Origin: Prosthecobacter sp.
Lineage (GTDB): Bacteria; Verrucomicrobiota; Verrucomicrobiia; Verrucomicrobiales; Verrucomicrobiaceae
NCBI GenBank assembly: GCA_044345215.1
Contig: JBIJBO010000002.1
Coordinates: forward strand, 272-64,271
Direction: 5' to 3'
DNA: 64,000 nucleotides
In this document: positions 1 to 64,000 of the stretch, piece after piece
Layout: every line of letters begins with the position of its first letter
Numbering within the stretch: the first letter of the stretch is position 1
Made by a program: the position numbers and the translations under genes
The notes under the pieces: model-generated
Database searches by the model: none
Seen by the model: the letters and a program-made list of their open reading frames with translations, nothing else
Told to the model about the DNA's origin: nothing

Positions 1-839
1 CCCGCGAGCACATCCTCCTGGCCCGCCAGGTCGGCGTGCCGGCGATCGTTGTCTTCCTGAACAAGGTGGACATGGTCGACGACCCCGAGCTCCTCGACCT
101 CGTTGAGATGGAAGTCCGCGACCTGCTCTCGAAGTATGACTTCCCGGGCGACGACATTCCGATCGTCAAGGGTTCCGCCCTCAAGGCGCTGGAAGGCGAC
201 GAAGAGCAGCGCGGCAACATCCTCAAACTCATGGATGCGGTCGACAACTACATCCCGCTGCCGGAGCGTCCGATCGATCAGGACTTCCTGATGCCGATCG
301 AAGACGTGTTCGCCATTGAAGGCCGCGGCACCGTCTGCACCGGCCGTGTCGAGCGTGGCATCGTCAAGAAGATGTCGGAAGTCGAAATCATCGGCATCCG
401 CCCGACCGTCAAGACCACCGTCACGGACATCGAAATGTTCCGCAAGCTCCTCGACGAAGGTCGTGCGGGCGACAACGTTGGCCTGCTCCTTCGCGGCATC
501 AAGAAGACCGACGTTGAGCGCGGCCAGGTCATCGCCAAGCCGGGCTCCGTCGCCCCTCACAAGAAGTTCAAGGCTGAGGTCTACGTTCTCTCGAAGGACG
601 AGGGCGGCCGCCACACCCCCTTCTTCAACAACTACCGCCCGCAGTTCTACTTCCGCACCACGGACGTGACCGGCAGCGTGACCCTCCCCGAGGGCGTTGA
701 AATGGTGATGCCCGGCGACAATGTCTCGATCACCGTCGAATTGATCACGCCCATCGCCATGGAAAAGACCATCCGTTTCGCCATCCGCGAGGGCGGCAAG
801 ACGGTGGGTGCCGGACGCGTGTCCGACATCCTCGACTGA
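1..839 (+). CDS. tuf: Elongation factor Tu, C-terminal part (5' end outside window)
   Basis: The frame is open from base 3 ([23 protein letters not shown]...) and continues into track ORF 36..839. It has the NKxD motif (FLNKVD), [21 protein letters not shown] and [14 protein letters not shown]. Stop TGA is at 837-839. It heads the conserved tuf-secE-nusG-rplKAJL-rpoBC array. Confidence 0.97.
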
Positions 840-866
840 TTTGTTGCCAGGTTCGCTTTGTCGTTT

Positions 867-905
867 GGCCGCCGCAGATTCTGGCGCACAGGATCTGCGG
901 CGGCC
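867..905 (+). terminator. GC-rich stem-loop downstream of tuf (possible terminator or processing site, no U-tract)
   Basis: Perfect 13-bp inverted repeat GGCCGCCGCAGAT ... ATCTGCGGCGGCC with a 13-nt loop, 28 nt after the tuf stop and about 50 nt before tRNA-Trp. No T-run follows. Confidence 0.35.
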
Positions 906-958
906 TCCTCCCCGGAGGCGACGACGAGTGGCCCGTCACCCTGTCGGTTTTGCTTCAC

Positions 959-1034
959 AGGTCAGTAGCTCAGTCGGTAGAGCGGCGGTCTCCAAAACCG
1001 CAAGTCGGGGGTTCGAGTCCCTCCTGACCTGCCA
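959..1034 (+). tRNA. trnW: tRNA-Trp (anticodon CCA), CCA end encoded
   Basis: Hand-folded cloverleaf. Acceptor AGGTCAG/CTGACCT, D-arm GCTC-AGTCGGTA-GAGC, anticodon arm GCGGT-CTCCAAA-ACCGC with CCA at positions 34-36, T-arm GGGGG-TTCGAGT-CCCTC, discriminator G plus CCA. The position between tuf and secE is typical. Confidence 0.95.
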
Positions 1035-1078
1035 CTCCCCCCGTGGGATCATCTCAGCAGCCTCCCCATCCTTTCCGC

Positions 1079-1300
1079 ATGAGCCGCATCCGCGCCTATC
1101 TTGGCGAAGTCATCATTGAACTCAAGAAAGCCACCTGGCCCTGGGATCCGAAGGAGAAGGGTTTTGCGAAGTACAAGGAGCTTACAGACTCGACCCTCGT
1201 GGTCCTCATCGCCATGCTGCTGCTCGGCGCCTTCGTCGCCTTCTTCGACACCTCCTTCCGCGAGGCCTTCCAGGCGATCGCCAACCTGCTGGTCGGCTGA
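1079..1300 (+). CDS. secE: Preprotein translocase subunit SecE
   Basis: Internal ATG (MSRIRAYLGEVIIELKKATWP...) of track ORF 1043..1300. It is a small protein with one C-terminal TM helix (TLVVLIAMLLLGAFVAFF). The KV.WP-type motif and the position directly upstream of nusG support the call. GTG 1043 is an alternative start. Confidence 0.85.
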   Translation: MSRIRAYLGEVIIELKKATWPWDPKEKGFAKYKELTDSTLVVLIAMLLLGAFVAFFDTSFREAFQAIANLLVG

Positions 1301-1332
1301 ACCGCAACCCTTTTCCGCCCTTATCACACCTT

Positions 1333-1905
1333 ATGGGAGCCATCCCCGCGCCTCGCGACCAGTGGTACGTCATTCACGTCCGCTCCGGCCTTGAACAGAA
1401 GGTCCGTGACAACATGCTCCGCCGCATTCAGACGGAGGAGATGTCCGACTACATCTACGAGGTGCTGGTTCCGACTGAGCGCGTCTCGGAAGTGAAAAAA
1501 GGCAAGCGCTCCGAGAGCAACCGCAAGTTCTTTCCCGGTTATGTCATCGCCAACTGTCACCTGCTGGACGAGCACAACCGGCTGGTGGAGAAGACTTGGT
1601 ACTTCATCAAGGAGACCGACGGTGTACTGAATTTTGCCGGCGCCAAGGATCACCCCATGCCGATGCGCCAGCGCGAAGTCGATGGCATGCTTGCCCAGGT
1701 TCGTGACAAGGATGATTCGGCCAGGCCGAAGATTGCCTTCAACGTTGGCGACAGCGTGCGCGTGGCCGACGGCCCGTTCGAGAGCCAGACCGGCATCATC
1801 GAGGAGATCGACCCCGAACGCGGCGTTCTGCGAGTTTCAGTCAACATCTTCGGGCGCTCCGCCCCCGTGGACCTCGAATACTGGCAGGTGGAGAAATCCG
1901 CATGA
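1333..1905 (+). CDS. nusG: Transcription termination/antitermination factor NusG
   Basis: 190 aa. The N-terminal NGN motif is WYVIHVRSGLEQKV. The C-terminal KOW motif is FNVGDSVRVADGPFESQTGIIEEIDPERGVLRVSVNIFGR. It lies in secE-nusG-rplK synteny. Confidence 0.95.
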   Translation: MGAIPAPRDQWYVIHVRSGLEQKVRDNMLRRIQTEEMSDYIYEVLVPTERVSEVKKGKRSESNRKFFPGYVIANCHLLDEHNRLVEKTWYFIKETDGVLNFAGAKDHPMPMRQREVDGMLAQVRDKDDSARPKIAFNVGDSVRVADGPFESQTGIIEEIDPERGVLRVSVNIFGRSAPVDLEYWQVEKSA

Positions 1906-1974
1906 CCCGAACCCCAACCCCCGGCCGCCGCTGAGCGCCGGCACACCCATCTCTAAGCAAGGGAATACACACAC

Positions 1975-2400
1975 ATGGCCAAAGAAATCGTCAAACTCAT
2001 CAAGCTCCAGATCAAGGCCGGCGCCGCCAACCCCGCGCCGCCGATCGGCCCCGCGCTCGGTCAGGCCGGCGTCAACATCATGGCATTCTGCAAGGAATTC
2101 AACGCCGCCACCGCCAAGGCCGGCGGTGATGTTCTGCCGACCGTGATCACGGTCTACAAGGACAAGAGCTTCACCTTCATCACCAAGCAGCCGCCGGCGT
2201 CGAACCTTCTCAAGAAGGTGGCCAACATCGCGTCCGGCTCCGGCGAGGCGAACAAGAAGAAGGTTGCCAAGATCACCAAGGCCCAGCTGCTCGAAGCCAC
2301 CAAGCTCAAGCTCGCCGACCTGAACACCACCGACCTTGAGGCGGCTTCCCGCATCATGGCCGGCACCGCCCGCCAGATGGGCATCGAAATCACCGACTAA
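1975..2400 (+). CDS. rplK: 50S ribosomal protein L11
   Basis: 141 aa, with [34 protein letters not shown], the hallmark L11 N-terminal domain. Confidence 0.97.
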
Positions 2401-2449
2401 CCCCGCCGCAGGAGAACGGCACGTCCGTTCGAAAGCACTGCACCCCACC

Positions 2450-3148
2450 ATGCAAACCCGAAGCAAACGCTACAAGAAAGCCGCCGAAATGATCCCGGCG
2501 GGCAAGACATTCTCGCTCGAGGAGGCTGCGGAACTGGTCCGCAAACTGCCCGGCACCAAGTTCAACCAGACGGTCACGCTGTCGTTCCGCATGGGGGTTG
2601 ACCCAAAGAAGGGCGACCAGATGATCCGCGGCACCTGCCCGCTGCCCCATGGCTCAGGCAAGACCGTGCGTGTTGCCGTGTTCGCCGTCGGCTCCGCTGC
2701 CGAGGCTGCCAAGGCCTCTGGCGCCGACGTCGTGGGCTACGAGGATCTGATTGCCAAGGTCAAGGAGGGGGTCATGGACTTTGATGTCGCCATTGCCACC
2801 CCGGCCGCGATGAACGAAGTGCGCAAGCTCGGCAAGCAGCTTGGCCCTCGCGGCCTCATGCCGAATCCGCGTACCGGCACCGTCACCGACGACACCGCCG
2901 CCGCCGTCAAGGCTGTCAAGGCCGGTCGCGTCGACTTCAAGCTGGACAAGAACGGCAACATTGCCTCGACCATTGGCAAGGTTGCCTTCGACACCGGCGC
3001 CCTGGTGGAGAACGGCACTGCGCTCATCGACGCCATCGTCCGAGCCAAGCCGGCCAGCGCCCGCGGCCGCTACGTCCACAGCATCACGCTGGCTGCGACC
3101 ATGTCGCCCGCCCTGCGCATCGATGTCGCCAAATACGTCAAACTGTAA
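2450..3148 (+). CDS. rplA: 50S ribosomal protein L1
   Basis: Internal ATG (MQTRSKRYKKAAEMIPAGKTF...) of track ORF 2336..3148. The upstream part of that ORF overlaps rplK. Strings such as LPHGSGKTVRVAVF, GPRGLMPNPRTGTV and GRVDFKLDKNGNI are typical of L1. Confidence 0.95.
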   Translation: MQTRSKRYKKAAEMIPAGKTFSLEEAAELVRKLPGTKFNQTVTLSFRMGVDPKKGDQMIRGTCPLPHGSGKTVRVAVFAVGSAAEAAKASGADVVGYEDLIAKVKEGVMDFDVAIATPAAMNEVRKLGKQLGPRGLMPNPRTGTVTDDTAAAVKAVKAGRVDFKLDKNGNIASTIGKVAFDTGALVENGTALIDAIVRAKPASARGRYVHSITLAATMSPALRIDVAKYVKL

Positions 3149-3169
3149 CCCGTTGGGGAACCCCTAGAC

Positions 3170-3682
3170 ATGAAAGCTGAAAAGACACTCCTCATCGAAA
3201 ACCTGCTCGAGCGGGTGAACGCCTCGCCGTTCCTGATCGTCGTGGACTACACCGGCCTGACCGTTGCCAAGTTCTCCGAGCTGCGCAAGCGCCTTGCCGA
3301 GACCGGTTCCGAGATTCACGTCTTCAAGAACACGCTGGTCAAGAAGGCCGCCGAACGCGCCGGCTACCCGCAGGACATCGGTGCCCATCTCGTCGGCCAG
3401 AGCGCCGTCGTGACCGGCTCCAAGGACGTTTGCGCCGCCGCCAAGGTGCTGAAGAACTTCGCCGCTGAATTCGAGAAGCCCCAGACCAAGGCGGGCATTC
3501 TCGACGGCAAGCTTCTCGATGCCGCCGCCATCAAGGCGCTCGCTGACCTGCCCTCGCGCGAAGTCCTGCTCGCCACCCTGCTTGGCGTCCTCCAGGCCCC
3601 GGCCTCACAGCTGGTCCGCCTGCTCAACGAACCCGCCGCCTCGCTGGCGCGCGTGCTCAAGGCGAAGGGCGAACAGGCCTGA
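3170..3682 (+). CDS. rplJ: 50S ribosomal protein L10
   Basis: 170 aa. VVDYTGLTVAKFSELRKRL and VFKNTLVKKA are L10-like. It lies between rplA and rplL. Confidence 0.95.
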   Translation: MKAEKTLLIENLLERVNASPFLIVVDYTGLTVAKFSELRKRLAETGSEIHVFKNTLVKKAAERAGYPQDIGAHLVGQSAVVTGSKDVCAAAKVLKNFAAEFEKPQTKAGILDGKLLDAAAIKALADLPSREVLLATLLGVLQAPASQLVRLLNEPAASLARVLKAKGEQA

Positions 3683-3815
3683 GCCCAACCCGAATTTGAC
3701 CCGATGGCCCCTGAAAAGGCCTGAACACCAACACCCAATGGTTCCTTGCCGGAGCGAAGGCTTTCTCTCTTAAATCACCCGGAGCCCCGGGAAACGGCGA
3801 TACCGAAACACCCAT

Positions 3816-4199
3816 ATGGCAGACCTGAACAAAATCGTTGAAGAACTGAGCGGCCTTACCGTCCTGGAAGTCGCTGAACTCGTGAAAACCCTCGAAGAGA
3901 AGTGGGGCGTCAGCGCCGCCGCTCCTGTCGCCGCCGTGGCCGTGGCCGCCGGTGGTGCCGCTCCGGCCGCCGCCGCCGAGGAGAAGACCGAGTTTGACGT
4001 CGTCCTCGTGGACGGTGGCAGCAACAAGATCGCCGTCATCAAGGAAGTCCGTGGCGTCGTCCCCGGCCTGGGCCTGGCTGAGGCCAAGAAGCTCGTTGAG
4101 AGCGCTCCTCAGAAGGTCAAGGAAGGTGCCAAGAAGGACGAGGCTGAAGAGATCAAGAAGAAGCTCGAAGCCGCCGGCGCCAAAGTGGAGATCAAGTAA
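3816..4199 (+). CDS. rplL: 50S ribosomal protein L7/L12
   Basis: 127 aa. It has an Ala-rich hinge ([24 protein letters not shown]) and the C-terminal domain [34 protein letters not shown]. Confidence 0.97.
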
Positions 4200-4213
4200 C
4201 CTCCAGCCCTTTT

Positions 4214-4242
4214 CCGCGCGCCGTCGAGCCGGCGGCGCGCGG
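4214..4242 (+). terminator. Stem-loop just after rplL (candidate rplL-rpoB attenuator)
   Basis: Inverted repeat CCGCGCGCCG ... CGGCGCGCGG 15 nt after the rplL stop. A second hairpin, AAAGGAG-N8-CTCCTTT, follows at about 4245-4267. Neither has a U-tract. They sit in a 344-nt rplL-rpoB spacer, which is where E. coli has a partial terminator. Confidence 0.35.
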
Positions 4243-4543
4243 TCAAAGGAGATTCCGAAACTCCTTTCTGAAAAAACGTTTCAATCCCGCATGCCCCGCC
4301 TGTCCGCCCTGTCCCGCCTCATGCACCGGAGCCACCGCTCCAGCGCGGCGGGTACCGGAACGTTCAACGAGGTTTGCACCCAACAACTGCCTGGTGGCAG
4401 CGTGCGCGCTGTTCTCCGGGTTTTTGCCTTTCCGCTGAAATTCCCGGACCCCAGGCTGGCTGCCTGAAGTCCGCTTTTCCGCGCATGCGCCGCCGACGGC
4501 GCCCCGTCCCGCCATTGCCACCCCGTAGTTCCTCCTCCTCCCT

Positions 4544-8398
<3,855 letters not shown>

Positions 8399-8438
8399 AC
8401 CCTCCCTGAAAAATCAACCCACGCTTCGATCCAAACTT

Positions 8439-12575
<4,137 letters not shown>

Positions 12576-12607
12576 GCCCGCACGCCTGTTCAGCGTTGAA
12601 AACCTTG

Positions 12608-12640
12608 AAAACCCCGCCGGCAGCCCCGGCGGGGTTTTTT
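12608..12640 (+). terminator. Rho-independent terminator of the rpoBC transcription unit
   Basis: AAAA-CCCCGCCGG-cagcc-CCGGCGGGG-TTTTTT starts about 33 nt after the rpoC stop. It has a 9-bp GC stem, a 5-nt loop and a T6 tail. Confidence 0.85.
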
Positions 12641-12665
12641 CGGTGCATTTGGCAACGGACCCGCT

Positions 12666-13235
12666 ATGGAAGATGTCCAACCCCGCATGCCCCCGCCTTC
12701 CGAAGAACTGCCCCTCGCCGGCACGTTGCTGCTGGCCGTGCCCTCACTGCGCGACCCGAGTTTCCGTCGTGCGGTCGTTTTCATTGCCGCCCATGACGCC
12801 GAGGAGGGTGCGTTCGGCTACGTGCTGAACCGGCCCCTGCACCAGCGGGTGGCCGAACTGTTGCCCGGTGAAAACCTGGGCCCGCTGGGCGAGGTGCCGG
12901 TTTACGCCGGCGGCCCGGTCGCGGCCGACAAGCTCGCCTTTGCCTCCCTGCGCTGGATCGGTCGCACCCTGCGCTGCCAGACCCACCTGACGGTCGAAGA
13001 CGCCCTGCACGAGCTTGGCCTGGGGCGCGAGGTGCGCGGCTTTGTCGGCTATTCCGGCTGGTCCGGCGGCCAGATTGAGAGCGAGATCGAGCGGCGTTCG
13101 TGGATCATCACACCGCCGAGCCGCGCGGTTCTGGCTCCCCGTGCCCCGGAGAACCTGTGGAGCGAGGTGCTGTGCGAGCTGGGGCCGGTGTTCGGCCTGA
13201 TGGCGCGGACGCCGGAGCGGGTGGAACTGAACTAG
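12666..13235 (+). CDS. YqgE/AlgH family (UPF0301/DUF179) protein
   Basis: 189 aa. LAGTLLLAVPSLRDPSFRRAVVFIAAHDAEEGAFGYVLNRPL and VYAGGPV match the family signature. The start could instead be ATG 12687. Confidence 0.85.
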   Translation: MEDVQPRMPPPSEELPLAGTLLLAVPSLRDPSFRRAVVFIAAHDAEEGAFGYVLNRPLHQRVAELLPGENLGPLGEVPVYAGGPVAADKLAFASLRWIGRTLRCQTHLTVEDALHELGLGREVRGFVGYSGWSGGQIESEIERRSWIITPPSRAVLAPRAPENLWSEVLCELGPVFGLMARTPERVELN

Positions 13236-13291
13236 TTCCCGGCGCCGCCGGCATTTGCCCCGGCGCGCTCTTGTGCTTGATTGGCGGCTTC

Positions 13292-15619
13292 ATGACCCAC
13301 GCCGTCCTCAGCCTTCTGCGCGAAAGCCGCCACCCGATGCGCATCAACCTCGTCGGGGTCGCCGGCTCGGGCATGAGCGGCCTGGCCTCGCTGCTTCTGT
13401 CGCTCGGCCACCGAGTCAGCGGCTCCGACAAGGTTTCGACCGTGGAAACCGACCGGCTTCAGAAGCTTGGCCTGCGCTTCTTTTCGCCGCACTGCGAGGA
13501 GGAGGTGGCGGACTGTGACATGGTGATCTACTCCAGCGCCATCAAGCCGGGCAACACCGCCTATGCCGCGGCCTACCGGCTGGGCATTCCGTTGGTGCGA
13601 CGCGCCGAGTCGCTGGCCGCGTTGATGGCAAACAAAAAGGGAGTGGTCGTGGGCGGCACCCACGGCAAGACCACCACCTCCGCGCTCACCGCGCATGTGC
13701 TCCGTCAGGGCGGACTCAGGCCAAGCCATTACGTCGGTGCCGAGATTCCCGTGCTGGGTTCCAACGCGCACTGGGATCCCGAGGGGGAGCTGTTTGTCGC
13801 CGAGGGCGACGAGAGCGACGGCACGCTGGTCAACTTTCATCCGGAGCATGCCATCATTCTCAACATCGAGCCTGAGCACCTGGATTTTTACGACGGCATC
13901 GAGTCCATCAAGGCGGTGTTCCGCCGCTTGCTGGAGCAGACGCCCGGTCTCTGGATCCACTGTGCCGAGGATCCGGTTGCCCGCGAGGTCTGCGGCGGCA
14001 CGGAGCGGTCGGTTTCCTACGGCTGGAGCCGAGACCACGATTACTCCGCGGAGATCGTCGAGATGAAGCCCGACCGCAGCGACTTCGTGGTCTATGCCAA
14101 GGGGGAGCGGCTTGGCGAGGCCACACTGGGCATTCCCGGCCGCCACAATGTTTCCAACGCGCTGGCCGCCATCGCGCTCGCCAGCCGGCTGGGCGTGCCC
14201 TTTGCGACGATCCGCGCCGCGCTGGCCAGCTTCCGCGGCGCGCGCCGGCGCTTCGAGATCCGCCACAGCGGCGAACGCTTCACGGTCGTTGATGACTATG
14301 GCCATCATCCGACCGAGATCGCCGCCACGCTCGCCACGGCACGCGGGCTGAAGCCGGGGCGGATCCTCTGCCTGTTTCAGCCGCACCGCTACAGCCGCAC
14401 CCAGCTTTTGAAGCGGGAATTCGGCGCCAGCTTTGACGACGTCGATGTGCTTTTTGTTGCCGATGTCTATGCCGCCAGCGAGAAACCGCTGCCAGGAGTC
14501 AGCGGTGCGACGATTGTCGAGGCGGTGGAACGGCACAAGGCCGAGACGGGGGTCGCGGTGCCGGTCTGCCAGAGCACGCCCGGCTTGTTGGAGGCGCGCT
14601 ATCGGGCCGGCAACGCCCTGCGCCCCGGGGATCTGCTCATCACCCTCGGCGCTGGCAATGTCCATGAGGTGGGGCGCTGCATCGCCCGTGACCTGGCGGT
14701 GCTGGAGAAGGTCTGGGTCCTGCTGGAGGCTCATGGCGGCGGCACGGCGCGGCTTTATGAACCGATGAGCCGCCACACAACCTTTCTGATTGGCGGTGCC
14801 GCGCAGTTCTGGATTGAGCCGCACACGGTCAACGGGTTTGCCGAGGTTGTCCGTTGCCTTCGTGCCGCGAGTGTGCCGATCCGGGTGATCGGTCGCGGTT
14901 CCAACCTGCTGGTGCGGGATGGAGGCATTCGTGGCGCGGTACTGCACCCCGCCAAGGGCGAATTTGAGGAGGTCAGGGTCGAGGGGGAAACGCTCGTTGC
15001 TGGTGCCGGGGCGCGCCTGAAAAAGATCGCCAGTGCCTCGCGCAACGCGGGTCTGGGCGGCTTCGAATGGATGGAGGGTGTGCCCGGCAACCTGGGTGGC
15101 GCCATTCGCATGAACGCCGGTGCCATGGGCACGGAGACCTTCGACCAGATTGTCAGCGTCCGTTTTGTCGACCGCGACGGCGTCCTGCGCGAGAAACCGC
15201 TGGCCGAGATTGCCCACCAGTATCGCAGTGCGCCCGAATTCGAGGAGTGCTATGTGGTTTCCGCCGTCCTGCGGGGCGCACCCGCCGAGCGTGCGCTCAT
15301 CGACGAGCGGCTGGCCGCGTCGCACCGCAAGCGGCGCGAGAGCCAGCCCGTGGGTGCCAGTGCCGGCTGCGTTTTCAAGAATCCGGAGGTCTGCGGCGCC
15401 GGTCGACTCGTCGACGAGCTCGGGCTCAAGGGGCGCCGCAACGGCGCTGCGGAGGTTTCGGTCGTGCACGGCAACTTCATCGTCAATCGCGGCGGTGCCA
15501 CGGCGCGCGAGGTGCTTGATCTCGCCGCCGAGGTCCAGGAGGTCGCTTTGCGCGAGCGCGGCGTGCGACTGGAACTGGAAGTTCGTGTCATTGGCGAGGA
15601 TGCGCCAATGCCGCTGTGA
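13292..15619 (+). CDS. murC: Fused UDP-N-acetylmuramate--L-alanine ligase / UDP-N-acetylenolpyruvoylglucosamine reductase (MurC-MurB)
   Basis: Internal ATG (MTHAVLSLLRE...) of track ORF 13100..15619, 775 aa. The MurC part has INLVGVAGSGMSGLA, GGTHGKTTTSAL, EGDESDG, DDYGHHPTEI and FQPHRYSRT. A linker of about 22 aa follows. The MurB part has MSRHTTFLIGGAAQFW, VIGRGSNLLVRDGGIRGAVL, GAIRMNAGAMG and AGCVFKNP. There is no stop between the two halves. Confidence 0.9.
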   Translation: MTHAVLSLLRESRHPMRINLVGVAGSGMSGLASLLLSLGHRVSGSDKVSTVETDRLQKLGLRFFSPHCEEEVADCDMVIYSSAIKPGNTAYAAAYRLGIPLVRRAESLAALMANKKGVVVGGTHGKTTTSALTAHVLRQGGLRPSHYVGAEIPVLGSNAHWDPEGELFVAEGDESDGTLVNFHPEHAIILNIEPEHLDFYDGIESIKAVFRRLLEQTPGLWIHCAEDPVAREVCGGTERSVSYGWSRDHDYSAEIVEMKPDRSDFVVYAKGERLGEATLGIPGRHNVSNALAAIALASRLGVPFATIRAALASFRGARRRFEIRHSGERFTVVDDYGHHPTEIAATLATARGLKPGRILCLFQPHRYSRTQLLKREFGASFDDVDVLFVADVYAASEKPLPGVSGATIVEAVERHKAETGVAVPVCQSTPGLLEARYRAGNALRPGDLLITLGAGNVHEVGRCIARDLAVLEKVWVLLEAHGGGTARLYEPMSRHTTFLIGGAAQFWIEPHTVNGFAEVVRCLRAASVPIRVIGRGSNLLVRDGGIRGAVLHPAKGEFEEVRVEGETLVAGAGARLKKIASASRNAGLGGFEWMEGVPGNLGGAIRMNAGAMGTETFDQIVSVRFVDRDGVLREKPLAEIAHQYRSAPEFEECYVVSAVLRGAPAERALIDERLAASHRKRRESQPVGASAGCVFKNPEVCGAGRLVDELGLKGRRNGAAEVSVVHGNFIVNRGGATAREVLDLAAEVQEVALRERGVRLELEVRVIGEDAPMPL

Positions 15620-15642
15620 CGGGACGGGCGATTGCGCCGGCC

Positions 15643-18030
15643 ATGAAACGTCTCTGGATCGCCCTTGTCCTGTTGCTGCCGATGGTGGTCGCCGGCTGGC
15701 TGCGCCTGCGTTTTGAAACCGACATCCTGGCGACCCTGCCCGCCAACGTGCCCGAGGTGCGTGCGGTGCGTCTGGTGCGCGACGGCTTCACGGGCGGTGC
15801 GGATTTGGTGGTCGGTCTGGAAGCGGCCGACGATCTGCGCGCCGAGCAGGCCGCGGCGTCCCTGGGACAGCGTCTGGAGCGGTGCAAGGATCTGGTGGTC
15901 AGGGTTTGCCGCGATCTGCCGATGGAGGAGCAGGCGCAGACTGGCGCGGCCCTGCTTGCCTGGATGCTGCAGAACGCCGATCCAGCGGCCTGGCGGGAGT
16001 GGCGCACGCGCCTGGAGGGCGGGCGCGCGCGCTCGGAAGTCGAGCGCGCCTTGCAAACCTTGGGCACGTCCATGGATGCCGAGAAGGTGCAGCGGGCCTC
16101 GTATGATCCGCTGGGCCTGCTGCGGGTGCTGGGGGCGCAGGGCTGGGCGGAGCTCGCCGGTGCGGCGCCAGGCCTGGTTTCGGACGACGGGCGTTTTCGC
16201 CTGCTGCTGGTGACGCCGCGCTCGGAGAACGGCGACTACCGGGAGGCCGATGCCTGGCTGGGTCGGATGCGTGCCGAGGTGGCGGCCTGGCGGTCCGAAG
16301 GCGGCTTCAGCGACTGCACCGTGCGTTTTACGGGCGAACCCGCGTTTCAGTCCGAGGTGGGCATGGGCATTCAGCAGGACATGTCTGGCACCACGGCCCT
16401 GACGGTTTTGCTGATCGGTCTGCTGTTCTGGTGCATGTTTCGGCGTTTGTGCACGCTGCTCTGGATTCAGCTGCTGCTCATTCTGAGCATGGTGTCCGCC
16501 ATCGGTCTCGGTGGCCTGTTCGTCGGGCGGCTCTCGGTCATGAGCCTCGGCTTTGCCGCGATTGTGCTCGGTCTCATTGTCGACTATGCCGTGCTGGTGC
16601 TGCAGGAGGCGCGCCAGCATCCCGGTCTGGAGGTCGCGGCCCTGCGGCGACTGGTCGCCCCGGGCATCGTGGCGGGAGCGGCAACCACCGCTGCCGTGTT
16701 TCTTTCGCTCACCCTCTGTGGCATGCCAGGATTGGCCGAAATGGGACTGCTGGTCGCATTGGGCGTGCTCTCCGGCATGGTGGTCATGCTGGCCTTCATG
16801 CCGGTCGTCGCCCGCAGGGAGGCTGCTTTGCCAGTCGTCCCGGCGGCTCCCGCAGTTTCGCCACCTTCCCCGTGGCCGGCTGCACTGGCCACCGGGGTTT
16901 TGCTGGTTGGCATCGCCGGCGTTTTTGTCTGGCTAGGTCCGCCAGGACTGGAGCGCCAGGTGGATGCGCTGCGCCCGCGTCACAGCGAGGCCATGGAGGC
17001 CTTTCAGTGGGTGCAGGAGCGCTTGGGCCGGGATCGCGAGGCCTCGGTGCCGGTTTTGCTGAAGGCTCCGGTCGAGGAATTGCGCGAGCGGGCCCGGCAA
17101 CTGGAGGCGTCGCTGGCGGTCGCAACCACCCGTGGCATGGTCGTGAGGCATGCCGTGCCCGCATCGCTGGTGCCGGATCCGACGGCTCAGACGGACAATC
17201 GCGAGTCGATTCTCTGGTTGCTTGGCGCGCGCCCGCAGCTGGAGCAGGTGGTTTTGGAGGCGGGTTTCACCGAGGCTGCCCTTGGCCTGATGCGCGGGGT
17301 TTGTGCGGTTTGGGAAAGGGTGGTTGTCTGGCCGCAGGCGTCATCTGACAGTGCCGCGGCCGGCGTGCTCGGGCGTTTCATCGCCGTTGGCAGCACGGAT
17401 TTGCCGGAGGATCAGGGGTTGCTGCTGGCGACGGCGAGCGTGGCCGGACAGCCCGGTCATCCCGACCGCGATTCTCTCGGGCAGTTGCGCAACCATTTGG
17501 AAGGCCTGCCCGGCGCAGGGGTGGCGGGCTGGGAGGTGCTCAGTGGTGTGCTCTCCCAGCTGGCTCAGGACGATCTTCGCCGGCTGCTCCCCCCCGTTCT
17601 GGGCCTGCTGCTCCTGGCGTTGGTGCTGGTCTTCCGCGACTGGCGGGATGTCCTGCTGGCGGTGCTGGCGTTGGGCACCGGTGTTGCCGCCCTGATGGCG
17701 ACGATGCGTGTTTGCGGCCTGTCCTGGAACCTGGCCAGCCTGGCGGCCGTGCCCCTGCTGCTGGGCACCGGCATTGATTATGGCATTCATGTCCTGCTTG
17801 CCCTGCGTCGCAGTGGCAATGCCATCCGCGACGTGCGTGCCGGCACCGGACGAGCCATCCTTTTTGCCGGCATGACGACGGTGATCGGCTTTTCCAGTCT
17901 CACGGTCGCCAACAATCGCGGCCTCACAGCCCTCGGTTTGGTCTGTTGCGTAGGCGTGCTCTGGGTGTTGCTGATCGCCCTCTGGCTGCTGCCGCACTGG
18001 CGCGGGTGGCTGGTGAGGCAGCGGCGCTGA
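15643..18030 (+). CDS. MMPL/RND-superfamily membrane transporter
   Basis: Internal ATG (MKRLWIALVLLLPMVV...) of track ORF 15616..18030, about 795 aa. It has two repeated halves, each a periplasmic loop followed by a multi-TM bundle (GLIVDYAVLVLQE and GTGIDYGIHVLLA, as in MMPL/HpnN-type proteins). Confidence 0.8.
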   Translation: MKRLWIALVLLLPMVVAGWLRLRFETDILATLPANVPEVRAVRLVRDGFTGGADLVVGLEAADDLRAEQAAASLGQRLERCKDLVVRVCRDLPMEEQAQTGAALLAWMLQNADPAAWREWRTRLEGGRARSEVERALQTLGTSMDAEKVQRASYDPLGLLRVLGAQGWAELAGAAPGLVSDDGRFRLLLVTPRSENGDYREADAWLGRMRAEVAAWRSEGGFSDCTVRFTGEPAFQSEVGMGIQQDMSGTTALTVLLIGLLFWCMFRRLCTLLWIQLLLILSMVSAIGLGGLFVGRLSVMSLGFAAIVLGLIVDYAVLVLQEARQHPGLEVAALRRLVAPGIVAGAATTAAVFLSLTLCGMPGLAEMGLLVALGVLSGMVVMLAFMPVVARREAALPVVPAAPAVSPPSPWPAALATGVLLVGIAGVFVWLGPPGLERQVDALRPRHSEAMEAFQWVQERLGRDREASVPVLLKAPVEELRERARQLEASLAVATTRGMVVRHAVPASLVPDPTAQTDNRESILWLLGARPQLEQVVLEAGFTEAALGLMRGVCAVWERVVVWPQASSDSAAAGVLGRFIAVGSTDLPEDQGLLLATASVAGQPGHPDRDSLGQLRNHLEGLPGAGVAGWEVLSGVLSQLAQDDLRRLLPPVLGLLLLALVLVFRDWRDVLLAVLALGTGVAALMATMRVCGLSWNLASLAAVPLLLGTGIDYGIHVLLALRRSGNAIRDVRAGTGRAILFAGMTTVIGFSSLTVANNRGLTALGLVCCVGVLWVLLIALWLLPHWRGWLVRQRR

Positions 18031-19116
18031 TCACTCGAAGGAGTTCATGGCGATGCGGATGCCGTAGGCGAGCAGGGCCGTGACGGGGATGGTCATCACC
18101 CACGCCCAGATGATGCGCTCGACGAGGCTCCACTGAATGGCGTTCCAGCGCTTGGCCGCGCCAACGCCCATGATCGAAGTGGTGATCGTGTGGGTGGTGC
18201 TGACCGGCATGCCCATGACGCCGGTGACGGCAAGGATGGTGGCCGCCGTGGTCTCGGCGGCGAAGCCGTGCACGGGTTTCATCTTCACCATCTTGTGGCC
18301 GAGGGTCTTGATGATGCGCCAGCCACCCGCGTAGGTGCCGGCGGCCATGACGATGGCGCAGGTGGCGATGATCCAGAACGGAATCTCTGCCGACTTGTCC
18401 GGCACGCGCAGGAAGGACAGCCAGGAGGGCAGGTTGTCGAGCGTGCCCGCGGCTGTGGCGCCGTAAAGCGTGAGCATCATGATGCCCATCGTTTTCTGGG
18501 CGTCGGCCAGGCCGTGACCGAAGCCCATGTAGCCGGCGCTGGCGATCTGCAGCTTGCCGAACAGCGTGTTGACCGTGTGCGGCCGCCAGTTGCGAATGAT
18601 CAGGAAGAGCAGGCCCATGACGAGGAAGCCGACGCAGAGGCCGAGCGTGGGCGAACTGACCATGGGAATGACCACCTTGTGGTAGATGCCGTCCATCTTG
18701 CCGTCGGCCTTCTCGCGCGACCAGACGAGGACGTTCCAGTTGCCGTTGGAGGTGGCCAGTGCCGAGCCGATGAGGCCGCCGATGAGGGCGTGGCTCGAGC
18801 TCGAGGGCATGCCAAACCACCAGGTCAGCAGGTTCCAGATGATGCCGCCGAGCATGGCGCAAAAGACGGTCATCGTGGTGACGGTCACGACCTTGTCATC
18901 GATGATGCCGCTGTGGATGGTCTTGGCGACGGCCTGGCCGCAGAAGGCGCCGATGAGGTTCATGCCGGAGGCCAAAAGCAGGGCCTGGCGGGGAGTGAGC
19001 ACCTTGGTCGAAACCACGGTGGCAATGGCGTTGGCGGTGTCGTGGAAGCCGTTGATGTACTCGAAGGCGAGCACCACAAACAGCACCACGAACAGCAGAA
19101 GCAGGGCGGTGGTCAT
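18031..19116 (-). CDS. pit: Inorganic phosphate transporter, PiT family
   Basis: 361 aa. The N-terminus FEYINGFHDTANAIATVV and a C-terminal repeat with MPVSTTHTITTSIMGVG are the duplicated PiT signature. It is polytopic. Confidence 0.93.
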   Translation of the reverse strand: MTTALLLLFVVLFVVLAFEYINGFHDTANAIATVVSTKVLTPRQALLLASGMNLIGAFCGQAVAKTIHSGIIDDKVVTVTTMTVFCAMLGGIIWNLLTWWFGMPSSSSHALIGGLIGSALATSNGNWNVLVWSREKADGKMDGIYHKVVIPMVSSPTLGLCVGFLVMGLLFLIIRNWRPHTVNTLFGKLQIASAGYMGFGHGLADAQKTMGIMMLTLYGATAAGTLDNLPSWLSFLRVPDKSAEIPFWIIATCAIVMAAGTYAGGWRIIKTLGHKMVKMKPVHGFAAETTAATILAVTGVMGMPVSTTHTITTSIMGVGAAKRWNAIQWSLVERIIWAWVMTIPVTALLAYGIRIAMNSFE

Positions 19117-19132
19117 GCTGGGCGGCTCTGCC

Positions 19133-19762
19133 TCAGGTGTATTTCAGAACGATCTGCGACAGCACGTTGCCGGCGTCGCGGCAGCGGTCGACCACCTTTT
19201 CCAGCAGGTCGTAGAGATCCCGCAGCATGATGACCCTCAGCGGGTCGTGCTGGCCACTGTAAAGGTCCTTGAGCAGCTCCATGATGAGCTTGTCGGCTTC
19301 ACCCTCGACATGCTGAAGGCGGGCATTCATCTCCTTCATGCGTTCAAGGTGCAGCTTCTTGCGGAGTTCCTTGACCATGGCCACGACGGTCTCGGCGGCG
19401 GTTTCGATCATGGCCATGTGGCGGCTGAACTCGGCACCCTGAACGCGTCCGGAGCAGATCAGGAATCGCTCCGCGATCTTTTCGACGGTTTTGGGGATCT
19501 TGTAGAGGGCGTTGGCCAGCTGCTCGATGTCCTCGCGCTCCAGTTCGGTCACGAAGGTTTTGCAGAGCGCCTTGTTGATCTCCTCGGTGATTTGCTTGTC
19601 CTTGCGGCGCACCTGTTTGAACTGCTCAAGCTCGCCGCTGCTGGCAGCCATCGAGAAGAGAGTTTTGAGGGCTTGGACGCTGTGCCAAGTTTCTTCGGCG
19701 CTCTTCTCGAGAAGATCGTAAAAGATGTCAGTCTTGCCGAAGAATTTTTGCAGGGAGATCAT
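19133..19762 (-). CDS. DUF47 / PhoU-like Pit accessory protein (YkaA family)
   Basis: Internal ATG (MISLQKFFGKTDIFYDLLEKSAEE...) of track ORF 19133..19822, 209 aa. HVEGEADKLIMELLKDLY and DLYDLLEKVVDRCRDAG are typical of DUF47. It lies 16 nt upstream of pit, a classic gene pair. Confidence 0.88.
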   Translation of the reverse strand: MISLQKFFGKTDIFYDLLEKSAEETWHSVQALKTLFSMAASSGELEQFKQVRRKDKQITEEINKALCKTFVTELEREDIEQLANALYKIPKTVEKIAERFLICSGRVQGAEFSRHMAMIETAAETVVAMVKELRKKLHLERMKEMNARLQHVEGEADKLIMELLKDLYSGQHDPLRVIMLRDLYDLLEKVVDRCRDAGNVLSQIVLKYT

Positions 19763-19815
19763 GGGTTGGGAGCGGGTGTCGCCGCGTGATTGCGATGTTC
19801 CGAAGGGCGCGAAAG

Positions 19816-19891
19816 CTGTCAAAGCGGCTTATGTGACAACTCCGTGACATACTGACAGCAGCCCTGTCAACGTTTGTTACATATACGTAAC
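19816..19891 (-). promoter_or_regulatory. Pho-box-like TGTCA repeat cluster plus GTTAC-N6-GTAAC palindrome upstream of the DUF47-pit operon
   Basis: The minus strand reads AAAAGTTACGTATATGTAACAAACGTTGACAGGGCTGCTGTCAGTATGTCACGGAGTTGTCACATAAGCCGCTTTGACAG. ATGTCAC-GGAG-TTGTCAC is a 7+4+7 direct repeat with 11-bp periodicity, as in the E. coli Pho box CTGTCAT-N4-CTGTCAT. It lies in an AT-rich patch 55-130 nt upstream of the operon ATG. Confidence 0.45.
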
Positions 19892-20041
19892 TTTTAAAGT
19901 GTTCAAAAGAATAGTCCTCCGCTGCCGGTCTGGGAAGGTCGCAGCAGCCAGGAAAGAGAGGCTGGGGTTGGTTTCGGGCTCGCGTTTTGGCTGCAGGTTT
20001 CGAAGGGCCCTTTTTTCCTCCTGACTGTCAATGCCGCAGCG

Positions 20042-20451
20042 CGGTTGCCCCTTGCGCTGGCCCCGGGCCGCCGGATTTTTCTGATTGGCAACACGCTGTT
20101 CGATCGCGTGTGCGACGACGTCCAGTTCAAGGCCTTGCTGCACCAAGGTTAGGCACGCGCAAAACTCGTCCTGCGCAACCGGGCTTGTCGGCGGATGAGG
20201 TGGCGCTGCAACCGCGCCAGGATGGCTTCGGCGACCTCAATCAACATCTGACCGAGCGCGACGCCGTTGTGATTCTCGTGGCCTTTGGCTTCTGGAAGAG
20301 CTTCAGGGGTGAGGCAGGACTGGCGGAGTTCGAAAACCTGATGCGGGCCTTGATCACTGAACTGAAGAGCCACCGCTACAATGTCAGCCGAGAACCGATT
20401 CCCGAATTGGTGAGTCCGCTCCGCGCCACCGCCGCAGGCAGGTGGCGCAGA
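20042..20451 (+). pseudogene. Remnant of an SGNH/GDSL-type hydrolase domain gene (in-frame stop, frameshift, 3' truncation)
   Basis: One frame reads RRIFLIGNTLFDRVCDDVQFKALLHQG*ARAKLVLRN, with TAG at about 20149. After a 1-nt shift at about 20180 the track ORF 19987 frame continues GLSADEVALQPRQDGFGDLNQHLTERDAVVILVAFGFWKSFRGEAGLAEFENLMRALITELKSH. This matches the IGNT...RNLGWSGDxV...FGxNESFxGxxGLxxF block order of PVC-type SGNH domains. The frame then runs into the 3' end of the convergent aldo/keto reductase gene. Confidence 0.5.
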
Positions 20452-21375
20452 TCAGGGAATCTGCTGGCCCTGCGCGGCTTCCCAGAGGGCGTACCAGTCT
20501 TCGCGTTCGAGCCGGATGGAGGTGGATTTGGCCGTGGACTGCAGACGGTCGAGTTTGTTGGTGCCGATGATGGGCAGGGGCTGCGAGGGATGCGCGAGGA
20601 TCCACGCGTAGGCGAGCTGGTCGAGGCTGGCGCCACCGTATTTGTCGGCCAGCTCGGCCGCCTTGGCGTGAATGCGCACAGTGGCGGGGTCCTCCAGGCT
20701 CATGAGGCGGCCCTGGGCCAGTGGCGACCAGGCCATGGGACGCATGCCCAGGCGCTGGCACTGGTCGGCGGTGCCGTCGTAGATGGGGGCCATGTGCAGC
20801 AGGCTGAATTCGATCTGGTTGGTGACCAGCGGCCGGTCAAGACGGGCATTGAGCAGCTCGACCTGATGGATGTTGTAGTTGGAGACGCCGGCATGCAGGA
20901 TCTTGCCCTCGCGCATCAGCTTGTTGAGGCCCTCGGCAGTTTCGTCGGCCGAAGTCAGCCAGTCGGGCCGGTGGACCAGGAAGAGGTCGATGCGGTCGGT
21001 GCCAAGCAGGCGCAGGGATTTTTCCGCGCTTTTGACCAGGCGGGCGGCGCTGGCGTTGTAGTGGGCGGTCTTGCGGTCGGGGTGGAACTCGCAGGGCACG
21101 TAGATGCCGGCCTTGGTGACGATCTCGAATTTCTCGCGCAAGCCGGGTTCCCGGCGGAGGGTTTCGCCGATGAACTCCTCGACTTTGTACAGACCGTAGA
21201 TTTCGGCGGTGTCGAGGGTGGTGATGCCCAGCTCGAGGCAGGCGTGCAGGCGGGTCAGCAGGTTGTCCGGCGTGGCGGTGGAGGCGTCATCGAGGACGCG
21301 CCAGGTGCCGTAGATGAGGCGTGAGAAAGTCGGTCCGTTGGCGGCAATTGGCAGTCGAGGGATCATGAAGCCCAT
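20452..21375 (-). CDS. Aldo/keto reductase family oxidoreductase (YdhF-like)
   Basis: 307 aa, with FSRLIYGTWRV, LELGITTLDTAEIYG, HRPDWL, GVSNYN and PMAWSPLAQG, the AKR motif order. ATG 21366 is an alternative start. Confidence 0.88.
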   Translation of the reverse strand: MGFMIPRLPIAANGPTFSRLIYGTWRVLDDASTATPDNLLTRLHACLELGITTLDTAEIYGLYKVEEFIGETLRREPGLREKFEIVTKAGIYVPCEFHPDRKTAHYNASAARLVKSAEKSLRLLGTDRIDLFLVHRPDWLTSADETAEGLNKLMREGKILHAGVSNYNIHQVELLNARLDRPLVTNQIEFSLLHMAPIYDGTADQCQRLGMRPMAWSPLAQGRLMSLEDPATVRIHAKAAELADKYGGASLDQLAYAWILAHPSQPLPIIGTNKLDRLQSTAKSTSIRLEREDWYALWEAAQGQQIP

Positions 21376-21407
21376 TCAAGGCGGGAATCCGCGGCTGGCA
21401 ACGGCGC

Positions 21408-21445
21408 AAAAAAAGAACCCACCTCGCCCGCAGGAAGGTGGGTTC
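21408..21445 (-). terminator. Rho-independent terminator of rpsT
   Basis: The minus strand reads GAACCCACCT-(11 nt)-AGGTGGGTTC-TTTTTTT, starting about 22 nt after the rpsT stop. It has a 10-bp perfect stem and a T7 tail. Confidence 0.85.
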
Positions 21446-21466
21446 CAAAAGGGGGATGATACCGGC

Positions 21467-21739
21467 TCAGGCCTTTTTGGCGAGCGCACCGATCTTGACG
21501 GCGAGGCGGCTCTTCAGGCGTGAGGAGGTGTTCTTGTGCAGGACCTTGGTCTTGGCGGCCTTGTCGGCGGCGGAGGCGAATTCGCTGAGCGAGGCGCTGG
21601 CGGTGGCGGCGTCACCGGCTTCGATGGCGGACAGCACCTTCTTGCGCAGGGTGCGGATGCGGCTCTTGACGGCCTGGTTTGCCGCCGTGCGCTTGGCGGT
21701 CTTGCGGATGTCTTTTTCGCTGGAGCGGATGTTGGCCAT
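21467..21739 (-). CDS. rpsT: 30S ribosomal protein S20
   Basis: 90 aa. MANIRSSEKDIRKTAKRTAANQAVKSRIRTLRKKV is the canonical S20 N-terminus, and the composition is basic and helical. Confidence 0.95.
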   Translation of the reverse strand: MANIRSSEKDIRKTAKRTAANQAVKSRIRTLRKKVLSAIEAGDAATASASLSEFASAADKAAKTKVLHKNTSSRLKSRLAVKIGALAKKA

Positions 21740-21790
21740 AAGGGGTCTGCGGGTAAAGGGCGGAGTTAATACGGCAGCTGGCTGGGGCTG

Positions 21791-22405
21791 TCAAACTGGA
21801 ATCTGGACCCGGCCACGCGCCAGCAATTCGCGGACGTACTTGCCGAGCAGGTCGAATTCGACGTTGAGGCGGTCGCCGGGCACGCGTTCGTGCAGGTGGG
21901 TGACGGCGAGGGTATGGGGAATGATCCAGCAGGTGACGCTGGTTTCGCCGACCTCGGCGGCGGTGAGGGAGATGCCGTCGAGGCAGATTGAGCCCTTGGG
22001 GATGACCAGACCGCGGAATTCGGCCGGCAGTTCAACCTCGAGCCGGTGGTCCTGGCCATGCGGGCTGAGGTCGAGCAGGCGGACCGTGGCGTCGATGTGG
22101 CCCTGAACGAAGTGGCCGCCAAAGCGGGCCTGCATCGACAAGGCGCGCTCGAGATTGACCTGGCGGCCAGGCCGGAGGTCGCCGAGGCTGGTAACCCGCA
22201 GGGTCTGGCCGAGCAGGTCGAAGGCGGCCGTGCCTTCGGCTGAATCGAGCGCGGCGACAGTCAGACAACAGCCGTTGACCGCCAGGCTGTCGCCGAGCGA
22301 CAGTTCCGGAGTCAGGGAGCCGGCATCCAGCATCATGCGGGCGCCTTCGCCGCGGGCTTCGAGGGCGACAACACGGCCGGTGGTTTCAACGAGTCCGGTG
22401 AACAT
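21791..22405 (-). CDS. ribE: Riboflavin synthase (alpha chain)
   Basis: Internal ATG (MFTGLVETTGRVVALE...) of track ORF 21791..22438, 204 aa. It has the duplicated lumazine-binding repeats, LGDSLAVNGCCLTV and KGSICLDGISLTAAEV. Confidence 0.93.
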   Translation of the reverse strand: MFTGLVETTGRVVALEARGEGARMMLDAGSLTPELSLGDSLAVNGCCLTVAALDSAEGTAAFDLLGQTLRVTSLGDLRPGRQVNLERALSMQARFGGHFVQGHIDATVRLLDLSPHGQDHRLEVELPAEFRGLVIPKGSICLDGISLTAAEVGETSVTCWIIPHTLAVTHLHERVPGDRLNVEFDLLGKYVRELLARGRVQIPV

Positions 22406-22455
22406 GCGCCATTTTCCATGCCGGGGGGCGCTGCGCAAGCGGCCGGGTGCGGCAT

Positions 22456-23415
22456 TTAGCGCTCCAGTTGGGCGCGGGTTTGGTCGATGACGCTGCGGGG
22501 CAGCGGGTAGTAACCGTCCTTGAGCACGACCTGTTGGCCATCGCGGCTGTGAATGAAGCGGATGAACTCGCGCGTGGCCGGATCAAGCGGCCGGCCGGGC
22601 TGCTTGTTGAGGTAGATGACCAGAAAGCGGGCGAGCGGATAGCGGCCGTTGATGCAGTTCTCGTAGGTGGGTTCGGCGAAGTCCGCGGCGGTTTCGCCGA
22701 CCGGCAGCACCCGAACGCCGGAGGTGCGGTAGCCGATCCCGGTGTAACCGAGCGCGTAGGGGTCGGCACCGACCGCCTGAACGACCGACGAGGAGCCGGG
22801 CTGCTCCTTGACGTGGCTTTTGAAGTCGCCGCGGCCAAGCACGTGTTCCTTAAAGAAACCGTAGGTGCCGGAGGCGCTGTTGCGACCGTACAGTGAGATG
22901 GCCCTGCCGCTCCAGGCGGTCACGCCGAGCTGGCCCCAGTCGCGCAGGTCGGCGGGCGCGCCGAGCCGGCGGGTCGCGGAAAACGCGGCGTCGAGTTCGG
23001 CCAATGTCAGGCCTCGCACGGGGTTGTCCTTGTGGACGAAGACGGCGAGGGCGTCCACCGCCACGCGCACGGCGAGCGGCGGGTAACCGAACCTCTTTTC
23101 GAAGGCATGGATTTCCTCGCGCTTCATTTCCCGGCTCATGGGTCCGAGCTGGCAGGTGCCGGCGATCAGGGCAGGGGGGGCGGTTGCCGAGCCCTTGCCC
23201 TCGACCTGGAGGCTGACGTTCGGGTAGCGCGCCTTGAATCCCTCGGCCCACAGGGTCATCAGATTGTTGAGGGTGTCCGAGCCGACCGAGATGATGTCGC
23301 CCGAGACGCCCTCGAGGCGCTGGTAGGCGGGAATGGCCGGATCGATTTCGACCGCCGCCGCCGGCGCGGCCGCGAGCGGCGCGCAGAGGAGGACAGCGAG
23401 ACGGAGGCGGCGCAT
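22456..23415 (-). CDS. pstS: Phosphate ABC transporter substrate-binding protein PstS (PBP-like)
   Basis: Internal ATG ([21 protein letters not shown], a signal peptide) of track ORF 22456..24318, 319 aa. Strings: [45 protein letters not shown] and [17 protein letters not shown]. The upstream 301 codons of the track ORF are antisense to pstB and were discarded. Confidence 0.88.
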
Positions 23416-23499
23416 GGTCCTTTCATGGCCGCTTCCGGTCGCCCTGACAAGAAGGAAGGTTGCGCTCCGCGCCGCCGGCGCGACATTGCCGCGCCTGCC

Positions 23500-24291
23500 A
23501 TGGCCGAGCCCGCCCCCAGTCCTGCCGTCGATCCGTCCCCGTCCATTCGGGTGTGCGACCTGGACTTTTTTTACGGTGCGCAGGCGGCACTGGCCGGGGT
23601 GAGTCTGGAAGTGCCGCGACGGCAGGCAACCGCTTTCATCGGCCCTTCCGGCTGTGGCAAGTCCACCCTGCTGCGCTGTTTCAACCGCATGAACGACCGC
23701 ATCGAGGGTGCGGTGATTCGCAACGGCAGCATCGAAGTCGAGGGCTACGACATCCGGGATCCCGGGTTGGATGTTGTGCGTCTGCGCCGCGAGGTCGGCA
23801 TGGTGTTTCAGCGTTCGAATCCCTTCCCGGGCAGCCTCTACGACAATGTGGCCTATGGTCTGCGCCTGCAGGGGGAGAAACGCCGTGACCGGCTGGATCA
23901 TGCGGTCGAGCAAAGCCTGCGCGCGGCCGGTCTCTGGGACGAGGTGAAGGATCAGCTGTCGGCCCCCGCCGTGGCATTGTCCGGCGGTCAGCAGCAGCGC
24001 CTGTGCATCGCCCGGGCCATCGCGCTGAAGCCCCGGGTGCTGCTTCTCGATGAACCCTGTTCTGCGCTCGACCCGCTGGCCAGCGCACGCATCGAGGACC
24101 TGATCCATGAACTCAAGCGGGAGTACACCTTGGTCATCGTCACCCACAACCTGCAGCAGGCGATGCGCATCACGGATTTCACCGCATTCTTTTGCGCCGG
24201 CCGGCTGGTCGAGTTCGGCGACACTCTGGGCTTTTTCGAGCAGCCAACTGAGAAGCTCAGCCGCGACTTCATCACCGGCCGATTTGGCTGA
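23500..24291 (+). CDS. pstB: Phosphate ABC transporter ATP-binding protein PstB
   Basis: Internal ATG ([10 protein letters not shown]...) of track ORF 23032..24291, 263 aa. Strings: [68 protein letters not shown] and the C-terminal FITGRFG. Confidence 0.95.
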
Positions 24292-24352
24292 GCTGGCGAA
24301 ATCACGGGTGACCGGCAACCGGCCGCGGCGTTAGGAGTTTCAGTCACTGCCC

Positions 24353-26350
24353 ATGAAACATCTGCTGCCCACACTCCTGATCGCCCTGCCGCTCGCCGCC
24401 CAGACGCCCTCGGTGGAACAGCGTTTTCGTGTCCTCGACCGCGATGAGGATGGTGTTGTCACTGAGGCGGAGTTGCCGCAAAAGGCGTGGCGCCGGTTGC
24501 TTGATGCCGATGGCGACGGCCGCATCACCCTGGCGGAGGCGCTTTCGGGGGCGGCGCGGTTGCGCGGGGCTCGCGGTCTTGGGCTGGGCGCAGCGACTGC
24601 GGCCGAGGCGTCGCCACCGCTGCAGGAGGCGCCCGCCGTGCTGAAGGCTGCCGAGCATGGCGTGGGGCGACGACTGCCCGATCTTGCCCTGCGTGAGCTT
24701 GAAGGTGCAGAGTCCTTGCTGTCGGCGCGGTTGCAGGGCGCCCGGGGACTCGTGTTTGCCTTACTGGGCGCCACCTGTCCCATCAGCGGCAAGCTTGGCC
24801 CTGAAATGGCCCGGCTGGAAAAGCAGGCCGACGCGCAGGGCCTGCGCTGGATTTGGGTTTGTCCGGTGGCGGCGGAATCGGCGGCGGACATCCGGGCCTT
24901 CACGGCCGCGCACGGCTTGAAGGCGCCGGTGGTGCACGACCGAGAGGGTGTGATCGCGACCGCACTGGCGGCCACTACCACAACCGAGTGTTTTCTCGTC
25001 GATGCCACCCGCACGCTGGTCTATCGCGGCGCGGTCAACGACCAATACGGACTCGGCTACAGCAAGGAGAAGGCGAGCCGGCACTACCTGCGCGAGGCAA
25101 TGACCGCCCTGCTGGGGGGTGATTTGCCGGAGGTGGCCGCGACCACGGCACCTGGCTGTGCGCTGGATGTGAAGACGGCCGCGGCCCCGGCGACCGGGCT
25201 GACCTATCATCACCAGATCGAGCGCATTCTGCAGACGCATTGCGTTGAGTGCCACCGCCGCGATGGCGTGGGGCCGTTCAGCCTGGAAACTTACGAGGAC
25301 GTGGTCGAGAACGCCGGCATGATTCGCCGTCAGGTGGAGCGCGGTGTCATGCCGCCCTGGTTTGCCGCGCCACCGGCGCACGGCGGGGCCACGCCGTGGA
25401 GCAATGACGCCGCGCTGCCGGAGCGCGACAAGGCGGAGTTGCTCGCCTGGCTGGCCGGCGACCGCCCGCGCGGCGATCCCGCCGACGCCCCGATGCCGCG
25501 CCGCTATCCCGCCGAGTGGCAACTGGGTTCGCCGGATGCCATCGTGCAGCTCTCGGCACCGATCGCCATCAAGGCCGAGGGCACGATGCCCTACCAGTTT
25601 GTCACCGTGACGACGGACTTTCCCGAGGATCGCTGGGTGCGCGCCTACGAGATCCTGCCGACCGACCGCAGCGTCGTGCATCACGTCATTGTGCAGGTGC
25701 ATGCGAAGGGCGCCCGGGTGCGCGACCGCGGCGAGGGTTCGGAGGGATATTGGGCCGCCTACGTCCCTGGCAACACCCATCATGCCTACCCGTCCGGTTT
25801 TGCCAAGAAGCTGCCGGCCGGCGCCACGGTCAGCTTCCAGATTCATTACACGCCGAACGGCCGTGCCACACGCGACCAGCTGCGGCTCGGCCTGCACTTC
25901 GCCAAGGAGCCGCCGCGCTACGTGGTTCACACGGCGGCGGTCGCACACGCCCGGTTGAACATTCCGCCGCATGCGGCCCGGCATGTCGAGGTCAAGGAGC
26001 AGACCGTGCCCTTCCCGATGAACGTGACGGGGCTGATGGCGCACATGCACGTGCGCGGCCGGGCCTTCAAGTTTGAGGTGCTGCCACCCGGCGGTGGTGA
26101 ACCGGAGGTGCTGCTCGACATCCCGCGGTACGACTTCAACTGGCAGCTGCGCTACGATTACGCGCAGCCGAAATTCCTGCCCGCCGGCAGTCGCGTGCGC
26201 CTGACCGCGGTGTTTGACAACAGCGCCGGCAACTCCGCGAATCCCGACCCGGACAAGACCGTGCGCTGGGGGCCGCAGACCCACGATGAGATGATGATCG
26301 GTTACTTCGAGTACTTTACACCACGCAAGGACGAAGTGGCGATGGAGTGA
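24353..26350 (+). CDS. Secreted multidomain redox protein: 2x EF-hand + thioredoxin-like (redoxin) + CxxCH haem motif + PHM/DBH-like copper monooxygenase domain
   Basis: 665 aa. Signal peptide MKHLLPTLLIALPLAAQ. EF loops DRDEDGVVTEAEL and DADGDGRITLAEA. A redoxin-like block has TCPIS. CVECH lies in a PSCyt-like context (HCVECHRRDGVGPFSLETYEDV). The C-terminal domain has VVHHVIV, QIHYTPNG, AHMHVRGRAF and THDEMMIGYFEYF, i.e. the HH...H...HxH...M ligand order of Cu2 monooxygenases. Confidence 0.8.
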   Translation: MKHLLPTLLIALPLAAQTPSVEQRFRVLDRDEDGVVTEAELPQKAWRRLLDADGDGRITLAEALSGAARLRGARGLGLGAATAAEASPPLQEAPAVLKAAEHGVGRRLPDLALRELEGAESLLSARLQGARGLVFALLGATCPISGKLGPEMARLEKQADAQGLRWIWVCPVAAESAADIRAFTAAHGLKAPVVHDREGVIATALAATTTTECFLVDATRTLVYRGAVNDQYGLGYSKEKASRHYLREAMTALLGGDLPEVAATTAPGCALDVKTAAAPATGLTYHHQIERILQTHCVECHRRDGVGPFSLETYEDVVENAGMIRRQVERGVMPPWFAAPPAHGGATPWSNDAALPERDKAELLAWLAGDRPRGDPADAPMPRRYPAEWQLGSPDAIVQLSAPIAIKAEGTMPYQFVTVTTDFPEDRWVRAYEILPTDRSVVHHVIVQVHAKGARVRDRGEGSEGYWAAYVPGNTHHAYPSGFAKKLPAGATVSFQIHYTPNGRATRDQLRLGLHFAKEPPRYVVHTAAVAHARLNIPPHAARHVEVKEQTVPFPMNVTGLMAHMHVRGRAFKFEVLPPGGGEPEVLLDIPRYDFNWQLRYDYAQPKFLPAGSRVRLTAVFDNSAGNSANPDPDKTVRWGPQTHDEMMIGYFEYFTPRKDEVAME

Positions 26351-26362
26351 CGGGGTTTGCCC

Positions 26363-28435
26363 TCACTGCATCACCGCGCGCGGGGTGTCGTCGCCAAAGA
26401 CGAAGGCCCTCACGCTGGCAAAACGCGGTGCCTGCAGCTGGGGATCGGCATCGAGGGCCTTTTCCGCCAGCCGACGCGCCAGCCTGACCAGGCGGGTGTC
26501 GGCGAGCATCTCGGCGAACTGCAGCGGCGCCTGGCCGCTTTGGGCGCGGCCGAGCAGGTCGCCCGGTCCGCGCCGGCGCAGATCCTCCTCGGAGATGCGG
26601 AAGCCGTCGTCGGTCTGTTCCAGGATGGCCAGTCGCTCCTTGGCTTCGTCGTCGCCATCCTTGACGAAGAGGACGCAGTAGGAGGCGTGCGGGCCGCGGC
26701 CGACGCGGCCGCGCAGCTGGTGCAGTTGGGCGAGGCCGAAGCGCTCGGCGTGATGGATGAACATGACGCTGGCGTTGGGCACATCGACGCCGACCTCGAT
26801 GACGGTCGTCGAGACGAGCACCTCGATGCGGCCGGCGCGGAACTCGCGCATGACCTGCTCCTTTTCCTCGGCGCTCATGCGGCCGTGCAGCAGGCCGGTC
26901 TGAAAATGCGGCAGCCGTTTGGCCCAGTCGGCGCAGCCCTTCGTCACCGCGGTGACGTCGAGCTTTTCCGATTCCTCGATGAGCGGGTAGACGAGGTAGG
27001 CCTGACGGCCCTGCTCCAGCTGCTCGAGCAGGAACTTGGCCGCCTCGTCCTGCTTCGCCGCCGGCCGCACGCGGGTGACGACCTTGCCGCGGGCGCGCGG
27101 CCGCTCGTCGATCGTCGAGACGTCGAGGTCGCCGTAGATCGTCAGTGTCAGCGTGCGCGGGATGGGCGTGGCGGTCATCACCAGCACATCGGGCGAGTGG
27201 CCCTTTTGAATCAGGCGCGCGCGCTGGGCGACGCCGAACTTGTGCTGCTCGTCGATCACCACCAGGCCGAGGTTGTGCAGCAGGGCCTCGTCGTGCAGCA
27301 GGGCGTGTGTGCCGATGACGACATCGGCGCGGCGGTCGGTGAAGAAGCCGCCGCCGTCGTCGGAGCGCGCGGCGGTGCGCAGGGCGACGCCCAGGCCGAG
27401 CGGCTCCAGCCAGCTTTGGGCGGTGCGGAAGTGCTGTTCGGCAAGGATCTGCGTGGGAGCCATGAGGGCGGCCTGTCGGCCGTTCTCGACCGCTCCTAGC
27501 ATGGCGGCGATTGCCACCACGGTTTTGCCACTGCCGACGTCGCCGTGCAGCAGGCGGTTCATCGGTGCGGGCGAGGCCATGTCGCGCCGGATTTCCTGCA
27601 GGCAGCGCTGCTGGGCACCCGTGAGCGGGAAGGGCAGGGCCGCCTCGAAGCGCGCCGCCAGCTCGTCGGCCGGCTGGGCGTGGCCACCCGAGGCGGTGAG
27701 CGCGCGCCGGCGCCGCACGACGCGGAGTTGGTAGCCGTAGAATTCCTCGAGGGCAAGGTAGCGGCGCGCGGTGACGAGTGCCTCGGGGCTGCCGGCAAAA
27801 TGGACGTCACGCAGGGCGCGCGCGCGGTTCCAGCCGGCGAACTCGCTGTCCGCCCGCGGAGCTGGCAGCAGGTCGGGGGTGAAGTCCGGTCTGAGCGACT
27901 GGAACACGTGCCAGGCCGCGGTGCGCAGGGCCTTTTGGGTGATGCCGGCGCGCAGGCGGTAGACCGGCGTCAGGCGACCGGTGTGGATGCCCGGCTCGTC
28001 CTCGCCACCGAGCACCTCGTAGTCCGGATGATCCATCGACAGGCGGCCCTTGAATTCCTTGATGCGGCCGAAGACGGCGAGTTCCTGGCCCTCGGCGATG
28101 ACGCGGCTGAGAAAGGCCATGTTCCACCAGCGCAGGGTCAGTTGCGCGCCAAGGGCGCCACCGGCCAGGGGTTCCACCTGCGCCTCAAAGAGCCCGGCAC
28201 CGCGTCGGCGACCGAAGAAGCGGCTGCCCGCCTTGAGCACGCGCACCTGATGGCAGACCGGCTCCAGGCCGGGCTGGAAGATCGCGGCCCCGGCCTGGCG
28301 ACGGTCCTCATGGCGGAAGGGCAGCCATTCGACGATCTCGGCGACGCGTTCCATGCCCTCCTTGGCGAGTGACTTCCGCACGCGCGCCGGCAGGCCGGGC
28401 ACGGCATCGAGCGGGGCGTCCAGGGAGAGGGGCAT
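26363..28435 (-). CDS. recG: ATP-dependent DNA helicase RecG
   Basis: 690 aa. It has an N-terminal wedge/OB region, Walker A GDVGSGKTVVA, DEQHKFGV, MTATPIPRTL and LHGRMSAEEKEQVMREFRAGRIEVLVSTTVIEVGVDVPNASVM. Confidence 0.95.
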   Translation of the reverse strand: MPLSLDAPLDAVPGLPARVRKSLAKEGMERVAEIVEWLPFRHEDRRQAGAAIFQPGLEPVCHQVRVLKAGSRFFGRRRGAGLFEAQVEPLAGGALGAQLTLRWWNMAFLSRVIAEGQELAVFGRIKEFKGRLSMDHPDYEVLGGEDEPGIHTGRLTPVYRLRAGITQKALRTAAWHVFQSLRPDFTPDLLPAPRADSEFAGWNRARALRDVHFAGSPEALVTARRYLALEEFYGYQLRVVRRRRALTASGGHAQPADELAARFEAALPFPLTGAQQRCLQEIRRDMASPAPMNRLLHGDVGSGKTVVAIAAMLGAVENGRQAALMAPTQILAEQHFRTAQSWLEPLGLGVALRTAARSDDGGGFFTDRRADVVIGTHALLHDEALLHNLGLVVIDEQHKFGVAQRARLIQKGHSPDVLVMTATPIPRTLTLTIYGDLDVSTIDERPRARGKVVTRVRPAAKQDEAAKFLLEQLEQGRQAYLVYPLIEESEKLDVTAVTKGCADWAKRLPHFQTGLLHGRMSAEEKEQVMREFRAGRIEVLVSTTVIEVGVDVPNASVMFIHHAERFGLAQLHQLRGRVGRGPHASYCVLFVKDGDDEAKERLAILEQTDDGFRISEEDLRRRGPGDLLGRAQSGQAPLQFAEMLADTRLVRLARRLAEKALDADPQLQAPRFASVRAFVFGDDTPRAVMQ

Positions 28436-28503
28436 GGGGCGGAAAAACTTTCCAGAAGCCTTCTCTTCCGGTATCTTTGGCCAGCCTTCAACGTCTTCTC
28501 CGC

Positions 28504-29448
28504 ATGAGCACCGGTCTTTTTCAGGATCCTGTCTTCGCCAACCACGACACCGGACACGGTCATCCCGAGAGTCCCGCGCGCCACGCCGCCGTCACGCGCG
28601 CGCTGGCCGAGGCCGGATTGACCGGGCGCCTGCCGGCATTGCCGTCACGGCCGGCCGAATGGGCGGAACTCGAGCGCTGCCATCCGCGTCGCTACCTCGA
28701 ACTCGTGCGCCGCGAGACCGCCACCGGCCACGGCACGCTGAGCACGGGCGACACCCAGTTCGGTCCGCGCTCTCTGGAAGCCGCATTGCAGGCGGTTGGC
28801 GGCGTGCTGGGGGCGGTCGACGCGGTCATGACCGGCCAGCACCGGCGCGCCTTCTGCGCCGTGCGTCCGCCCGGGCACCACGCCCGCGCGGAGCAGGGCA
28901 TGGGGTTCTGCTTTTTCAACAACGTCGCGCTCGGCGCCCGGCATGCACAGCAACGGCACGGCGCGGAGAAGGTGGCCATCATCGACTGGGACGTGCATCA
29001 CGGCAACGGCACGCAGGACCTCTTTTATGAAGATGGCAGTGTGCTGTTTTTCAGCACCCATCAGTCGCCCTGGTATCCCTTCACCGGCGATGCCGCCGAG
29101 ACCGGCGAGGGCAGGGGCCGTGGCACCACCTTCAACTGCCCGCTGGCTGCTGGCGCCGGACTGGTCGAGGTGGGGGCGGCCTTCGAGGAGCGCCTGCTGC
29201 CTGCGCTGGAGGCCTTCAAGCCCGATCTCATCCTGATCTCGGCCGGGTTTGATTCGCGCGAAAACGATCCGCTCGGCCGGTTCCGGCTCACCGATGCGGA
29301 TTTTGTCCAACTCACCCGCCTGTTGAAGCAGGCAGCCGACCGCTGGTGCGAGGGGCGGCTGGTTTCCGTGCTCGAGGGCGGCTACCACCTGGACGGGCTT
29401 GCCCGGGCGGTGAAGGCTCACGTCGGCGAGCTTGCCGTGGCGGACTGA
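28504..29448 (+). CDS. Histone deacetylase-family (class II HDAC / acetylpolyamine amidohydrolase-like) protein
   Basis: Internal ATG (MSTGLFQDPVFANHDTGHGHPESPAR...) of track ORF 28369..29448, 314 aa. Strings: RPPGHHA, IIDWDVHHGNGTQ, SAGFDS and LEGGY. Confidence 0.9.
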   Translation: MSTGLFQDPVFANHDTGHGHPESPARHAAVTRALAEAGLTGRLPALPSRPAEWAELERCHPRRYLELVRRETATGHGTLSTGDTQFGPRSLEAALQAVGGVLGAVDAVMTGQHRRAFCAVRPPGHHARAEQGMGFCFFNNVALGARHAQQRHGAEKVAIIDWDVHHGNGTQDLFYEDGSVLFFSTHQSPWYPFTGDAAETGEGRGRGTTFNCPLAAGAGLVEVGAAFEERLLPALEAFKPDLILISAGFDSRENDPLGRFRLTDADFVQLTRLLKQAADRWCEGRLVSVLEGGYHLDGLARAVKAHVGELAVAD

Positions 29449-29526
29449 GGCGGTGCGATCGCTGCGCGCAAGATTCGGGGGCGACAACACAAGGTCGGCG
29501 GAGATTCCGGCAGGAGATGATTTATC

Positions 29527-30963
29527 GTGCCGCCGCGGTTCATGAACACGCCGACCCTGACGACGCTTTCCACCATCAATGCCGATGGTTCGCGACAGTT
29601 TGTGCATCCGGCGGATGTCCAGGGCCGCTTCACGCGCTGGCGCCGCGGGTCGGCCCTCCTGCTGCTGGTGATCTACGTTGCGCTGCCCTGGATTCCGGTC
29701 AACGGTTTCCCGGCCGTCTTCCTCGACGTGCAGACGCGGCGATTCCACTTCTTCGGTCTCACCCTCGCCGCCCAGGATCTTTGGGTGGGGTTTTTCCTCA
29801 TCACCGGGTTGGCCTTCGCCCTGTTTTTTGTCACCTCGCTGTTTGGTCGCGTCTGGTGCGGCTGGACCTGTCCGTACACGGTGTTCCTGGAGCATGTCTA
29901 CCGGCGCATCGAGCGCTGGATTGACGGCGATGCCGCGGCTCGGCGGCGTTTGGAGAAGGCGCCGTGGACAGGGGGCAAGATCGCCCGTCGCGTTTTCAAG
30001 CAGGCGATCTTCCTGCTGGTTTCGGCGCTGATTGCCCACGTCTTCCTGAGCTACTTTGTCTCCATTCGCGGGCTCTACGACATGATGCAGCGCTCGCCGC
30101 AGGAGCATGCCCTGGCCTTTGGCGTTGTCGTCTTTCTGACCTGCAGCCTGTATTTTTCGTTCAGCTGGTTCCGCGAGCAGTTCTGCATCATCCTCTGTCC
30201 CTATGGACGCCTGCAGTCGGCGCTGACCGACGACCACTCCGTGGTCATCGGTTACGACAAGCAGCGGGGCGAGCCGCGCGGCAAGGCCGGCACGACCTCG
30301 GGTGCCTGTGTCGACTGTCGCCGCTGTGTCCAGGTTTGTCCGACCGGCATTGACATCCGCAACGGGCTGCAGCTTGAATGCATCGGCTGTGCCGCCTGCG
30401 TCGATGCCTGCGATGACATCATGCTCAAGCTCAAGCGGCCGACCGGGCTGGTGCGCTATGATTCGCACGCCGGGTTGCACGGCGGTCGCACCAAGCTGGT
30501 GCGGGCGCGCACGGTCTTTTATTCGGCCATCCTGCTTGCCGGCGCGGTGGCCTTCCTGTTCGCCGCCTCGCGCATCGAGCCATTGCGCGCGAGTGTGGTG
30601 CGCATGGTCGGCTCGCCCTACTACGTGGCCGACGGCGTGGTGCGCAACCAGTTCCTGGTGCGCGTCATCAACAAGCGCAATGAACCCTCGACCTACCGGT
30701 TGGAGCTGACGGGTGCCGCGCCTCCGGGGCTGCAGGTCACCGGTGCCGAGGAGGCGTTGCGCCTGGAGGCGATGGGCGAGGAACAGAAAACACTCGTGCT
30801 GTCCCTGCCCGAAGCCGGCTTCAGCGGCCCGTTCAAGCTGCAGGTCAAGGTCACCGAAACCGCCAGCGGCGCCAGCATGACGACGCGTGTCATGGAGTTC
30901 CTCGGTCCCGACCCCCGCCTCAAATCCGATGTTCCGCTCAATCCGCGAGATTTTGTCCAGTAA
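29527..30963 (+). CDS. ccoG: Cytochrome c oxidase accessory protein CcoG/FixG (4Fe-4S ferredoxin-type membrane protein)
   Basis: 478 aa. Strings: GRVWCGWTCPYTVFLE and FCIILCPYGRLQS. The two ferredoxin clusters are CVDCRRCVQVCP and CIGCAACVDACD. A C-terminal Ig-like region follows. ATG 29542 is an alternative start. Confidence 0.9.
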   Translation: MPPRFMNTPTLTTLSTINADGSRQFVHPADVQGRFTRWRRGSALLLLVIYVALPWIPVNGFPAVFLDVQTRRFHFFGLTLAAQDLWVGFFLITGLAFALFFVTSLFGRVWCGWTCPYTVFLEHVYRRIERWIDGDAAARRRLEKAPWTGGKIARRVFKQAIFLLVSALIAHVFLSYFVSIRGLYDMMQRSPQEHALAFGVVVFLTCSLYFSFSWFREQFCIILCPYGRLQSALTDDHSVVIGYDKQRGEPRGKAGTTSGACVDCRRCVQVCPTGIDIRNGLQLECIGCAACVDACDDIMLKLKRPTGLVRYDSHAGLHGGRTKLVRARTVFYSAILLAGAVAFLFAASRIEPLRASVVRMVGSPYYVADGVVRNQFLVRVINKRNEPSTYRLELTGAAPPGLQVTGAEEALRLEAMGEEQKTLVLSLPEAGFSGPFKLQVKVTETASGASMTTRVMEFLGPDPRLKSDVPLNPRDFVQ

Positions 30964-31090
30964 GCCCTGGTTGTGGGTCGTGCTGCTTGTCGCGGTCTTC
31001 CTGACCGCGTGGTTCTGTTTCATCCGCATCGCCCTCGCCAACCAGCCGCCGACGGTGCCGCTGGAAATCCTGCCTGCCACCGTCCGATGA
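30929..31090 (+). CDS. Small single-TM membrane protein in the FixH position (FixH-like N-terminal helix only)
   Basis: Internal ATG (MFRSIREILSSKPWLWVVLLVAVFLTAWFCFIRIALANQP...) of track ORF 30887..31090, 53 aa. Its stop overlaps the next start as ATGA at 31087-31090. The start is uncertain, and it overlaps the ccoG 3' end. Confidence 0.4.
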   Translation: MFRSIREILSSKPWLWVVLLVAVFLTAWFCFIRIALANQPPTVPLEILPATVR

Positions 31091-31776
31091 TGCCGATCGA
31101 CACCAGTGCCGCCGCCTTTCTCGCGGGTCTGGTCACCAGCGTGCACTGCGTCGGCATGTGCGGGCCGCTGTCCTGTTCCTGGGCGGTCAGTGCCTCGCCC
31201 GGTTCAGCGGTGTTCTTCCGTGACACGGGGCTTTATCATGCGGGCCGGCTGCTGGCCTATGGTTTGGTGGGCGCGCTCGCCGGTGCGGTCGGCGTCGTGC
31301 CCCTGGGCTTTTTCCAGCACGGCGCCGGGCTCGTGCTGCCCTGGCTCATGGTGCTGGCCTTCGCCCTCGTCGGACTGGGTCTTGATCAGCGCCTGCCCAA
31401 GCCGGGTTTTCTGGCGCGGCCGCTGCGCCGGCTGCAGACCGCGGCGTTTCGCTTGAAGAGCGGCCCGCGCTCCGGCCTGCTCGGTCTGGCGACGCCGCTT
31501 CTTCCCTGCGGGCCACTCTACCTGATTTTTGGTTTGGCGCTGGCCAACGGCTCGGCGCTCAAGGGCGCGGGCTTCACGGTGGCCTTCGGCCTCGGCACGC
31601 TGCCGTTGCTTTGGCTGGCGCAGACCGGCCTGCACCGTCTGGGGGGCTTCCTGTCGCCCGCCGCCCTTGGCCGCCTCCAGCGCGGACTTGCCCTTGGCAC
31701 GGCCCTGCTGCTGGCCTGGCGACTGCGCGGCACCCTCGAATTCAGTGCCGCGACGCTGCCGAGTTGCTGCCACTGA
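31087..31776 (+). CDS. DsbD_2 / TauE-SafE-like membrane protein commonly linked to ccoG-fixH clusters
   Basis: Internal ATG (MMPIDTSAAAFLAGLVTSVHCVGMCGPL...) of track ORF 30973..31776, 229 aa. It is polytopic, with an HCxxMCGP motif near the N-terminus, PLLPCGPLY in the middle, and a C-terminus ending ...LPSCCH. Confidence 0.75.
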   Translation: MMPIDTSAAAFLAGLVTSVHCVGMCGPLSCSWAVSASPGSAVFFRDTGLYHAGRLLAYGLVGALAGAVGVVPLGFFQHGAGLVLPWLMVLAFALVGLGLDQRLPKPGFLARPLRRLQTAAFRLKSGPRSGLLGLATPLLPCGPLYLIFGLALANGSALKGAGFTVAFGLGTLPLLWLAQTGLHRLGGFLSPAALGRLQRGLALGTALLLAWRLRGTLEFSAATLPSCCH

Positions 31777-31973
31777 AGGGGGCTGGCGCGGTTGTGCGGA
31801 GCGGAGAGCCTGGTGCAGGCAGGACTGGGATCCGAACACCGCCCCTTCCCCGCAGCTTGCCGGCCCTCTGCCGGCACTGGCCCTCGAGGCCAGCCGGCGG
31901 TCTCCTTCCGGTCTTTTTTCATGGCCGGCACACCCAACACAACGTCGGCGACGTTAAGCGGTTGAACTCCACC

Positions 31974-32546
31974 ATGGGACCCGTTGCCGACATCTGGAAG
32001 CACTGCTTTGAAAGCATCGCGCCGCGGCTGCTGCTCTACGCCTGCCAGCTCTGCCTGTCGCGGGCCGATGCAGAGGACGTCGTGCAGATGGCCTTCGTGC
32101 GCTGGTGGCGGCGGTTCCCCGACGGCGACGAGCGGCACGTTCCGCTTCTGTATGCCGCAGTGCGGACGATAGCGTTGGACCAGCGCCGCAGCAGGCAGCG
32201 CCGCATTGCCCGCGAGGTCGCCTCGGAGGTGGCGCTGCCACAGGGGGACGCCGCCGTCTTTGATCCAGCCCCGGAGCAGCGCGAAACCGCGGCCATCGTC
32301 CAGCAGGCACTGGAGGAACTGCCCGAGTCGCAGCGCGAGGTGGTGACTCTCAAACTCTGGGGTGGCCTGACCTTCGCGCAGATCGCCGAGACCACGGGCG
32401 AGTCGATCAACACCGTCTCCAGTCGCTACCGCTACGCCCTGCAGGCGTTGGAAAAGCGCCTCGCGCCACGTCGCGAGGAGCTGGTGCTCGAGCCTTCGCC
32501 CCCCATCCTGATGGCCTTTCCCCAACCCGCCAGTCCCCTGCCATGA
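31974..32546 (+). CDS. ECF-type RNA polymerase sigma-70 family factor
   Basis: Internal ATG (MGPVADIWKHCFESIAPRLLLYA...) of track ORF 31611..32546, 190 aa. Region 2 is DAEDVVQMAFVRWWRRF. Region 4 is the HTH LTFAQIAETTGESINTVSSRYRYALQALEK. Confidence 0.85.
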   Translation: MGPVADIWKHCFESIAPRLLLYACQLCLSRADAEDVVQMAFVRWWRRFPDGDERHVPLLYAAVRTIALDQRRSRQRRIAREVASEVALPQGDAAVFDPAPEQRETAAIVQQALEELPESQREVVTLKLWGGLTFAQIAETTGESINTVSSRYRYALQALEKRLAPRREELVLEPSPPILMAFPQPASPLP

Positions 32547-32983
32547 ACGATCTTGAATCCTTGCTCTCCGGTCTGGCGCCACGCGGCCCGTCGCAGGCGC
32601 TCCATGAACGTGTCGCACACGATCTGGATCTCGACCGCCAATGGCTGCGTGAACGGTATCGACCGCGCCACTGGTTGACGCCGCTGGGATGGGCCACCCT
32701 GGGTGCGGCGGCCGCCTTGGCGCTGAGCTCCGCGCTGACGCCCGCGACCGGCCCGGTTAGCGTGGCAGCGTCCACGACGTTGGTGCCTGCCGGCACCATC
32801 CGCGAGGTGGTTCACACGGAGGATGAAGGCGTCGCTTTCAATGAAGCCGAGCAAAGCCACGAGCAGCGGCTGCGGCTCTACTCGGTCGAGCGCCAGGACT
32901 GGATCGACCCGCGCGACGGTGCCCGCATCACGGTCGAGCGTCCCCGCGAGGAGCATCTCGTCCTGCCGGTGTCCTATCAGTGA
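32543..32983 (+). CDS. Putative anti-sigma factor (single-pass membrane protein)
   Basis: 146 aa. Its ATG overlaps the sigma-factor stop (ATGA at 32543-32546). One central TM helix ([22 protein letters not shown]). Assigned by position and topology only. Confidence 0.5.
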   Translation: MNDLESLLSGLAPRGPSQALHERVAHDLDLDRQWLRERYRPRHWLTPLGWATLGAAAALALSSALTPATGPVSVAASTTLVPAGTIREVVHTEDEGVAFNEAEQSHEQRLRLYSVERQDWIDPRDGARITVERPREEHLVLPVSYQ

Positions 32984-33018
32984 CCTTTGGGCGGTCCGCT
33001 CGCCCTGTCCCCACCCCT

Positions 33019-34125
33019 ATGCCGAAGCCCACCATGAAACCCACCCAACTGCTGCTGGCCCTCTGCGGTCTGCTTGCCACCCCGGCGGCTCTCGTTGCCC
33101 AAAACGAACCTCCGCGTCCCGATCAACCGCCGCCTCCCGGCCGTTCGCTTCCCGCGGAAGCCCGCCGCGAGGCGCCGGTGCCGCCGAAGCGCGAGCCGGG
33201 TCGCCCGGAGCGCGCTGAACCGGGCCCGCGTCCGGAAGCCCGCCGCGAGGCGCCGGTGCCACCCAAGGACGAGCACCGTTCGCATGCGCGTGATGGCGAC
33301 GCCCATGCGCAGGGTCGCGCCACGGAGATGCGTCCCGTCAGCTATCTTGGCGTGCTCACCGCACCCGTCAGCCCGGAGGTGCGTGCCCATCTGGGTTTGA
33401 GGGAAGGCTTTGGCCTGCGGATCGTCGAAGTCCAGCGCGGCAGTCCGGCCCAGGCGGCCGGCTTGAAGGAAAACGACATTCTCATTCGCTTCGAGGATCA
33501 GCGCCTGGCCAGCATGGAGCAACTGCAGGCCCTGGTGCGCGAGTGCCACAAGGGGGAGAGGGTCAACCTGCTGCTGATCTCCGCCGGCAAGGAGGCGATG
33601 GTCTCGGTCGAGGTGGGCGAGGTCCGCGTCCCGCTCCATCCTGAGCCGCAGGGGCCGCGTTTCATGCCTCCGCCGGATCTGCAGCGTCCTCCGGGGGCGC
33701 ATTTCGGTGAGATGCGCGAGGCCTGGGAGCGGCATCGCCGCGCGCTGCAGGAGTGGCAGGAAGGCCTGCGCCATGGCGGACGCGGTGACATGCCGCCGGC
33801 GGCCCCGCGCGGCCGCGCTCCTGCAGATCAGGGCGCGGGAGAATCGCGCCGTGGCGAGGGCGCGTCGGTGTCGACGGTGACCCGCAGCGACGACAGCGGC
33901 ATTTACACCCTCAAGCGCGAGGGCGATCGCGTTGTCTTCAGCGTTCAGCCCAAGGACGGCGAGGCGCGCAGCTGGAATCTTCCCCAGGAGCATGACCGCA
34001 TTCCTGAACCGCTGCGCGACAAACTCCGCCAGTTGGAAGAGATTCGCGGCGATCGAGCGGAAGGCCGCAATCGCTCGCCCGCGGAGAGCCGCAATCCGGA
34101 AAAAGATCCGCGCGACCGGCGTTGA
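33019..34125 (+). CDS. Secreted PDZ-domain protein with Pro/Arg/Glu-rich flanks
   Basis: Track ORF 32980..34125. Likely starts are ATG 33019 or 33034 (MKPTQLLLALCGLLATPAALVAQ, a signal peptide). The PDZ core is GLRIVEVQRGSPAQAAGLKENDILIRFEDQRLASMEQLQALV. It lies immediately downstream of the sigma/anti-sigma pair, and GTG 32980 overlaps the previous stop. Confidence 0.75.
   Translation: MPKPTMKPTQLLLALCGLLATPAALVAQNEPPRPDQPPPPGRSLPAEARREAPVPPKREPGRPERAEPGPRPEARREAPVPPKDEHRSHARDGDAHAQGRATEMRPVSYLGVLTAPVSPEVRAHLGLREGFGLRIVEVQRGSPAQAAGLKENDILIRFEDQRLASMEQLQALVRECHKGERVNLLLISAGKEAMVSVEVGEVRVPLHPEPQGPRFMPPPDLQRPPGAHFGEMREAWERHRRALQEWQEGLRHGGRGDMPPAAPRGRAPADQGAGESRRGEGASVSTVTRSDDSGIYTLKREGDRVVFSVQPKDGEARSWNLPQEHDRIPEPLRDKLRQLEEIRGDRAEGRNRSPAESRNPEKDPRDRR
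33157..33267 (+). repeat. Intragenic direct repeat (EARREAPVPPK x2, 78-bp period)
   Basis: GAAGCCCGCCGCGAGGCGCCGGTGCC occurs identically at about 33157 and about 33235, inside the PDZ-protein gene. Confidence 0.7.
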
Positions 34126-34236
34126 TTTTTGCGTCAACCCAGCAACCAAGGGGCAGGGGCGTGTGTGTCGGGAGCCGCACGCCTCTGCCCTCCATCTTGG
34201 GAGGCATGACGACGCCGCCGGCCGGGTGAGGGCAGC

Positions 34237-35214
34237 TCACCAGCCAAACTTTTTGATCACGGCCTTCTTGCGCAGGCCCTCCATCCATTTGTCGATGATG
34301 GCCTTGGACTTTTCCGAGGAGATGGCCCGTTCGATTTCCTCGCGAATTTCCGCCAGCGGCTTGGCCGTTCCCGGCCGGATGTCATCGCAGGCGATGATGA
34401 TGAAGGCGGCTTCGTCGTCGAGGACGGGGCTGATGCTGCCGGGCTTCATGCCGAATGCCACGTTGGCGATGGAGGCCTTGAGCTGGTCGCGGTTCATCCA
34501 GTCCCAGGCACCGCCGTCTTCGGACCTGCTGTCCTGGGAGTAGGTCTTGGCCATGTTGGCGAAATCCGCGCCGCCCGTGAGGCGGGTGCGAATCTCGTCG
34601 GCCAGCTTGCGTTGGCTTTCGAGGGTGGTGCCCGCCTCGCCGCCAAACTTGGGCAGGGTGATCGTGCGAATTTTGACTGAACCGCCGCTGCGCCAGGTGT
34701 CGATGTTTTTTTTGTAGAAGTCCTCGACTTCCTTCGGGGTCGCCGGCGGTTGTTCGGCGGCCTGCTTGCCGCGCATGGCCTGAACGATCATCATCTTCTC
34801 GCGCATTTCGCGGAACTTTTTCAGGGTCATGCCTGTGGAGGTCAGCTCGCGGATGAAAGCGTCGCGGTCCCCCTTGAAACTCTCGCGGATGATGCCGTTG
34901 ATGTCATCATCCACCCACTGGGCCTTGATGCTGGCGCCGAGCCGCTTGAATTCGGCGAGCACAAGTTCGCGGTCCACCAGGCTGTCGAGGGCGGTGGCGC
35001 GCAACTTGACCAGTTCGTCCTTGAGCTTGTCGGGTTCGTTCTGGAGCTGGAAACGCAGGATCTGTTCCTGGGCGTTGACCGCGTCGCGCACCTCCGACTT
35101 CATGACCGGGTTGCCATTGACCACGGCCGCGATGCCGTTGCTGTAGGTTTGTGCAACGACGCTGCCGGTCAGGGCTAGGGCGGCGACGAGGGAAAAGAGG
35201 AGGCGGAGATTCAT
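34237..35214 (-). CDS. SurA/PrsA-like peptidyl-prolyl isomerase (parvulin type) chaperone
   Basis: Internal ATG (MNLRLLFSLVAALALTGSVVAQ, a signal peptide) of track ORF 34237..35277, 325 aa. It has a SurA_N-like region (IAAVVNGNPVMKSEV) and a rotamase domain (VKIRTITLPK...ADFANMAKTYSQDSRSEDGGAWDWM). Confidence 0.8.
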   Translation of the reverse strand: MNLRLLFSLVAALALTGSVVAQTYSNGIAAVVNGNPVMKSEVRDAVNAQEQILRFQLQNEPDKLKDELVKLRATALDSLVDRELVLAEFKRLGASIKAQWVDDDINGIIRESFKGDRDAFIRELTSTGMTLKKFREMREKMMIVQAMRGKQAAEQPPATPKEVEDFYKKNIDTWRSGGSVKIRTITLPKFGGEAGTTLESQRKLADEIRTRLTGGADFANMAKTYSQDSRSEDGGAWDWMNRDQLKASIANVAFGMKPGSISPVLDDEAAFIIIACDDIRPGTAKPLAEIREEIERAISSEKSKAIIDKWMEGLRKKAVIKKFGW

Positions 35215-35335
35215 GTTCCTGTGCCCAACGCTTAACCAGCATTTGCGGGGCAGGCAAGGCCAAACCCGGTGGCGCAAGCCGCGAAAACAGCCGGCCGCAG
35301 CATGTCCGTGCCCTCGATGCCCGCCGCTGCTGTGG

Positions 35336-36331
35336 TCAGGCCGCCCGGCCGAAGGCGCTGACCTCGTTTTTGTTGGCGCACAGTCGTGTCAGGCGGAAGT
35401 CCGCGCAACGCGCCGGTGCCCGCGCCTTGAGGAGCTCGAGCAGGCCATACTCGTCGCCTCCCTTGAACTTGATCGTGACCAGGAAACGGCGCATGAGGCC
35501 GGTCTCGAGCCAGTCGAACAGCAGGTCGATGCTGCGCTGTGGGGAGGCAATGATGTCACAGAGAAGCCAGTCGACCTGTTTCGCGGGACGGAACTTGAAG
35601 GCGTCACCCTGATGAAACTGCAGGCGAGGATGGCGCATGAGATCTTCGCGCAGGGGGCTGCGATCCACAGCAGTGACGCGGGCTCCGCGCTGCAGGGCAA
35701 CGTAGCTCCAGCTGCCAGGTGAAGCACCAAGGTCGACACAGCTCTGACCTGCCTGAAGGCGCTCGCCGAGGCGCAGTTCGGCTTCGATGACCTTGGCGAA
35801 GGCCCGGCTCGGAGCCTGCTTGTCGATCGCCGGAGGGATGTCGCCGGCGGTGAAGGTGGAGATCAGCGCGCGCCGCTCATGGGGCTGGGGAGCGGCACAG
35901 ACGGAGACCAGGCCCGCGTCGGGGGCGGTGAGAACGGCCTGGACCAGGGAGGTGGCCGGTGTGAAGGGGGACGTGCTGTCCTCCAGCGAACGCAGCAGCG
36001 TGCGCCGGCGCTTTCTCAGGCGCTCGGTCAAGGCGGCCCGGATCAGGGCGCAGCGGTGGCTGCCGGCTCGACCCACGCCGTAGGCCGGCCAGAGGTGCAG
36101 GCGCCACGGCTGGTGATCGGGCAGGGCGAGCAGAAGCGGCTCAAGCAAAGCATCCGCCCACGCATTCACCGAGGCGGCCTGGATGGCGTGGCAGTCGGGC
36201 AGGGTCTGGCGGGCGAAGGCGGCAAAGGCCGGCAGGGGGGCGCAGCTCAGCCAGGGTGAGGTGCCGGCCGCCACACCGAGTTCCTGCGCCAGCGGTTCGA
36301 TCAGCTCCGGGTCGGCCAGGAGGGTGTGCAT
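35336..36331 (-). CDS. rlmM: 23S rRNA 2'-O-ribose C2498 methyltransferase RlmM-like (FtsJ-type SAM MTase)
   Basis: Internal ATG (MHTLLADPELIEPL...) of track ORF 35336..36445, 331 aa. The C-terminal half, CVDLGASPGSWSYVALQRGARVTAVD...GDAFKFRP...WLLCDIIASP...FLVTIKFK, parallels E. coli RlmM/YgdE. Confidence 0.78.
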   Translation of the reverse strand: MHTLLADPELIEPLAQELGVAAGTSPWLSCAPLPAFAAFARQTLPDCHAIQAASVNAWADALLEPLLLALPDHQPWRLHLWPAYGVGRAGSHRCALIRAALTERLRKRRRTLLRSLEDSTSPFTPATSLVQAVLTAPDAGLVSVCAAPQPHERRALISTFTAGDIPPAIDKQAPSRAFAKVIEAELRLGERLQAGQSCVDLGASPGSWSYVALQRGARVTAVDRSPLREDLMRHPRLQFHQGDAFKFRPAKQVDWLLCDIIASPQRSIDLLFDWLETGLMRRFLVTIKFKGGDEYGLLELLKARAPARCADFRLTRLCANKNEVSAFGRAA

Positions 36332-36353
36332 GGAGTCGGAATACGGGGGCTCC

Positions 36354-37337
36354 TCAGGCGAGAAGCGGCAGCAGGGTTTCCAGTTCGGGCAGTTCGGCAC
36401 AGACGACGGCGAGGTTGCGAACGCCGGCGGGAATGTGCTGCTCAAAGTGGGGCTTGCCCTGATTCCGGCTCAGATTGGCGTAGGCGCCCAGAGCCTGCAT
36501 CAGACGCTGGGCGGCGCATTGCAGCACCACGACGCGCAACTCGTCCAGGGGCAGTCCGCGCAGGCTGGCATAGAACTCCAGAAGCTGGTCGCGCTCGTTG
36601 CGGCTGAGGGTCACATACGGATCAAAGAGCAGCGAGGCGAGGTCATACTCGGCCAGCCCGGGGCGCAGGCCCTGGTAGTCGACCAGCCAGGCCGCGTTAT
36701 CGCGGAGCAGGATGTTCTGACTCTGGAAATCCCGGTGCACGAGGCAGCGCGGTCGTTCGGCGAGGCAGCGGCGCAGGCTGGCAAGCGCCGCGTGGGCCGC
36801 TGCGTGGTCGGCACCTGCCGTTTCACGTCCCAGATGTCCGCGCACGAAGTGCTCCAGGAAGTAGTTCTGTTCCCACGCGTAAAGATCCTCGTCGAACTCG
36901 GGTTCCATGGCGGTCACCTCCTCGGGGGCGAGCTGCCCGGCTGCGACGGCATGAATCTTGGCAGCCTCGCGCAGGGCTGCCTGATAGAGCGGGCGACGCT
37001 GGTCCCAGGGATCGTCGCGGTGCGCATGCAGGTCGTCCTGTCCGAGGTCTTCCAGCCAAACGAAGAGCCGCTGCTCATCGACGCCCAGGATGGCCGGCAC
37101 GCGCACTCCCAAGGCAGACAGCCGACGCGTGGCGGGCACAAATTTGGGATTGTCGCGCCGTGCCAGGGTGTAGATCATCAGGATCATCGGCGGCTGCCCG
37201 GCGTCTGCCCAGCGGAAGCGGTAGTAATGGCGGTCGGAGCCCCCCTTGAGGATGGGCTCAACCTCGCAGGCGCAGTCCTGCATCGCGGGAAAGCGCTGGC
37301 GCGTCAGGATGAGCAGGGCCTCGTGTTCGGGTGGCAT
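36354..37337 (-). CDS. Aminoglycoside-phosphotransferase-fold kinase, AmgK-like (anomeric MurNAc/GlcNAc kinase candidate)
   Basis: Internal ATG (MPPEHEALLILTRQRF...) of track ORF 36354..37430, 327 aa. It has SDRHYYR, the catalytic loop LVHRDFQSQNILL, and LVDYQGLRPGLAEYDLASLL. The substrate assignment is inferred from family resemblance only. Confidence 0.68.
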   Translation of the reverse strand: MPPEHEALLILTRQRFPAMQDCACEVEPILKGGSDRHYYRFRWADAGQPPMILMIYTLARRDNPKFVPATRRLSALGVRVPAILGVDEQRLFVWLEDLGQDDLHAHRDDPWDQRRPLYQAALREAAKIHAVAAGQLAPEEVTAMEPEFDEDLYAWEQNYFLEHFVRGHLGRETAGADHAAAHAALASLRRCLAERPRCLVHRDFQSQNILLRDNAAWLVDYQGLRPGLAEYDLASLLFDPYVTLSRNERDQLLEFYASLRGLPLDELRVVVLQCAAQRLMQALGAYANLSRNQGKPHFEQHIPAGVRNLAVVCAELPELETLLPLLA

Positions 37338-37468
37338 CAAGGGCGATGTAGCGTCGTCCCGCGGCTCCCGCAACCGCGAGCTGCATGGCCGGGCTGTGGG
37401 AAAAAACATCGGAATCTGCCAGAAAGCCATCGTTCATGCCGCTTGTTAAGCTTGCAACCCATTCCGCC

Positions 37469-38716
37469 ATGCGCCCGACCTTCCTGATCCTGCTCGCCGC
37501 CTGTCTTCCTGCCCTCGCCGATTGGCCCGAATTCCGCGGTCCCGGTCGCCAGGGGCACAGCGAGGCGGCTGAACTGCCGGTGGAGTGGAATCCGGCGTCG
37601 CAACGCGGCATCCGCTGGAAGGTGCCGGTGGCCGGCGTCGGCTGGTCCTCTCCGGTGGTTGCCGGGGGACGCATTTATCTGACCACCGCCGTGCCTGAAG
37701 GCGGCATCGACAAGCCTGGGGCAGCACGCAGCCTGCGCGCACTCTGCCTGGAGGCGGCCGACGGTCGGCTGGTTTGGGACCGCGAAGTTTTCCTGCAGGC
37801 GCCGGATGCGCCGGCGGTGCACAAGAAGAACAGTCATGCCAGTCCGACCCCGGTGTTTCAGGCGGGCCGGCTGTATGTGCATTTTGGTCATCAGGGCAGT
37901 GCCTGCCTGGAGGCGGCCGACGGCAAGGTGGTCTGGAGCACGCGCGAGTTTGCCTATGCCCCGGTGCACGGCAACGGCGGCAGTCCGGTGCTCGAGGGCG
38001 GGCTGTTCATCTTCAACGCGGACGCTGCGGAAAAGCCGGCGGTGATCGCGCTCGACCAGGCCACCGGGCAGCTTTGCTGGCGCTTTGAGCGGGTCAGCGA
38101 CGCCAAGAACAAATTCTCCTTCTGCACGCCGCTGGTCATCCAGGTCAACGGCGCCCGCCAGCTCATCAGCGCCGGCAGTGGCGTCGTCAACGCCCTTGAT
38201 CCCGCCACCGGCCGCGAGATCTGGAAGGTGCGCTACGGGGATGGTTACTCGGTCGTGCCGCGACCGGTCTTTGCCCACGGACTGCTCTACTTGGGCACCG
38301 GCTACAACAAGCCCATTGCCCTGGCCATTCGCGTTGATGGCGCCGGCGATGTCACCGGCAGCCACATTGCCTGGCAGATCGACAAGTTTGTGCCGCACAA
38401 TCCGAGCATGATCGTGGTTGGCGAGGAGCTGTACTTTGTCGCCGACAACGGGGTGCTTACCTGCGCCGATGCAAAGACCGGGCAGGTGCATTATCAGGAG
38501 CGCTGCACGGGGCCGATCAGCGCCTCGATTCTGCATGCCGGCGGCCGGCTCTACCTGCAGGATGAAAAGGGCCTCGGGGTCGTGGCCCAGTCCGGCAAGA
38601 GCTTTCGTGTCCTCTTCAAGAACGACCTTGGCGAGCGTTCGCTCGCCTCGCACGCCGTGGTCGACCAAGACCTGCTGATTCGGACCGAGAACCATCTCTG
38701 GCGGATCGGTCGGTGA
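37469..38716 (+). CDS. Secreted PQQ-like (BamB-type) beta-propeller repeat protein
   Basis: Internal ATG (MRPTFLILLAACLPALADWPEFRGPGRQG...) of track ORF 37385..38716, 415 aa. It has repeated SSPVV.GGRIYL / G.LY.. blades. Confidence 0.8.
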   Translation: MRPTFLILLAACLPALADWPEFRGPGRQGHSEAAELPVEWNPASQRGIRWKVPVAGVGWSSPVVAGGRIYLTTAVPEGGIDKPGAARSLRALCLEAADGRLVWDREVFLQAPDAPAVHKKNSHASPTPVFQAGRLYVHFGHQGSACLEAADGKVVWSTREFAYAPVHGNGGSPVLEGGLFIFNADAAEKPAVIALDQATGQLCWRFERVSDAKNKFSFCTPLVIQVNGARQLISAGSGVVNALDPATGREIWKVRYGDGYSVVPRPVFAHGLLYLGTGYNKPIALAIRVDGAGDVTGSHIAWQIDKFVPHNPSMIVVGEELYFVADNGVLTCADAKTGQVHYQERCTGPISASILHAGGRLYLQDEKGLGVVAQSGKSFRVLFKNDLGERSLASHAVVDQDLLIRTENHLWRIGR

Positions 38717-38817
38717 CGATCGCCAGGGTGCGTTGCCCGCCTTGTCGGCAAAGATCCCTGCCGCCGTGAGGCAGGGGCTTGGTCCATTGCGGATGTTGTC
38801 TGCCTGCGTGCCCGGGA

Positions 38818-39732
38818 TCAGCCGTTTTGGGCGAGGAGTTCCTTCGCCGCCTGTTCGATGGCGGGCAGCAGGTGAGAGGGCAGTTCGGTGAGAAGCGGCA
38901 GGACGGGGCCGGTCTGGGCGACGCCAGCCAGTGCGACGGCATGGTGCAGCACGAGGATGGGGCTGTGGGCGTTGCGAAGGTCTTCCAGCGGGCGGAAGAT
39001 TTCGCGCAGGGCCTCGGCCTTGGCAAAGTCGCCGGCGTGGATGGCGTGCAGAAGGTTGGTGCTCGGCTGTGGAGCCACGCAGACGCAGCCGGCGGTGAAG
39101 CCGGCGAGGCCGAAGTCGCGCAGGTGAATGATGGCTGGCTGTTCGCCGATGCCCGAGACGATGACCTCGGGATTCACGAGGGTGATGAGCTTGCTCAGGT
39201 AGGCATCCCGGGACGGGTCTTCCTTGACGACAGCATACTTGATCCAGGAAATGAGGCCGTCGTTGACCAGGGAAGCCGCAAGTTCCGGGGTGATGTAGGC
39301 TTCGTCCTTGATGTAAAGCACGGCCTCCAGGCCGGATTTTTCCACCCAGTGGCGGATCCCGGTGGCCACGCCCTCCGGCTTGGCCGGGAACAGGGTCGGC
39401 AGCAGCATGGCGGTCGGGAACCCCTGGTCGCGCAGCATGCTGGCCTGGTCCATGGCGGTGCCGTACATCGGACCAACGCTGGGCACCATCCACATGTCTT
39501 CCGGTGCCAGCTCGCGCAGCATTTGCAGAAGGGCGGGGTATTCGGAGGGGGCGATGTGGTAGAGGTTGGCGTTGCCGCCGTAAAGGAGCGTGCGGATCCC
39601 GCCTGCATGCAGATGGCGGATCAGCTTGCCGTTTTCCTCGCGGTTGAGGCTGAGATCAGCACTGCGGCAGAGCGGCGGAACAGCGATGACGGAGCTGCGG
39701 AGGTCGGCAGAGGTGACGGGCGTGGTCTTCAT
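38818..39732 (-). CDS. Dihydrodipicolinate synthase/N-acetylneuraminate lyase family protein
   Basis: Internal ATG (MKTTPVTSADLRSSVIAVPPL...) of track ORF 38818..40005, 304 aa. The TIM-barrel class I aldolase pattern is present (GIRTLLYGGNANLYH, WIKYAVV). It is not clearly the canonical DapA. Confidence 0.78.
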   Translation of the reverse strand: MKTTPVTSADLRSSVIAVPPLCRSADLSLNREENGKLIRHLHAGGIRTLLYGGNANLYHIAPSEYPALLQMLRELAPEDMWMVPSVGPMYGTAMDQASMLRDQGFPTAMLLPTLFPAKPEGVATGIRHWVEKSGLEAVLYIKDEAYITPELAASLVNDGLISWIKYAVVKEDPSRDAYLSKLITLVNPEVIVSGIGEQPAIIHLRDFGLAGFTAGCVCVAPQPSTNLLHAIHAGDFAKAEALREIFRPLEDLRNAHSPILVLHHAVALAGVAQTGPVLPLLTELPSHLLPAIEQAAKELLAQNG

Positions 39733-39874
39733 GCGGGGCGCCACAGTCGGGGGAAGGACGGGGGAGGCAACTAAAATCCACGGCGGAATGCAGTCTCTGT
39801 CAGCCGTCAACGGGGCTACGCGACACTGCCTGCAGACGGGCATGGCCTGATCCGGGAGCCGAGGGGGCCGCCCG

Positions 39875-40642
39875 TCAACGGATCGGGGAAAAATCGGTGG
39901 CCCGCAGGTAGACGCTGCGAACGCCTTCCGGCTGGGGCACCGTGAGTGAGCCACCGTTGGCCGCTTCCGAGGCACTTTTCGCGGCCATCCAGTCCGGGTC
40001 GGCACGGAACGCCTTGAAGGAGGCCAGTCCCGCCTCCTGACTGTCGTGTCCGAGCAGGTAGATCAACTGGATGCCGCCCCCCTTGTTGGTGTCGGTCGGG
40101 GTCCAGTAGCCGACGTGGCGCATGCCATGTTTGCTGAAAAGCGCCATCGTGTGATCGCGAAAGCGCGCGTGCAGGGCGTCGAGCTTGCCGGGCAGGGTGG
40201 TGTAGGTGCGCAGTTCGAAGACGCCCCCGGTCTTGCCAGTCTTGATGGGTGGGGAGTAGTCGGTGGCCGACAAGAAAACGGATTCCGGGGGGCGGGCGAG
40301 GATCTTGCCATTCGCCTCGCTGGCCCGGCGGGCCGCCTGCCAGTCGGGATCCTTGCCAAAGGCGGCAAACGATGCCTGGGCCGCCTCGCGGCTCTGATGG
40401 GCCAGCAGGTAGATGAGGGTTGTCTCGGCCCCGTCTTCCTGGGCCAGCGGCACCCAGTAGCCGATGTTTTCCATGCCGTGTTTCTCGAACAGGCGGCAGG
40501 TGTGCTCGCGGAAGCGCGTCAGGAGTGCATCGAGCTTGCCGGGATTCGTCACATAGGTGCGCAATTCGTAAACACGTTCGGCGACCGCGACGGGTGCGGT
40601 CAATCCCAACAGGGCGGTGGCGAGAAGCAGGCGGCGGATCAT
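39875..40642 (-). CDS. Secreted tandem NIPSNAP-domain protein
   Basis: Internal ATG (MIRRLLLATALLGLTAPVAVAE) of track ORF 39875..40846, 255 aa. It has two copies of YELRTY...PGKLDAL..RF..HT..LF.KHGM...GYW...LIYLL.H.S.EA...SF.AF..DPDW. Confidence 0.82.
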   Translation of the reverse strand: MIRRLLLATALLGLTAPVAVAERVYELRTYVTNPGKLDALLTRFREHTCRLFEKHGMENIGYWVPLAQEDGAETTLIYLLAHQSREAAQASFAAFGKDPDWQAARRASEANGKILARPPESVFLSATDYSPPIKTGKTGGVFELRTYTTLPGKLDALHARFRDHTMALFSKHGMRHVGYWTPTDTNKGGGIQLIYLLGHDSQEAGLASFKAFRADPDWMAAKSASEAANGGSLTVPQPEGVRSVYLRATDFSPIR

Positions 40643-40851
40643 GGCCAATAGAGACGAAATTCGCACAGGAGTTGTTGCAAGCCGTCGCGGTGCAAGGGCC
40701 GCCCCGAATGCCGGCCGCAGAGCCAGTGTGGCGGGAAAACAAGCAGTGCTCATTAGTTCGAAAGTGGAAAAATAAGCAGGCGGATCGACACCTTCGGGGT
40801 GGGGTAAGCGCTCAATTATGGGAATCATAGTCAATATGAAGGCCATTGGCA

Positions 40852-40875
40852 GTCTGCGCAGTGCGGACTTTTTTT
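40852..40875 (+). terminator. Terminator-like hairpin + T7 inside the leader of the discoidin/Ig operon (possible attenuator)
   Basis: GTCTGC-gcagt-GCGGAC, a 6-bp stem that includes one G-U pair, is followed by TTTTTTT. It lies about 57 nt upstream of ATG 40933 in an AT-rich 290-bp divergent intergenic region. No upstream plus-strand gene is present for it to terminate. Confidence 0.3.
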
Positions 40876-40932
40876 CTTGTCATACCACTGCCGTTGTCAT
40901 CTCCTAACCAATTAAAGTTAAATCCCAAAAAG

Positions 40933-42186
40933 ATGCAGACCCGATTTTTCTTCGCGTGCGGCTTTGCCCTTTCGACCTGCCTGATTCCCGCCCTGCTGCC
41001 GGCAGCGGCCCTCCACAAGCTGACGCCGCGCGAGTCCGTGCCGGTTGGCATGGAGATGCATTATGCCGGCACCTCTCTTGTGGAGGGGCAGGGGGTGCTC
41101 AATGGCGACTCCCTGATTCGGGATCACACCGCTGAGGCGCACCTCGTCGCGGGTTCAAGCCAGTTGATTTTCAAATTTTCCCGTCAGGCGGTTTTGAACC
41201 GTCTCTCCTTCATCAACGATGGCATGCAGGGGCAAGTGTGCCTGTTTGCCAGCCATGACGGTCGCGAGTGGACTGCGTTGAGCCGTGAGCGTTATATGCC
41301 CGCCGATCGCCAGGTCTCCGTCAACCCCGGTTGTGCCCAAGCCCGCTACGTAAAGCTCGAGTTTGATTCGCGCCAGGGCGGCACGATTCGTTGTCTGCGC
41401 CTTCAGGGTGGCGACAGTGACCTCGATTATCAGGTCGTTCAGGACAACGCCGGCGGACAGGTCAATTTTGCCTCAGGACTTGGCGGCGGTCGGATGGTTT
41501 ACGCAAGTCCGGCCGGCAGTGGCAACGAACGCATGGTCGTCTATGATCTCGGGCAGCCGCGCCAGGTCGATGAATTTGCCTCGGTCCACAGCCGCCAGCC
41601 GGTCGCCCTGAAAGTGTATGCCCTTTCGGCACTTCCCGAGAAGGAAGACTGGCGCGGCCGTTTTCAGGCGGATCCGGCGCAGGTCGAGCGACCCGGACAA
41701 CTGGTGGCGGAGGCCGAGGATGCATTTGGCAGCGGCCATGTCCGCATTCGCTTGAAAAAGCCGGTCACGACCCGCTACTTGGCCATGGCTTGGCAGAGCC
41801 AATCCGGGCTGGCGCATTTCAAAGCCTATGAAATTGCGGCAAGCGGCCCGGCCAAAGTCCGGCATGCGCCCCGCACGACACCCTCCCTGGCCAGCAACGA
41901 GCGCGAGCAGAATCGATCGGTGTCCGATGCGTCCGCCGGTGCTTCGGCCATGGTGCCAAGTCATCCCTTGAATCCGCCGACGCCGGCTCCCGGGTTTTCG
42001 ATCGGCGCATACGGCTTTGGCGCCGGAGTGATGCAGGCGGGGGGTGGCGCACAGCCGGCCAAGTTCCGTCAGGGCAGCCTTCGTGCCATCAAGGCCCAGG
42101 AGGAGCCACCACCCGACGAGGAAATTCCGGAATTTGAAGGACCTGCCTTTGGCATTGAGTGGTGTCTGTCTCCGAGCGCCGCATGA
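40933..42186 (+). CDS. Secreted hypothetical protein with discoidin (F5/8 type C)-like jelly-roll modules
   Basis: Internal ATG (MQTRFFFACGFALSTCLIPALLPAAA) of track ORF 40846..42186, 417 aa. Two modules resemble galactose-binding-like domains (LIFKFSRQAVLNRLSFINDG...ARYVKLEF and MVVYDLGQPRQVDEFASVHS...TRYLAMAW). The C-terminus is Pro/Gly-rich. Confidence 0.65.
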   Translation: MQTRFFFACGFALSTCLIPALLPAAALHKLTPRESVPVGMEMHYAGTSLVEGQGVLNGDSLIRDHTAEAHLVAGSSQLIFKFSRQAVLNRLSFINDGMQGQVCLFASHDGREWTALSRERYMPADRQVSVNPGCAQARYVKLEFDSRQGGTIRCLRLQGGDSDLDYQVVQDNAGGQVNFASGLGGGRMVYASPAGSGNERMVVYDLGQPRQVDEFASVHSRQPVALKVYALSALPEKEDWRGRFQADPAQVERPGQLVAEAEDAFGSGHVRIRLKKPVTTRYLAMAWQSQSGLAHFKAYEIAASGPAKVRHAPRTTPSLASNEREQNRSVSDASAGASAMVPSHPLNPPTPAPGFSIGAYGFGAGVMQAGGGAQPAKFRQGSLRAIKAQEEPPPDEEIPEFEGPAFGIEWCLSPSAA

Positions 42187-45100
42187 GTTTCAGTCCCCGA
42201 CGGTTCCTTTCGAACTTCCAACCTCCCTTGCACGTGAAATCCAGCATTTCCACATTTCTGATGGCAGCCTTGCTGCTTTTCAGCCTGAGTCAGGCCGCGA
42301 AGGCGCAGTCAAACCTGCCGGTGATTGAGCGCCAGCCTTACCGCATACTCTACAACACCGACCATGACCCCGTCGGGGAGTGGCCGCCGATCGGCATCAA
42401 CCCACCTCGCGTGGATGCCAGTTCGCTGGTCAATCTCGGCTGTGCCATCGACCTGCGGATTGTTGCCACCGGCAACAACCTCACCTACCAGTGGAAGAAG
42501 TCGGGTGTCAACATTCCTGGAGCCACAAACTCACGGCTCTTTGTCAATGTCACGTCACTGCTCGATGCAGGACGTTATCAATGTGAGGTCAAAAACCTTT
42601 TTGGCGCAGTGCTCAGTTTGCCAGTGCGCATGGGGGTCGTGGATATTTCCCCCAGCGACAGAATCATCGCAGCCAGCGCTACGGCCAAGGTGACCCTTGC
42701 GACCTCGTTCAGATTTCCAACAACCAGCGGTGGTTTCAAATACCAGTGGTTCAAAATGCTGGGTGCGACGCCGGATCTCAACACAGATGTCATGCTGGCC
42801 AACGATCTCACCTACGGGGGAGCCGCCACGCCTTCCCTGGAGATCAAGGCGCCCTCAGTGGCGCCTGCGGGAAGTTATTATTGCCGGATCACCGCTTACA
42901 ATACCTTCATGATCAGCGGGCTGCGCAATCTGGCCATCGTGCCGTCGCCTGAGCCCGCCATGGTGCAACAGGGTTCCCCGCTTCAGTTCTCGGTGACACC
43001 GACAGGGCCCGCTTCTGTCATCAACAACCTGTCATACCAGTGGAACAAGGCCGGTGTGGCCATTCCTGAAGCGACGGATTCCAGCTTCATCATTGGCACG
43101 GCTGAGATCGCGGATGCAGGCCTCTACTCGCTTACGGTCATTCACCCGACGCTTGGTTCGGTGACCACACCGTCGGTTGCCGCTTTTGTCGTGGATCCGC
43201 CGGTCAGTCGAGTCGCAGTGACCGGAGGCATGAGAGCCGTCCTTGCTGCCCCGCCTGCGCTCAACCGAGCCCAGACCTACCAGTGGTTTCGCGATGGCTC
43301 GCCTCTCGTCGACGGCGGTCGCATCACCAATGCAACTGCAGCCAGTTTGACGATTGCCCTCGCCCAAGCTGCCGATGCGGGCGAATACGAGTGCCGTGGC
43401 ACGCTGTTTGGAGATACCGTGGTGGTTGCGCGTCCAGTCCTGATCGTCACGCCAGCGCCTCAATCCAAGGTGATCGCACTGGGCGAGACCCTGCAGCTGG
43501 AAGTACAGCCCGAGTATGGAGGTTCGAACTTTGTCGATCCGGCGCTCTTCGGCTTCCAGTGGGTCAAGGGCACGGGAACGACGGCCACAGTGCTTGCAGG
43601 TGAGACCAACTCGACACTGACGATTGCCAGCACCACAGCCGCTGACTTTGGACAATTCAACTGTCGAGTCAGCTACAACGGCAGCCCCCCACTGGCCACA
43701 CCACCCGCCAACGTTGCAATTGTCAATACTGCTTTGCAGGTCGTCAACGTGAATGCCGGCAGGAGTGCCACGCTGAGTCCGCTCGTTTTTGCTCCCCGCG
43801 GACTCCTCTTCCAGTGGAATTTCCAGGGTGCTCCCCTGTTGAACAGCGCGAAACATGCGGGTGTCACCTCCAGCAGGCTTGCCGTGAACACGGCCAGCGT
43901 GGCCGATGCAGGGATCTACGAGTGCGAGATGAGCTTTGCCGGAGGCACAAGTGCAACGGCCCCAGTGCAGCTGGTCGTTTATTCGAGACCCGAGATCGTC
44001 AATCTGGAGTTTCCTCCTGCCATTGTCGGGGGTGTTTTCAATTACGCGATCACGGTCAGCAACGATCCACTCTATGCCGCGACCGGCTATGATGCCGCCT
44101 CGCTGCCCAGAGGACTGGTGATCAACAAAAGCACCGGTGTCATCAGCGGTATTCCGAGTGCTTCAGGAACCTTCAACATCCTCGTGAGCGCGAGGAATGC
44201 AGTCGGCACCACCACTCAGCCAGCCACGCTCACGGTGAGTTCCTTGCCGTCCCGATTTGTGGGGCGTTTTGTTGCCGCCCTGCCGCGAATGCCTGCGGGT
44301 GAGTTTGGAGCGCTTGGGGGACGCCTCGACATGACCATCGCCTCGACTGGCACGACTTCGGGCAGCTTGACAGTGGGAGGCACCAGGTTGGCCTTCAAGG
44401 GATCCATCGCCGTTGCCGGCACGGATCCCCTGACCGCGACGGCCACCGCCACGATCAATGTCGAACGAAGTGGTGGCAATTTGAGCCTCAGCTTCAACCT
44501 TCAGGACGACGACTATCTTTACGACGGACAGATCAGCGGTGCCGGCAACACCCTCAACTTCAGCGGTTGGCGTGCAGTTTACACGGTTGCACAACCTCCG
44601 AGCGCCCTTGCGGGGGTCTACAACATTGGACTCTTCCCTCAAGAGCCAGATGCGCCCGCGCTTCCCCATCCAGAGGGAACCGGCTACGCCACTCTCAGCA
44701 TCAGCGGCAGTCCGACCTCCGATCTCGCGGCTGGAAACTACAGCATGGTGACCCTGCTGCCCGATGACACGGCCTTCACGACCGCGGCTTTTGTGGGACC
44801 TGCCGGTGAATTGCTTGCCTATGGCTATCTCTACGGCACGGCGGGCGGCGGTTCCGTTGTCAGCAGCGGCACCAGCCTCAACATCAATGCCTTGGCGGCT
44901 GGCAAGCCGGTGACGGGCAACCTTGACTGGTCTCGTCCGGCCACTGCCACTCGCCGCTACAAGGAAGGTTTTGGTCCTTTGACCCTCTCTGCCTCCGGAG
45001 GACTTTACACGGCTGGCCCTCGCCTGCTTGCGGCTGAATCTGCCGAACTGACCTTCGAAGGTGGCGGCATTGAACTTGCCGCGCTCAACCCGAATGCAGT

Positions 45101-45425
45101 CTTCACGATTGGCATGGGCACTGCGCTGCCCGTACGCACAGCTCCGAATGCTGCACTCACCGCCTTCAGGGCAGTTGCCCCGATCAGCGGGCTTTTCAAC
45201 GGCAGCTTTGTGCTGGCAGATGACAACCCGACGACACCACTGGCGAACCCAACGGAATACCGGCGGACGGTTAACTTCAAGGGACTCGCCGTGCCGATCA
45301 ATGGCACGCAGGTGGGTGTTGGATTCTTCATCCTGCCTCAGATACCAACTTCGAATCCGCTCACCACAACATCGAATTCGCCGGAACTCTCCGGCAGCGT
45401 GTTTTTCGATCCGGTGCTGAACTGA
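42183..45425 (+). CDS. Large secreted protein: six Ig (I-set-like) repeats + He_PIG/cadherin-like Ig domain + about 395-aa uncharacterised C-terminal region
   Basis: Internal ATG (MSFSPRRFL...FLMAALLLFSLSQAAKAQ) of track ORF 42159..45425, 1080 aa. Its ATG overlaps the upstream stop (ATGA at 42183-42186). The repeats carry [YF]QW.K.G..I.GAT...L.I......DAG.Y.C. The following domain reads PPAIVGGVFNYAITVSNDPL...LPRGLVINKSTGVISGIPSASGTFNILVSARN. Confidence 0.82.
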   Translation: MSFSPRRFLSNFQPPLHVKSSISTFLMAALLLFSLSQAAKAQSNLPVIERQPYRILYNTDHDPVGEWPPIGINPPRVDASSLVNLGCAIDLRIVATGNNLTYQWKKSGVNIPGATNSRLFVNVTSLLDAGRYQCEVKNLFGAVLSLPVRMGVVDISPSDRIIAASATAKVTLATSFRFPTTSGGFKYQWFKMLGATPDLNTDVMLANDLTYGGAATPSLEIKAPSVAPAGSYYCRITAYNTFMISGLRNLAIVPSPEPAMVQQGSPLQFSVTPTGPASVINNLSYQWNKAGVAIPEATDSSFIIGTAEIADAGLYSLTVIHPTLGSVTTPSVAAFVVDPPVSRVAVTGGMRAVLAAPPALNRAQTYQWFRDGSPLVDGGRITNATAASLTIALAQAADAGEYECRGTLFGDTVVVARPVLIVTPAPQSKVIALGETLQLEVQPEYGGSNFVDPALFGFQWVKGTGTTATVLAGETNSTLTIASTTAADFGQFNCRVSYNGSPPLATPPANVAIVNTALQVVNVNAGRSATLSPLVFAPRGLLFQWNFQGAPLLNSAKHAGVTSSRLAVNTASVADAGIYECEMSFAGGTSATAPVQLVVYSRPEIVNLEFPPAIVGGVFNYAITVSNDPLYAATGYDAASLPRGLVINKSTGVISGIPSASGTFNILVSARNAVGTTTQPATLTVSSLPSRFVGRFVAALPRMPAGEFGALGGRLDMTIASTGTTSGSLTVGGTRLAFKGSIAVAGTDPLTATATATINVERSGGNLSLSFNLQDDDYLYDGQISGAGNTLNFSGWRAVYTVAQPPSALAGVYNIGLFPQEPDAPALPHPEGTGYATLSISGSPTSDLAAGNYSMVTLLPDDTAFTTAAFVGPAGELLAYGYLYGTAGGGSVVSSGTSLNINALAAGKPVTGNLDWSRPATATRRYKEGFGPLTLSASGGLYTAGPRLLAAESAELTFEGGGIELAALNPNAVFTIGMGTALPVRTAPNAALTAFRAVAPISGLFNGSFVLADDNPTTPLANPTEYRRTVNFKGLAVPINGTQVGVGFFILPQIPTSNPLTTTSNSPELSGSVFFDPVLN
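42315..43982 (+). repeat. Six tandem Ig-like domain repeats (about 85-105 aa each) within the 1080-aa protein
   Basis: YQW/FQW anchors at residues about 102, 187, 285, 366, 458 and 543. Each is followed about 25-30 aa later by DAG.Y.C / DFGQFNC. Confidence 0.75.
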
Positions 45426-45533
45426 TTTGATCCATTGAGGTTCTCGGCTCTGACACGGTGCGTTTTCGACCAGTGGCCGCGTGGCGACAGCACGGGATTT
45501 GCTTCAGGGCGCTTTTCCGGCTAGAACAGGGCA

Positions 45534-46667
<1,134 letters not shown>

Positions 46668-46732
46668 CGGACGGTCCGGGATTTGCCCGTCCGCCACACC
46701 CTAGACCGCCTTCGGCCTCAACCGTCAGGCCC

Positions 46733-47809
46733 TCACTTCAATCCCGCTTCGGCCAGGCGCTCCTCCAGGTCGCTGGCCAGCAGGGCCTGGGTCATGGTTT
46801 CCAGCCGCCCCTCCATGACCCGGTCGAGGTCGTACAAGGTCAGGTCGATGCGGTGGTCGGTGACGCGGTTTTGCGGGTAATTGTAGGTGCGGATTTTTTC
46901 CTCGCGGCCGCCCGAGCCGATGAGACTGCGCCGGTGTGCGGAGTATTTTTCAGCCTCCTCCTGCTGCCGCCGTTCGAGCAGGCGCGAACGCAGGATGGTG
47001 AGGGCCTTCTCCTTGTTCTTGATCTGGCTGCGGCCGTCCTGGCAGCGCACGATCAGGCCGGTCGGCAGGTGCATGACCTGCACGGCGGAATCGGTCGTGT
47101 TGACGCCCTGTCCGCCGGCGCCGGAGGAGCGGCTGACCTCGATGCGCACTTCTTCCGGGCGCAGTTCCAGATCCACTTCGTCGGCCTCGGGCAGCACGGC
47201 CACGGTGGCGGCGGAGGTGTGGATGCGCCCCTGGGCCTCGGTGGCCGGCACGCGCTGGACGCGGTGCACGCCGCTTTCGTACTTGAGAACTCGGAAGACG
47301 TCCTCGCCGCTGATCTTCAGGACGATTTCCTTGTAGCCGCCGACGTCGGATGGACTCGCCTCCAGCGTTTCGACCCGCCAGCCGCGCGCTTCGGCGAAGC
47401 GTGTGTACAACCGCGCCAGATCGGCGGCGAACAGCGAGGCCTCGTCGCCGCCGGTGCCGGCGCGGATTTCGACCAAGGCGTCGCGGCCCTCCAGGGGGTC
47501 GGGCGGCAGGATGGCGAATTGCACAGCCTTCTCGAGTTCGGCGACCTGTGTTTCCAGAGTGGGCAGGTCCGCGCGCGCCAGTTCGGCCAGTTCGGCGTCC
47601 TCGCCGTGGGCGAGGTCGCGGCTGGCTGCGAGCTCGGCGACTTGGCGCTGGTAGGCGTCCCAGTTCTGCAGCAGGCTGCCGAGCTGGCGATGCTCGCGCG
47701 TGAGTTCACCGGCCTTTTTGGGGTCGTCGAAAAAGCCGGGCTGCCCCATCAGCTCCTCGAGCAGCAGGAAGCGCGCGCGCTTGGTTTCGATGATGGCACG
47801 GTAGTCCAT
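46733..47809 (-). CDS. prfA: Peptide chain release factor 1
   Basis: Internal ATG (MDYRAIIETKRARF...) of track ORF 46733..47842, 358 aa. It has the PAT tripeptide (RVQRVPATEAQGRIHTS), GGQ (SGAGGQGVNTTDSAV) and RTYNYPQNRVTDHR. Confidence 0.96.
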   Translation of the reverse strand: MDYRAIIETKRARFLLLEELMGQPGFFDDPKKAGELTREHRQLGSLLQNWDAYQRQVAELAASRDLAHGEDAELAELARADLPTLETQVAELEKAVQFAILPPDPLEGRDALVEIRAGTGGDEASLFAADLARLYTRFAEARGWRVETLEASPSDVGGYKEIVLKISGEDVFRVLKYESGVHRVQRVPATEAQGRIHTSAATVAVLPEADEVDLELRPEEVRIEVSRSSGAGGQGVNTTDSAVQVMHLPTGLIVRCQDGRSQIKNKEKALTILRSRLLERRQQEEAEKYSAHRRSLIGSGGREEKIRTYNYPQNRVTDHRIDLTLYDLDRVMEGRLETMTQALLASDLEERLAEAGLK

Positions 47810-47884
47810 GGATCTCGGGCAAAGAAAAACGGTGTCCGGCACAGGGCGCGGACACCGTCAAGGGGATGGGAGGCTGGCGCGCGA

Positions 47885-48130
47885 TTAGGAGGCGCTGGCG
47901 TCGCTGAGCTTGGGTGTCGAGCGGCGGGCGCGGGTGCTGCCGTAGCGCTGGGCGAACTTGTCGACGCGGCCGGCGGTGTCGATGAAGCGCTGTTCACCGG
48001 TGAAGAAGGGGTGGCAGGCAGCGCAGATGCCGATGCGGAGATTCTGAACCGTCGAAATCGTCTGGTAGACCGCGCCGCAGGTGCAGGTGATGGTGGTTTC
48101 GTAAACCGTGGGGTGTCCTTGTTCTTTCAT
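47885..48130 (-). CDS. rpmE: 50S ribosomal protein L31 (Cys-containing type A)
   Basis: Internal ATG (MKEQGHPTVYETTITCTCGAVYQT...ICAACHPFFTGEQRFIDTAGRVDKF) of track ORF 47885..48223, 81 aa. The rpmE-prfA adjacency is common. Confidence 0.93.
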   Translation of the reverse strand: MKEQGHPTVYETTITCTCGAVYQTISTVQNLRIGICAACHPFFTGEQRFIDTAGRVDKFAQRYGSTRARRSTPKLSDASAS

Positions 48131-48313
48131 GGGCTTGGAGGTCACGGGTAGCCGGCGAGGGGCACATGCCACTTTCACCGGAGCGTGGGATGCGGAGTCT
48201 GGCACAGGAGCTCCGTCCGTCAACGATTTTCTCCCGACCCGAGGCGGTGCTGTGACGCCATCGCGCCACCCTTCCGGGCTGGCGATCGGGCGCGGAAGCT
48301 GTCAGACTCGGGG

Positions 48314-50260
48314 ATGCCGGTTCCTCGTGCCCTCCACCCGTTGCTCGCCGGGCTGCTGCTGCTGGCCACCGGCTGTGGTGGGCTTGACCGGCTGCTCACG
48401 AACGCCGACCTTGAACGGCTGACGGGGGAAATTGCCGCCCTGGAAGCCCGGCTCGCCCGCCTGCCGGCGCTGCGGGTCGCGGCCCAGCCGCATCAGCGTC
48501 TCGGTTTTCACGGCCGCAGCGGTGATCCCGCCTGGATCGAGCTTGAGCTGGATCGCGAGGCCCCGCCCGATGAACTGGTGCTGTTCCCGGCGCGCACCGC
48601 CGATCCGGCCGGCGGCGACACCGCCAGCGGCTTTCCCTCCGCACTGCGCGTGCTCGGAGCCGGGGGGGGCGCGTCCTTGCGACTTCTGGCCGAATGGCGG
48701 CAGCCTGCGGACGATGCCGTGTTCGACCCGCCCTTCCTGCGCCTGCCGCTGTCTGCAGCACCCCTGCGGCGGCTGCGTTTGGAAGTGCCTGGCGGCCAGG
48801 CGCGTGGCCGCGGCCGTTTTTTTGCCTTGGGCGAGGTGGTCCTGCTTGCCGGTGGCATCAATCTCGCCCTGGGCGCGCCGGTGCGTGCCAGTGAGGGCCT
48901 TCTCAACCCGCCGCGTTGGCAGCCGGAGAACCTCACCGACGGCTTCCTGTGGTTCGGCAACCTGCAGGGCCTGAGTGCCGCGAGTGCCAACGGCTACCAC
49001 AGCCGCATCGAGCTGTCGCCGCAGGCCGTGCCCAAATGGGTTGAGGTGGATCTCGGCGCGGAAGTCGCCGTCGACGAGGTGCGCCTGGTGCCGGCCCGGC
49101 CGGTCGATTACGCCGATGTCGCCGGGTTCGGTTTTCCAGCGCGCTATCGGGTCGAATTGCTGCAGGAAACCGGCCCCGGACTTCGCCTGCGTGCAACTCA
49201 GGACGATTCACCCAATCCCGGGGATGCGGCCGTTTGCCTGCCGGCAGGCGGGCAGGCGGCCAGGCGGGTAAGGGTCACTGCCGAACGGCTGTGGCAGCGC
49301 AGCCAAGACTACATCTTCGCCCTCGCCGAGCTGCAGGTTTGGGCGGGCGGCCGCAACCGGGCGCTGAGGGCGGAGGTCATCTGTTCCGATCAGGTCGACG
49401 CCAGATCCTGGTCGCCGCAGGCCCTGGTGGATGGCCATGACAGCCGCCGTGAATTGTTGTCCTGGACGGATTGGCTGGCGCAGACCAGCCAGCGCGAAAC
49501 GCTCATCCGTTCACTGAGCCAGGCCCGTCAGCGACTCGGGGTGCTTGAGCACCAACGTCAGCGCGCCCTGGTGCATGGCTTGCTTCTCAGCGGAGGTCTG
49601 GTTTTGCTGATCACCGCGGCCCTGCTCGGTTGGATGCACCACCGTCAGAAAATCGCCCGCCAGCACTTGCGTGAGCGCCTGGCCCGCGACCTGCACGATG
49701 AGATTGGTTCCCAGCTCAGCCACCTGTCCCTGCTCGCCGGTCAGGGGGATGCTGCCGCCTTGCCCAAGATTGCCGCCGGCACCCGCGAGTTGCAGCAGGT
49801 CATGCGCGATCTGGTCTGGCTGCTGGCACCCGGCGGCGGCGATGCCCGTGACTTCACCGCCCGACTGCGGGCGACGGCCAGGAAGTGGCTTGAGCCGGCG
49901 GTGAACGAGGTGCAGGTCGAATTGAACGGACTGCCTCCCGAGGGTCAGTTGCCGCTCGACTGGGCGCGCGAGATTCTGCTGTTTGTTCGCGAGGCACTGA
50001 CCAATGCCGCCCGTCACAGCCGGGCCCGGCGTGCCGCGGTTCGTCTGGAATGGCGAGCGGAGACCTTTGTCTGGGTGCTGGAGGACGACGGCATCGGGTT
50101 TGACGAACAGGCAGCCGATTTTGTCGCCGGTTGCGGTTTGGACAATCTCCGCCACCGGGCCGGCGTTTTACAGGGACAGGTCGTCATCACCTCCCGCCCC
50201 GGCAGTGGCACTCGCATCGAATTGATCTGTCCGCATCCCCATGAACCTCTGGCTCATTGA
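48314..50260 (+). CDS. Sensor histidine kinase (HisKA_3/HATPase) with lipoprotein-type signal and two extracytoplasmic discoidin-like modules
   Basis: Internal ATG (MPVPRALHPLLAGLLLLATGCGG, a lipobox) of track ORF 48185..50260, 648 aa. Two sensor modules of about 150 aa each (GFPSALRV...FFALGEVVLLAGG and GFGFPARYRVE...YIFALAELQVWAGG), one TM helix (LLLSGGLVLLITAALLGW), the H-box LARDLHDEIGSQLSHL, the N-box REALTNAARHS and the G-box EDDGIGF. Confidence 0.88.
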   Translation: MPVPRALHPLLAGLLLLATGCGGLDRLLTNADLERLTGEIAALEARLARLPALRVAAQPHQRLGFHGRSGDPAWIELELDREAPPDELVLFPARTADPAGGDTASGFPSALRVLGAGGGASLRLLAEWRQPADDAVFDPPFLRLPLSAAPLRRLRLEVPGGQARGRGRFFALGEVVLLAGGINLALGAPVRASEGLLNPPRWQPENLTDGFLWFGNLQGLSAASANGYHSRIELSPQAVPKWVEVDLGAEVAVDEVRLVPARPVDYADVAGFGFPARYRVELLQETGPGLRLRATQDDSPNPGDAAVCLPAGGQAARRVRVTAERLWQRSQDYIFALAELQVWAGGRNRALRAEVICSDQVDARSWSPQALVDGHDSRRELLSWTDWLAQTSQRETLIRSLSQARQRLGVLEHQRQRALVHGLLLSGGLVLLITAALLGWMHHRQKIARQHLRERLARDLHDEIGSQLSHLSLLAGQGDAAALPKIAAGTRELQQVMRDLVWLLAPGGGDARDFTARLRATARKWLEPAVNEVQVELNGLPPEGQLPLDWAREILLFVREALTNAARHSRARRAAVRLEWRAETFVWVLEDDGIGFDEQAADFVAGCGLDNLRHRAGVLQGQVVITSRPGSGTRIELICPHPHEPLAH

Positions 50261-50867
50261 AGACCACCGTGCCTTGCGCGAATCGCTTGTGCTCGCCCTG
50301 CAACAAGCCCGGCCGGGCTGGAGCGTGCAAGCCTACGCCCGCGCCGGGGATGCGCTGAGCGCAGCGGCGGGTGGTGCGGCGGCCGATGTCCTCCTGCTCG
50401 ATCTCGGCCTGCCCGGCCTTGGTGGCCTGGAGGCGCTGCCGTTGTTGAAATCCGCCCTGCCGGTTGCCGAGGTCGTGGTCTTCACGGTCTTCGACGATGC
50501 CGACAAAATCTATGCCGCCATTTGTGCCGGTGCCTCGGGCTACCTGCTCAAGTCGGAGCCGGTTGAGACCTTGGTGCGCGCGGTCGAGGAAGTCCGCGAG
50601 GGCGGTTCGCCCATGCACCCGCAGGTGGCACGCAAGGTTCTTGACCGGTTCAGCGGCCGGCGGCCGGCGCCGGAATCCATCCTGTCCGAACGCGAGCGCG
50701 GGGTGCTGCAGGCCATGGCCGATGGGCTGACAAAAAAGGAGATTGCCGCCCGGCTCGACCTGAGCGTGCACACGGTCGACAACTACCTCCGTCGCATTTA
50801 TCGCAAGCTGCATGTCAACACCCTGCAGGGCGCGGTGGCGAAGGCGTTCAAGGACGGGCTTCTGTGA
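50241..50867 (+). CDS. Response regulator, NarL/FixJ (LuxR HTH) family
   Basis: 208 aa, with REC (LWLIEDH...DVLLLDLGLPGLGG...GASGYLLK) and an HTH (LSERERGVLQAMADGLTKKEIAARLDLSVHTVDNYLRRIYRKL). It overlaps the kinase 3' end by 20 nt. Confidence 0.92.
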   Translation: MNLWLIEDHRALRESLVLALQQARPGWSVQAYARAGDALSAAAGGAAADVLLLDLGLPGLGGLEALPLLKSALPVAEVVVFTVFDDADKIYAAICAGASGYLLKSEPVETLVRAVEEVREGGSPMHPQVARKVLDRFSGRRPAPESILSERERGVLQAMADGLTKKEIAARLDLSVHTVDNYLRRIYRKLHVNTLQGAVAKAFKDGLL

Positions 50868-50915
50868 CGTGATCCCGTGACAGGAAAATCCGCGCGCACT
50901 GCCGTATTCAAAATC

Positions 50916-53843
50916 ATGATGCTTCGCACCGGTCTCCTTTTGCTGGCCGCCACCACCGCGGTCGCCGCGCCCGATTTTGAGCGCGAGGTGGCGCCCATCC
51001 TGGAGTCGCGCTGCATGGCCTGCCACGACGCGGCCCAGGCCGAGGGGGAGGTCCGCCTCGACACCCGCGAGGCGGTGCTTGAACATCTGGTGCCCGGCCG
51101 ACCCGAGGCCAGCGCCCTCATCGACCAGGTCAGCGGCGCCAGGCCGGCCATGCCCAGGAAAGAAAAACCGCTGACCACCGCCCAAGTCGGGATTCTGCGC
51201 GCCTGGGTGCAGGCGGGCGCGCCCTGGCCGGAGACGCGGGTGCTTGCCGACAAACCCGCGCGTGACCTGAACTGGTGGAGTCTGCGGCAGATTCCAAGCC
51301 CGAAGTCGCCGAATCCCGAGGGCCATCCGGTTGATGCGTTCCTCGAGGCGAAGCTGGCCGGGCGAGGCCTGGCCCCGGGGCCCGAAGCCGATTCCGTGAC
51401 TCTGGTGCGCCGGCTCACCTACGATCTCACCGGCCTGCCACCCGACCCGGCGGATCTGCCGGAGCCTTCGGTGCGGCTCACCGACGCGACCTGGGAGGCA
51501 CTCGTTGACCGTCTGCTCGCCCGTCCGGCCTTTGGCGAGAAGTGGGGGCAGCACTGGCTCGATCTGGTCCGCTATGCCGAGACCCACGGCTATGACAAGG
51601 ACAAGCCCAGGCTGAACGCCTGGCCCTACCGCGATTACGTCATCCGCAGCTTCAACAGCGACAAGCCCTACGACCGCTTTGTTCAGGAACAGATCGCCGG
51701 CGATGCGCTGTTTCCCGGGCAGCCCGACGGTGTGCTCGGCCTCGGATTTCTCGCCGCCGGTCCGTGGGATTTCATCGGCCACACCGAGGTCGGCGAGGGC
51801 AAGGTCGACGGCCGCATCGCCAAGCACCTGGATCGCGATGAAATGGTCTCCGCCGTCTTCAACGTCTTCACCAGCACCACGGTGCAGTGCGCCCAATGCC
51901 ACCACCACAAGTTCGATCCGGTGACGATGCCGGATTACTATCGTCTGCATGCCGTCTTCGCCGCGGTCGACCGTGCCGACCGGGTGTATGCCGGGTTGCC
52001 GCCGGATCAGGAACAACGCCGCAACGCCCTGCTGGCGCGCATCAACACCCTCAAGGCCGAGCAGACGAAGCTGAGCGGCGAAGCCAAGCGCGAGCTCGGC
52101 GCGCGCACCTCCGGCATCGACCGCCGGCTCGCCGAGTTGAAGGCGAAACACGGTTCGCCGCTGCGCCCGCAGTATGGCTGGCACAGCCAGGTGGCGAAGG
52201 CCCAGGACACGGTGAAGTGGGTGCAGATGGATCTCGGCAAAGCCCAGGGCGTGCAGCAGGTGCGGCTCATCCCCGCCTACGACACCTTCAACGGCATCGG
52301 CGCCGGCTTCGGTTTTCCAGTCCGCTACAGGGTCGAGGCCTGCAACGACCCGGAATTCAGACAAGGCGTTCGACTCATCCACGACGCCACCGGCACCGAC
52401 CAGCCCAACCCTCGCCACGGTGAGATCGTGCTGGATGTCGGCGGGGATCCCGTGCGCCATCTGCGTGTCACCGCCACCCGGCTCGCGCCGCGTCAGAATG
52501 ACTTCATCTTCGCCCTCGGTGAACTGCAGGCGATCGGCGGTGAGAACCATGACAACCTCGCCCCGGGGGCCGTGGTCAGTGCCCTCGACAGCATTGAGGC
52601 GGGGCCGCGCTGGGGCCGTGCCAACCTGACGGATGGCATCTGGCATCGCGAGATCGGCGACCCGGTCGCGCTCGCTGAACTGCGCGAGCTGGAGTCCCAA
52701 AAGACGGCGATCGAGCGCGAACTCGCTGATCCAGCGCGCGAAGCCCGACTTGCCGTGCTCGCCAAGGAACTGGCCGCCCTGAATCCCGAATTGGCAGCCT
52801 ATCCCAAGGGGGAGCTCGTCTATGCCGCCGCGACCGATTTTACGGTTCAGGGTCGCTTCCTCGCCACCGGTGGCAAGCCTCGCGAGATCCGCCTCCTGCA
52901 GCGCGGCGACATCCGCGCGCCAGGCGATCTCATGAGGCCCGGGCTGCCGCCGCTCTGGCCGGGGGTTGAGGAGCAGTTCCACCTGCCGCCGCAAGCGACC
53001 GAGTCCGCTGCACGTGCGGAACTGGCGCGGGCCGTGACTTCACCCGAAAACCCGCTGTTCTGGCGCAGCATCGTCAACCGGCTCTGGCTCTGGACGTTTG
53101 GCCAGCCGCTCGTCGGCACCCCGAATGATTTCGGCCGCATGGGCCAGCCGCCCACGCATCCGGAACTGCTGGACTTCCTCGCCGGCCTTTTGCGCGACGA
53201 TTCCCGGCACTCGCTGAAGAGCCTGGTGCGCCTGCTCGTCACCAGCCGCGCCTATCGCCGTTCCTCCGGGCACAACATCGACAACGCCCGGCTCGACGCC
53301 AACAACGAGCTGCTCTGGCGTGCGAACCGCCGCCGTCTCAGCGCCGAGGAATTTCGCGACAGCCTGCTGGCTGCCGCCGGTGTCCTGCACCTGGAACCGC
53401 GCGGCGGGCCGTCCTTCCAGGACTTCGTGATCGAGAAGCCCCAGCATTCGCCGCACTACCAGTACCACCTGTTTGATCCGAACGATGCCGCCGGCCACCG
53501 CCGCAGCGTCTACCGCTTCATCGTGCGCAGCCAGCCGCAACCCTTCCTCACCAGTCTCGACTGTGCCGACCCCTCGCAGAGTGTGCCGCGGCGCGATGAA
53601 TCCACCACCGCCCTGCAGGCGCTGGCGCAGTGGAACAACCGCCTCGTCGAGGCCATGTCGATCCGGTTTGGCGAACGCCTGGCGCGTGCGGCGGATCCCG
53701 TCGAGGCCGCCTGCCAAACCGCCCTCGGCCGGGCCCCAACCGCGGACGAACGCAGCGTGCTCACCAGCCATCTGCAGGTCCACGGATCCGCCGCGCTCGC
53801 CCGTGTGGTCTTCAACCTCAACGCCTTCGTCTACCTCGACTGA
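50916..53843 (+). CDS. PSCyt1 (CxxCH) - DUF1549 - discoidin-like insert - DUF1553 protein
   Basis: Internal ATG (MMLRTGLLLLAATTAVAAPDFEREVAPILESRCMACHD...) of track ORF 50877..53843, 975 aa. DUF1549 strings are VDAFLEAKLA, LVRRLTYDLTGLPP, WGQHWLDLVRYAETHGYDKD and CAQCHHHKFDP. The central module is KWVQMDLG...GFGFPVRYRVE...FIFALGELQAIGG. The DUF1553-type C-terminus has NPLFWRSIVNRLW, RRRLSAEEFRDS and FNLNAFVYLD. Confidence 0.9.
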   Translation: MMLRTGLLLLAATTAVAAPDFEREVAPILESRCMACHDAAQAEGEVRLDTREAVLEHLVPGRPEASALIDQVSGARPAMPRKEKPLTTAQVGILRAWVQAGAPWPETRVLADKPARDLNWWSLRQIPSPKSPNPEGHPVDAFLEAKLAGRGLAPGPEADSVTLVRRLTYDLTGLPPDPADLPEPSVRLTDATWEALVDRLLARPAFGEKWGQHWLDLVRYAETHGYDKDKPRLNAWPYRDYVIRSFNSDKPYDRFVQEQIAGDALFPGQPDGVLGLGFLAAGPWDFIGHTEVGEGKVDGRIAKHLDRDEMVSAVFNVFTSTTVQCAQCHHHKFDPVTMPDYYRLHAVFAAVDRADRVYAGLPPDQEQRRNALLARINTLKAEQTKLSGEAKRELGARTSGIDRRLAELKAKHGSPLRPQYGWHSQVAKAQDTVKWVQMDLGKAQGVQQVRLIPAYDTFNGIGAGFGFPVRYRVEACNDPEFRQGVRLIHDATGTDQPNPRHGEIVLDVGGDPVRHLRVTATRLAPRQNDFIFALGELQAIGGENHDNLAPGAVVSALDSIEAGPRWGRANLTDGIWHREIGDPVALAELRELESQKTAIERELADPAREARLAVLAKELAALNPELAAYPKGELVYAAATDFTVQGRFLATGGKPREIRLLQRGDIRAPGDLMRPGLPPLWPGVEEQFHLPPQATESAARAELARAVTSPENPLFWRSIVNRLWLWTFGQPLVGTPNDFGRMGQPPTHPELLDFLAGLLRDDSRHSLKSLVRLLVTSRAYRRSSGHNIDNARLDANNELLWRANRRRLSAEEFRDSLLAAAGVLHLEPRGGPSFQDFVIEKPQHSPHYQYHLFDPNDAAGHRRSVYRFIVRSQPQPFLTSLDCADPSQSVPRRDESTTALQALAQWNNRLVEAMSIRFGERLARAADPVEAACQTALGRAPTADERSVLTSHLQVHGSAALARVVFNLNAFVYLD

Positions 53844-53847
53844 CGCC

Positions 53848-55278
53848 ATGCAACGTCGCGATTTTCTTGCCTCCTTCGCCGGTCTCGCCCTCGCCGACCT
53901 GCTGCGCCGCGACGGCGCGCTTGCCGCGCCCGGAGTGCTGCGCAACGGCCTGCACCACCCGCCGCGAGCAAAGCGCGTCATTCAGCTCTTCATGGCCGGT
54001 GCGGCCAGCCATGTGGATTTGTGGGATCACAAGCCGTTGCTCAAGCAGAAGGACGGTCAGCCTTGGGATCCGGGCGAGAAGGTGGAGCTCTTCCAGAGCA
54101 CGCCAGGCGCCTGCTTGGCCAGCCCCTGGACCTTTCGACCCCATGGCGAGTCCGGCAAGCACCTGAGCGACATCGTCGCGCCGCTCGGGGCCGTGGTTGA
54201 TGACCTTGCCTTTCTGCACAATGTCGTTGGCAAGACCGGCGTGCACAGTCAGGGCACCCTGCTGCAGACGACCGGTTTCCAACTGCCGGGTTTCCCCAGC
54301 GCCGGCTCCTGGGTCAGCCATGCGCTTGGCAGCGAGAGCGACAACCTGCCGTCCTTCGTGGTCCTGCCCGACCACCGAGGTCTCGCTTCGAACGGCGCCA
54401 AGAACTGGGCCAGCGCGTTTCTGCCGGCCCAACATCAGGGCACGGTCATCCGCCCGGGCAGCGCCCAGCCCATCGCCGACCTGCAGCCGCCGTCCTCGGT
54501 GACGCCGGCGGCCGACCACGCGGGACTTGAGGTTCTCGCCCGGCTCAATGCGGCGCACGCGCAGGACCGCGTCGGCGACGACCGTCTGCAGGCGCGGGTG
54601 CGCAGTTATCAGCTGGCCGCCGCCATGCAGCTCAGCGCCACGGATGCCCTCGACGTCTCGCGCGAGCCGCGTCACATCCGCGAGCTCTACGGCCTTGCAC
54701 CCGAGGGGCCGGGCGTCAATGACACGACGATCAATGTCAGGGCCGAGACCGAGTTCTTCGGCCGCAAATGCCTGGTGGCCCGGCGCCTCCTGGAACGCGG
54801 GGTTCGCTTCGTGCAGATCTGGAGTGGCAATGACAACGGCTTCCCGCGCCGCAACTGGGACAGCCATGAGGACGTCCGGCGTGACCATGAGCCGCTCGCT
54901 CTTGGCATGGCGCGCGGCACCGCGGCGCTGATCCAGGACCTGAGGCAGCGCGGCATGCTCGAGGACACCGTCATCCTCTGGACCACCGAGTTTGGCCGCA
55001 TGCCCTGTTCGCAGGGCAGCAGGGGGCGCGACCACAATCCTTTTGTCTTCACCAACTGGCTCTGCGGCGGCGGTGTCAAGGGCGGTACCTACGGTGAGAG
55101 CGACGTCTGGGGCTTCCGCCCGGCCGATCCCGCCCGCGCCACCAGTGTCTATGACATCCACGCGACCGTGCTGCATCTGCTCGGCATCGACCACGAACGC
55201 CTTACCGTCCGCCACAACAGCATCGACCGCCGCCTCACCGATGTGCACGGGCATGTGTTGAACGATCTGCTGGCCTGA
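53848..55278 (+). CDS. DUF1501 family protein (sulfatase/alkaline-phosphatase fold) with twin-arginine signal
   Basis: Internal ATG (MQRRDFLASFAGLALADLL) of track ORF 53473..55278, 476 aa. It starts 4 nt after the upstream stop. Strings: VIQLFMAGAASHVDLWDHKP, FLHNVVGKTGVHSQG, WDSHED, TEFGRMP and RDHNPFVF. Confidence 0.92.
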   Translation: MQRRDFLASFAGLALADLLRRDGALAAPGVLRNGLHHPPRAKRVIQLFMAGAASHVDLWDHKPLLKQKDGQPWDPGEKVELFQSTPGACLASPWTFRPHGESGKHLSDIVAPLGAVVDDLAFLHNVVGKTGVHSQGTLLQTTGFQLPGFPSAGSWVSHALGSESDNLPSFVVLPDHRGLASNGAKNWASAFLPAQHQGTVIRPGSAQPIADLQPPSSVTPAADHAGLEVLARLNAAHAQDRVGDDRLQARVRSYQLAAAMQLSATDALDVSREPRHIRELYGLAPEGPGVNDTTINVRAETEFFGRKCLVARRLLERGVRFVQIWSGNDNGFPRRNWDSHEDVRRDHEPLALGMARGTAALIQDLRQRGMLEDTVILWTTEFGRMPCSQGSRGRDHNPFVFTNWLCGGGVKGGTYGESDVWGFRPADPARATSVYDIHATVLHLLGIDHERLTVRHNSIDRRLTDVHGHVLNDLLA

Positions 55279-55441
55279 GGGGCGCCCTTGCCCGCCCAGG
55301 GGACGAAATTGGAGACGTCCTCCGCACGCACTCTGGCCCGTCATCCCCCTGAGCGGCCCTGCCCCGGATGAACCGCGGCCGTTCCAGACCTTCATGGAAA
55401 AACAGGGGTGGAATCGGCCGCAGGCATCGTTAGCTTGAGGC

Positions 55442-56083
55442 GTGCCCTCCAAGCCCCTGTCCATTCTCCTGGCCGATGATCACGCCGTGGTCCGCAATGG
55501 CTTTCGCCACATCCTGGCGGCGCAGTGGGACATGGAGGTGATTGGCGAAGCTTCGAACGGTCGTGAGGCAGTCGAGATGGCGGAGCAACTCAAGCCGGAT
55601 GTTGTGGTGATGGATGTGACCATGCCCGAGCTGAACGGCATCGAGGCCTCGCGCCGGATTGCCAAAACCTGTCCGCGCACCCGCATCCTGGCGCTGTCGA
55701 TGCACAAGGACGCGGTTTACGTGCGCGAAATCCTGCGCGCCGGCGCCCACGGCTACCTGCTCAAGGATTCCAGCCAGAGCGACTTTCTTTCGGCGGTTCG
55801 CGCGGTCGCTGTCGGCAAGGGCTGGCTCAGTCCCGAGATCTCCGACGCCGTGCTCGAGGATTACCGCAAGCACGTGACGAATCCGGTCGACCTGCTGTCC
55901 ACGCGCGAGCGCGAGGTGCTGCAGATGATTGCTGAAAGCAAGACTAACAAGGAGATCGCCACGGCGCTGCACCTCAGCGTTTACACGGTTGAGGCCCATC
56001 GCGCTCGCATCATGGAAAAACTCAACCTGCATTCGATCGGCGAGCTGGTACGATTCGCCATGCGCAACGGCCTCATTGACTGA
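55442..56083 (+). CDS. Response regulator, NarL/FixJ (LuxR HTH) family
   Basis: 213 aa, GTG start. REC strings are ILLADDHAVVRNG, DVVVMDVTMPELNG and GAHGYLLKD. The HTH is LSTREREVLQMIAESKTNKEIATALHLSVYTVEAHRARIMEKL. Confidence 0.93.
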   Translation: MPSKPLSILLADDHAVVRNGFRHILAAQWDMEVIGEASNGREAVEMAEQLKPDVVVMDVTMPELNGIEASRRIAKTCPRTRILALSMHKDAVYVREILRAGAHGYLLKDSSQSDFLSAVRAVAVGKGWLSPEISDAVLEDYRKHVTNPVDLLSTREREVLQMIAESKTNKEIATALHLSVYTVEAHRARIMEKLNLHSIGELVRFAMRNGLID

Positions 56084-56093
56084 GGATCATCCG

Positions 56094-57419
56094 ATGGCGG
56101 ACGAATGGTTCATCCTTGGCAGGCGTGTCGACGAGCGAACGGTGCTCACCGGCCTCGTGGCCGGCTTTGGTGCGGTCATGCTGCTGCTGGGGGCTGCCGG
56201 TTGGCTGGCTGTCAGCGAGGGACGCTCGATCCGCCTCAATGCCGAGCAGCTCATGCGCGAGCAGGTGCTCGTCACCCGCCTGCTGCACGAGGCCCAGGTG
56301 GAGGAGGATGCTCTCGCGCTGGCCCTGCACCGCCTGACCCGTTCGGTCGATCCGGCGGAGCGTGCGGCACAGCTGCAGGAACTTGAACAGGCTGACCGGG
56401 CCATTGCCCGGCTCGCCGACCATGCCCGCATGACGGCACAGGCGGCACCCTGGCATCGCCTGGCCGCCGCAACCCGCGGCTTTTCCGAGCAGGTCCGCCA
56501 GGCATTCGCGGTCGAGGGTGGGATCTCACGCGAGCGCATGGAGGACCTGTTTTCCTCGCACGACGAAGTGGTGCGATTGATCCACGGGCTCATTCTCGAA
56601 AGCACGGACCACCTCGAACGGCTGGATCTGCGCCTCGCCGGCCACCTGCGCGCCCTCGCCGGCAAATCGGCTTTGCTGCTCGGTTCAGCGCTCGTTTTGT
56701 CCGGTGCCTGCGCGGCCGGCACGATCGCCTACGTGCGTGCCAGCATCCGCCGGATCGAGGGGCAAACCGATGAACTCAACCGTGTCTCCTGGCACATGCT
56801 GCAGAGCCAGGAGGAGGCGGCGCGGCGCTTCAGCCATGAACTCCACGACGAACTCGGTCAGTCGCTGGCCGCAGTGCGCGCCAACTTGGTGGCGCGCACC
56901 TGCACCGGCGATGCCGATCGACGGGCCGACTGCCTGCAACTGGTCGATGCCGCCATCGCCAACGTCCGTGAGTTGTCGCAGTTGCTGCGACCGGTGATCC
57001 TGGACGACTTTGGTCTCGACGCCGGTTTGCGGTGGCTGACCGATGGCTTCGCGCAGCGCACGCGCCTGCAGGTGGATTACGAGTCCGATCTCGACACGCG
57101 TCTGCACAGCGACCTCGAGACGCACCTGTTCCGCATCGGCCAGGAGGCGCTGACCAACGTCGCCCGTCATGCCGGTGCCTCGCGAGTCAGCCTGCGGCTG
57201 CATGCCGGGGAGGGGCGCGTGCGTCTGGAGATCGAGGACGACGGCCGCGGTCTGCCGGCGGATCAGGCGAGCGCCCGTCCCGGGCTGGGGCTGACTGGCA
57301 TGCGCGCCCGAGCCCGGCAGTGTGGTGGCACGCTGGAAATCCAGCCGGTTGTGCCCCACGGGCTCGCTCTGCGGGTGGAGGTGCCTCTGCGCGGCGCCGA
57401 GCCGGAGGAGCGGGAGTGA
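56094..57419 (+). CDS. Sensor histidine kinase (HisKA_3/HATPase) with helical periplasmic sensor
   Basis: Internal ATG (MADEWFILGRRVDERTVLTGLVAGFGAVMLLLGAAGWLA) of track ORF 55929..57419, 441 aa. It has two TM helices around an all-helical loop of about 190 aa, the H-box FSHELHDELGQSLAAV, the N-box QEALTNVARHA and the G-box EDDGRGL. It starts 10 nt after the regulator gene. Confidence 0.88.
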   Translation: MADEWFILGRRVDERTVLTGLVAGFGAVMLLLGAAGWLAVSEGRSIRLNAEQLMREQVLVTRLLHEAQVEEDALALALHRLTRSVDPAERAAQLQELEQADRAIARLADHARMTAQAAPWHRLAAATRGFSEQVRQAFAVEGGISRERMEDLFSSHDEVVRLIHGLILESTDHLERLDLRLAGHLRALAGKSALLLGSALVLSGACAAGTIAYVRASIRRIEGQTDELNRVSWHMLQSQEEAARRFSHELHDELGQSLAAVRANLVARTCTGDADRRADCLQLVDAAIANVRELSQLLRPVILDDFGLDAGLRWLTDGFAQRTRLQVDYESDLDTRLHSDLETHLFRIGQEALTNVARHAGASRVSLRLHAGEGRVRLEIEDDGRGLPADQASARPGLGLTGMRARARQCGGTLEIQPVVPHGLALRVEVPLRGAEPEERE

Positions 57420-57489
57420 CGAATGACCAAGGACCAAGGCGCCTTGGTGGAGTGGATGGAGTGATCGCGTGACTCACGCATGGGTTTGA

Positions 57490-58476
57490 ATGGAGTTTCC
57501 CAGACCAGCCCGGGAGGTGGGCGGATTCTTCAGGGCTCGCGCCCTCGCACTTGCAATTGGATCGGTCCCGCCGATTCAATCCGGCTTGAGCACTTCTGCG
57601 CCGGCTGCGGTTCCCGCCTTCGATTTTCGTCGGGGCGCAGGCTGGATGCTGCTGTCGCTGACGGGATTCACCGGCATGGCCCTGCTGGTGCGTCACCTTG
57701 GTGCCGAGCGTGGCATCAGCGCCTGGTGGGCGCTGTTTTTTCGCGCCAGCGTCGGCATGGCGGTTGTTTGGCTGGTCTTTGCACCCGGTGGCCGGGTGAG
57801 TTTTCGACGGGCCCTGTGCGGGCGGCTGCTGGTTACACGCGGCGTCATCGGGGCGCTGGGCACGGCGGCCTATTACATCACGCTGCCCTTGCTGGGCGCC
57901 GGCAAAGCCACCCTGATTGGCAACACTTGGGCGGTTTGGGCGGCACTGCTGGCCGCCTTCCTGCTGCGCGAGCCGCTAGGCTTGCGCAGGCTCGCCGGCA
58001 TCCTGCTCGCGGTTGCCGGTGTCGCCCTGCTCACCGGCCTGCACGGCGGCGACTTCAGTCGTGTCGGCACCGCCGAGGCCATTGCCCTGGCCGGAGCCTT
58101 CGCCGCGGCGCTGGTGGTGGTCGTCATCCGCCAGCTCACCCTCACCGAGACCAGTGGCACGATCTTTGCCTCGCAGTGCCTCTATGCCGGGCTGCTGGCG
58201 CTGCCCTTTTTGTTCAGTCTCCCGGTGCCGGGTGCGCTGGACGTGGCCCTGCTCACCGCCGCCGCCCTGCTGGCGGCGCTGGGCCAGTTGGCGATGACCG
58301 AGGGTTTTCGTTACCTGCCGGTGAGCACCGGTGGCGCCTTTCAGATGCTGCTGCCGCTCGTGCTGACGCTTGCCGGCGTGCTGTTTTTTGCCGAGCCCTT
58401 CTCGCTGGTGCAGGGAGCGGGCGGCGTCTGCATTTTGGCCGGCTGCCACCTGACCGTCACGCAGCGCCGCAGATGA
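57490..58476 (+). CDS. EamA/DMT-superfamily transporter
   Basis: 328-aa track ORF. About 10 TM helices form two EamA-like halves (LLREPLGLRRLAGILLAVAGVALL and FAEPFSLVQGAGGVCILAGC). ATG 57646 (MLLSLTGFTG...) is a plausible shorter start. Confidence 0.78.
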   Translation: MEFPRPAREVGGFFRARALALAIGSVPPIQSGLSTSAPAAVPAFDFRRGAGWMLLSLTGFTGMALLVRHLGAERGISAWWALFFRASVGMAVVWLVFAPGGRVSFRRALCGRLLVTRGVIGALGTAAYYITLPLLGAGKATLIGNTWAVWAALLAAFLLREPLGLRRLAGILLAVAGVALLTGLHGGDFSRVGTAEAIALAGAFAAALVVVVIRQLTLTETSGTIFASQCLYAGLLALPFLFSLPVPGALDVALLTAAALLAALGQLAMTEGFRYLPVSTGGAFQMLLPLVLTLAGVLFFAEPFSLVQGAGGVCILAGCHLTVTQRRR

Positions 58477-58482
58477 AGCGGA

Positions 58483-59427
58483 TCACTTCTTTTTCCTGGT
58501 CTTTTCGGGCAGGCCCTGGCCGGGCTTGAGATCCAGGTTCGCCTGCAGGTCGGCCGCGCTGACCGTCGACGCCACCCCCTCGGCCGGCACCTCGGCCTTG
58601 GCAGTCCAGAGGATGGCATTGAGCACCAGCTTGCGCTGGCTCTCCTGGAACCAGCCCTGGTGGAAGTGGCCACCCGTGAAGCCAAAGCCGCGGCCGCCGC
58701 CGGCGTTCTCGGAGGCCCAGGCAACATGCTGTGTGTCGCCACGCGCGACCGAGGCGCGCACCGCCGGATTGCCACTGTGATGGCCGTCCGGTCGGCTCAT
58801 GGTCGATTCCGGAGCGACATCGCTGAGGATGGGGGTAACTCCCTTCATGCCCTCGCGGAAGCGCATGTGGAAGTACCACTCGTCGAGCGAGCCGAAGGGC
58901 TTGACGCCATTGGCGACCGGATGCGCCGGCAGGGTTTTAAACTCGGCCTGCCAGTGCGGGTTGACGCTCCAATCGACCTCGAAGCAGCCGCCCATCCAGT
59001 CGAGGAACTCCTTCTGGCCTTTCTCTCGGGTCGGCTCCACCGCGTAGTGGATCGTCACGAAGCCGCAGCCGCGCCGCATTTCCTTGTCGAGCTGGGCCAG
59101 GCGGTCTTCCTGCAGTGCCGGATGGCGCGGGCCGCCGTCGGCATAGATGACCACCGTGTCGGCCTGGGCCAGGGTCTCGGCGGATGGCCATTCGCCATTC
59201 AGGTGGTGTTGGATGTCGACGCGGTCACCCGCACCCTGCTCCAGGCATTTTTTGAAGAGCAGGATCCCGGCATTGTGCTCGTGCTGGCCGGGGCCGTGCG
59301 AGGGGCTGCCGGCAATCAGCACCACACGCTTTTTGTCGCCGGATACCACACCGGCCGTTTCCGGCGAGCCTTGGGACTGCAGCAGGACGAGGCCGAGAAT
59401 GGCCAGGGCGGGAAGGAGGTATTTCAT
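58483..59427 (-). CDS. Secreted ThuA-like (trehalose-utilisation domain, class I glutamine amidotransferase-like fold) protein
   Basis: 314 aa, signal peptide MKYLLPALAILGLVLLQS. Strings: VVLIAGSPSHGPGQHEH, DTVVIYADGG, GFVTIHYA, DEWYFHMRF, and GGRGFGFTGGHFH with NAILWTA. Confidence 0.78.
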   Translation of the reverse strand: MKYLLPALAILGLVLLQSQGSPETAGVVSGDKKRVVLIAGSPSHGPGQHEHNAGILLFKKCLEQGAGDRVDIQHHLNGEWPSAETLAQADTVVIYADGGPRHPALQEDRLAQLDKEMRRGCGFVTIHYAVEPTREKGQKEFLDWMGGCFEVDWSVNPHWQAEFKTLPAHPVANGVKPFGSLDEWYFHMRFREGMKGVTPILSDVAPESTMSRPDGHHSGNPAVRASVARGDTQHVAWASENAGGGRGFGFTGGHFHQGWFQESQRKLVLNAILWTAKAEVPAEGVASTVSAADLQANLDLKPGQGLPEKTRKKK

Positions 59428-59579
59428 GCGTGGTCAATGGGAACGCCGCCGGCTGGCTTGGCTTTTCAAGCGCATGATGTGCGGCATCGGCATTTTGGAA
59501 CTGGGCGGCGCTGCGGATTTTTTCCAAGCCAGCCTACACATCTTTTTGATTCCCGGCCGCCTGCGTGCATTGGTGCGCC

Positions 59580-60239
59580 ATGCCCCTGCGTGCTGTCATC
59601 TTTGATTTCGACGGGCTCATCGTCGATACGGAAAGCAATGGTTACCTGACTTGGAAGGTGATCTTCGACCGCCATGGCCACGAGCTGCCCATCGAGCGCT
59701 ACGCCGCCGTGGTTGGCACCGACTTCAACACGAGCTATGATCCGCGCCGCGACCTCGAGCAGCGCACGGGCCTCACCTTTGACTGGGAGGCGGTCGAGGT
59801 GGAGCGGCGCGCCCATGAAGAGGAGCTCCGCCGACAGCTGCGACCTCTGCCCGGTGTCATGGACCGCCTCGCTGAAGCGCGCTCTCTGGGGCTTGCCACG
59901 GCCATTGCCTCCAGCAGCCCGCGAACGTGGATCGATTCCTGGATGGATCAGCTCGGCTTGCAAGCGCACTTTGACCACATCTCCACCGTGGATGACACCG
60001 GCCGGGTCAAGCCGGACCCCTCGCTCTTCCTGCACGCGGCCGAAAATCTGGGCGTTGCCACTCATGAGGCGGTCATTTTCGAGGACTCCCTCAACGGTCT
60101 GCGGGCCGCTCAAGCTGCGCAGATCCGCTGTGTGGTCGCGCCTGGGCCGATGACCCGGCACCTGACCTTCGAGGGCGCCTTCCGCCGTGTCGCCTCCCTG
60201 GCCGAGGTGACCCTGCGCGAGTTGGCCGATCCCTGCTGA
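59580..60239 (+). CDS. HAD-superfamily hydrolase (beta-phosphoglucomutase-like subfamily IA)
   Basis: Internal ATG (MPLRAVIFDFDGLIVDTE...) of track ORF 59565..60239, 219 aa. HAD motif I is DFDG. Other strings: ATAIASSS, KPDPSLFL and EDSLNGLRAA. Confidence 0.85.
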   Translation: MPLRAVIFDFDGLIVDTESNGYLTWKVIFDRHGHELPIERYAAVVGTDFNTSYDPRRDLEQRTGLTFDWEAVEVERRAHEEELRRQLRPLPGVMDRLAEARSLGLATAIASSSPRTWIDSWMDQLGLQAHFDHISTVDDTGRVKPDPSLFLHAAENLGVATHEAVIFEDSLNGLRAAQAAQIRCVVAPGPMTRHLTFEGAFRRVASLAEVTLRELADPC

Positions 60240-61669
60240 TGCCGCGCCCCGTCGCCATGAAAGCCGACCTGCCACCGCTGCCCCTGGCCGGTCGCTATGC
60301 CGGCTTTCGCGGGCGGGTGTTCGAGGGCTTTGAGGAGGAACTGCCCCGACTGGAAACCCCGTGCAGCGAGCTCGAGGTGCAGAGCCTGTGGTTTGGCGGC
60401 GCCTTTGGCGATGAAGCGAAGGACGAGGACGGCCGGCGCGTCCGGATTGTCGATTTCGGGGAGTGGAATGCCGGCGCCGGCCCCGACTTCACCGGCTGTG
60501 TGGTTGAGATCGAGGGTGTGCTGCGCCGGGGCGACATCGAGCTCGATCTCGATGCGCGCGACTGGGAGCGCCACGGGCATGGCACCAATCCGGCCTTTGC
60601 CGGTGTTGTGCTGCACCTCTGCCTGCAGGCGCCTGCAGGCCGGTTTTTCACCCGCACCTGCGAGCATCGAGAGGTGCCCCAGGTGCGGCTTGATGCCTCG
60701 CTGCTGGACGGGCTGTCACGACTGCGGAGCGGACCAGTCCCGGCGCGGCTGGGCCGCTGCCAACGGCCGCTTGCGGCCATGGAGCCGGCGCGTGTCGAGT
60801 CCCTGTTGGAGTCGGCGGCGCAGTTTCGTCTCGAGCGCAAGAGCCTGCGAATCCATCGCAGCGTGCAGGCGCAGGGACGCGAACAGGCCGTTTATCAGGA
60901 ACTGGCGCGCGGGCTGGGCTATCATCCGAATGCCCAGCCCTTCTACCTGCTGGCCCAGCGTCTGCCGGTGCGCCGGATGCAACGCGTGCCGGTTCAGGAA
61001 CGCGAGGCCCTGCTGTTCGGAGTGGCGGGTTTTCTTGGCCGGGTGCTCCACGAACAAACGGCTGGCGATTCGCGCCAGTACCTGCGCAGCCTGTGGCAGG
61101 CCTGGTGGAAGCAGATCGATGCCGCCGAGCGTTGGTTGGAACCGGCGCAGTTGCCGCGCTGGCAACTCTCCGGCTGCCGGCCGGGCAACCATCCGCAGCG
61201 CCGTTTGGGCGCCCTCGCTGCCCTCCTGGAAGCCTGGCAAGGGGTGGCGGCGCCGCTGCTCGATGCCGGTCGCTGGAGTCGATCCTCTTGGTGCGAAACA
61301 CTGCGCGGCCTGAGTCACCCGCACTGGTCGCGTCACTACACCCTGACCTCCGCGCCGGCTGCGGCCCCGCTGGCGTTGATTGGCGACACGCGCATTCAGG
61401 AACTTTTGGCCAACGTGGCCTACCCCTTGCTCACGCCGGAGCGTCCACACCTCTGGGCGGAGTACCTTGAGCTGCCGGCGCAGCTCGACAATCACAAACT
61501 GCGCCGTGCGGCGCAGCGGCTGTTCGGTCCGACGTCGCGCCCCGCTGGCCTCGGCCGCCGGCTATTTCACCAGCAGGGGCTGCTGCAGGTTTACGAGGAC
61601 TTCTGTCTTGAGGATGATTCCGGCTGTCGTGACTGCCCGTTTCCGGAACGGCTGGCCCAATGGTCGTGA
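60239..61669 (+). CDS. DUF2851 family protein
   Basis: 476 aa. EVQSLWFGGAFG, FGEWNAGAGPDF, GDIELDLDARDWERHGHG and GVVLHLCL fit the DUF2851 N-terminal signature. Its start overlaps the HAD stop by 1 nt (TGATG). Confidence 0.78.
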   Translation: MPRPVAMKADLPPLPLAGRYAGFRGRVFEGFEEELPRLETPCSELEVQSLWFGGAFGDEAKDEDGRRVRIVDFGEWNAGAGPDFTGCVVEIEGVLRRGDIELDLDARDWERHGHGTNPAFAGVVLHLCLQAPAGRFFTRTCEHREVPQVRLDASLLDGLSRLRSGPVPARLGRCQRPLAAMEPARVESLLESAAQFRLERKSLRIHRSVQAQGREQAVYQELARGLGYHPNAQPFYLLAQRLPVRRMQRVPVQEREALLFGVAGFLGRVLHEQTAGDSRQYLRSLWQAWWKQIDAAERWLEPAQLPRWQLSGCRPGNHPQRRLGALAALLEAWQGVAAPLLDAGRWSRSSWCETLRGLSHPHWSRHYTLTSAPAAAPLALIGDTRIQELLANVAYPLLTPERPHLWAEYLELPAQLDNHKLRRAAQRLFGPTSRPAGLGRRLFHQQGLLQVYEDFCLEDDSGCRDCPFPERLAQWS

Positions 61670-62263
61670 GCTTCTCGGCTCAGGCCACCGGGCAGCGCAG
61701 GCGCACCCTTGTTTTGCACCCCTGCGACGCCACCCCCGTGTGCATGCGCGGCCTCAGCCGCGTTGTTCAGCAGTTCGAGCAGAATTTCGCGCAGACGGGT
61801 CGGATCGACCCGCAACGGCGGCAACTGGGTCTCGAGATCAATCTCAAACGGCACCCTGGTTTTGGCGAAGGGTGCCGCCAGAGCGGTCTGCATAAGTCGC
61901 AGACAGTCGCCGAGGTTGAGCGACTGCATTGGGGTTTGGCGCACCACCCGGTGATGCTCACCCGCTTCCCGAGCTTGGTCACTTCCGCGGCGGACTCCTG
62001 AATGAGCTCCAGGCCTTCGGTGGCTGCGTTTCTGAAACCCTCGTTCAGCATGGTCATCTGAAGCCCTGATTGAAACCCAGCAGATTGTTCAGCTTGTGGG
62101 TGAACCCGCGAAGCAAGTCCTGATGGAAGCTGTCACCGGATTCGGCAGCATTGAGGAGCCGAATGGGATGAAGTGAATCTAGGGAGGCTGGAACCACTGC
62201 TGCAGGTATGATGTGCCTCACGCAACGGCTTTTCTCCCGCGTCCGGTGCCACTGCAAATTCAA
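61670..62263 (-). pseudogene. Decayed histidine-kinase core (H-box to N-box) split over three frames and truncated
   Basis: Track ORF 62054..62263(-) ends with the H-box-like FHQDLLRGFTHKLNNLLGF. Track ORF 61767..62057(-) continues in another frame (LNEGFRNAATEGLELIQESAAEVTKLGKRV). Track ORF 61591..61947(-), in a third frame, holds QSLNLGDCLRLMQTAL...LPPLRVDPTRLREILLELLNNAAEA (N-box). No G1/G2 boxes follow, because that frame runs into the DUF2851 3' end. No sensor or TM region lies upstream. Confidence 0.5.
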
Positions 62264-62303
62264 CTGGCGGGGGGCTGCGGCCCGCGGACAGTGACATGCC
62301 CCG

Positions 62304-63449
62304 ATGGACGCCGCCTCCTGGACCCTGGTCGCCCTGTTGGGCCTGCTGCTTTACGTGCAGGCCGGCTACCCGCTGCTCATGGCCGGGCTCGCCCGGCTGC
62401 GCCCGCGGCCCCTGCGTCCGCAGGGGCCGGACGTGCGGGCGCTGAGCGTGGTTGTTTGTGCGCGCAACGCCGGCGAGGCGATGGTCATGCGACTGCAGAA
62501 CCTGCTTGCCAGTGACTGGCAGGGTCAACTCGAGGTTCTGGTCTACTGCGACGGCTGCAGCGACCACACGGCGGCCCTGGCAGAGTCGCTGGAGGATTCG
62601 CGCGTCCGGGTCATCCGGGGCGAAACCCCGCTTGGCAAGGCCCTTGCGCTGAATGTCGCCATTCCCCTCTGCCGGCATGCCCACGTGGTGCTCTGCGACG
62701 TGCGCCAACGCTTTGCGCCGGATGTCCTGCAGCGTCTGGCGGCGCCCTTTGCCGATCCCGAGGTGGCGGCGGTGAGCGGTCGGCTCGAAATCGCCCCCTC
62801 CGTCGCCGGCGGTGGCCAGGGCGTTGACCTGTATTGGCGAATGGAGCGCAAACTGCGCGAGTGGGAGAGTGGCTATGATTCAGTCATCGGCTGCACCGGT
62901 GCCGTCTGTGCCATTCGCCGCGATGACTTCGAGCCTCTGGAACCCGGCACGCTGCTCGATGATGTGGTCATCCCCATGCGCCTGGCCGCGCGGGGCGGTC
63001 GGATTATTTTCGAGCCGCGCGCGCTCGCCTTTGATCCACAGACCCTTGATCCGGCCCGGGAGCGCGTGCGCAAGCTGCGCACCCTGGTGGGCAACTACCA
63101 GATGCTGTTGCGTCATCCCGAGTGGCTGCTGCCCTGGCGACACCGGCTCTGGTGGCAGTTGCTCTCCCACAAGTACCTGCGGCTCACCATGCCCTGGCTT
63201 CTCATCGGCATTGCCGTTCTCACCCTGCAGGCACCGCGCTCCGGTTGGACGCTAGCCCTGGCCGCGGCCCAAGGGTTGGCCTATGCCTGTGCGCTGCTTG
63301 GCCTGGTGTTGCCGCACCTGCGCTGGAAGCCGCTCACCGTGCCCGCCGGTTTCCTGCTCCTGCAATGGAGTTGTCTCCGCGCCCTGCTGGCCTTCCTCGT
63401 GCATCGCCGCGACCTGCGCGCTCTTTGGCCCGCCACACCCGCCCCATGA
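62304..63449 (+). CDS. Family 2 glycosyltransferase (membrane-anchored, processive-synthase-like)
   Basis: 381 aa. An N-terminal TM helix is followed by LSVVVCARNAGE, VLVYCDGCSDHT, CDVRQRF and VSGRLE. The Q/RxxRW-like region is GNYQMLLRHPEWLLPWRHRLWWQ, and C-terminal TM helices follow. Confidence 0.85.
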   Translation: MDAASWTLVALLGLLLYVQAGYPLLMAGLARLRPRPLRPQGPDVRALSVVVCARNAGEAMVMRLQNLLASDWQGQLEVLVYCDGCSDHTAALAESLEDSRVRVIRGETPLGKALALNVAIPLCRHAHVVLCDVRQRFAPDVLQRLAAPFADPEVAAVSGRLEIAPSVAGGGQGVDLYWRMERKLREWESGYDSVIGCTGAVCAIRRDDFEPLEPGTLLDDVVIPMRLAARGGRIIFEPRALAFDPQTLDPARERVRKLRTLVGNYQMLLRHPEWLLPWRHRLWWQLLSHKYLRLTMPWLLIGIAVLTLQAPRSGWTLALAAAQGLAYACALLGLVLPHLRWKPLTVPAGFLLLQWSCLRALLAFLVHRRDLRALWPATPAP

Positions 63450-64000
63450 TCCGAGCCCTCGACCGCTGGCTTCCCTCCTACGTGTTGCGCGACCGCCGCC
63501 GCCCGTGTGGCCGGCCGGTGCATGTCTTTCTCGCGGTGTGCGACCACTTTGAACCGTTTCACGACACCGACCGCGAAGGTGCCCTGCGCGCCCTCGCGGA
63601 CTGGCAGGCGCAATGGCCGGAGTTGGTGGCGGCGTTTCGTGACAGTTCCGGGCGCGGACCGCGGCACACTTTTTTTTATCCGGTGGAGCAGTACGACGCG
63701 GACGTGATGGATCGACTTGGCCAACTGTGCGCGCGGACCGGCAGCGAGGTCGAGGTGCACCTGCACCACGGCGATGACACGGCGGCGAGTCTGACACGCC
63801 AGCTTGAAGCCGGCCTCGGACAGCTGGCCTCTCACGGATTGCTTTCGCGCGCTGCCGACGGCCGCCCTCGCTACGGGTTCATCCATGGCAACTGGGCGCT
63901 GGATCATTCCCATCCGCAGGGGCGGCACTGCGGGGTCGCCGACGAGCTTGCCGTGCTGAGGCGCACCGGGTGCTACGCCGATTTCACCCTGCCATCGGCC
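63446..64000 (+). CDS. Hypothetical protein coupled to the GT2 gene (3' end outside window)
   Basis: This ORF is not in the track because no stop occurs before the window end. ATG 63446 overlaps the GT2 stop (ATGA). The 185 open codons read MIRALDRWLPSYVLRDRRRPCGRPVHVFLAVCDHFEPFHDTDREGAL...HLHHGDDTAASL...GFIHGNWALDHS. A polysaccharide-modifying role is only a guess from context. Confidence 0.5.
   Translation, partial: MIRALDRWLPSYVLRDRRRPCGRPVHVFLAVCDHFEPFHDTDREGALRALADWQAQWPELVAAFRDSSGRGPRHTFFYPVEQYDADVMDRLGQLCARTGSEVEVHLHHGDDTAASLTRQLEAGLGQLASHGLLSRAADGRPRYGFIHGNWALDHSHPQGRHCGVADELAVLRRTGCYADFTLPSA

Follow-up and report, generated by a model that had tools for sequence, protein, structure and literature searches.

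The noncoupled binuclear copper monooxygenases carry two copper ions about 11 Å apart across a solvent cleft. Of these, PHM contains five disulfides, while DBH has a DOMON domain, relatives of which bind haem in other proteins. In the pairing of cellobiose dehydrogenase with LPMO, and in cytochrome b561-DOMON, a haem domain acts outside the cytoplasm as the one-electron donor to an O2-activating copper. A PHM specialist reviewing the field in 2025 (PMC12164859) lists no enzymes beyond PHM, DBH and tyramine beta-monooxygenase (TBM), and a 2022 survey describes PHM as "widespread in eukaryotes" (PMC8812541); across the literature we searched, the three are treated as a small eukaryotic enzyme family. 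In that literature we found neither a characterised bacterial PHM/DBH homologue nor a description of any member of the protein family examined here.

In this study, we analysed a 665-amino-acid protein encoded in a 64,000-nucleotide stretch of DNA (the window, to which all coordinates refer) from a freshwater Verrucomicrobium. The gene occupies 24353..26350, lies on the forward strand together with all features given below, begins with ATG, includes its stop codon and is present in the open reading frame list; its translation is identical (100%) to database protein P0001. We put at roughly 0.6 the probability that its product is a binuclear copper monooxygenase, driven by a cytochrome and independent of ascorbate, to which EF-hand and redoxin modules have been added as accessories, and its site of action is most likely outside the cytoplasm. 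A Sec-type signal peptide, MKHLLPTLLIALPLAAQ (24353..24403, about residues 1-17), can be read off the sequence, with a basic n-region, a hydrophobic core, an A-A-Q end and no lipobox Cys. This N-terminus is retained among aligned homologues, and the AlphaFold model (mean pLDDT 78.9) falls below pLDDT 50 over residues 1-19. We propose, from sequence, a Sec-exported and self-contained redox enzyme. In line with the original prediction, this is one exported polypeptide of four modules, whose positions all agree with the sequence.

For the C-terminal domain, the closest structural matches are PHM and human DBH. A Foldseek search with the AlphaFold model returned PHM or human DBH structures as all of its best 29 PDB matches (probability 1.00; E 1.6e-13 to 2.5e-10), with alignments about 280-315 columns long that take in the two subdomains. 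The best were to the catalytic core of rat PAM (PDB 1PHM/1OPM/1SDW/3MLL; E 1.6e-13, TMt 0.53-0.66), with which the protein shares the two-jelly-roll core at an identity of just 12-16%; human DBH (PDB 4ZEL) shares the same core (E 4.2e-13, 314 columns, 16% identity), with a TMt of 0.38 on its longer chain. Comparison of the family profile with the rat PHM core by hhalign (probability 87%, E 3.9e-6; rat sequence checked against PDB 4e4z) placed all six copper ligands, and the equivalents of Q170 and E313, in register. In the N-subdomain (about residues 395-520, 25535..25912; supported by Foldseek, hhalign and conservation), H443 and H444 (25679-25684, within VVHHV, 441-445) fall on PHM H107 and H108, and the QIHY motif (496-499) on Q170-V-H172-Y, so that Q496 corresponds to Q170 and H498 (25844-25846) to H172. 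In the C-subdomain (about residues 523-660, 25919..26332; hhalign, Pfam and conservation), the HMH of HMHVRG (564-569) falls on H242-T-H244, and the DEM of DEMM (645-648) on D312-E313-M314. The same alignment thus assigns H443, H444 and H498 as CuH-type ligands and H564 (26042-26044), H566 (26048-26050) and M647 (26291-26293) as CuM-type ligands. Their spacing, 54/66/81 residues against 64/70/70 in PHM, is similar.

Retention of these residues among relatives is close to complete, with H443 and H444 each present in 394/394, H498 in 393/395, H564 and H566 each in 391/392 and M647 in 388/389. Pfam family models reach the domain less readily: Cu2_monoox_C (PF03712) scores 14.4 bits over residues 551-661, under its cut-off of 23, a threshold that the relatives P0131 (30.4 bits), P0223 (25.0) and P0138 (23.7) pass, while no PF01082 match was reported for the 665-residue protein and a HMMER family profile searched against PDB sequences did not reach PHM. 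The original prediction had proposed a PHM/DBH-like domain from the order of its histidines and methionine, and had suggested a domain search with this model; the search fell short of threshold, and the predicted fold and the complete CuH/CuM set carried the assignment instead. On these scores, the family is a distant branch of the noncoupled binuclear copper monooxygenase superfamily (PF01082 + PF03712).

Directly upstream of this core lies a c-type cytochrome domain (residues 283-370, 25199..25462), recognised by its CxxCH motif, Met333 and the family profile. The haem motif is C297-V-E-C300-H301 (25241-25255), and the predicted distal ligand is Met333, in MPPW (25349-25351); none of the aligned relatives has lost C297, C300 or H301 (385/385) or Met333 (390/390). 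The Pfam model Cytochrome_CBB3 gives 15.8 bits here (cut-off 27) and 34.1 bits for the same domain of relative P0163. Searched against the PDB, the family profile gives weak matches to cytochromes c, and in cytochrome c6 its CxxCH and MPxW fall on the haem ligands. A fold search with the isolated cytochrome-domain model, haem being absent from AlphaFold models, found nothing significant (best E = 2); 9 of its 24 non-significant matches were small cytochromes c. Judging from these alignments, the domain resembles a class-I c-type cytochrome. The CVECH motif had been predicted as PSCyt-like: the haem motif stands where it was placed, but the PSCyt identity is ruled out, as no PSCyt model, PSCyt1 (PF07635) included, matched at E<=1 in a Pfam search of the protein.

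From these ligands we infer a metal content, an electron path and a chemistry. Residues 283 to about 660 would form a class-I-type cytochrome c (CxxCH and Met333) joined to a PHM/DBH-type catalytic core of two jelly rolls, which would keep two mononuclear copper sites, CuH (H443/H444/H498) and CuM (H564/H566/M647). The haem c would accept single electrons from periplasmic respiratory carriers and pass them to CuH, a task that falls to ascorbate in the eukaryotic enzymes; the electron would then move from CuH to CuM across the inter-domain cleft. At the reduced CuM, O2 would give a cupric-superoxo species that abstracts hydrogen from a C-H bond, with the outcome that an extracytoplasmic substrate is hydroxylated. 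Haem-fed copper monooxygenase chemistry in the periplasm had been suggested before, and with a c-type haem domain immediately preceding the copper core it is the best reading. Compared with PHM, which depends on free ascorbate, the putative donor is thus built in. The arrangement recalls DBH, which also has an additional domain N-terminal to its copper core; here, however, that domain is a predicted covalent-haem cytochrome c rather than a DOMON beta-sandwich, and the protein lacks a dimerisation domain and has gained redoxin and EF-hand modules. The likeness to cellobiose dehydrogenase with LPMO and to cytochrome b561-DOMON is one of function, and we claim no homology; those systems have an unrelated fold, haem b instead of haem c and mononuclear histidine-brace copper.

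Conservation across the wider family bears on this proposal. In an alignment of 17 divergent sequences (A2; 383 columns, mean column identity 31%), 40 columns are invariant and include all ten predicted metal ligands (C297, C300, H301, M333, H443, H444, H498, H564, H566 and M647; hypergeometric P 5e-11), and each of the ten is retained in at least 99% of the aligned sequences among 395 relatives. As judged from these alignments, ligand conservation is more than chance. Proteins combining the cytochrome c with the PHM-like core number 13,127 clusters at 50% identity (E<=1e-3), or 2,226 at E<=1e-30, which describes a family that is very large and, on the sequence comparison, under purifying selection. 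Many members from Acidobacteria are stand-alone proteins of about 410 residues made up of these two domains. CBM48 modules occur in some other members, which makes alpha-glucans a possible substrate. The cytochrome domain is always immediately N-terminal to the PHM-like core, stand-alone proteins included, which is the pattern that an obligatory partnership predicts.

More broadly, we consider it an even bet that these proteins of Verrucomicrobiota and Acidobacteriota (at least 13,000 clusters at 50% identity) form a very large and as yet uncharacterised family in bacteria, whose members are self-sufficient noncoupled binuclear copper monooxygenases driven by cytochrome c without ascorbate, and that they are the counterpart of PHM and DBH in prokaryotes, perhaps even their root. 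If so, PHM/DBH-type chemistry would be common among environmental bacteria, and a new extracytoplasmic hydroxylation would be present in abundant freshwater and soil phyla. A disulfide-free bacterial enzyme would also offer a tractable system for the long-debated electron transfer from CuH to CuM, because its built-in haem would provide a spectroscopic and electrochemical handle on that step. In practical terms, a widespread misannotation would be corrected: family members are named "redoxin domain-containing protein", "thiol-disulfide isomerase" or "peroxiredoxin" at source, and "thiol-disulfide isomerase" is applied even to stand-alone members with no redoxin domain.

These names derive from a module that is present here (residues 104-275, 24662..25177), a thioredoxin fold of the PRX_like1 type identified by Pfam and by PDB sequence and fold matches. 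Redoxin (36.5 bits, cut-off 26.6) and AhpC-TSA (33.1 bits, cut-off 26) are the sole Pfam models over threshold in the protein. In a full-length profile search of the PDB, matches are dominated by calmodulin and ResA; for the domain itself, the best relatives by sequence are 3U5R (SMc02350), 2CVB/2YWO (Thermus) and 2YWI (Geobacillus), all PRX_like1-type proteins of unknown function. Foldseek returns 3u5r, 2cvb and 2ywi at TMt 0.74-0.76, and the likeness extends to a C-terminal extension with a conserved G-C motif. The three solved chains, of 188-218 residues, are without haem or copper domains. The active site holds a sole cysteine, Cys142 (24776-24778), in GATCPIS (139-145). It aligns with the second Cys of CNHCPFV in 2ywi, the position of the sole Cys of SNRCPFV in 3u5r, Gly139 replacing the first, so that the protein has GATC where 2YWI has the dithiol CNHC and resembles 3U5R in its single Cys. 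A thioredoxin fold with a CxxS site had been predicted; the fold and the motif are as described, while the CxxS register appears against ResA only. Of the two readings of this ambiguous register, GxxC is the probable one, being that obtained against 2ywi and 3u5r, and the classic CxxS monothiol thioredoxin reading was downgraded for that reason. A Cys at +3 from Cys142 occurs in 13 of about 240 relatives and a Cys at -3 in none of the redoxin-bearing relatives, where G (107), S (88) or D (20) is found. At the cis-Pro position, which the three PRX_like1-type structures retain within T-P-E/D, the protein has Thr211; a census gave Thr in 120/121 close relatives and Pro in 36/118 distant ones. With no dithiol and the cis-Pro lost, the domain is not a canonical thiol-disulfide oxidoreductase. 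It is probably a degenerate accessory, in which Cys142 and the remote Cys269 (25157-25159), identified as its partner by co-occurrence across relatives, would either be joined in a structural disulfide or provide a single-turnover site handling thiols or peroxide.

The latter option lends itself to a different account, in which the cytochrome supplies electrons for the reduction of O2 or H2O2 at the copper sites, or these sites oxidise Cu(I), with no organic substrate involved; the peroxiredoxin-like domain would then aid peroxide removal in a periplasmic role in oxidative or metal stress. The cofactor set is compatible with such an oxidase or peroxide- or copper-handling protein. Further, Cys142 at the peroxidatic position with a remote partner Cys resembles the layout of atypical 2-Cys peroxiredoxins, no substrate-related neighbour genes were seen in the loci examined, and PHM and DBH themselves leak H2O2 when uncoupled and are assayed with catalase. 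Nevertheless, we hold this account to be unlikely. The CuM methionine and the Q170 and E313 equivalents are strictly kept, and in PHM these serve substrate-coupled O2 activation, while the position at -3 from Cys142, a conserved Thr/Ser in the P-x-x-x-T/S-x-x-C motif of peroxiredoxins, varies among G, S and D. Since both cysteines are absent from 11 of 118 redoxin-bearing relatives, and many members lack the redoxin domain altogether, peroxide handling cannot be the core function.

If, conversely, the redoxin were the catalytic unit, as an isomerase or a peroxiredoxin, the C-terminal region would serve for binding or as a scaffold only. Both the database names and the Pfam results suggest as much, yet the lack of a CxxC dithiol and the near-universal Thr in place of cis-Pro among close relatives speak against it, as does the absence of the domain from a large share of a family that is given the isomerase name regardless. 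Strict invariance is seen at the ligands of haem and copper and not in the redoxin, and we regard this account as very improbable.

The EF-hand pair (24437..24541) is better viewed, like the redoxin, as an accessory to the copper monooxygenase that we favour. As predicted originally, both loops are canonical: loop 1, DRDEDGVVTEAE (residues 29-40, 24437-24472), and loop 2, DADGDGRITLAE (residues 51-62, 24503-24538), match D-x-[DNS]-x-[DNSG]-G-x-[ILV]-x-x-x-E. Pfam scores are borderline (EF-hand_6, 25.1 against a cut-off of 25; EF-hand_1, 25.3 against 25.4). In alignment A1, D29, D33, G34, E40, D51, G56, T59 and E62 are invariant. The number of loops is four, three or two in the closest 120 homologues listed; most members of the wider family have no EF-hands, and in others they are C-terminal. 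A variable and movable accessory of this kind does not bear out the calcium regulation that had been proposed, and the extracytoplasmic location makes a structural or anchoring role more likely than a regulatory one. The pair would accordingly bind Ca2+ in that supporting capacity.

A further question is whether the protein could be a true PHM, carrying out the first amidation step on secreted peptides as a peptidylglycine alpha-hydroxylating monooxygenase. PHM structures are its best fold matches, and the DEM-x-x-x-Y motif is retained, including Y651, the equivalent of Y318. However, R240, which binds the glycine carboxylate in PHM, is replaced by M562 (a Met in 257 of the 395 relatives and L, F, S or T in the remainder) and N316 by I649. 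As two of the three residues that hold the substrate in PHM are thus changed, the substrate is probably not a C-terminal glycine, and from sequence peptidylglycine is unlikely. No Cys occurs between residues 301 and 665, so that the PHM-like domain has none of the five PHM disulfides; together with the two replacements, this means that the chemistry could differ from that of PHM. There is likewise no PAL partner: no gene for a PAL-like lyase or a precursor peptide was found near any locus examined. Added to the low sequence identity and the bacterial, extracytoplasmic setting, these differences leave a PHM orthologue scarcely credible, and on sequence grounds we advise against classing the protein as PHM proper (EC 1.14.17.3). 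The last alternative, that two or more genes were misjoined by assembly or sequencing, a possibility the original prediction had raised against itself, has nothing in its favour, has a negligible probability and is already refuted by at least 120 full-length homologues among the matches listed, by the uninterrupted architecture, encoded in 80 or more independent genomes of Verrucomicrobiota (scanned with a degenerate pattern drawn from A1), across which phylum the four modules recur, cultured relatives such as Prosthecobacter and Brevifollis gellanilyticus included, and by recovery of the gene sequence from over 20 separate runs of lake metagenomes.

Gene neighbourhood was considered as a clue to the substrate and rejected, as no partner is conserved across 88 clustered loci. 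Neither five orthologue loci nor three stand-alone Acidobacteria loci revealed a conserved partner gene, and the commonest neighbour family in the clustering, present in 28/88 loci, belongs to one clade throughout. In the window, the gene starts 61 nt downstream of the pstB stop codon (spacer 24292..24352), in agreement with the earlier description, and a scan of this spacer, across which a putative co-transcription with pstB had been suggested, found no promoter- or terminator-like site. The adjacency to pstB, and the pstS/pstB/recG synteny, are kept in an 89%-identical relative only and are absent from the more distant orthologues examined; the adjacency is thus uninformative about function. 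The ATG is preceded, at a distance of 15 nt, by an AGGAG sequence.

An uninterrupted ORF of 665 codons occupies 24353..26350 on the forward strand of the window, and its translation carries two EF-hand loops (DRDEDGVVTEAE, aa 29-40; DADGDGRITLAE, aa 51-62), the redoxin active-site motif GATCPIS (aa 139-145), the haem motif CVECH (aa 297-301, nt 25241-25255) and the copper-ligand motifs VVHHV (441-445), QIHY (496-499), HMHVRG (564-569) and DEMM (645-648). This bears out the original prediction of a single 665-aa, four-module polypeptide, each motif lying where it had been placed. On inspection the N-terminus, MKHLLPTLLIALPLAAQ, looks like a Sec signal peptide and has no lipobox. A database entry matches the protein at 100% identity, and about 2,000 homologues were scored. 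The best 120 are full-length and 57-89% identical; most belong to Verrucomicrobiota (Prosthecobacter and relatives), and their database names are 'redoxin domain-containing protein' or 'mono/diheme cytochrome c family protein'. A genome scan placed relatives at at least 551 loci; the best 80 of these, all from Verrucomicrobiota and including Prosthecobacter, Brevifollis, Chthoniobacterales and Opitutales, share the same architecture, and the gene's DNA was recovered from more than 20 independent lake/freshwater metagenome runs. We therefore regard it as a real single gene, neither a mis-join nor two or more genes split by a sequencing error.

Domain HMMs, proposed earlier as a check, recovered the modules in part. 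In the Pfam search, Redoxin (36.5 bits) and AhpC-TSA (33.1 bits) both exceeded threshold at aa 104-231 and the EF-hand models lay right at it, while Cytochrome_CBB3 (15.8 bits, aa 288-336) and Cu2_monoox_C (14.4 bits, aa 551-661) fell below and no PSCyt model matched, so that the description of the haem motif as PSCyt-like is dropped; NCBIfam holds no model for this family. An AlphaFold2 model built from 31 homologues (mean pLDDT 78.9, pTM 0.67) has helical and beta regions corresponding to the four modules, and its best 29 Foldseek matches in the PDB were all rat PHM or human DBH (E 1.6e-13 to 2.5e-10, probability 1.0; TMt 0.53-0.66 for PHM and 0.38 for DBH, a longer chain), with alignments of about 280-315 columns covering both jelly-roll subdomains and no bacterial entry among the PHM/DBH-type matches. 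We also aligned A2, a divergent set of 17 cytochrome plus PHM-like modules (mean column identity 31%), by profile to the rat PHM core, whose sequence was rebuilt and then verified against PDB 4e4z (probability 87%, E 3.9e-6, 232 columns). All six copper ligands fall in register: H443 and H444 on the CuH ligands H107 and H108, Q496-I-H498-Y on Q170-V-H172-Y (Q170 and the CuH ligand H172), H564-M-H566 on H242-T-H244 (CuM ligands) and D645-E646-M647 on D312-E313-M314 (CuM ligand M314), with similar ligand spacing (54/66/81 residues in the window protein vs 64/70/70 in PHM). Invariant columns number 40 of 383 in A2 and include all ten predicted metal ligands (P = 5e-11); from the 14 His and 6 Met of the PHM-like region, the ligand set alone is invariant across A2 and A3, a second divergent alignment. 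Among 395 relatives, H443 and H444 are each kept in 394/394, H498 in 393/395, H564 and H566 in 391/392 and M647 in 388/389. Fold match and alignment register, the basis for the predicted CuH and CuM sites, thus uphold the PHM/DBH-like His/Met order first noticed in this domain, and the alignments show a core that keeps both predicted copper-ligand sets, with equivalents of second-sphere Q170 and E313, under strong purifying selection.

For the cytochrome domain, a relative (P0163) scores above the Pfam threshold with 34.1 bits, and the family profile matched only c-type cytochromes among PDB sequences (the hydrazine synthase alpha haem domain, PccH, cytochrome c6 and CcoP). In the cytochrome c6 alignment CxxCH falls on CxxCH and M333-P-P-W on the distal-Met M-P-A-W; the relatives keep CxxCH in 385/385 and M333 in 390/390. 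When the domain was modelled alone (pLDDT 79.8, without haem), the fold search yielded no significant match; of its 24 weak ones, 9 were small cytochromes c. In a polypeptide predicted to be exported, a covalent-haem motif thus lies immediately N-terminal to a predicted PHM/DBH-fold core.

When cytochrome and core (aa 283-665) were searched against 1.84 billion cluster representatives, they matched 13,127 clusters at E<=1e-3, 7,202 at E<=1e-10 and 2,226 at E<=1e-30, the matches spanning the cytochrome and both PHM-like subdomains together as one unit. The distribution survey that had been called for finds the full architecture in Verrucomicrobiota and the unit also standing alone in Acidobacteria (Blastocatellia, Bryobacteraceae), where bare, signal-peptide-bearing forms (about 405-430 aa) are abundant under the names 'thiol-disulfide isomerase', 'cytochrome c' or 'hypothetical'. 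Redoxin plus unit (about 600 aa) is the majority form among the 150 nearest representatives; tandem double units (about 870 aa) and forms with added CBM48/AMPK1_CBM, LolA-like or BlaR1-type M56 modules also occur. Because the unit recurs across such varied architectures, cytochrome c and PHM-like core are, judged by sequence, the invariant partnership, with the redoxin and EF-hand modules as accessories. The related proteins P0279-P0287 (about 830-890 aa) reach about 1000 bits against the module profile, roughly double the score of a single unit, at about twice the profile's length, and look like tandem duplications of the whole unit. Glycogen-binding modules (CBM48/AMPK1_CBM) are fused in P0196 and P0177, the latter also having an N-terminal BlaR1-type M56 domain; this possibly hints at glycan substrates or glycan anchoring. 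P0254/P0275, P0307, P0343 and P0345 are stand-alone and redoxin-free; their public name, 'thiol-disulfide isomerase', appears to be a propagated misannotation.

Both EF-hand loops fit the canonical pattern, as predicted. The 120 closest homologues have four loops (89), two as in the window protein (25) or three (6); in the family at large most members lack such loops, and about 6 of 150 representatives have them at the N-terminus and about 20 at the C-terminus. That the association recurs but its position moves points to an accessory function, for instance in stability or anchoring, and lends no support to the calcium-regulated switch originally envisaged. In the redoxin domain, the thioredoxin-fold block stands: the Foldseek matches following PHM and DBH were 3u5r, 2ywi and 2cvb (TMt 0.74-0.76) and ResA, and its nearest solved relatives are uncharacterised PRX_like1-type proteins, with which it shares a C-terminal extension that has a conserved G-C motif at its end. 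Against 2ywi (CNHCPFV) and 3u5r (SNRCPFV), Cys142 is the 'CP' cysteine, the second of the motif, and Gly139 replaces the first; the CxxS register proposed for TCPIS appears solely in the alignment to a more distant ResA variant (CPHC), and a dithiol is absent in both registers. The cis-Pro of the fold is Thr211 here (Thr in 120/121 close relatives; Pro kept in 36/118 distant ones), and lacking both features the redoxin is degenerate. Cys142 and the remote Cys269 (APGC) co-occur in 102 of 118 diverse redoxin-bearing relatives, 11 having neither, five Cys142 only and none Cys269 only. A structural disulfide would be the simplest reading, with a Prx-like pair of peroxidatic and resolving Cys, or a metal site, also conceivable.

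We put at roughly 60% the probability that the protein is a cytochrome-fed binuclear copper monooxygenase. By analogy with established PHM/DBH chemistry, periplasmic carriers would deliver single electrons to haem c and thence to CuH, replacing ascorbate; CuH would reduce CuM across the cleft, and CuM(I) would bind O2 and hydroxylate a C-H bond. Peptidylglycine is an unlikely substrate, since the carboxylate-binding R240 and N316 of PHM are replaced by Met562 and Ile649, Y318 alone being kept (Tyr651). The main rival, to which we give a much smaller chance, dispenses with an organic substrate and casts the protein as an oxidase or in a peroxide- or copper-handling role. PHM and DBH leak H2O2 and suffer damage from it, and the fused Prx-like module could shield the enzyme; as Prx catalytic residues are not conserved in the redoxin domain and many relatives lack the module, such protection is a secondary hypothesis. 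The putative copper monooxygenase is assigned by alignment and predicted fold to the PHM/DBH structural superfamily, with PHM/DBH-like as its working description. PHM proper was rejected: its substrate residues and disulfides are not conserved, and Pfam thresholds are not reached by the window protein. Some family members are already tagged Cu2_monoox_C in domain databases. A 2022 survey calls PHM 'widespread in eukaryotes' (PMC8812541), PHM, DBM and TBM are the sole enzymes listed in a 2025 specialist review (PMC12164859), and in full-text literature of incomplete coverage we found no description of a bacterial member. We would place the protein in a bacterial branch of the noncoupled binuclear copper monooxygenases, one with a fused haem c domain and no disulfides.

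Upstream of the gene lie a PstS-family gene (22456..23430, reverse strand; TIGR02136) and, divergent from it, a bona fide pstB (about 23467..24291, forward strand; TIGR00972, 354 bits vs cut-off 343) ending 61 nt before the gene; neither pstC nor pstA adjoins them, in agreement with the orphan pstB described. A PHO4/PitA-type phosphate transporter is encoded 3 kb further upstream of this pair (18031-19116). A sequence scan of the 61-nt spacer found no promoter- or terminator-like site, and the sequence accommodates transcription with or without pstB. The convergent recG ends 12 nt past the stop codon (26350-26363), which leaves no room for separate intrinsic terminators. This PstS/pstB/recG arrangement is present in the 89%-identical relative, and is not kept at 73% identity, in Prosthecobacter dejongeii or in the other genomes examined. 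The commonest neighbour family occurs at 28/88 loci, in one clade only, and three stand-alone Acidobacteria loci have no neighbours in common; the gene behaves as a stand-alone unit whose context, among the loci examined, carries no substrate clue. At 29527-31776 (forward strand), 3 kb downstream, lie genes for a FixG/CcoG-like 4Fe-4S protein and, after it, a DsbD_2-family membrane protein, a pair also found in the 89%-identical relative. In the assembly of cbb3 oxidase CcoG acts as a cupric reductase, and the pair is a candidate for a possible link to copper supply of the PHM-like protein.

Elsewhere in the window, two reverse-strand ORFs in 65-68% GC sequence (37337-39493, 718 aa; 31518-32618, 366 aa) had no Pfam match at E<=1e-5 and may be spurious antisense ORFs or unknown genes. 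A 1088-aa ORF (42159-45425, forward strand) with many immunoglobulin-like domains (Ig_3, Ig_2, I-set, He_PIG) probably encodes a surface protein or adhesin. Finally, an 839-aa ORF (13100-15619, forward strand) combining MurC-like Mur ligase domains with FAD_binding_4 and MurB_C is apparently a MurC-MurB fusion; reports of such fusions from Verrucomicrobia agree with the taxonomic assignment of the window.

What the first reader, a model, noticed from the sequence alone, without database searches (positions are those of the whole stretch)
48314..57419. Candidate uncharacterised system: PSCyt-DUF1549-DUF1553 + Tat-DUF1501 pair flanked by two NarL-type two-component systems
Six same-strand genes are packed tightly.
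- A lipoprotein-type HisKA_3 kinase overlaps its NarL regulator by 20 nt.
- After a 48-nt gap comes a 975-aa protein with an N-terminal CMACH haem motif, DUF1549, CAQCHHHKFDP and DUF1553.
- After a 4-nt gap comes a DUF1501 protein with a twin-arginine signal (MQRRDFLASF).
- After a 163-nt gap comes a second NarL regulator, and 10 nt later its HisKA_3 kinase.
DUF1549/DUF1553 + DUF1501 pairs are heavily amplified in Planctomycetota and Verrucomicrobiota. As far as I know they have no experimentally defined function or ligand. Here one copy appears to have its own dedicated sensory input on both sides, so it is a tractable entry point to the function of the family.
Basis: partly seen in the sequence, partly recalled or inferred. 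Interest (0 to 1): 0.8.

Follow-up and report, generated by a model that had tools for sequence, protein, structure and literature searches.

The report
Sensor kinase wired to orphan PSCyt–DUF1501 pair
A two-component sensor in a Verrucomicrobia-type genome shares its sugar-binding-like sensing domain and an 18-bp DNA control site with the neighbouring cytochrome-like protein and sulfatase-fold enzyme, a very abundant protein pair of unknown function that this link makes testable; the second sensor system next door is probably unrelated.

Summary
All six genes, their domains and the stated gaps are confirmed.

**Upstream system (HK1-RR1): linked to the PSCyt1-DUF1549-DUF1553 (PSD) + Tat-DUF1501 pair by four lines of evidence**
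- HK1's periplasmic sensor is a tandem discoidin/CBM32-like module. It is 39% identical (E 2e-24) to the domain inserted between DUF1549 and DUF1553 in PSD.
- The order HK-RR-PSD-DUF1501 recurs in Verrucomicrobiales, Chthoniobacterales, an Opitutus genome (there PSD lacks a detectable insert) and Gemmataceae. One relative has a permuted order.
- An 18-bp inverted repeat (GTSACG-N6-CGTSAC) lies upstream of both HK1 and PSD. In the window a perfect copy fills the 48-nt RR1-PSD gap. It is enriched more than 20-fold at these positions across relatives, including genomes where the two gene pairs are not adjacent.
- The regulator's recognition helix co-varies with the repeat half-site.

**Downstream system (RR2-HK2)**
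- It is adjacent only in the closest relatives and has no such site, so it is probably unrelated.

**DUF1501 and function**
- DUF1501 has a sulfatase-like fold but no formylglycine motif.
- The biochemical function remains unknown. I found no published function and no published link to a two-component system.

**Scores**
- Novelty: new variant of a known kind.
- Interest: 0.62.

The parts
48252..48269 (+). Operator-like inverted repeat upstream of HK1: GTGACGCCATCGCGCCAC, 1 mismatch to GTSACG-N6-CGTSAC. It is followed by 33 nt, CAGACT (48303-48308), 5 nt, then the HK1 ATG.
   Evidence: Equivalent sites lie upstream of HK genes in L081, L082/83, L084, L093, L001, L004, L068, L169 and others.
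48314..50260 (+). HK1, a sensor histidine kinase. Order of parts: signal peptide (lipobox-like), N-terminal helix, two tandem discoidin/CBM32-like beta-sandwiches (about aa 55-383, nt 48476-49462), a long helix, one transmembrane segment, HisKA_3, HATPase_c.
   Evidence: Pfam. AlphaFold2 model of aa 23-419, pLDDT 92.9. Foldseek matches to tandem CBM32, neuropilin b1b2 and factor Va C1C2. A family of more than 500 homologues, each followed by a NarL-type regulator wherever downstream sequence was available.
50241..50867 (+). RR1, a NarL/LuxR-type response regulator (REC + GerE HTH). It overlaps HK1 by 20 nt.
   Evidence: Pfam and NCBIfam. Its recognition helix co-varies with the operator half-site across lineages.
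50864..50881 (+). Perfect operator-like inverted repeat GTGACGTGATCCCGTGAC. It overlaps the RR1 stop codon and is followed by 23 nt, TATTCA (50905-50910), 5 nt, then the PSD ATG. This is the inferred RR1-dependent promoter of PSD-DUF1501 and would give a leaderless or near-leaderless mRNA.
   Evidence: The same site lies 45-77 nt upstream of the PSD ATG in most Verrucomicrobiales orthologues and further upstream (to -136) in several Chthoniobacterales and the Gemmataceae locus, including loci without an adjacent HK-RR. A TAnnnT hexamer lies 4-7 nt before the ATG in most orthologues.
50916..53843 (+). PSD protein, 975 aa. Order of parts: signal peptide; PSCyt1 cytochrome-c-like domain (CMACH, nt 51012-51155); DUF1549/PSCyt2 (CAQCH, nt 51327-51971); inserted discoidin/CBM32-like domain (aa about 412-600, nt 52149-52715); DUF1553/PSD1 (nt 53013-53771).
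   Evidence: Pfam. The insert is 39% identical to HK1 domain 2, E 2e-24, and 30% to domain 1. CxxCH conservation. Weak cytochrome c6 match in the PDB.
53848..55278 (+). DUF1501 protein, 476 aa, with a twin-arginine signal. Alkaline-phosphatase-superfamily, sulfatase-like fold without a C/S-x-P-x-R motif. Orthologues are 76-95% identical across orders.
   Evidence: Pfam. Profile against the PDB gave mostly S1 sulfatases plus LtaS2. AlphaFold2 pLDDT 71.5. Foldseek matches to sulfatases, LtaS and phosphonate monoester hydrolase. Conservation.
55442..57419 (+). RR2 (55442-56083) and HK2 (56094-57419): a second NarL-type system whose kinase has a four-helix-bundle-like sensor. It is adjacent but not shown to belong to the unit.
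   Evidence: Pfam and NCBIfam (closest to MctS/MctR, below the cut-off). It follows DUF1501 only in L081 and L089. There is no operator copy upstream.

Best explanation
HK1-RR1 and PSD-DUF1501 form one regulon.

**Proposed mechanism**
- HK1 is a membrane histidine kinase whose periplasmic sensor consists of two discoidin/CBM32-like beta-sandwiches.
- On binding a periplasmic ligand, most likely a glycan or glycoconjugate fragment, HK1 phosphorylates the NarL/LuxR-type regulator RR1.
- An RR1 dimer binds the 18-bp inverted repeat GTSACG-N6-CGTSAC. One copy lies upstream of its own operon at 48252-48269.
- The second copy lies in the 48-nt gap at 50864-50881. It is centred about 43 nt upstream of the PSD start, where a TATTCA hexamer sits 5 nt before the ATG. 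Binding there would switch on PSD-DUF1501 as a leaderless or short-leader transcript.
- PSD is a Sec-exported protein with two CxxCH motifs. It carries one copy of the same discoidin-like domain, so sensor and effector probably recognise the same or a related ligand.
- DUF1501 is a Tat-exported enzyme with a sulfatase-like fold and no formylglycine motif. It would act on that ligand together with PSD.
- RR2-HK2 is a separate, lineage-specific neighbour.

**Shown**
- Domain homology, folds, synteny, operator conservation and positions, and helix/half-site co-variation.

**Inferred**
- RR1 binding and activation, the leaderless start, ligand identity, shared ligand specificity, haem attachment and the enzyme chemistry.
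For: **Shared domain**
- HK1 aa 227-411 against PSD aa 421-615: 39% identity, E 2e-24. HK1 aa 74-211 also matches.
- The HK1 sensor model has pLDDT 92.9. Its best structural matches are tandem CBM32 modules, neuropilin b1b2 and factor Va C1C2.
- This domain subfamily occurs almost only in about 650-aa two-copy kinases and about 950-1000-aa PSD proteins. A few CAZymes also carry it: a GH78 rhamnosidase and a GH141/beta-helix protein.

**Synteny**
- HK-RR-PSD(insert)-DUF1501 occurs in L003, L088, L093 and L103 (Verrucomicrobiales); L009-L012 and L048 (Chthoniobacterales); L018 (Gemmataceae); and L084. L023 (Opitutus) has the same order, but its PSD has no detectable insert.
- L082 has a permuted order: box, DUF1501 (86% orthologue), a 113-aa gene, box, HK, RR.

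**Operator**
- The window has a perfect copy in the RR1-PSD gap and a 1-mismatch copy upstream of HK1.
- A score of at least 11/12 is found upstream of 26% of PSD genes and 13% of HK genes, against 0.6-0.8% of random windows.
- 21 of 75 strong sites in 2.19 Mb lie within 250 nt upstream of HK, PSD or DUF1501 starts.
- The site is present upstream of PSD without a nearby HK (L090/91, L087, L108, L086) and upstream of HK without a nearby PSD (L001, L002, L004, L068, L082).

**Co-variation**
- GTGACGC half-sites go with the helix HTVDNY(L/V)RRIY. ATCCCGC half-sites go with HTVD(S/T)H(L/I)RNIY.

**DUF1501**
- Sulfatase-like fold and an invariant twin arginine.
Against: - There are no expression or binding data. 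The operator was defined from the same loci used to measure its enrichment, and the co-variation could reflect shared ancestry.
- Only about 10% of orthologous PSD-DUF1501 loci have HK-RR adjacent. In the other direction, about 13 of the 80 best HK loci have a PSD-DUF1501 pair nearby.
- In the window alone, sites with up to 2-3 mismatches are no more frequent than chance. Only the position and quality of the two best sites stand out.
- Discoidin domains also mediate protein and lipid binding, so a glycan ligand is not shown.
- The DUF1501 model is of moderate confidence (pLDDT 71.5, TM-scores 0.3-0.4), and I could not inspect active-site geometry.
- The very high conservation of DUF1501 (76-95%) fits a housekeeping role better than a nutrient-scavenging one.
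Confidence: 0.6

Rival explanations
1. One reading: both two-component systems are dedicated inputs to the PSD-DUF1501 pair, and the six genes act as one unit.
For: All six genes are on one strand with short gaps. The whole arrangement, including EamA and ThuA downstream, is kept in L081. RR2-HK2 also follows DUF1501 in L089.
Against: - L081 and L089 are close relatives (DUF1501 at least 91% identical).
- None of the other orthologous loci has an HK2 or RR2 homologue next to DUF1501.
- No operator copy lies in the 163-nt gap or near RR2.
- HK2's sensor is an unrelated four-helix-bundle type.
Confidence: 0.1
2. HK1 does not sense a free ligand. Its discoidin-like domains mimic the PSD insert and dock onto DUF1501 or PSD, so the kinase monitors the amount or substrate-loading of the enzyme complex. 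This would be a co-sensor or feedback design, as in transporter-coupled kinases.
For: - The sensor and insert domains are homologous and form old, separately conserved clades, as expected if both keep one common binding partner.
- DUF1501 is unusually conserved at 76-95%, consistent with several protein interfaces.
- In L082 the kinase stays next to DUF1501 even though PSD is absent.
Against: - No interaction data exist, and I could not run multimer modelling.
- Related domains in glycoside hydrolases and the structural neighbours (CBM32) point to carbohydrate binding.
Confidence: 0.2
3. The pair is a cell-envelope maintenance module. DUF1501 would act like LtaS or EptA as a transferase on an envelope polymer, and HK1-RR1 would be an envelope-state sensor of the LiaS/VraS kind. 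It would not be a nutrient-acquisition system.
For: - The Foldseek neighbours of DUF1501 include LtaS as well as sulfatases.
- There is no formylglycine motif.
- The DUF1501 sequence is very conserved across orders.
- HisKA_3/NarL systems include the envelope-stress sensors LiaS and MadS, which appear among the NCBIfam matches.
Against: - DUF1501 is soluble and Tat-exported, with no membrane domain, unlike LtaS and EptA.
- PSCyt-DUF1501 modules are massively amplified and often sit next to sulfatases and CBM-bearing genes (PMC5615132, PMC3542564), which fits substrate diversification.
- Related sensor domains occur in CAZymes.
Confidence: 0.15
4. Chance neighbours: neither two-component system has anything to do with the pair. 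The adjacency only reflects the high density of PSCyt-DUF1501 modules in PVC genomes.
For: - These modules are abundant: 41 copies of each PSD domain in R. baltica (PMC2754498).
- Most HK-family loci and most PSD-DUF1501 orthologue loci are not adjacent to each other.
Against: - The HK sensor and the PSD insert share a rare domain subfamily.
- The partner is always the same orthogroup, not a random paralogue.
- The operator is shared.
- The neighbourhood persists in a permuted order.
Confidence: 0.04

Closest known systems
PSCyt1/PSCyt2/PSD1 + DUF1501 'conserved genetic module' of PVC bacteria (Kamneva et al. 2012, PMC3542564; He et al. 2017, PMC5615132; domains first named in Rhodopirellula baltica)
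   Same: The domain architecture is the same, including the optional F5/8-type-C insert. The DUF1501 gene lies immediately downstream and carries a twin-arginine signal. The function is unknown.
   Different: Those papers report no link to a two-component system. Here one specific, highly conserved orthogroup is tied to a kinase that shares the insert domain and to a conserved operator.
NarL/LuxR-type two-component systems with HisKA_3 kinases (NarX-NarL, UhpB-UhpA, LiaS-LiaR)
   Same: It has a HisKA_3 H-box, HATPase_c, and a REC + GerE regulator. The kinase and regulator genes overlap. An inverted-repeat operator lies upstream of the system's own operon, suggesting autoregulation.
   Different: The sensor is a tandem discoidin/CBM32-like module behind a cleavable signal peptide, not a four-helix bundle or a multi-pass membrane domain. 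All matches to named NCBIfam equivalogs are far below their cut-offs.
Glycan-sensing regulators of polysaccharide utilisation loci (Bacteroides hybrid two-component systems, SusR, anti-sigma/ECF pairs)
   Same: The logic is the same: a periplasmic carbohydrate-binding sensor controls adjacent genes whose products recognise the same substrate.
   Different: This is not a hybrid kinase and has no AraC output or SusC/SusD genes. The regulated genes are a haem-motif protein and a sulfatase-fold enzyme, not glycoside hydrolases. This comparison rests on my own knowledge and was not tested here.
S1 formylglycine-dependent sulfatases and other alkaline-phosphatase-superfamily enzymes (LtaS, phosphonate monoester hydrolase)
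   Same: The overall fold of DUF1501 matches. Conserved polar residues occupy the positions of the sulfatase metal-binding motif.
   Different: There is no C/S-x-P-x-R motif. The sulfatase D-N/H-G motif aligns with T-E-F-G-R. There is no Pfam Sulfatase match. DUF1501 is Tat-exported and always paired with a cytochrome-like partner.

Membership tests
HisKA_3/NarL-type two-component system (HK1-RR1 and RR2-HK2) | Kinase with a HisKA_3 dimerisation/phospho-acceptor domain and a HATPase_c domain | tested here: met
   Pfam: HK1 HisKA_3 25.3 bits (cut-off 24) and HATPase_c 34.7 bits. HK2 27.1 and 49.7 bits. The H-box residues D459, H461, D462 and E463 are invariant in 20 homologues.
HisKA_3/NarL-type two-component system (HK1-RR1 and RR2-HK2) | Regulator with a receiver domain and a GerE/LuxR helix-turn-helix | tested here: met
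   Pfam Response_reg and GerE pass their cut-offs for RR1 and RR2.
HisKA_3/NarL-type two-component system (HK1-RR1 and RR2-HK2) | Phosphotransfer and DNA binding by the regulator | not testable with these tools
   Only an inferred operator and helix/half-site co-variation.
PSCyt1-DUF1549-DUF1553 + DUF1501 module of PVC bacteria | One protein with PSCyt1, PSCyt2 (DUF1549) and PSD1 (DUF1553), in that order | tested here: met
   Pfam 36.8, 244.5 and 249.4 bits, all above their cut-offs.
PSCyt1-DUF1549-DUF1553 + DUF1501 module of PVC bacteria | A DUF1501 gene immediately adjacent, with a twin-arginine signal | tested here: met
   4-nt gap. DUF1501 scores 438 bits. R3-R4 are invariant in 65 homologues. 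Tat export itself was not tested.
c-type cytochrome (PSD N-terminal domain and the DUF1549 motif) | CxxCH haem-attachment motif | tested here: met
   CMACH at aa 33 and CAQCH at aa 325, both conserved in orthologues. Weak cytochrome c6 match, E 0.0025.
c-type cytochrome (PSD N-terminal domain and the DUF1549 motif) | Covalently bound haem | not testable with these tools
   Needs haem staining or spectroscopy.
Discoidin / F5/8 type C / CBM32-like domain (HK1 sensor, PSD insert) | Galactose-binding-like beta-sandwich fold | tested here: met
   AlphaFold2 pLDDT 92.9. Foldseek top matches are tandem CBM32, neuropilin b1b2 and factor Va C1C2, with probability 1.00.
Discoidin / F5/8 type C / CBM32-like domain (HK1 sensor, PSD insert) | Pfam F5_F8_type_C match above the gathering score | tested here: inconclusive
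   The window's HK1 scores 18.5 bits against a cut-off of 28.2, and the window's PSD has no match. Several homologues pass, for example P0316, P0318 and P0350.
Discoidin / F5/8 type C / CBM32-like domain (HK1 sensor, PSD insert) | Carbohydrate binding | not testable with these tools
   Supported only by structural neighbours and by related domains in GH78 and GH141 proteins.
S1 formylglycine sulfatases (considered for DUF1501) | Alkaline-phosphatase-superfamily sulfatase fold | tested here: met
   Most of the 29 profile hits in the PDB are S1 sulfatases, plus LtaS2; best E 0.0014. The Foldseek top 50 are sulfatases, LtaS and phosphonate monoester hydrolase. The model is of moderate confidence.
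S1 formylglycine sulfatases (considered for DUF1501) | C/S-x-P-x-R formylglycine motif and the D-(N/H)-G metal motif | tested here: not met
   No such motif in the sequence. The sulfatase SDNGG segment aligns with TEFGR. No Pfam Sulfatase match. DUF1501 is therefore not filed as a sulfatase.

The most novel reading that the evidence does not exclude
The tandem CBM32-like sensor of HK1 and the homologous insert of PSD recognise the same periplasmic glycan-derived ligand. The PSD-DUF1501 pair would then be a previously unknown kind of enzyme system: a formylglycine-less sulfatase-fold catalyst working with a haem protein. That would make this orthogroup the first PSCyt-DUF1501 module whose inducer, regulon and substrate can be identified, and a key to the dozens of paralogous modules in PVC genomes. 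The same kinase family may also control the second orphan PVC module (PSCyt3/PSD2-5 + DUF1552), which follows it directly in L005 and L031, and after one intervening gene in L033.
Probability: 0.25. Interest if true: 0.85.

Novelty: new variant of a known kind. Interest (0 to 1): 0.62.

Why it matters
**Why it matters**
- PSCyt/PSD + DUF1501 modules are among the most amplified gene families in Planctomycetota and Verrucomicrobiota.
- In the literature I could search, none has been assigned a function since they were first named in the 2000s.
- This orthogroup has a predicted sensor, regulator, operator and promoter, and a sensor domain shared with the regulated protein.

**Experiments this opens**
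- Use the soluble HK1 sensor and the PSD insert as baits to find the ligand.
- Use the operator to define the regulon.
- Use regulator mutants or a phosphomimetic RR1 to force expression.
- A cultured organism, Phragmitibacter flavus, appears to carry the same arrangement.

**If the link is wrong**
- The region is just an ordinary two-component system next to one more orphan module.

Tried and rejected
**Searches that found nothing**
- PDB sequence searches with single proteins gave nothing for DUF1501 and only a weak cytochrome c6 hit for PSD.
- Literature searches for DUF1501, DUF1549, DUF1553, PSCyt and the Pfam accessions found only comparative-genomics papers with no function. A search for discoidin-type sensor kinases found nothing relevant, and one query was rejected for syntax.
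- The sigma-70 promoter and terminator scan of 47700-57700 found no promoter and no more terminators than chance. It cannot see the non-canonical hexamers proposed here.
- Cluster look-up gave no organism names.

**Methods that did not work well**
- My first two home-made gene callers for the high-GC loci picked antisense ORFs. A third was better but still missed DUF1501 in the window, so synteny counts rely on tblastn.
- I could not join the two P. flavus contig ends. There is no exact overlap, only a shared 26-nt repeat.
- Model coordinates are not exposed, so I could not inspect the DUF1501 active site or compare the discoidin ligand loops.

**Ideas tested and dropped**
- Recent domain exchange between HK and PSD within a genome is rejected. 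In the NJ tree no HK domain groups with the PSD insert of its own genome: PSD inserts form one clade and HK domain 2 sequences nearly do, with one outlier.
- I looked for a second operator copy next to the PSCyt3/DUF1552 genes downstream of HK-RR in L005, L013, L031 and L033 and found none.
- A 3-mismatch box-like site upstream of EamA (57456-57473) is set aside as within chance.

Full report
**1. The observation**

- HK1, 48314-50260: HisKA_3 + HATPase_c.
- RR1, 50241-50867: REC + GerE, overlapping HK1 by 20 nt.
- PSD, 50916-53843, 975 aa: PSCyt1 with CMACH, DUF1549 with CAQCHHHKFDP, and DUF1553.
- DUF1501, 53848-55278: begins MQRRDFLASF and starts 4 nt after PSD.
- RR2, 55442-56083.
- HK2, 56094-57419.

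Pfam confirms every domain call. Gene calls in a relative give the same protein lengths. Both CxxCH motifs are conserved in PSD orthologues, and the twin arginine is invariant in 65 DUF1501 homologues. HK1's N-terminus is a lipobox-like signal peptide in the nearer clade and an ordinary signal peptide in more distant homologues.

The flanks hold housekeeping or unrelated genes. Upstream are rlmN, prfA and rpmE. Downstream are an EamA transporter, ThuA and a HAD hydrolase. The window holds only one PSD-DUF1501 pair.

**2. The sensor of HK1 is homologous to a domain inside PSD**

BLASTP of HK1 against PSD aligns HK1 aa 227-411 with PSD aa 421-615. This is the stretch between DUF1549 and DUF1553, and the match is 39% identical with E 2e-24. 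HK1 aa 74-211 aligns with the same PSD stretch at E 1e-6. HK1 therefore carries two tandem copies of the domain that PSD carries once.

An AlphaFold2 model of HK1 aa 23-419, built on 64 homologues, has pLDDT 92.9. It shows an N-terminal helix, two beta-sandwiches, and a long helix leading to the single transmembrane segment. Foldseek against the PDB returns:
- tandem CBM32 modules (ZmpB CBM32-1/-2 with GalNAc);
- the CBM-bearing Akkermansia enzyme structure 8ayr;
- neuropilin b1b2, factor Va C1C2 and the DDR1 discoidin domain.

The three domain classes share a distinctive motif set: GyHS, KWVxvDLG, PAR/PAY, GFGFPxRY/FRVE, PNP, FALxEL and NLTDG.

An exhaustive search of 1.84 billion representatives with the PSD insert gives 1089 hits. 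The best 150 are nearly all of two kinds:
- proteins of about 650 aa with two matched stretches, which is the kinase family;
- proteins of about 940-1000 aa with one stretch, which is PSD.

The remainder are some PSDs with 2-4 copies and a few CAZymes, namely a GH78 rhamnosidase and a GH141/beta-helix protein. In a neighbour-joining tree the PSD inserts form one clade and the HK domain 2 sequences form one clade apart from a single outlier (L066). No HK domain groups with the PSD insert of its own genome, so the sharing is old and not a recent exchange.

**3. Synteny**

*From the kinase side.* The HK1 architecture is a large PVC family, with 510 hits among the candidates scored. A NarL-type regulator follows the kinase wherever downstream sequence was available. 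Among the 80 best genome loci and the metagenome contigs inspected, HK-RR is followed on the same strand by PSD (with the insert) and DUF1501 in:
- Verrucomicrobiales: L003, L088, L093, L103/L105;
- Chthoniobacterales: L009-L012, L048;
- a Gemmataceae planctomycete: L018;
- L084, whose kinase is 51% identical to HK1.

An Opitutus locus (L023) has a PSD without a detectable insert. L071, L079 and L015 have the pair in divergent or convergent orientation.

A relative with a 61% identical kinase (L082) has a different order: the DUF1501 orthologue (86% identical), a 113-aa gene, then HK-RR, with no PSD nearby.

In the cultured Phragmitibacter flavus, HK-RR reads off the end of one contig and PSD-DUF1501 starts 240 nt inside another. 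Both ends carry the same 26-nt repeat, so the two are probably adjacent.

*From the enzyme side.* The DUF1501 orthologue is unusually conserved, at 76-95% identity across Verrucomicrobiales, Akkermansiaceae and Planctomycetaceae. Only about 4 of 38 orthologous PSD-DUF1501 loci with enough upstream sequence have HK-RR adjacent. Adjacency is therefore recurrent but facultative.

**4. A shared operator**

Aligning the RR-to-PSD intergenic regions showed a conserved element. It is an inverted repeat, GTSACG-N6-CGTSAC.

In the window:
- A perfect copy, GTGACGTGATCCCGTGAC, lies at 50864-50881. It overlaps the RR1 stop codon. It is followed by 23 nt, TATTCA, 5 nt and the PSD ATG.
- A 1-mismatch copy lies at 48252-48269. 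It is followed by 33 nt, CAGACT, 5 nt and the HK1 ATG.

Across loci:
- A score of at least 11/12 occurs within 170 nt upstream of PSD in 11 of 43 loci and upstream of HK in 9 of 68, against 0.6-0.8% of random windows from the same loci.
- A generalised form that also covers the Chthoniobacterales variant ATCCCGC-N4-GCGTGAT behaves the same way.
- Of 75 strong sites in 2.19 Mb, 21 lie within 250 nt upstream of an HK, PSD or DUF1501 start.
- The site is present upstream of PSD where no kinase is nearby (L090/L091, L087, L108, P. flavus L086).
- It is also present upstream of HK-RR pairs with no PSD nearby (L001, L002, L004, L068, L082) and upstream of the displaced DUF1501 of L082. This pattern is what a regulon that works in cis or in trans would leave.
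- The regulator's recognition helix changes with the half-site. HTVDNY(L/V)RRIY goes with GTGACGC, HTVD(S/T)H(L/I)RNIY goes with ATCCCGC, and intermediate helices go with intermediate sites.
- A TAnnnT hexamer 4-7 nt before the PSD ATG is conserved in most orthologues. This suggests a promoter inside the short gap and a leaderless or near-leaderless mRNA. That is an inference.

Caveats:
- In the window alone, loosely matching sites are no more frequent than chance.
- The motif was derived from the loci used to test it.
- The co-variation may partly reflect phylogeny.

**5. The second two-component system**

RR2-HK2 follows DUF1501 only in L081 and L089, where DUF1501 is at least 91% identical. 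It is absent from all other orthologous loci. HK2 has an unrelated four-helix-bundle-like sensor. Its nearest named families, MctS and MctR, score far below their cut-offs. No operator copy precedes RR2. I treat it as an unrelated neighbour. Its own target is unknown, and I had no search left to look at its contexts elsewhere.

**6. What the pair may do**

A DUF1501 profile hits S1 sulfatases almost exclusively in the PDB. A moderate-confidence AlphaFold2 model (pLDDT 71.5) matches sulfatases, LtaS and a phosphonate monoester hydrolase. DUF1501 therefore belongs to the alkaline-phosphatase superfamily.

It lacks the C/S-x-P-x-R motif, and TEFGR replaces the sulfatase D-(N/H)-G motif. It is therefore not a canonical sulfatase. 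Family-wide invariant residues (D60, K62, H133, W337-D338-x-H340, E381, R384, R394, H396), with D57 and D395 invariant among the closer homologues, suggest a real active site of unknown chemistry. Tat export suggests that it folds or loads a cofactor in the cytoplasm.

PSD has a class-I cytochrome-c-like domain, a second invariant CxxCH motif, and the discoidin-like insert.

The best-supported model is a ligand-induced periplasmic module:
- The ligand, probably a glycan, is recognised by related domains in both sensor and effector.
- RR1 activates the pair.
- PSD presents or oxidises the substrate for DUF1501.

Rivals are a co-sensor design, in which HK1 docks onto DUF1501, and an envelope-maintenance role.

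**7. Comparison with what is known**

The module itself was described by Kamneva et al. 2012 (PMC3542564), including the F5/8-type-C inserts and the Tat signals, and by He et al. 2017 (PMC5615132). Both state that the function is unknown. An ECF sigma factor next to a PSD gene was noted in R. baltica (PMC2754498).

I found no paper linking these modules to a two-component system, and none describing discoidin-type sensor kinases of this kind. The logic resembles glycan-sensing regulators of polysaccharide utilisation loci, but none of their defining parts is present.

**8. Verdict**

- Observation: confirmed.
- Interpretation: partly supported. The upstream system is linked to the pair and the downstream one is not.
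- Novelty: new variant of a known kind. It is an ordinary signalling chassis with an unusual sensor, wired to a known but orphan module.
- Interest: 0.62. It is not a new kind of system, but it gives a concrete experimental handle on a long-standing orphan family.

Noticed in passing
L005 4484-8328; L031 6678-10840; L033 12991-18018; also L003, L007, L025, L034, L040 (divergent, upstream of HK): The same discoidin-sensor kinase family sits next to the other orphan PVC module, a PSCyt3/PSD2-5-type CxxCH protein plus a Tat-signal DUF1552 (HXXSHH) protein. The module follows HK-RR directly in L005 and L031 and after one intervening gene in L033. I found no second operator copy beside these genes, and the modules are abundant, so part of this may be chance.
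   Followed up: partly
L082 7603-12569: Permuted arrangement in a relative whose kinase is 61% identical: operator, DUF1501 orthologue (86%), a 113-aa gene, operator, HK, RR. No PSD is nearby and a transposase-associated gene lies downstream. The kinase stays linked to DUF1501 even without PSD.
   Followed up: partly
DUF1501 orthologues P0121-P0240; window 53848-55278: DUF1501 of this orthogroup is 76-95% identical across Verrucomicrobiales, Akkermansiaceae and Planctomycetaceae. Its partner PSD is only 45-78% identical and the kinase 35-50%. This is unusually strong constraint, or lateral transfer, for a periplasmic enzyme of unknown function.
   Followed up: partly
L087 8171-9002; L088 8106-8678; L084 15568-16029; L003 about 17121-18036; L103 about 9100-10000: In several relatives 0.4-0.9 kb is inserted between PSD and DUF1501. 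The inserts include small genes resembling toxin-antitoxin or abortive-infection genes (AbiEii, DUF6036, Rv0078B). In the window the two genes are 4 nt apart.
   Followed up: no
L169 last about 320 nt and L086 first about 160 nt (Phragmitibacter flavus contig ends): A repeated palindromic element of about 26 nt (…CCACCGACGTNTCGTCGGTC…) occurs several times at the ends of both contigs. It is probably the reason the assembly broke between RR and PSD.
   Followed up: partly
window 47887-48132 (- strand): A ribosomal protein L31 gene (rpmE) lies between prfA and HK1 and was not mentioned in the finding. It leaves an intergenic region of about 180 nt that contains the HK1 operator.
   Followed up: partly
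window 57456-57473: A weak operator-like site (ATGGAGTGATCGCGTGAC, 3 mismatches) lies 17-34 nt upstream of the EamA transporter gene. It is within chance expectation.
   Followed up: partly
L007 8063-8080 and 8122-8139: Two sites resembling the Planctomycetaceae form of the operator (GCCACGAAAACGCGTCAC) lie just upstream of a divergently oriented PSCyt3-type gene, about 1.9 kb from the kinase. They hint that this regulator family may also control that module type.
   Followed up: no
window 40846-45425; L081 1-3451: Upstream of rlmN lie a 446-aa secreted protein with a faint F5/8-type-C match and a 1088-aa protein of immunoglobulin-like repeats (Ig_3, Ig_2, I-set, He_PIG). They overlap by 28 nt and are conserved in the relative L081.
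   Followed up: no

What the first reader, a model, noticed from the sequence alone, without database searches (positions are those of the whole stretch)
48491..52640. Sensor kinase and neighbouring DUF1549/1553 protein share the same discoidin-like module
The kinase ectodomain holds two copies of a module of about 150 aa, at about nt 48491-48943 and 48986-49438. The same module is inserted between DUF1549 and DUF1553 in the downstream protein, at about nt 52167-52640.
- By eye the match is strong: KWVEVDLGAEVAVDEVRLVPA...GFGFPARYRVE...RRVRVTAERLWQRSQDYIFALAELQVWAGG in the kinase against KWVQMDLGKAQGVQQVRLIPA...GFGFPVRYRVE...RHLRVTATRLAPRQNDFIFALGELQAIGG in the 975-aa protein.
- Both are followed by an NLTDG/LVDG string.
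A sensor and its putative target sharing a ligand-binding domain suggests both recognise the same, probably glycan-like, extracellular molecule. The kinase also combines a lipobox (LLLATGC) with a later TM helix, an unusual topology.
Basis: seen in the sequence. Interest (0 to 1): 0.8.

Follow-up and report, generated by a model that had tools for sequence, protein, structure and literature searches.

The report
Discoidin-sensor kinase wired to PSCyt/DUF1501 genes
A bacterial sensor kinase carries two copies of a discoidin (F5/8 type C) domain that also sits inside the neighbouring, functionally unknown PSCyt/DUF1553 protein, and the two are tied together by conserved gene order and a shared DNA operator, which gives a practical way to ask what this abundant protein system does.

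Summary
The kinase holds two copies of a ~150-aa module and the DUF1549/DUF1553 (PSCyt2/PSD1) protein holds a third. M2 and M3 are 42% identical (E 1e-30, z=44 against shuffles). There are no other copies in the 64 kb window.

The module is a divergent F5/8 type C (discoidin) domain.

The pairing is not chance:
- In reference genomes, 44 of 53 kinase loci (83%) from Verrucomicrobiota and Planctomycetota carry the same cassette: kinase, NarL-type regulator, PSCyt1-PSCyt2-discoidin-PSD1, DUF1501.
- I found a conserved 19-20 bp palindrome, TGTSMCG-N6-CGYSRC. It lies upstream of the kinase (48251-48269) and upstream of the PSCyt gene (50863-50882). It recurs at both positions in many loci.

Limits:
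- The three module classes are ancient paralogues with no recent sharing. Same-locus identity is 39.6% and cross-locus identity is 39.8%.
- Only about 17% of PSCyt-discoidin genes sit beside the kinase.
- A shared ligand is plausible but untested, and it would be periplasmic rather than extracellular.
- Discoidin domains in PSCyt proteins were already reported. I found no report of the kinase link or the operator.

Verdict: a new variant of a known kind, of moderate interest.

The parts
48251..48269 (.). Operator site 1: imperfect palindrome TGTGACGCCATCGCGCCAC, about 45 nt upstream of the kinase ATG
   Evidence: Found by unbiased 8-mer enrichment upstream of kinase genes. The pattern TGTSMCGN6CGYSRC gives 4 matches (3 sites) in the window against 0.31 expected. 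With one mismatch allowed, 41 loci have a site upstream of the kinase.
48314..50260 (+). Sensor histidine kinase, 648 aa from ATG 48314 (the ORF is open from 48185). Order of parts: signal peptide/lipobox, helix, two discoidin modules, stalk helix, one TM, HisKA_3, HATPase_c
   Evidence: Pfam HisKA_3 and HATPase_c. The 98%-identical homologue P0091 is also 648 aa. AF2 with a 116-sequence alignment gives mean pLDDT 87.8, and the top Foldseek hits are DesK.
48314..48376 (+). N-terminal signal peptide with a lipobox-like LLLATGC (Cys21)
   Evidence: Read from the sequence. The Cys is kept in 30 of 116 homologues; the rest look like plain signal peptides.
48491..48943 (+). Discoidin module M1, the degenerate copy. 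It lacks the GFGFP, NPG, R and D motifs.
48986..49438 (+). Discoidin module M2, the copy closest to the PSCyt module
   Evidence: 42% identity to M3, E 1e-30. Weak direct Pfam F5_F8_type_C hit (E 0.003).
49565..49636 (+). Single transmembrane helix (aa 418-441), inside one continuous predicted helix spanning aa 384-476
49670..50236 (+). Transmitter core: HisKA_3 (phospho-acceptor His461, nt 49694) and HATPase_c
   Evidence: Pfam. His461, Asn564 and the G-box glycines are invariant in 116 homologues.
50241..50867 (+). NarL/FixJ-type response regulator: receiver domain with Asp54 plus a GerE helix-turn-helix. Overlaps the kinase gene by 20 nt.
   Evidence: Pfam Response_reg and GerE. NCBIfam NarP/NarL-like, below the equivalog cut-offs..
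50863..50882 (.). Operator site 2: near-perfect palindrome TGTGACGTGATCCCGTGACA. It spans the regulator's stop codon and lies about 35 nt upstream of ATG 50916.
   Evidence: Matches the pattern on both strands. The same element sits directly upstream of the PSCyt-discoidin gene in 24 loci (25 exact hits against 0.13 expected).
50916..53843 (+). PSCyt1-PSCyt2-discoidin-PSD1 protein. The ORF is open from GTG 50877, but the likely start is ATG 50916 (MMLRTGLLLLAATTAVAA, a signal peptide).
   Evidence: Pfam PSCyt1, PSCyt2 and PSD1 all above threshold. CxxCH motifs at aa 46 and 338. The operator occupies 50863-50882, which argues against the 50877 start.
52167..52640 (+). Discoidin module M3, inserted between coiled-coil segments that link PSCyt2 and PSD1
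53848..55278 (+). DUF1501 protein with a twin-arginine signal (MQRRDFL). Starts 4 nt after the PSCyt stop codon.
   Evidence: Pfam DUF1501, E 4e-131. Start codon. 58-80% identical across cassettes from both phyla.

Best explanation
This is a conserved four-gene regulon of PVC bacteria.

The kinase is anchored by one TM helix. In the periplasm it displays two discoidin (F5/8 type C) domains on a helical stalk.

The second domain, M2, is an ancient paralogue of the discoidin domain inserted in the exported haem protein PSCyt1-PSCyt2-D-PSD1. That protein works with the Tat-exported, probably sulfatase-like DUF1501 protein.

Proposed mechanism:
1. A periplasmic molecule, most likely a carbohydrate or another small polar ligand, is recognised by both M2 and M3.
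2. Binding changes the DesK/NarX-type kinase activity.
3. The kinase phosphorylates the NarL-type regulator.
4. A regulator dimer binds the 7-6-7 palindromes in front of the kinase gene and in front of the PSCyt gene.
5. This sets expression of its own operon and of the PSCyt-D/DUF1501 machine that acts on that molecule.

Shown here: module homology, discoidin family assignment, an intact kinase and regulator, export signals, conserved synteny, and a shared operator.

Inferred: that the regulator binds the operator, the sign of regulation, and that M2 and M3 bind the same ligand.
For: - Homology.
- Family assignment: homologues pass the Pfam PF00754/PF22633 thresholds. AF2 predicts two all-beta domains at pLDDT around 90.
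- Synteny: 44 of 53 kinase loci with enough flanking sequence have PSCyt2-D-PSD1 within 10 kb. In 34 it follows the regulator directly and in 7 it is divergent. DUF1501 usually follows. Taxa include Brevifollis, Prosthecobacter, Chthoniobacter, Gemmata and Planctomycetaceae.
- Specificity: within 1.34 Mb of related loci the module occurs only in these two protein types.
- Operator: 48 exact pattern hits in 1.34 Mb, of which 37 lie in the narrow zones upstream of the kinase (12) or of PSCyt-D (25, against 0.13 expected). Where PSCyt-D lies 0.8-8.7 kb from the kinase (L033, L037, L061, L063, L040), the site stays with it.
- The operator tracks the kinase: it is present in 4 of 9 kinase-linked and 2 of 62 kinase-less PSCyt-D loci (Fisher p = 0.0017).
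- Tight operon in the window: a 20-nt overlap and a 4-nt gap between genes.
- M2 and M3 share polar residues that M1 lacks: R277/R483, E281/E487, D298/D508, N301/N511, R329/R539, D332/D542, D359/D571.
Against: - No ligand is known, and discoidin domains elsewhere bind lipids, peptides or proteins as well as sugars.
- Same-locus M2-M3 identity equals cross-locus identity (39.6% vs 39.8%, p = 0.27). So there is no sign of lineage-specific co-adaptation of the two modules.
- Only 9 of 54 PSCyt-D loci in a PSCyt-centred metagenome sample have the kinase. The machine usually works without this sensor.
- Both operators lie only 35-45 nt from the start codons, so activation cannot be told from repression.
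- No sigma-70-like promoter was found.
- The window's own modules score below Pfam's threshold (18.2 bits against 28.2).
Confidence: 0.5

Rival explanations
1. Partner sensing. The kinase's discoidin domains bind no free ligand. Instead they contact the PSCyt-D/DUF1501 complex, for example by taking the place that M3 occupies or by pairing with M3. The kinase would then report the load or state of the machine, much as BceS senses through BceAB.
For: All three proteins are exported to the same compartment. He et al. class F5_F8_type_C in PSCyt proteins as a protein-protein interaction domain (PMC5615132). Both M2 and M3 are followed by a long helix, and the BLAST alignment runs about 40 aa past the module. 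PSCyt variants with two discoidin copies match the kinase's whole ectodomain, including the post-module helix (E 1e-8).
Against: There is no same-locus excess similarity or co-variation. In 9 of 53 loci the kinase/regulator pair has no PSCyt-D nearby. There is no direct evidence of contact, and multimer modelling was not available.
Confidence: 0.15
2. Co-regulation without a common ligand. The modules share ancestry only and have diverged in specificity. The kinase senses another periplasmic or envelope cue, and simply controls PSCyt-D/DUF1501 as an output.
For: The duplication is ancient. M1, M2 and M3 are three clean classes, and every module's nearest neighbour belongs to its own class. M2 and M3 are only about 40% identical. 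In some loci other genes are inserted between the regulator and PSCyt-D, such as PSCyt3-type/DUF1552 (L033, L036, L040, L053). In L016 a PSCyt3-type gene carries the operator.
Against: A set of polar loop residues is conserved jointly in M2 and M3 across two phyla but lost in M1. That pattern is what a retained common binding site would predict.
Confidence: 0.2
3. Uninformative adjacency. PSCyt/DUF1501 pairs and discoidin domains are so common in these genomes that a kinase next to one means nothing.
For: PSCyt/DUF1501 pairs are highly expanded in PVC genomes (PMC3542564). Several loci contain extra PSCyt pairs without a discoidin domain. Most PSCyt-D genes lack the kinase.
Against: 83% of kinase loci carry specifically the discoidin-bearing PSCyt variant in a fixed position. 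The window has only one PSCyt/DUF1501 pair and only three module copies. A shared operator lies in front of both genes.
Confidence: 0.03
4. The palindrome is not the cassette regulator's site. It could bind another transcription factor or act as an RNA hairpin.
For: Binding was not tested. The sites lie close to the start codons. Site 2 could form a weak 7-bp stem.
Against: The regulator is the only DNA-binding protein conserved in the cassette, and GerE-family dimers bind palindromes (established knowledge). Conservation is at the level of sequence (TGT..CG / CG..ACA), with half-site mismatches that would break an RNA stem rather than compensate for each other. Rfam finds nothing there.
Confidence: 0.12

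Closest known systems
PSCyt1/PSCyt2/PSD1 + DUF1501 gene pairs of Planctomycetes and Verrucomicrobia (Kamneva et al. 2012, PMC3542564; He et al. 2017, PMC5615132)
   Same: Same domain families, same gene pair, and the same Tat signal on DUF1501. Both papers note that some PSCyt proteins carry an F5_F8_type_C domain.
   Different: Kamneva et al. (PMC3542564) contains no mention of a histidine kinase, two-component system or response regulator. The PSCyt passages I read in He et al. (PMC5615132) mention none either. Neither describes a sensor with the same module or an operator. The function of the pair remains unknown.
RsgI anti-sigma factors of Clostridium thermocellum, whose extracellular carbohydrate-binding modules match those of the cellulosomal enzymes they control (recalled from my own knowledge, not checked here)
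   Same: The sensor carries the same kind of binding module as the proteins it regulates, so inducer and substrate coincide.
   Different: That system signals through an anti-sigma/sigma-I pair in a Gram-positive bacterium with known polysaccharide ligands. Here the system is a HisKA_3 kinase with a NarL-type regulator, the ligand is unknown, and the target is not a known glycoside hydrolase.
Hybrid two-component systems of Bacteroides polysaccharide utilisation loci (recalled from my own knowledge)
   Same: A periplasmic sensor encoded beside the machinery it induces, with a type I topology (signal peptide, periplasmic domain, one TM).
   Different: HTCS sensors are beta-propeller or PBP-like, with a fused regulator and an AraC output. 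No domain is shared with the regulated proteins.
DesK/DesR and NarX/NarL (HisKA_3 kinases with GerE-type regulators)
   Same: The transmitter core and the regulator belong to the same type. The top Foldseek hits are DesK structures. Pfam finds HisKA_3 and GerE. NCBIfam finds NarQ/NarP-like matches.
   Different: The sensor domain is entirely different: tandem discoidin rather than a four-helix bundle or TM-only sensor. Scores are far below the NCBIfam equivalog cut-offs, so this is not an orthologue of any named system.
F5/8 type C (discoidin) / CBM32 domains
   Same: Same motifs (W.Q.DLG near the start, FAL.E near the end), a predicted beta-sandwich, and Pfam matches in homologues.
   Different: This is a divergent subfamily that I found only in these kinases and in PSCyt proteins. 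It has its own GFGFP.RF.VE and NPG motifs. The window's copies fall below Pfam's threshold, and there is no significant sequence match to any solved structure.

Membership tests
F5/8 type C (discoidin) domain, Pfam PF00754 / PF22633 | Match to the Pfam profile at or above the gathering score | tested here: inconclusive
   The window kinase scores 18.2 bits (E 0.003) against a cut-off of 28.2, and M3 gives no hit. Direct homologues pass: P0211 76.7 bits, P0231 56.0, P0002 38.9. About half of the listed kinase homologues carry precomputed PF00754/PF22633 hits.
F5/8 type C (discoidin) domain, Pfam PF00754 / PF22633 | Beta-sandwich fold of about 150 aa | tested here: inconclusive
   AF2 (pLDDT about 90) predicts two all-beta domains at aa 64-215 and 218-381. 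The Foldseek PDB list was filled by the kinase core. The BFVD list includes F5/8 type C proteins at ranks 19 and 50, but the aligned regions are not shown.
F5/8 type C (discoidin) domain, Pfam PF00754 / PF22633 | Binds a ligand through loops at one end of the barrel | not testable with these tools
   The residues shared by M2 and M3 lie in the loops between predicted strands. Model coordinates could not be inspected.
HisKA_3-type sensor histidine kinase (NarX/DesK type) | H-box histidine in HisKA_3, plus HATPase_c with its N and G boxes | tested here: met
   Pfam HisKA_3 25.1 bits (cut-off 24) and HATPase_c 34.6 bits (cut-off 26.4). His461, Asn564, Gly593 and Gly608 are invariant in 116 homologues. 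DesK structures are the top structural hits.
NarL/FixJ-type response regulator | Receiver domain with the phospho-acceptor Asp, plus a GerE/LuxR helix-turn-helix | tested here: met
   Response_reg 59.5 bits and GerE 60.7 bits. Asp54 lies in LLLDLGLPG.
PSCyt1-PSCyt2-PSD1 protein (DUF1549/DUF1553) | All three Pfam domains in order, with a CxxCH haem motif | tested here: met
   PSCyt1 36.7, PSCyt2 244.4 and PSD1 249.4 bits. CMACH at aa 46 and CAQCH at aa 338.
DUF1501 (PF07394) | Full-length Pfam match and a twin-arginine signal | tested here: met
   438 bits covering profile positions 1-390 of 390. The N-terminus is MQRRDFL. Kinship to sulfatases is only hinted at: profile against PDB gives E 0.1-0.8, with sulfatases as the top five hits.
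Bacterial lipoprotein | Lipobox [LVI][ASTVI][GAS]C at the end of a signal peptide, conserved among relatives | tested here: inconclusive
   LLLATGC fits only a relaxed lipobox, with Ala at position -3. The Cys is present in 30 of 116 homologues, all close relatives.

The most novel reading that the evidence does not exclude
The discoidin kinase and its operator form a dedicated substrate-sensing circuit for one PSCyt/DUF1501 machine. The accessory domains found in other PSCyt proteins (Laminin_G_3, Big_2, CBMs) would likewise define substrates, each read by a matching sensor. If so, this cassette would be the first place where the chemistry of the whole PSCyt/DUF1501 superfamily can be tested, through inducer screens with operator-reporter fusions and ligand screens with M2 and M3. 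A stronger variant is that the kinase senses the machine by direct discoidin-to-discoidin contact.
Probability: 0.2. Interest if true: 0.75.

Novelty: new variant of a known kind. Interest (0 to 1): 0.55.

Why it matters
PSCyt (DUF1549/DUF1553 and relatives) and DUF1501 proteins are among the most expanded protein families of unknown function in Planctomycetes and Verrucomicrobia. Nothing is known about what they act on (PMC3542564, PMC5615132).

This cassette links one well-defined subtype to three usable handles:
- a sensor that carries the same binding module;
- a regulator;
- a short operator.

Together these provide reporter constructs, candidate ligand-binding domains to express, and culturable hosts: Prosthecobacter fluviatilis (L051), Brevifollis gellanilyticus (L037) and Chthoniobacter flavus (L044).

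It is also a clear bacterial example of a sensor domain and a domain in the regulated protein descending from one ancestor.

Tried and rejected
- Single-sequence AF2 of the ectodomain was unusable (pLDDT 40.5). It was replaced by a run with a 116-sequence alignment.
- Foldseek of the full-length model against PDB returned only kinase cores in the top 50. The model could not be trimmed, so no structural neighbour for the ectodomain was obtained from PDB.
- The module profile against PDB sequences gave no significant hit. The best were CBM32 and neuropilin b domains at E 0.06-0.5.
- Recent domain exchange or gene conversion between kinase and PSCyt is rejected. Same-locus M2-M3 identity equals cross-locus identity, and every module's nearest neighbour is of its own class.
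- Homology of the helices flanking the modules was mostly coiled-coil noise. It was significant only for the two-discoidin PSCyt variants L046 and L039.
- 'Stand-alone' discoidin proteins of 200-350 aa from the first search turned out to be pieces of frameshift-broken PSCyt-D genes.
- I first took the cassette to be obligatory for PSCyt-D. The PSCyt-centred metagenome sample showed otherwise: only 9 of 54 loci have the kinase.
- My first regular expression for the operator had one position too many and found nothing. It was corrected.
- The third pattern match in the window (63626-63644) has only one good half-site and lies inside ORFs. I treated it as chance.
- No sigma-70-like promoter was found, and terminator-like sites were no more frequent than in shuffled sequence.
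- Literature searches found no description of a discoidin-sensor kinase linked to PSCyt genes. This is absence within the library held here, not proof of absence.
Full report
**Gene content.** The region holds four tightly packed genes on the + strand.
- A sensor histidine kinase. The ORF is open from 48185, but the start is ATG 48314, giving 648 aa, the same length as its 98%-identical homologue P0091.
- A NarL/GerE-type response regulator (50241-50867), overlapping the kinase gene by 20 nt.
- A PSCyt1-PSCyt2-PSD1 protein (DUF1549/DUF1553), ending at 53843.
- A DUF1501 protein starting at ATG 53848, with a twin-arginine motif MQRRDFL.

Upstream, on the opposite strand, lie rpmE and prfA. The closest genome match is an uncultured Brevifollis (Verrucomicrobiaceae), at 81% identity over the kinase ectodomain.

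**Check of the observation.**
- M2 vs M3: 42% identity over 155 aa, E 1.4e-30.
- M1 vs M2: 36%.
- M1 vs M3: 32%.
- Alignment scores are 44, 24 and 16 standard deviations above residue shuffles.

tblastn finds no further copy in the 64 kb window. The window has only one PSCyt/DUF1501 pair. The 'NLTDG/LVDG' string is the conserved end of the module, W...L.DG.

**What the module is.** The window's kinase gives only a sub-threshold Pfam hit to F5_F8_type_C (18.2 bits, E 0.003). Its homologues pass the threshold, however. Many of the 120 listed kinase homologues carry PF00754 and/or PF22633. PSCyt relatives score 56-77 bits. Databases already name some of them 'discoidin domain-containing protein' or 'Coagulation factor 5/8 type domain protein'.

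AlphaFold2 with a 116-sequence alignment (mean pLDDT 87.8) predicts:
- an N-terminal helix;
- two all-beta domains (aa 64-215 and 218-381);
- one continuous helix from aa 384 to 476 that contains the only TM segment (aa 418-441);
- a DesK-like DHp and catalytic core.

The module is therefore a divergent discoidin subfamily with its own motifs: G.HS, KWVQVDLG, GFGFP.RF.VE, NPG, R.VR.TA..L, D.IFALAE and W...L.DG.

A profile search of 1.84 billion representative proteins finds 1,680 clusters at E <= 1e-3 and 939 at E <= 1e-10. The best 150 are mostly two-copy kinases of about 650 aa. The rest include PSCyt2-(D)n-PSD1 proteins with up to four copies (P0211) and a few large glycan-enzyme-like proteins with canonical F5/8 repeats. 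Short 'stand-alone' hits are fragments of frameshifted PSCyt genes.

**Is the adjacency meaningful?** A scan of one genome per species (GTDB) with the kinase ectodomain returned more than 546 related stretches. I analysed the best 80 loci.

Of 53 loci with a complete kinase and at least 4.5 kb of sequence on both sides:
- 44 (83%) have a PSCyt2-discoidin-PSD1 gene within 10 kb;
- in 34 of these it follows the regulator directly;
- in 7 it is divergently transcribed right next to the kinase;
- in 3 it lies further downstream.

DUF1501 usually follows. The taxa span Verrucomicrobiota (Brevifollis, Prosthecobacter, Chthoniobacter, Akkermansiaceae-labelled MAGs) and Planctomycetota (Gemmata, Gemmataceae, Planctomycetaceae). 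Within 1.34 Mb of these loci the module occurs only in kinases and PSCyt proteins.

The reverse is not true. In a PSCyt-centred metagenome sample, only 9 of 54 PSCyt-discoidin loci with at least 3.5 kb of upstream sequence have the kinase. The kinase almost always comes with this PSCyt subtype, but the subtype usually occurs without the kinase. Linkage follows the M3 tree in part: nearest-neighbour labels agree in 85 of 105 cases. It is not monophyletic.

**A shared operator.** An unbiased 8-mer count in the 400 nt upstream of the kinases gave words present in 19-21 of 72 loci and in 0-1 control regions. These words resolve into an imperfect palindrome, TGTSMCG-N6-CGYSRC(A).

The window has two copies:
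- 48251-48269, TGTGACGCCATCGCGCCAC, about 45 nt before the kinase ATG;
- 50863-50882, TGTGACGTGATCCCGTGACA, nearly perfect, spanning the regulator's stop codon and about 35 nt before ATG 50916.

The pattern has 4 matches (3 sites) in the window against 0.31 expected. The third site, at 63.6 kb, has one good half-site and lies inside ORFs, so I treated it as chance.

Across 1.34 Mb there are 48 exact hits. Of these, 12 fall just upstream of kinases and 25 just upstream of PSCyt-discoidin genes. The latter compares with 0.13 expected from the background rate. Where the PSCyt gene lies 0.8-8.7 kb from the kinase (L033, L037, L061, L063, L040), the site stays with it. The flanking intergenic DNA is not conserved.

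In the metagenome sample the site precedes 4 of 9 kinase-linked PSCyt genes but only 2 of 62 kinase-less ones (Fisher p = 0.0017). The two exceptions, L085 and L086, are the closest relatives of the window's PSCyt protein, which suggests regulation in trans there.

The pattern was derived from kinase-upstream sites, so those counts are partly circular. The PSCyt-upstream sites are largely independent: the loci outside the Prosthecobacter group, including the window's own site 2, were not used to define the pattern.

One consequence is that the annotated GTG 50877 start lies inside the operator. The true start of the PSCyt gene is probably ATG 50916, which begins a typical signal peptide.

**Ancient or recent sharing?** M1, M2 and M3 from 74, 74 and 47 loci fall into three clean classes. 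Every module's nearest neighbour belongs to its own class. Mean within-class identity is 57% for M3, 49% for M2 and 40% for M1. M2 and M3 are closer to each other (40%) than either is to M1 (33-35%).

Same-locus M2-M3 identity (39.6%) equals cross-locus identity (39.8%; Wilcoxon p = 0.27). There has been no recent exchange, no gene conversion, and no detectable lineage-specific co-adaptation.

The window's M1 belongs to a degenerate subgroup that has lost the GFGFP, NPG, R and D motifs. Residues conserved jointly in M2 and M3 but not in M1 are mostly polar and lie in loops between predicted strands: R277/R483, E281/E487, D298/D508, N301/N511, R329/R539, D332/D542 and D359/D571. From the usual discoidin topology these alternate loops lie at one end of the barrel, where ligands bind. 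That is an inference, because I could not inspect the model coordinates.

**Mechanism.**

Shown:
- The kinase is intact (His461 and the N and G boxes are invariant).
- The regulator is intact (Asp54 and the GerE domain).
- All three non-cytoplasmic components carry export signals: a signal peptide or lipobox on the kinase, a Sec signal on PSCyt-D, and a Tat signal on DUF1501.
- Synteny is conserved and both transcription units share an operator.

Inferred:
- The regulator dimer binds the palindromes, autoregulating its own operon and controlling PSCyt-D/DUF1501.
- M2 and M3 bind the same periplasmic molecule.
- The sign of regulation is open, because both sites lie close to the start codons.

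PSCyt-D carries CxxCH motifs at aa 46 and 338. DUF1501 shows only sub-threshold similarity to sulfatases. What the machine does remains unknown.

**Topology note.** The Cys is kept only in close relatives (30 of 116). More distant homologues have ordinary signal peptides. The family is best described as a type I membrane kinase (signal peptide, periplasmic domains, one TM), possibly lipid-anchored as well in this clade.

**Comparison with what is known.** Kamneva et al. 2012 and He et al. 2017 described PSCyt1/2-PSD1 plus DUF1501 pairs and noted F5_F8_type_C inserts. Kamneva et al. does not mention a kinase, a two-component system or a response regulator, and the PSCyt passages I read in He et al. 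mention none. My other searches found nothing closer.

The logic resembles sensors that carry the same binding module as the proteins they regulate, such as the RsgI anti-sigma factors of Clostridium thermocellum. It also resembles substrate-sensing hybrid two-component systems of Bacteroides. Both comparisons are from my own knowledge and were not tested here. The transmitter and regulator are of the ordinary DesK/NarX-NarL type.

**Verdict.** This is a new variant of a known kind. Interest is moderate (0.55), because it gives an experimental handle on a large family of proteins of unknown function.

Noticed in passing
window 50877-50916: The longest-ORF start of the PSCyt gene (GTG 50877) lies inside operator site 2. 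ATG 50916 (MMLRTGLLLL..., a signal peptide) is the more likely start, leaving a 48-nt intergenic region after the regulator.
   Followed up: partly
window 55442-57419: A second two-component system lies directly downstream of DUF1501. It consists of a NarL-type regulator (55442-56083) and then a HisKA_3 kinase with a weak 4HB_MCP-like sensor. The kinase ORF from 55929 overlaps the regulator, so the real start is probably later. The closest relative L003 has the same pair, but it is not conserved more widely.
   Followed up: partly
L033 12415-16248; also L036, L040, L053; L016 5753-7873 (-): In some Prosthecobacter-type loci a PSCyt3-type protein (PSCyt1-PSD3-PSD5-PSD4-PSCyt3-PSD2) follows the regulator, ahead of PSCyt-D; in L033 a DUF1552 protein comes next. 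In L016, which has no PSCyt-D, the operator sits directly upstream of such a PSCyt3-type gene. The regulon may therefore extend to the other PSCyt class.
   Followed up: partly
L039 7362-10250; L046 4086-7826; P0211, P0231: Some PSCyt2-PSD1 proteins carry two or four discoidin modules. The two-copy forms match the whole kinase ectodomain, including the helix after the second module (E 1e-8). They may be evolutionary intermediates between the kinase sensor and the PSCyt insert.
   Followed up: partly
L035 15490-18717 (and similar Prosthecobacter loci L051, L055, L064, L068, L070, L071, L074): An L-lactate permease gene and an oppositely oriented MFS_3 transporter gene are inserted between PSCyt-D and DUF1501.
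   Followed up: no
L083, L084, L042, L044: PSCyt-D, DUF1501 or kinase genes are split into several ORFs by apparent frameshifts. These are probably assembly errors or pseudogenes. They produce spurious 'stand-alone discoidin proteins' in protein databases.
   Followed up: partly
window 42159-45425: A 1,088-aa secreted protein with many immunoglobulin-like repeats (Ig_3, I-set, He_PIG) lies upstream of the housekeeping genes rlmN, prfA and rpmE. It appears unrelated to the cassette.
   Followed up: no
window 63626-63644 (-): A third match to the operator pattern (TGTCACGAAACGCCGCCAC), with only one good half-site, inside overlapping ORFs near the end of the window. Probably chance.
   Followed up: partly
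window 1-16000: GC skew is negative up to about 13 kb and positive from about 14 kb to 42 kb. This may only reflect gene orientation. A tRNA lies at 959-1031.
   Followed up: no
window 57490-63449: Downstream genes are an EamA-family transporter (57490-58476), a DUF2851 protein (60239-61669) and a family-2 glycosyltransferase (62304-63449).
   Followed up: no
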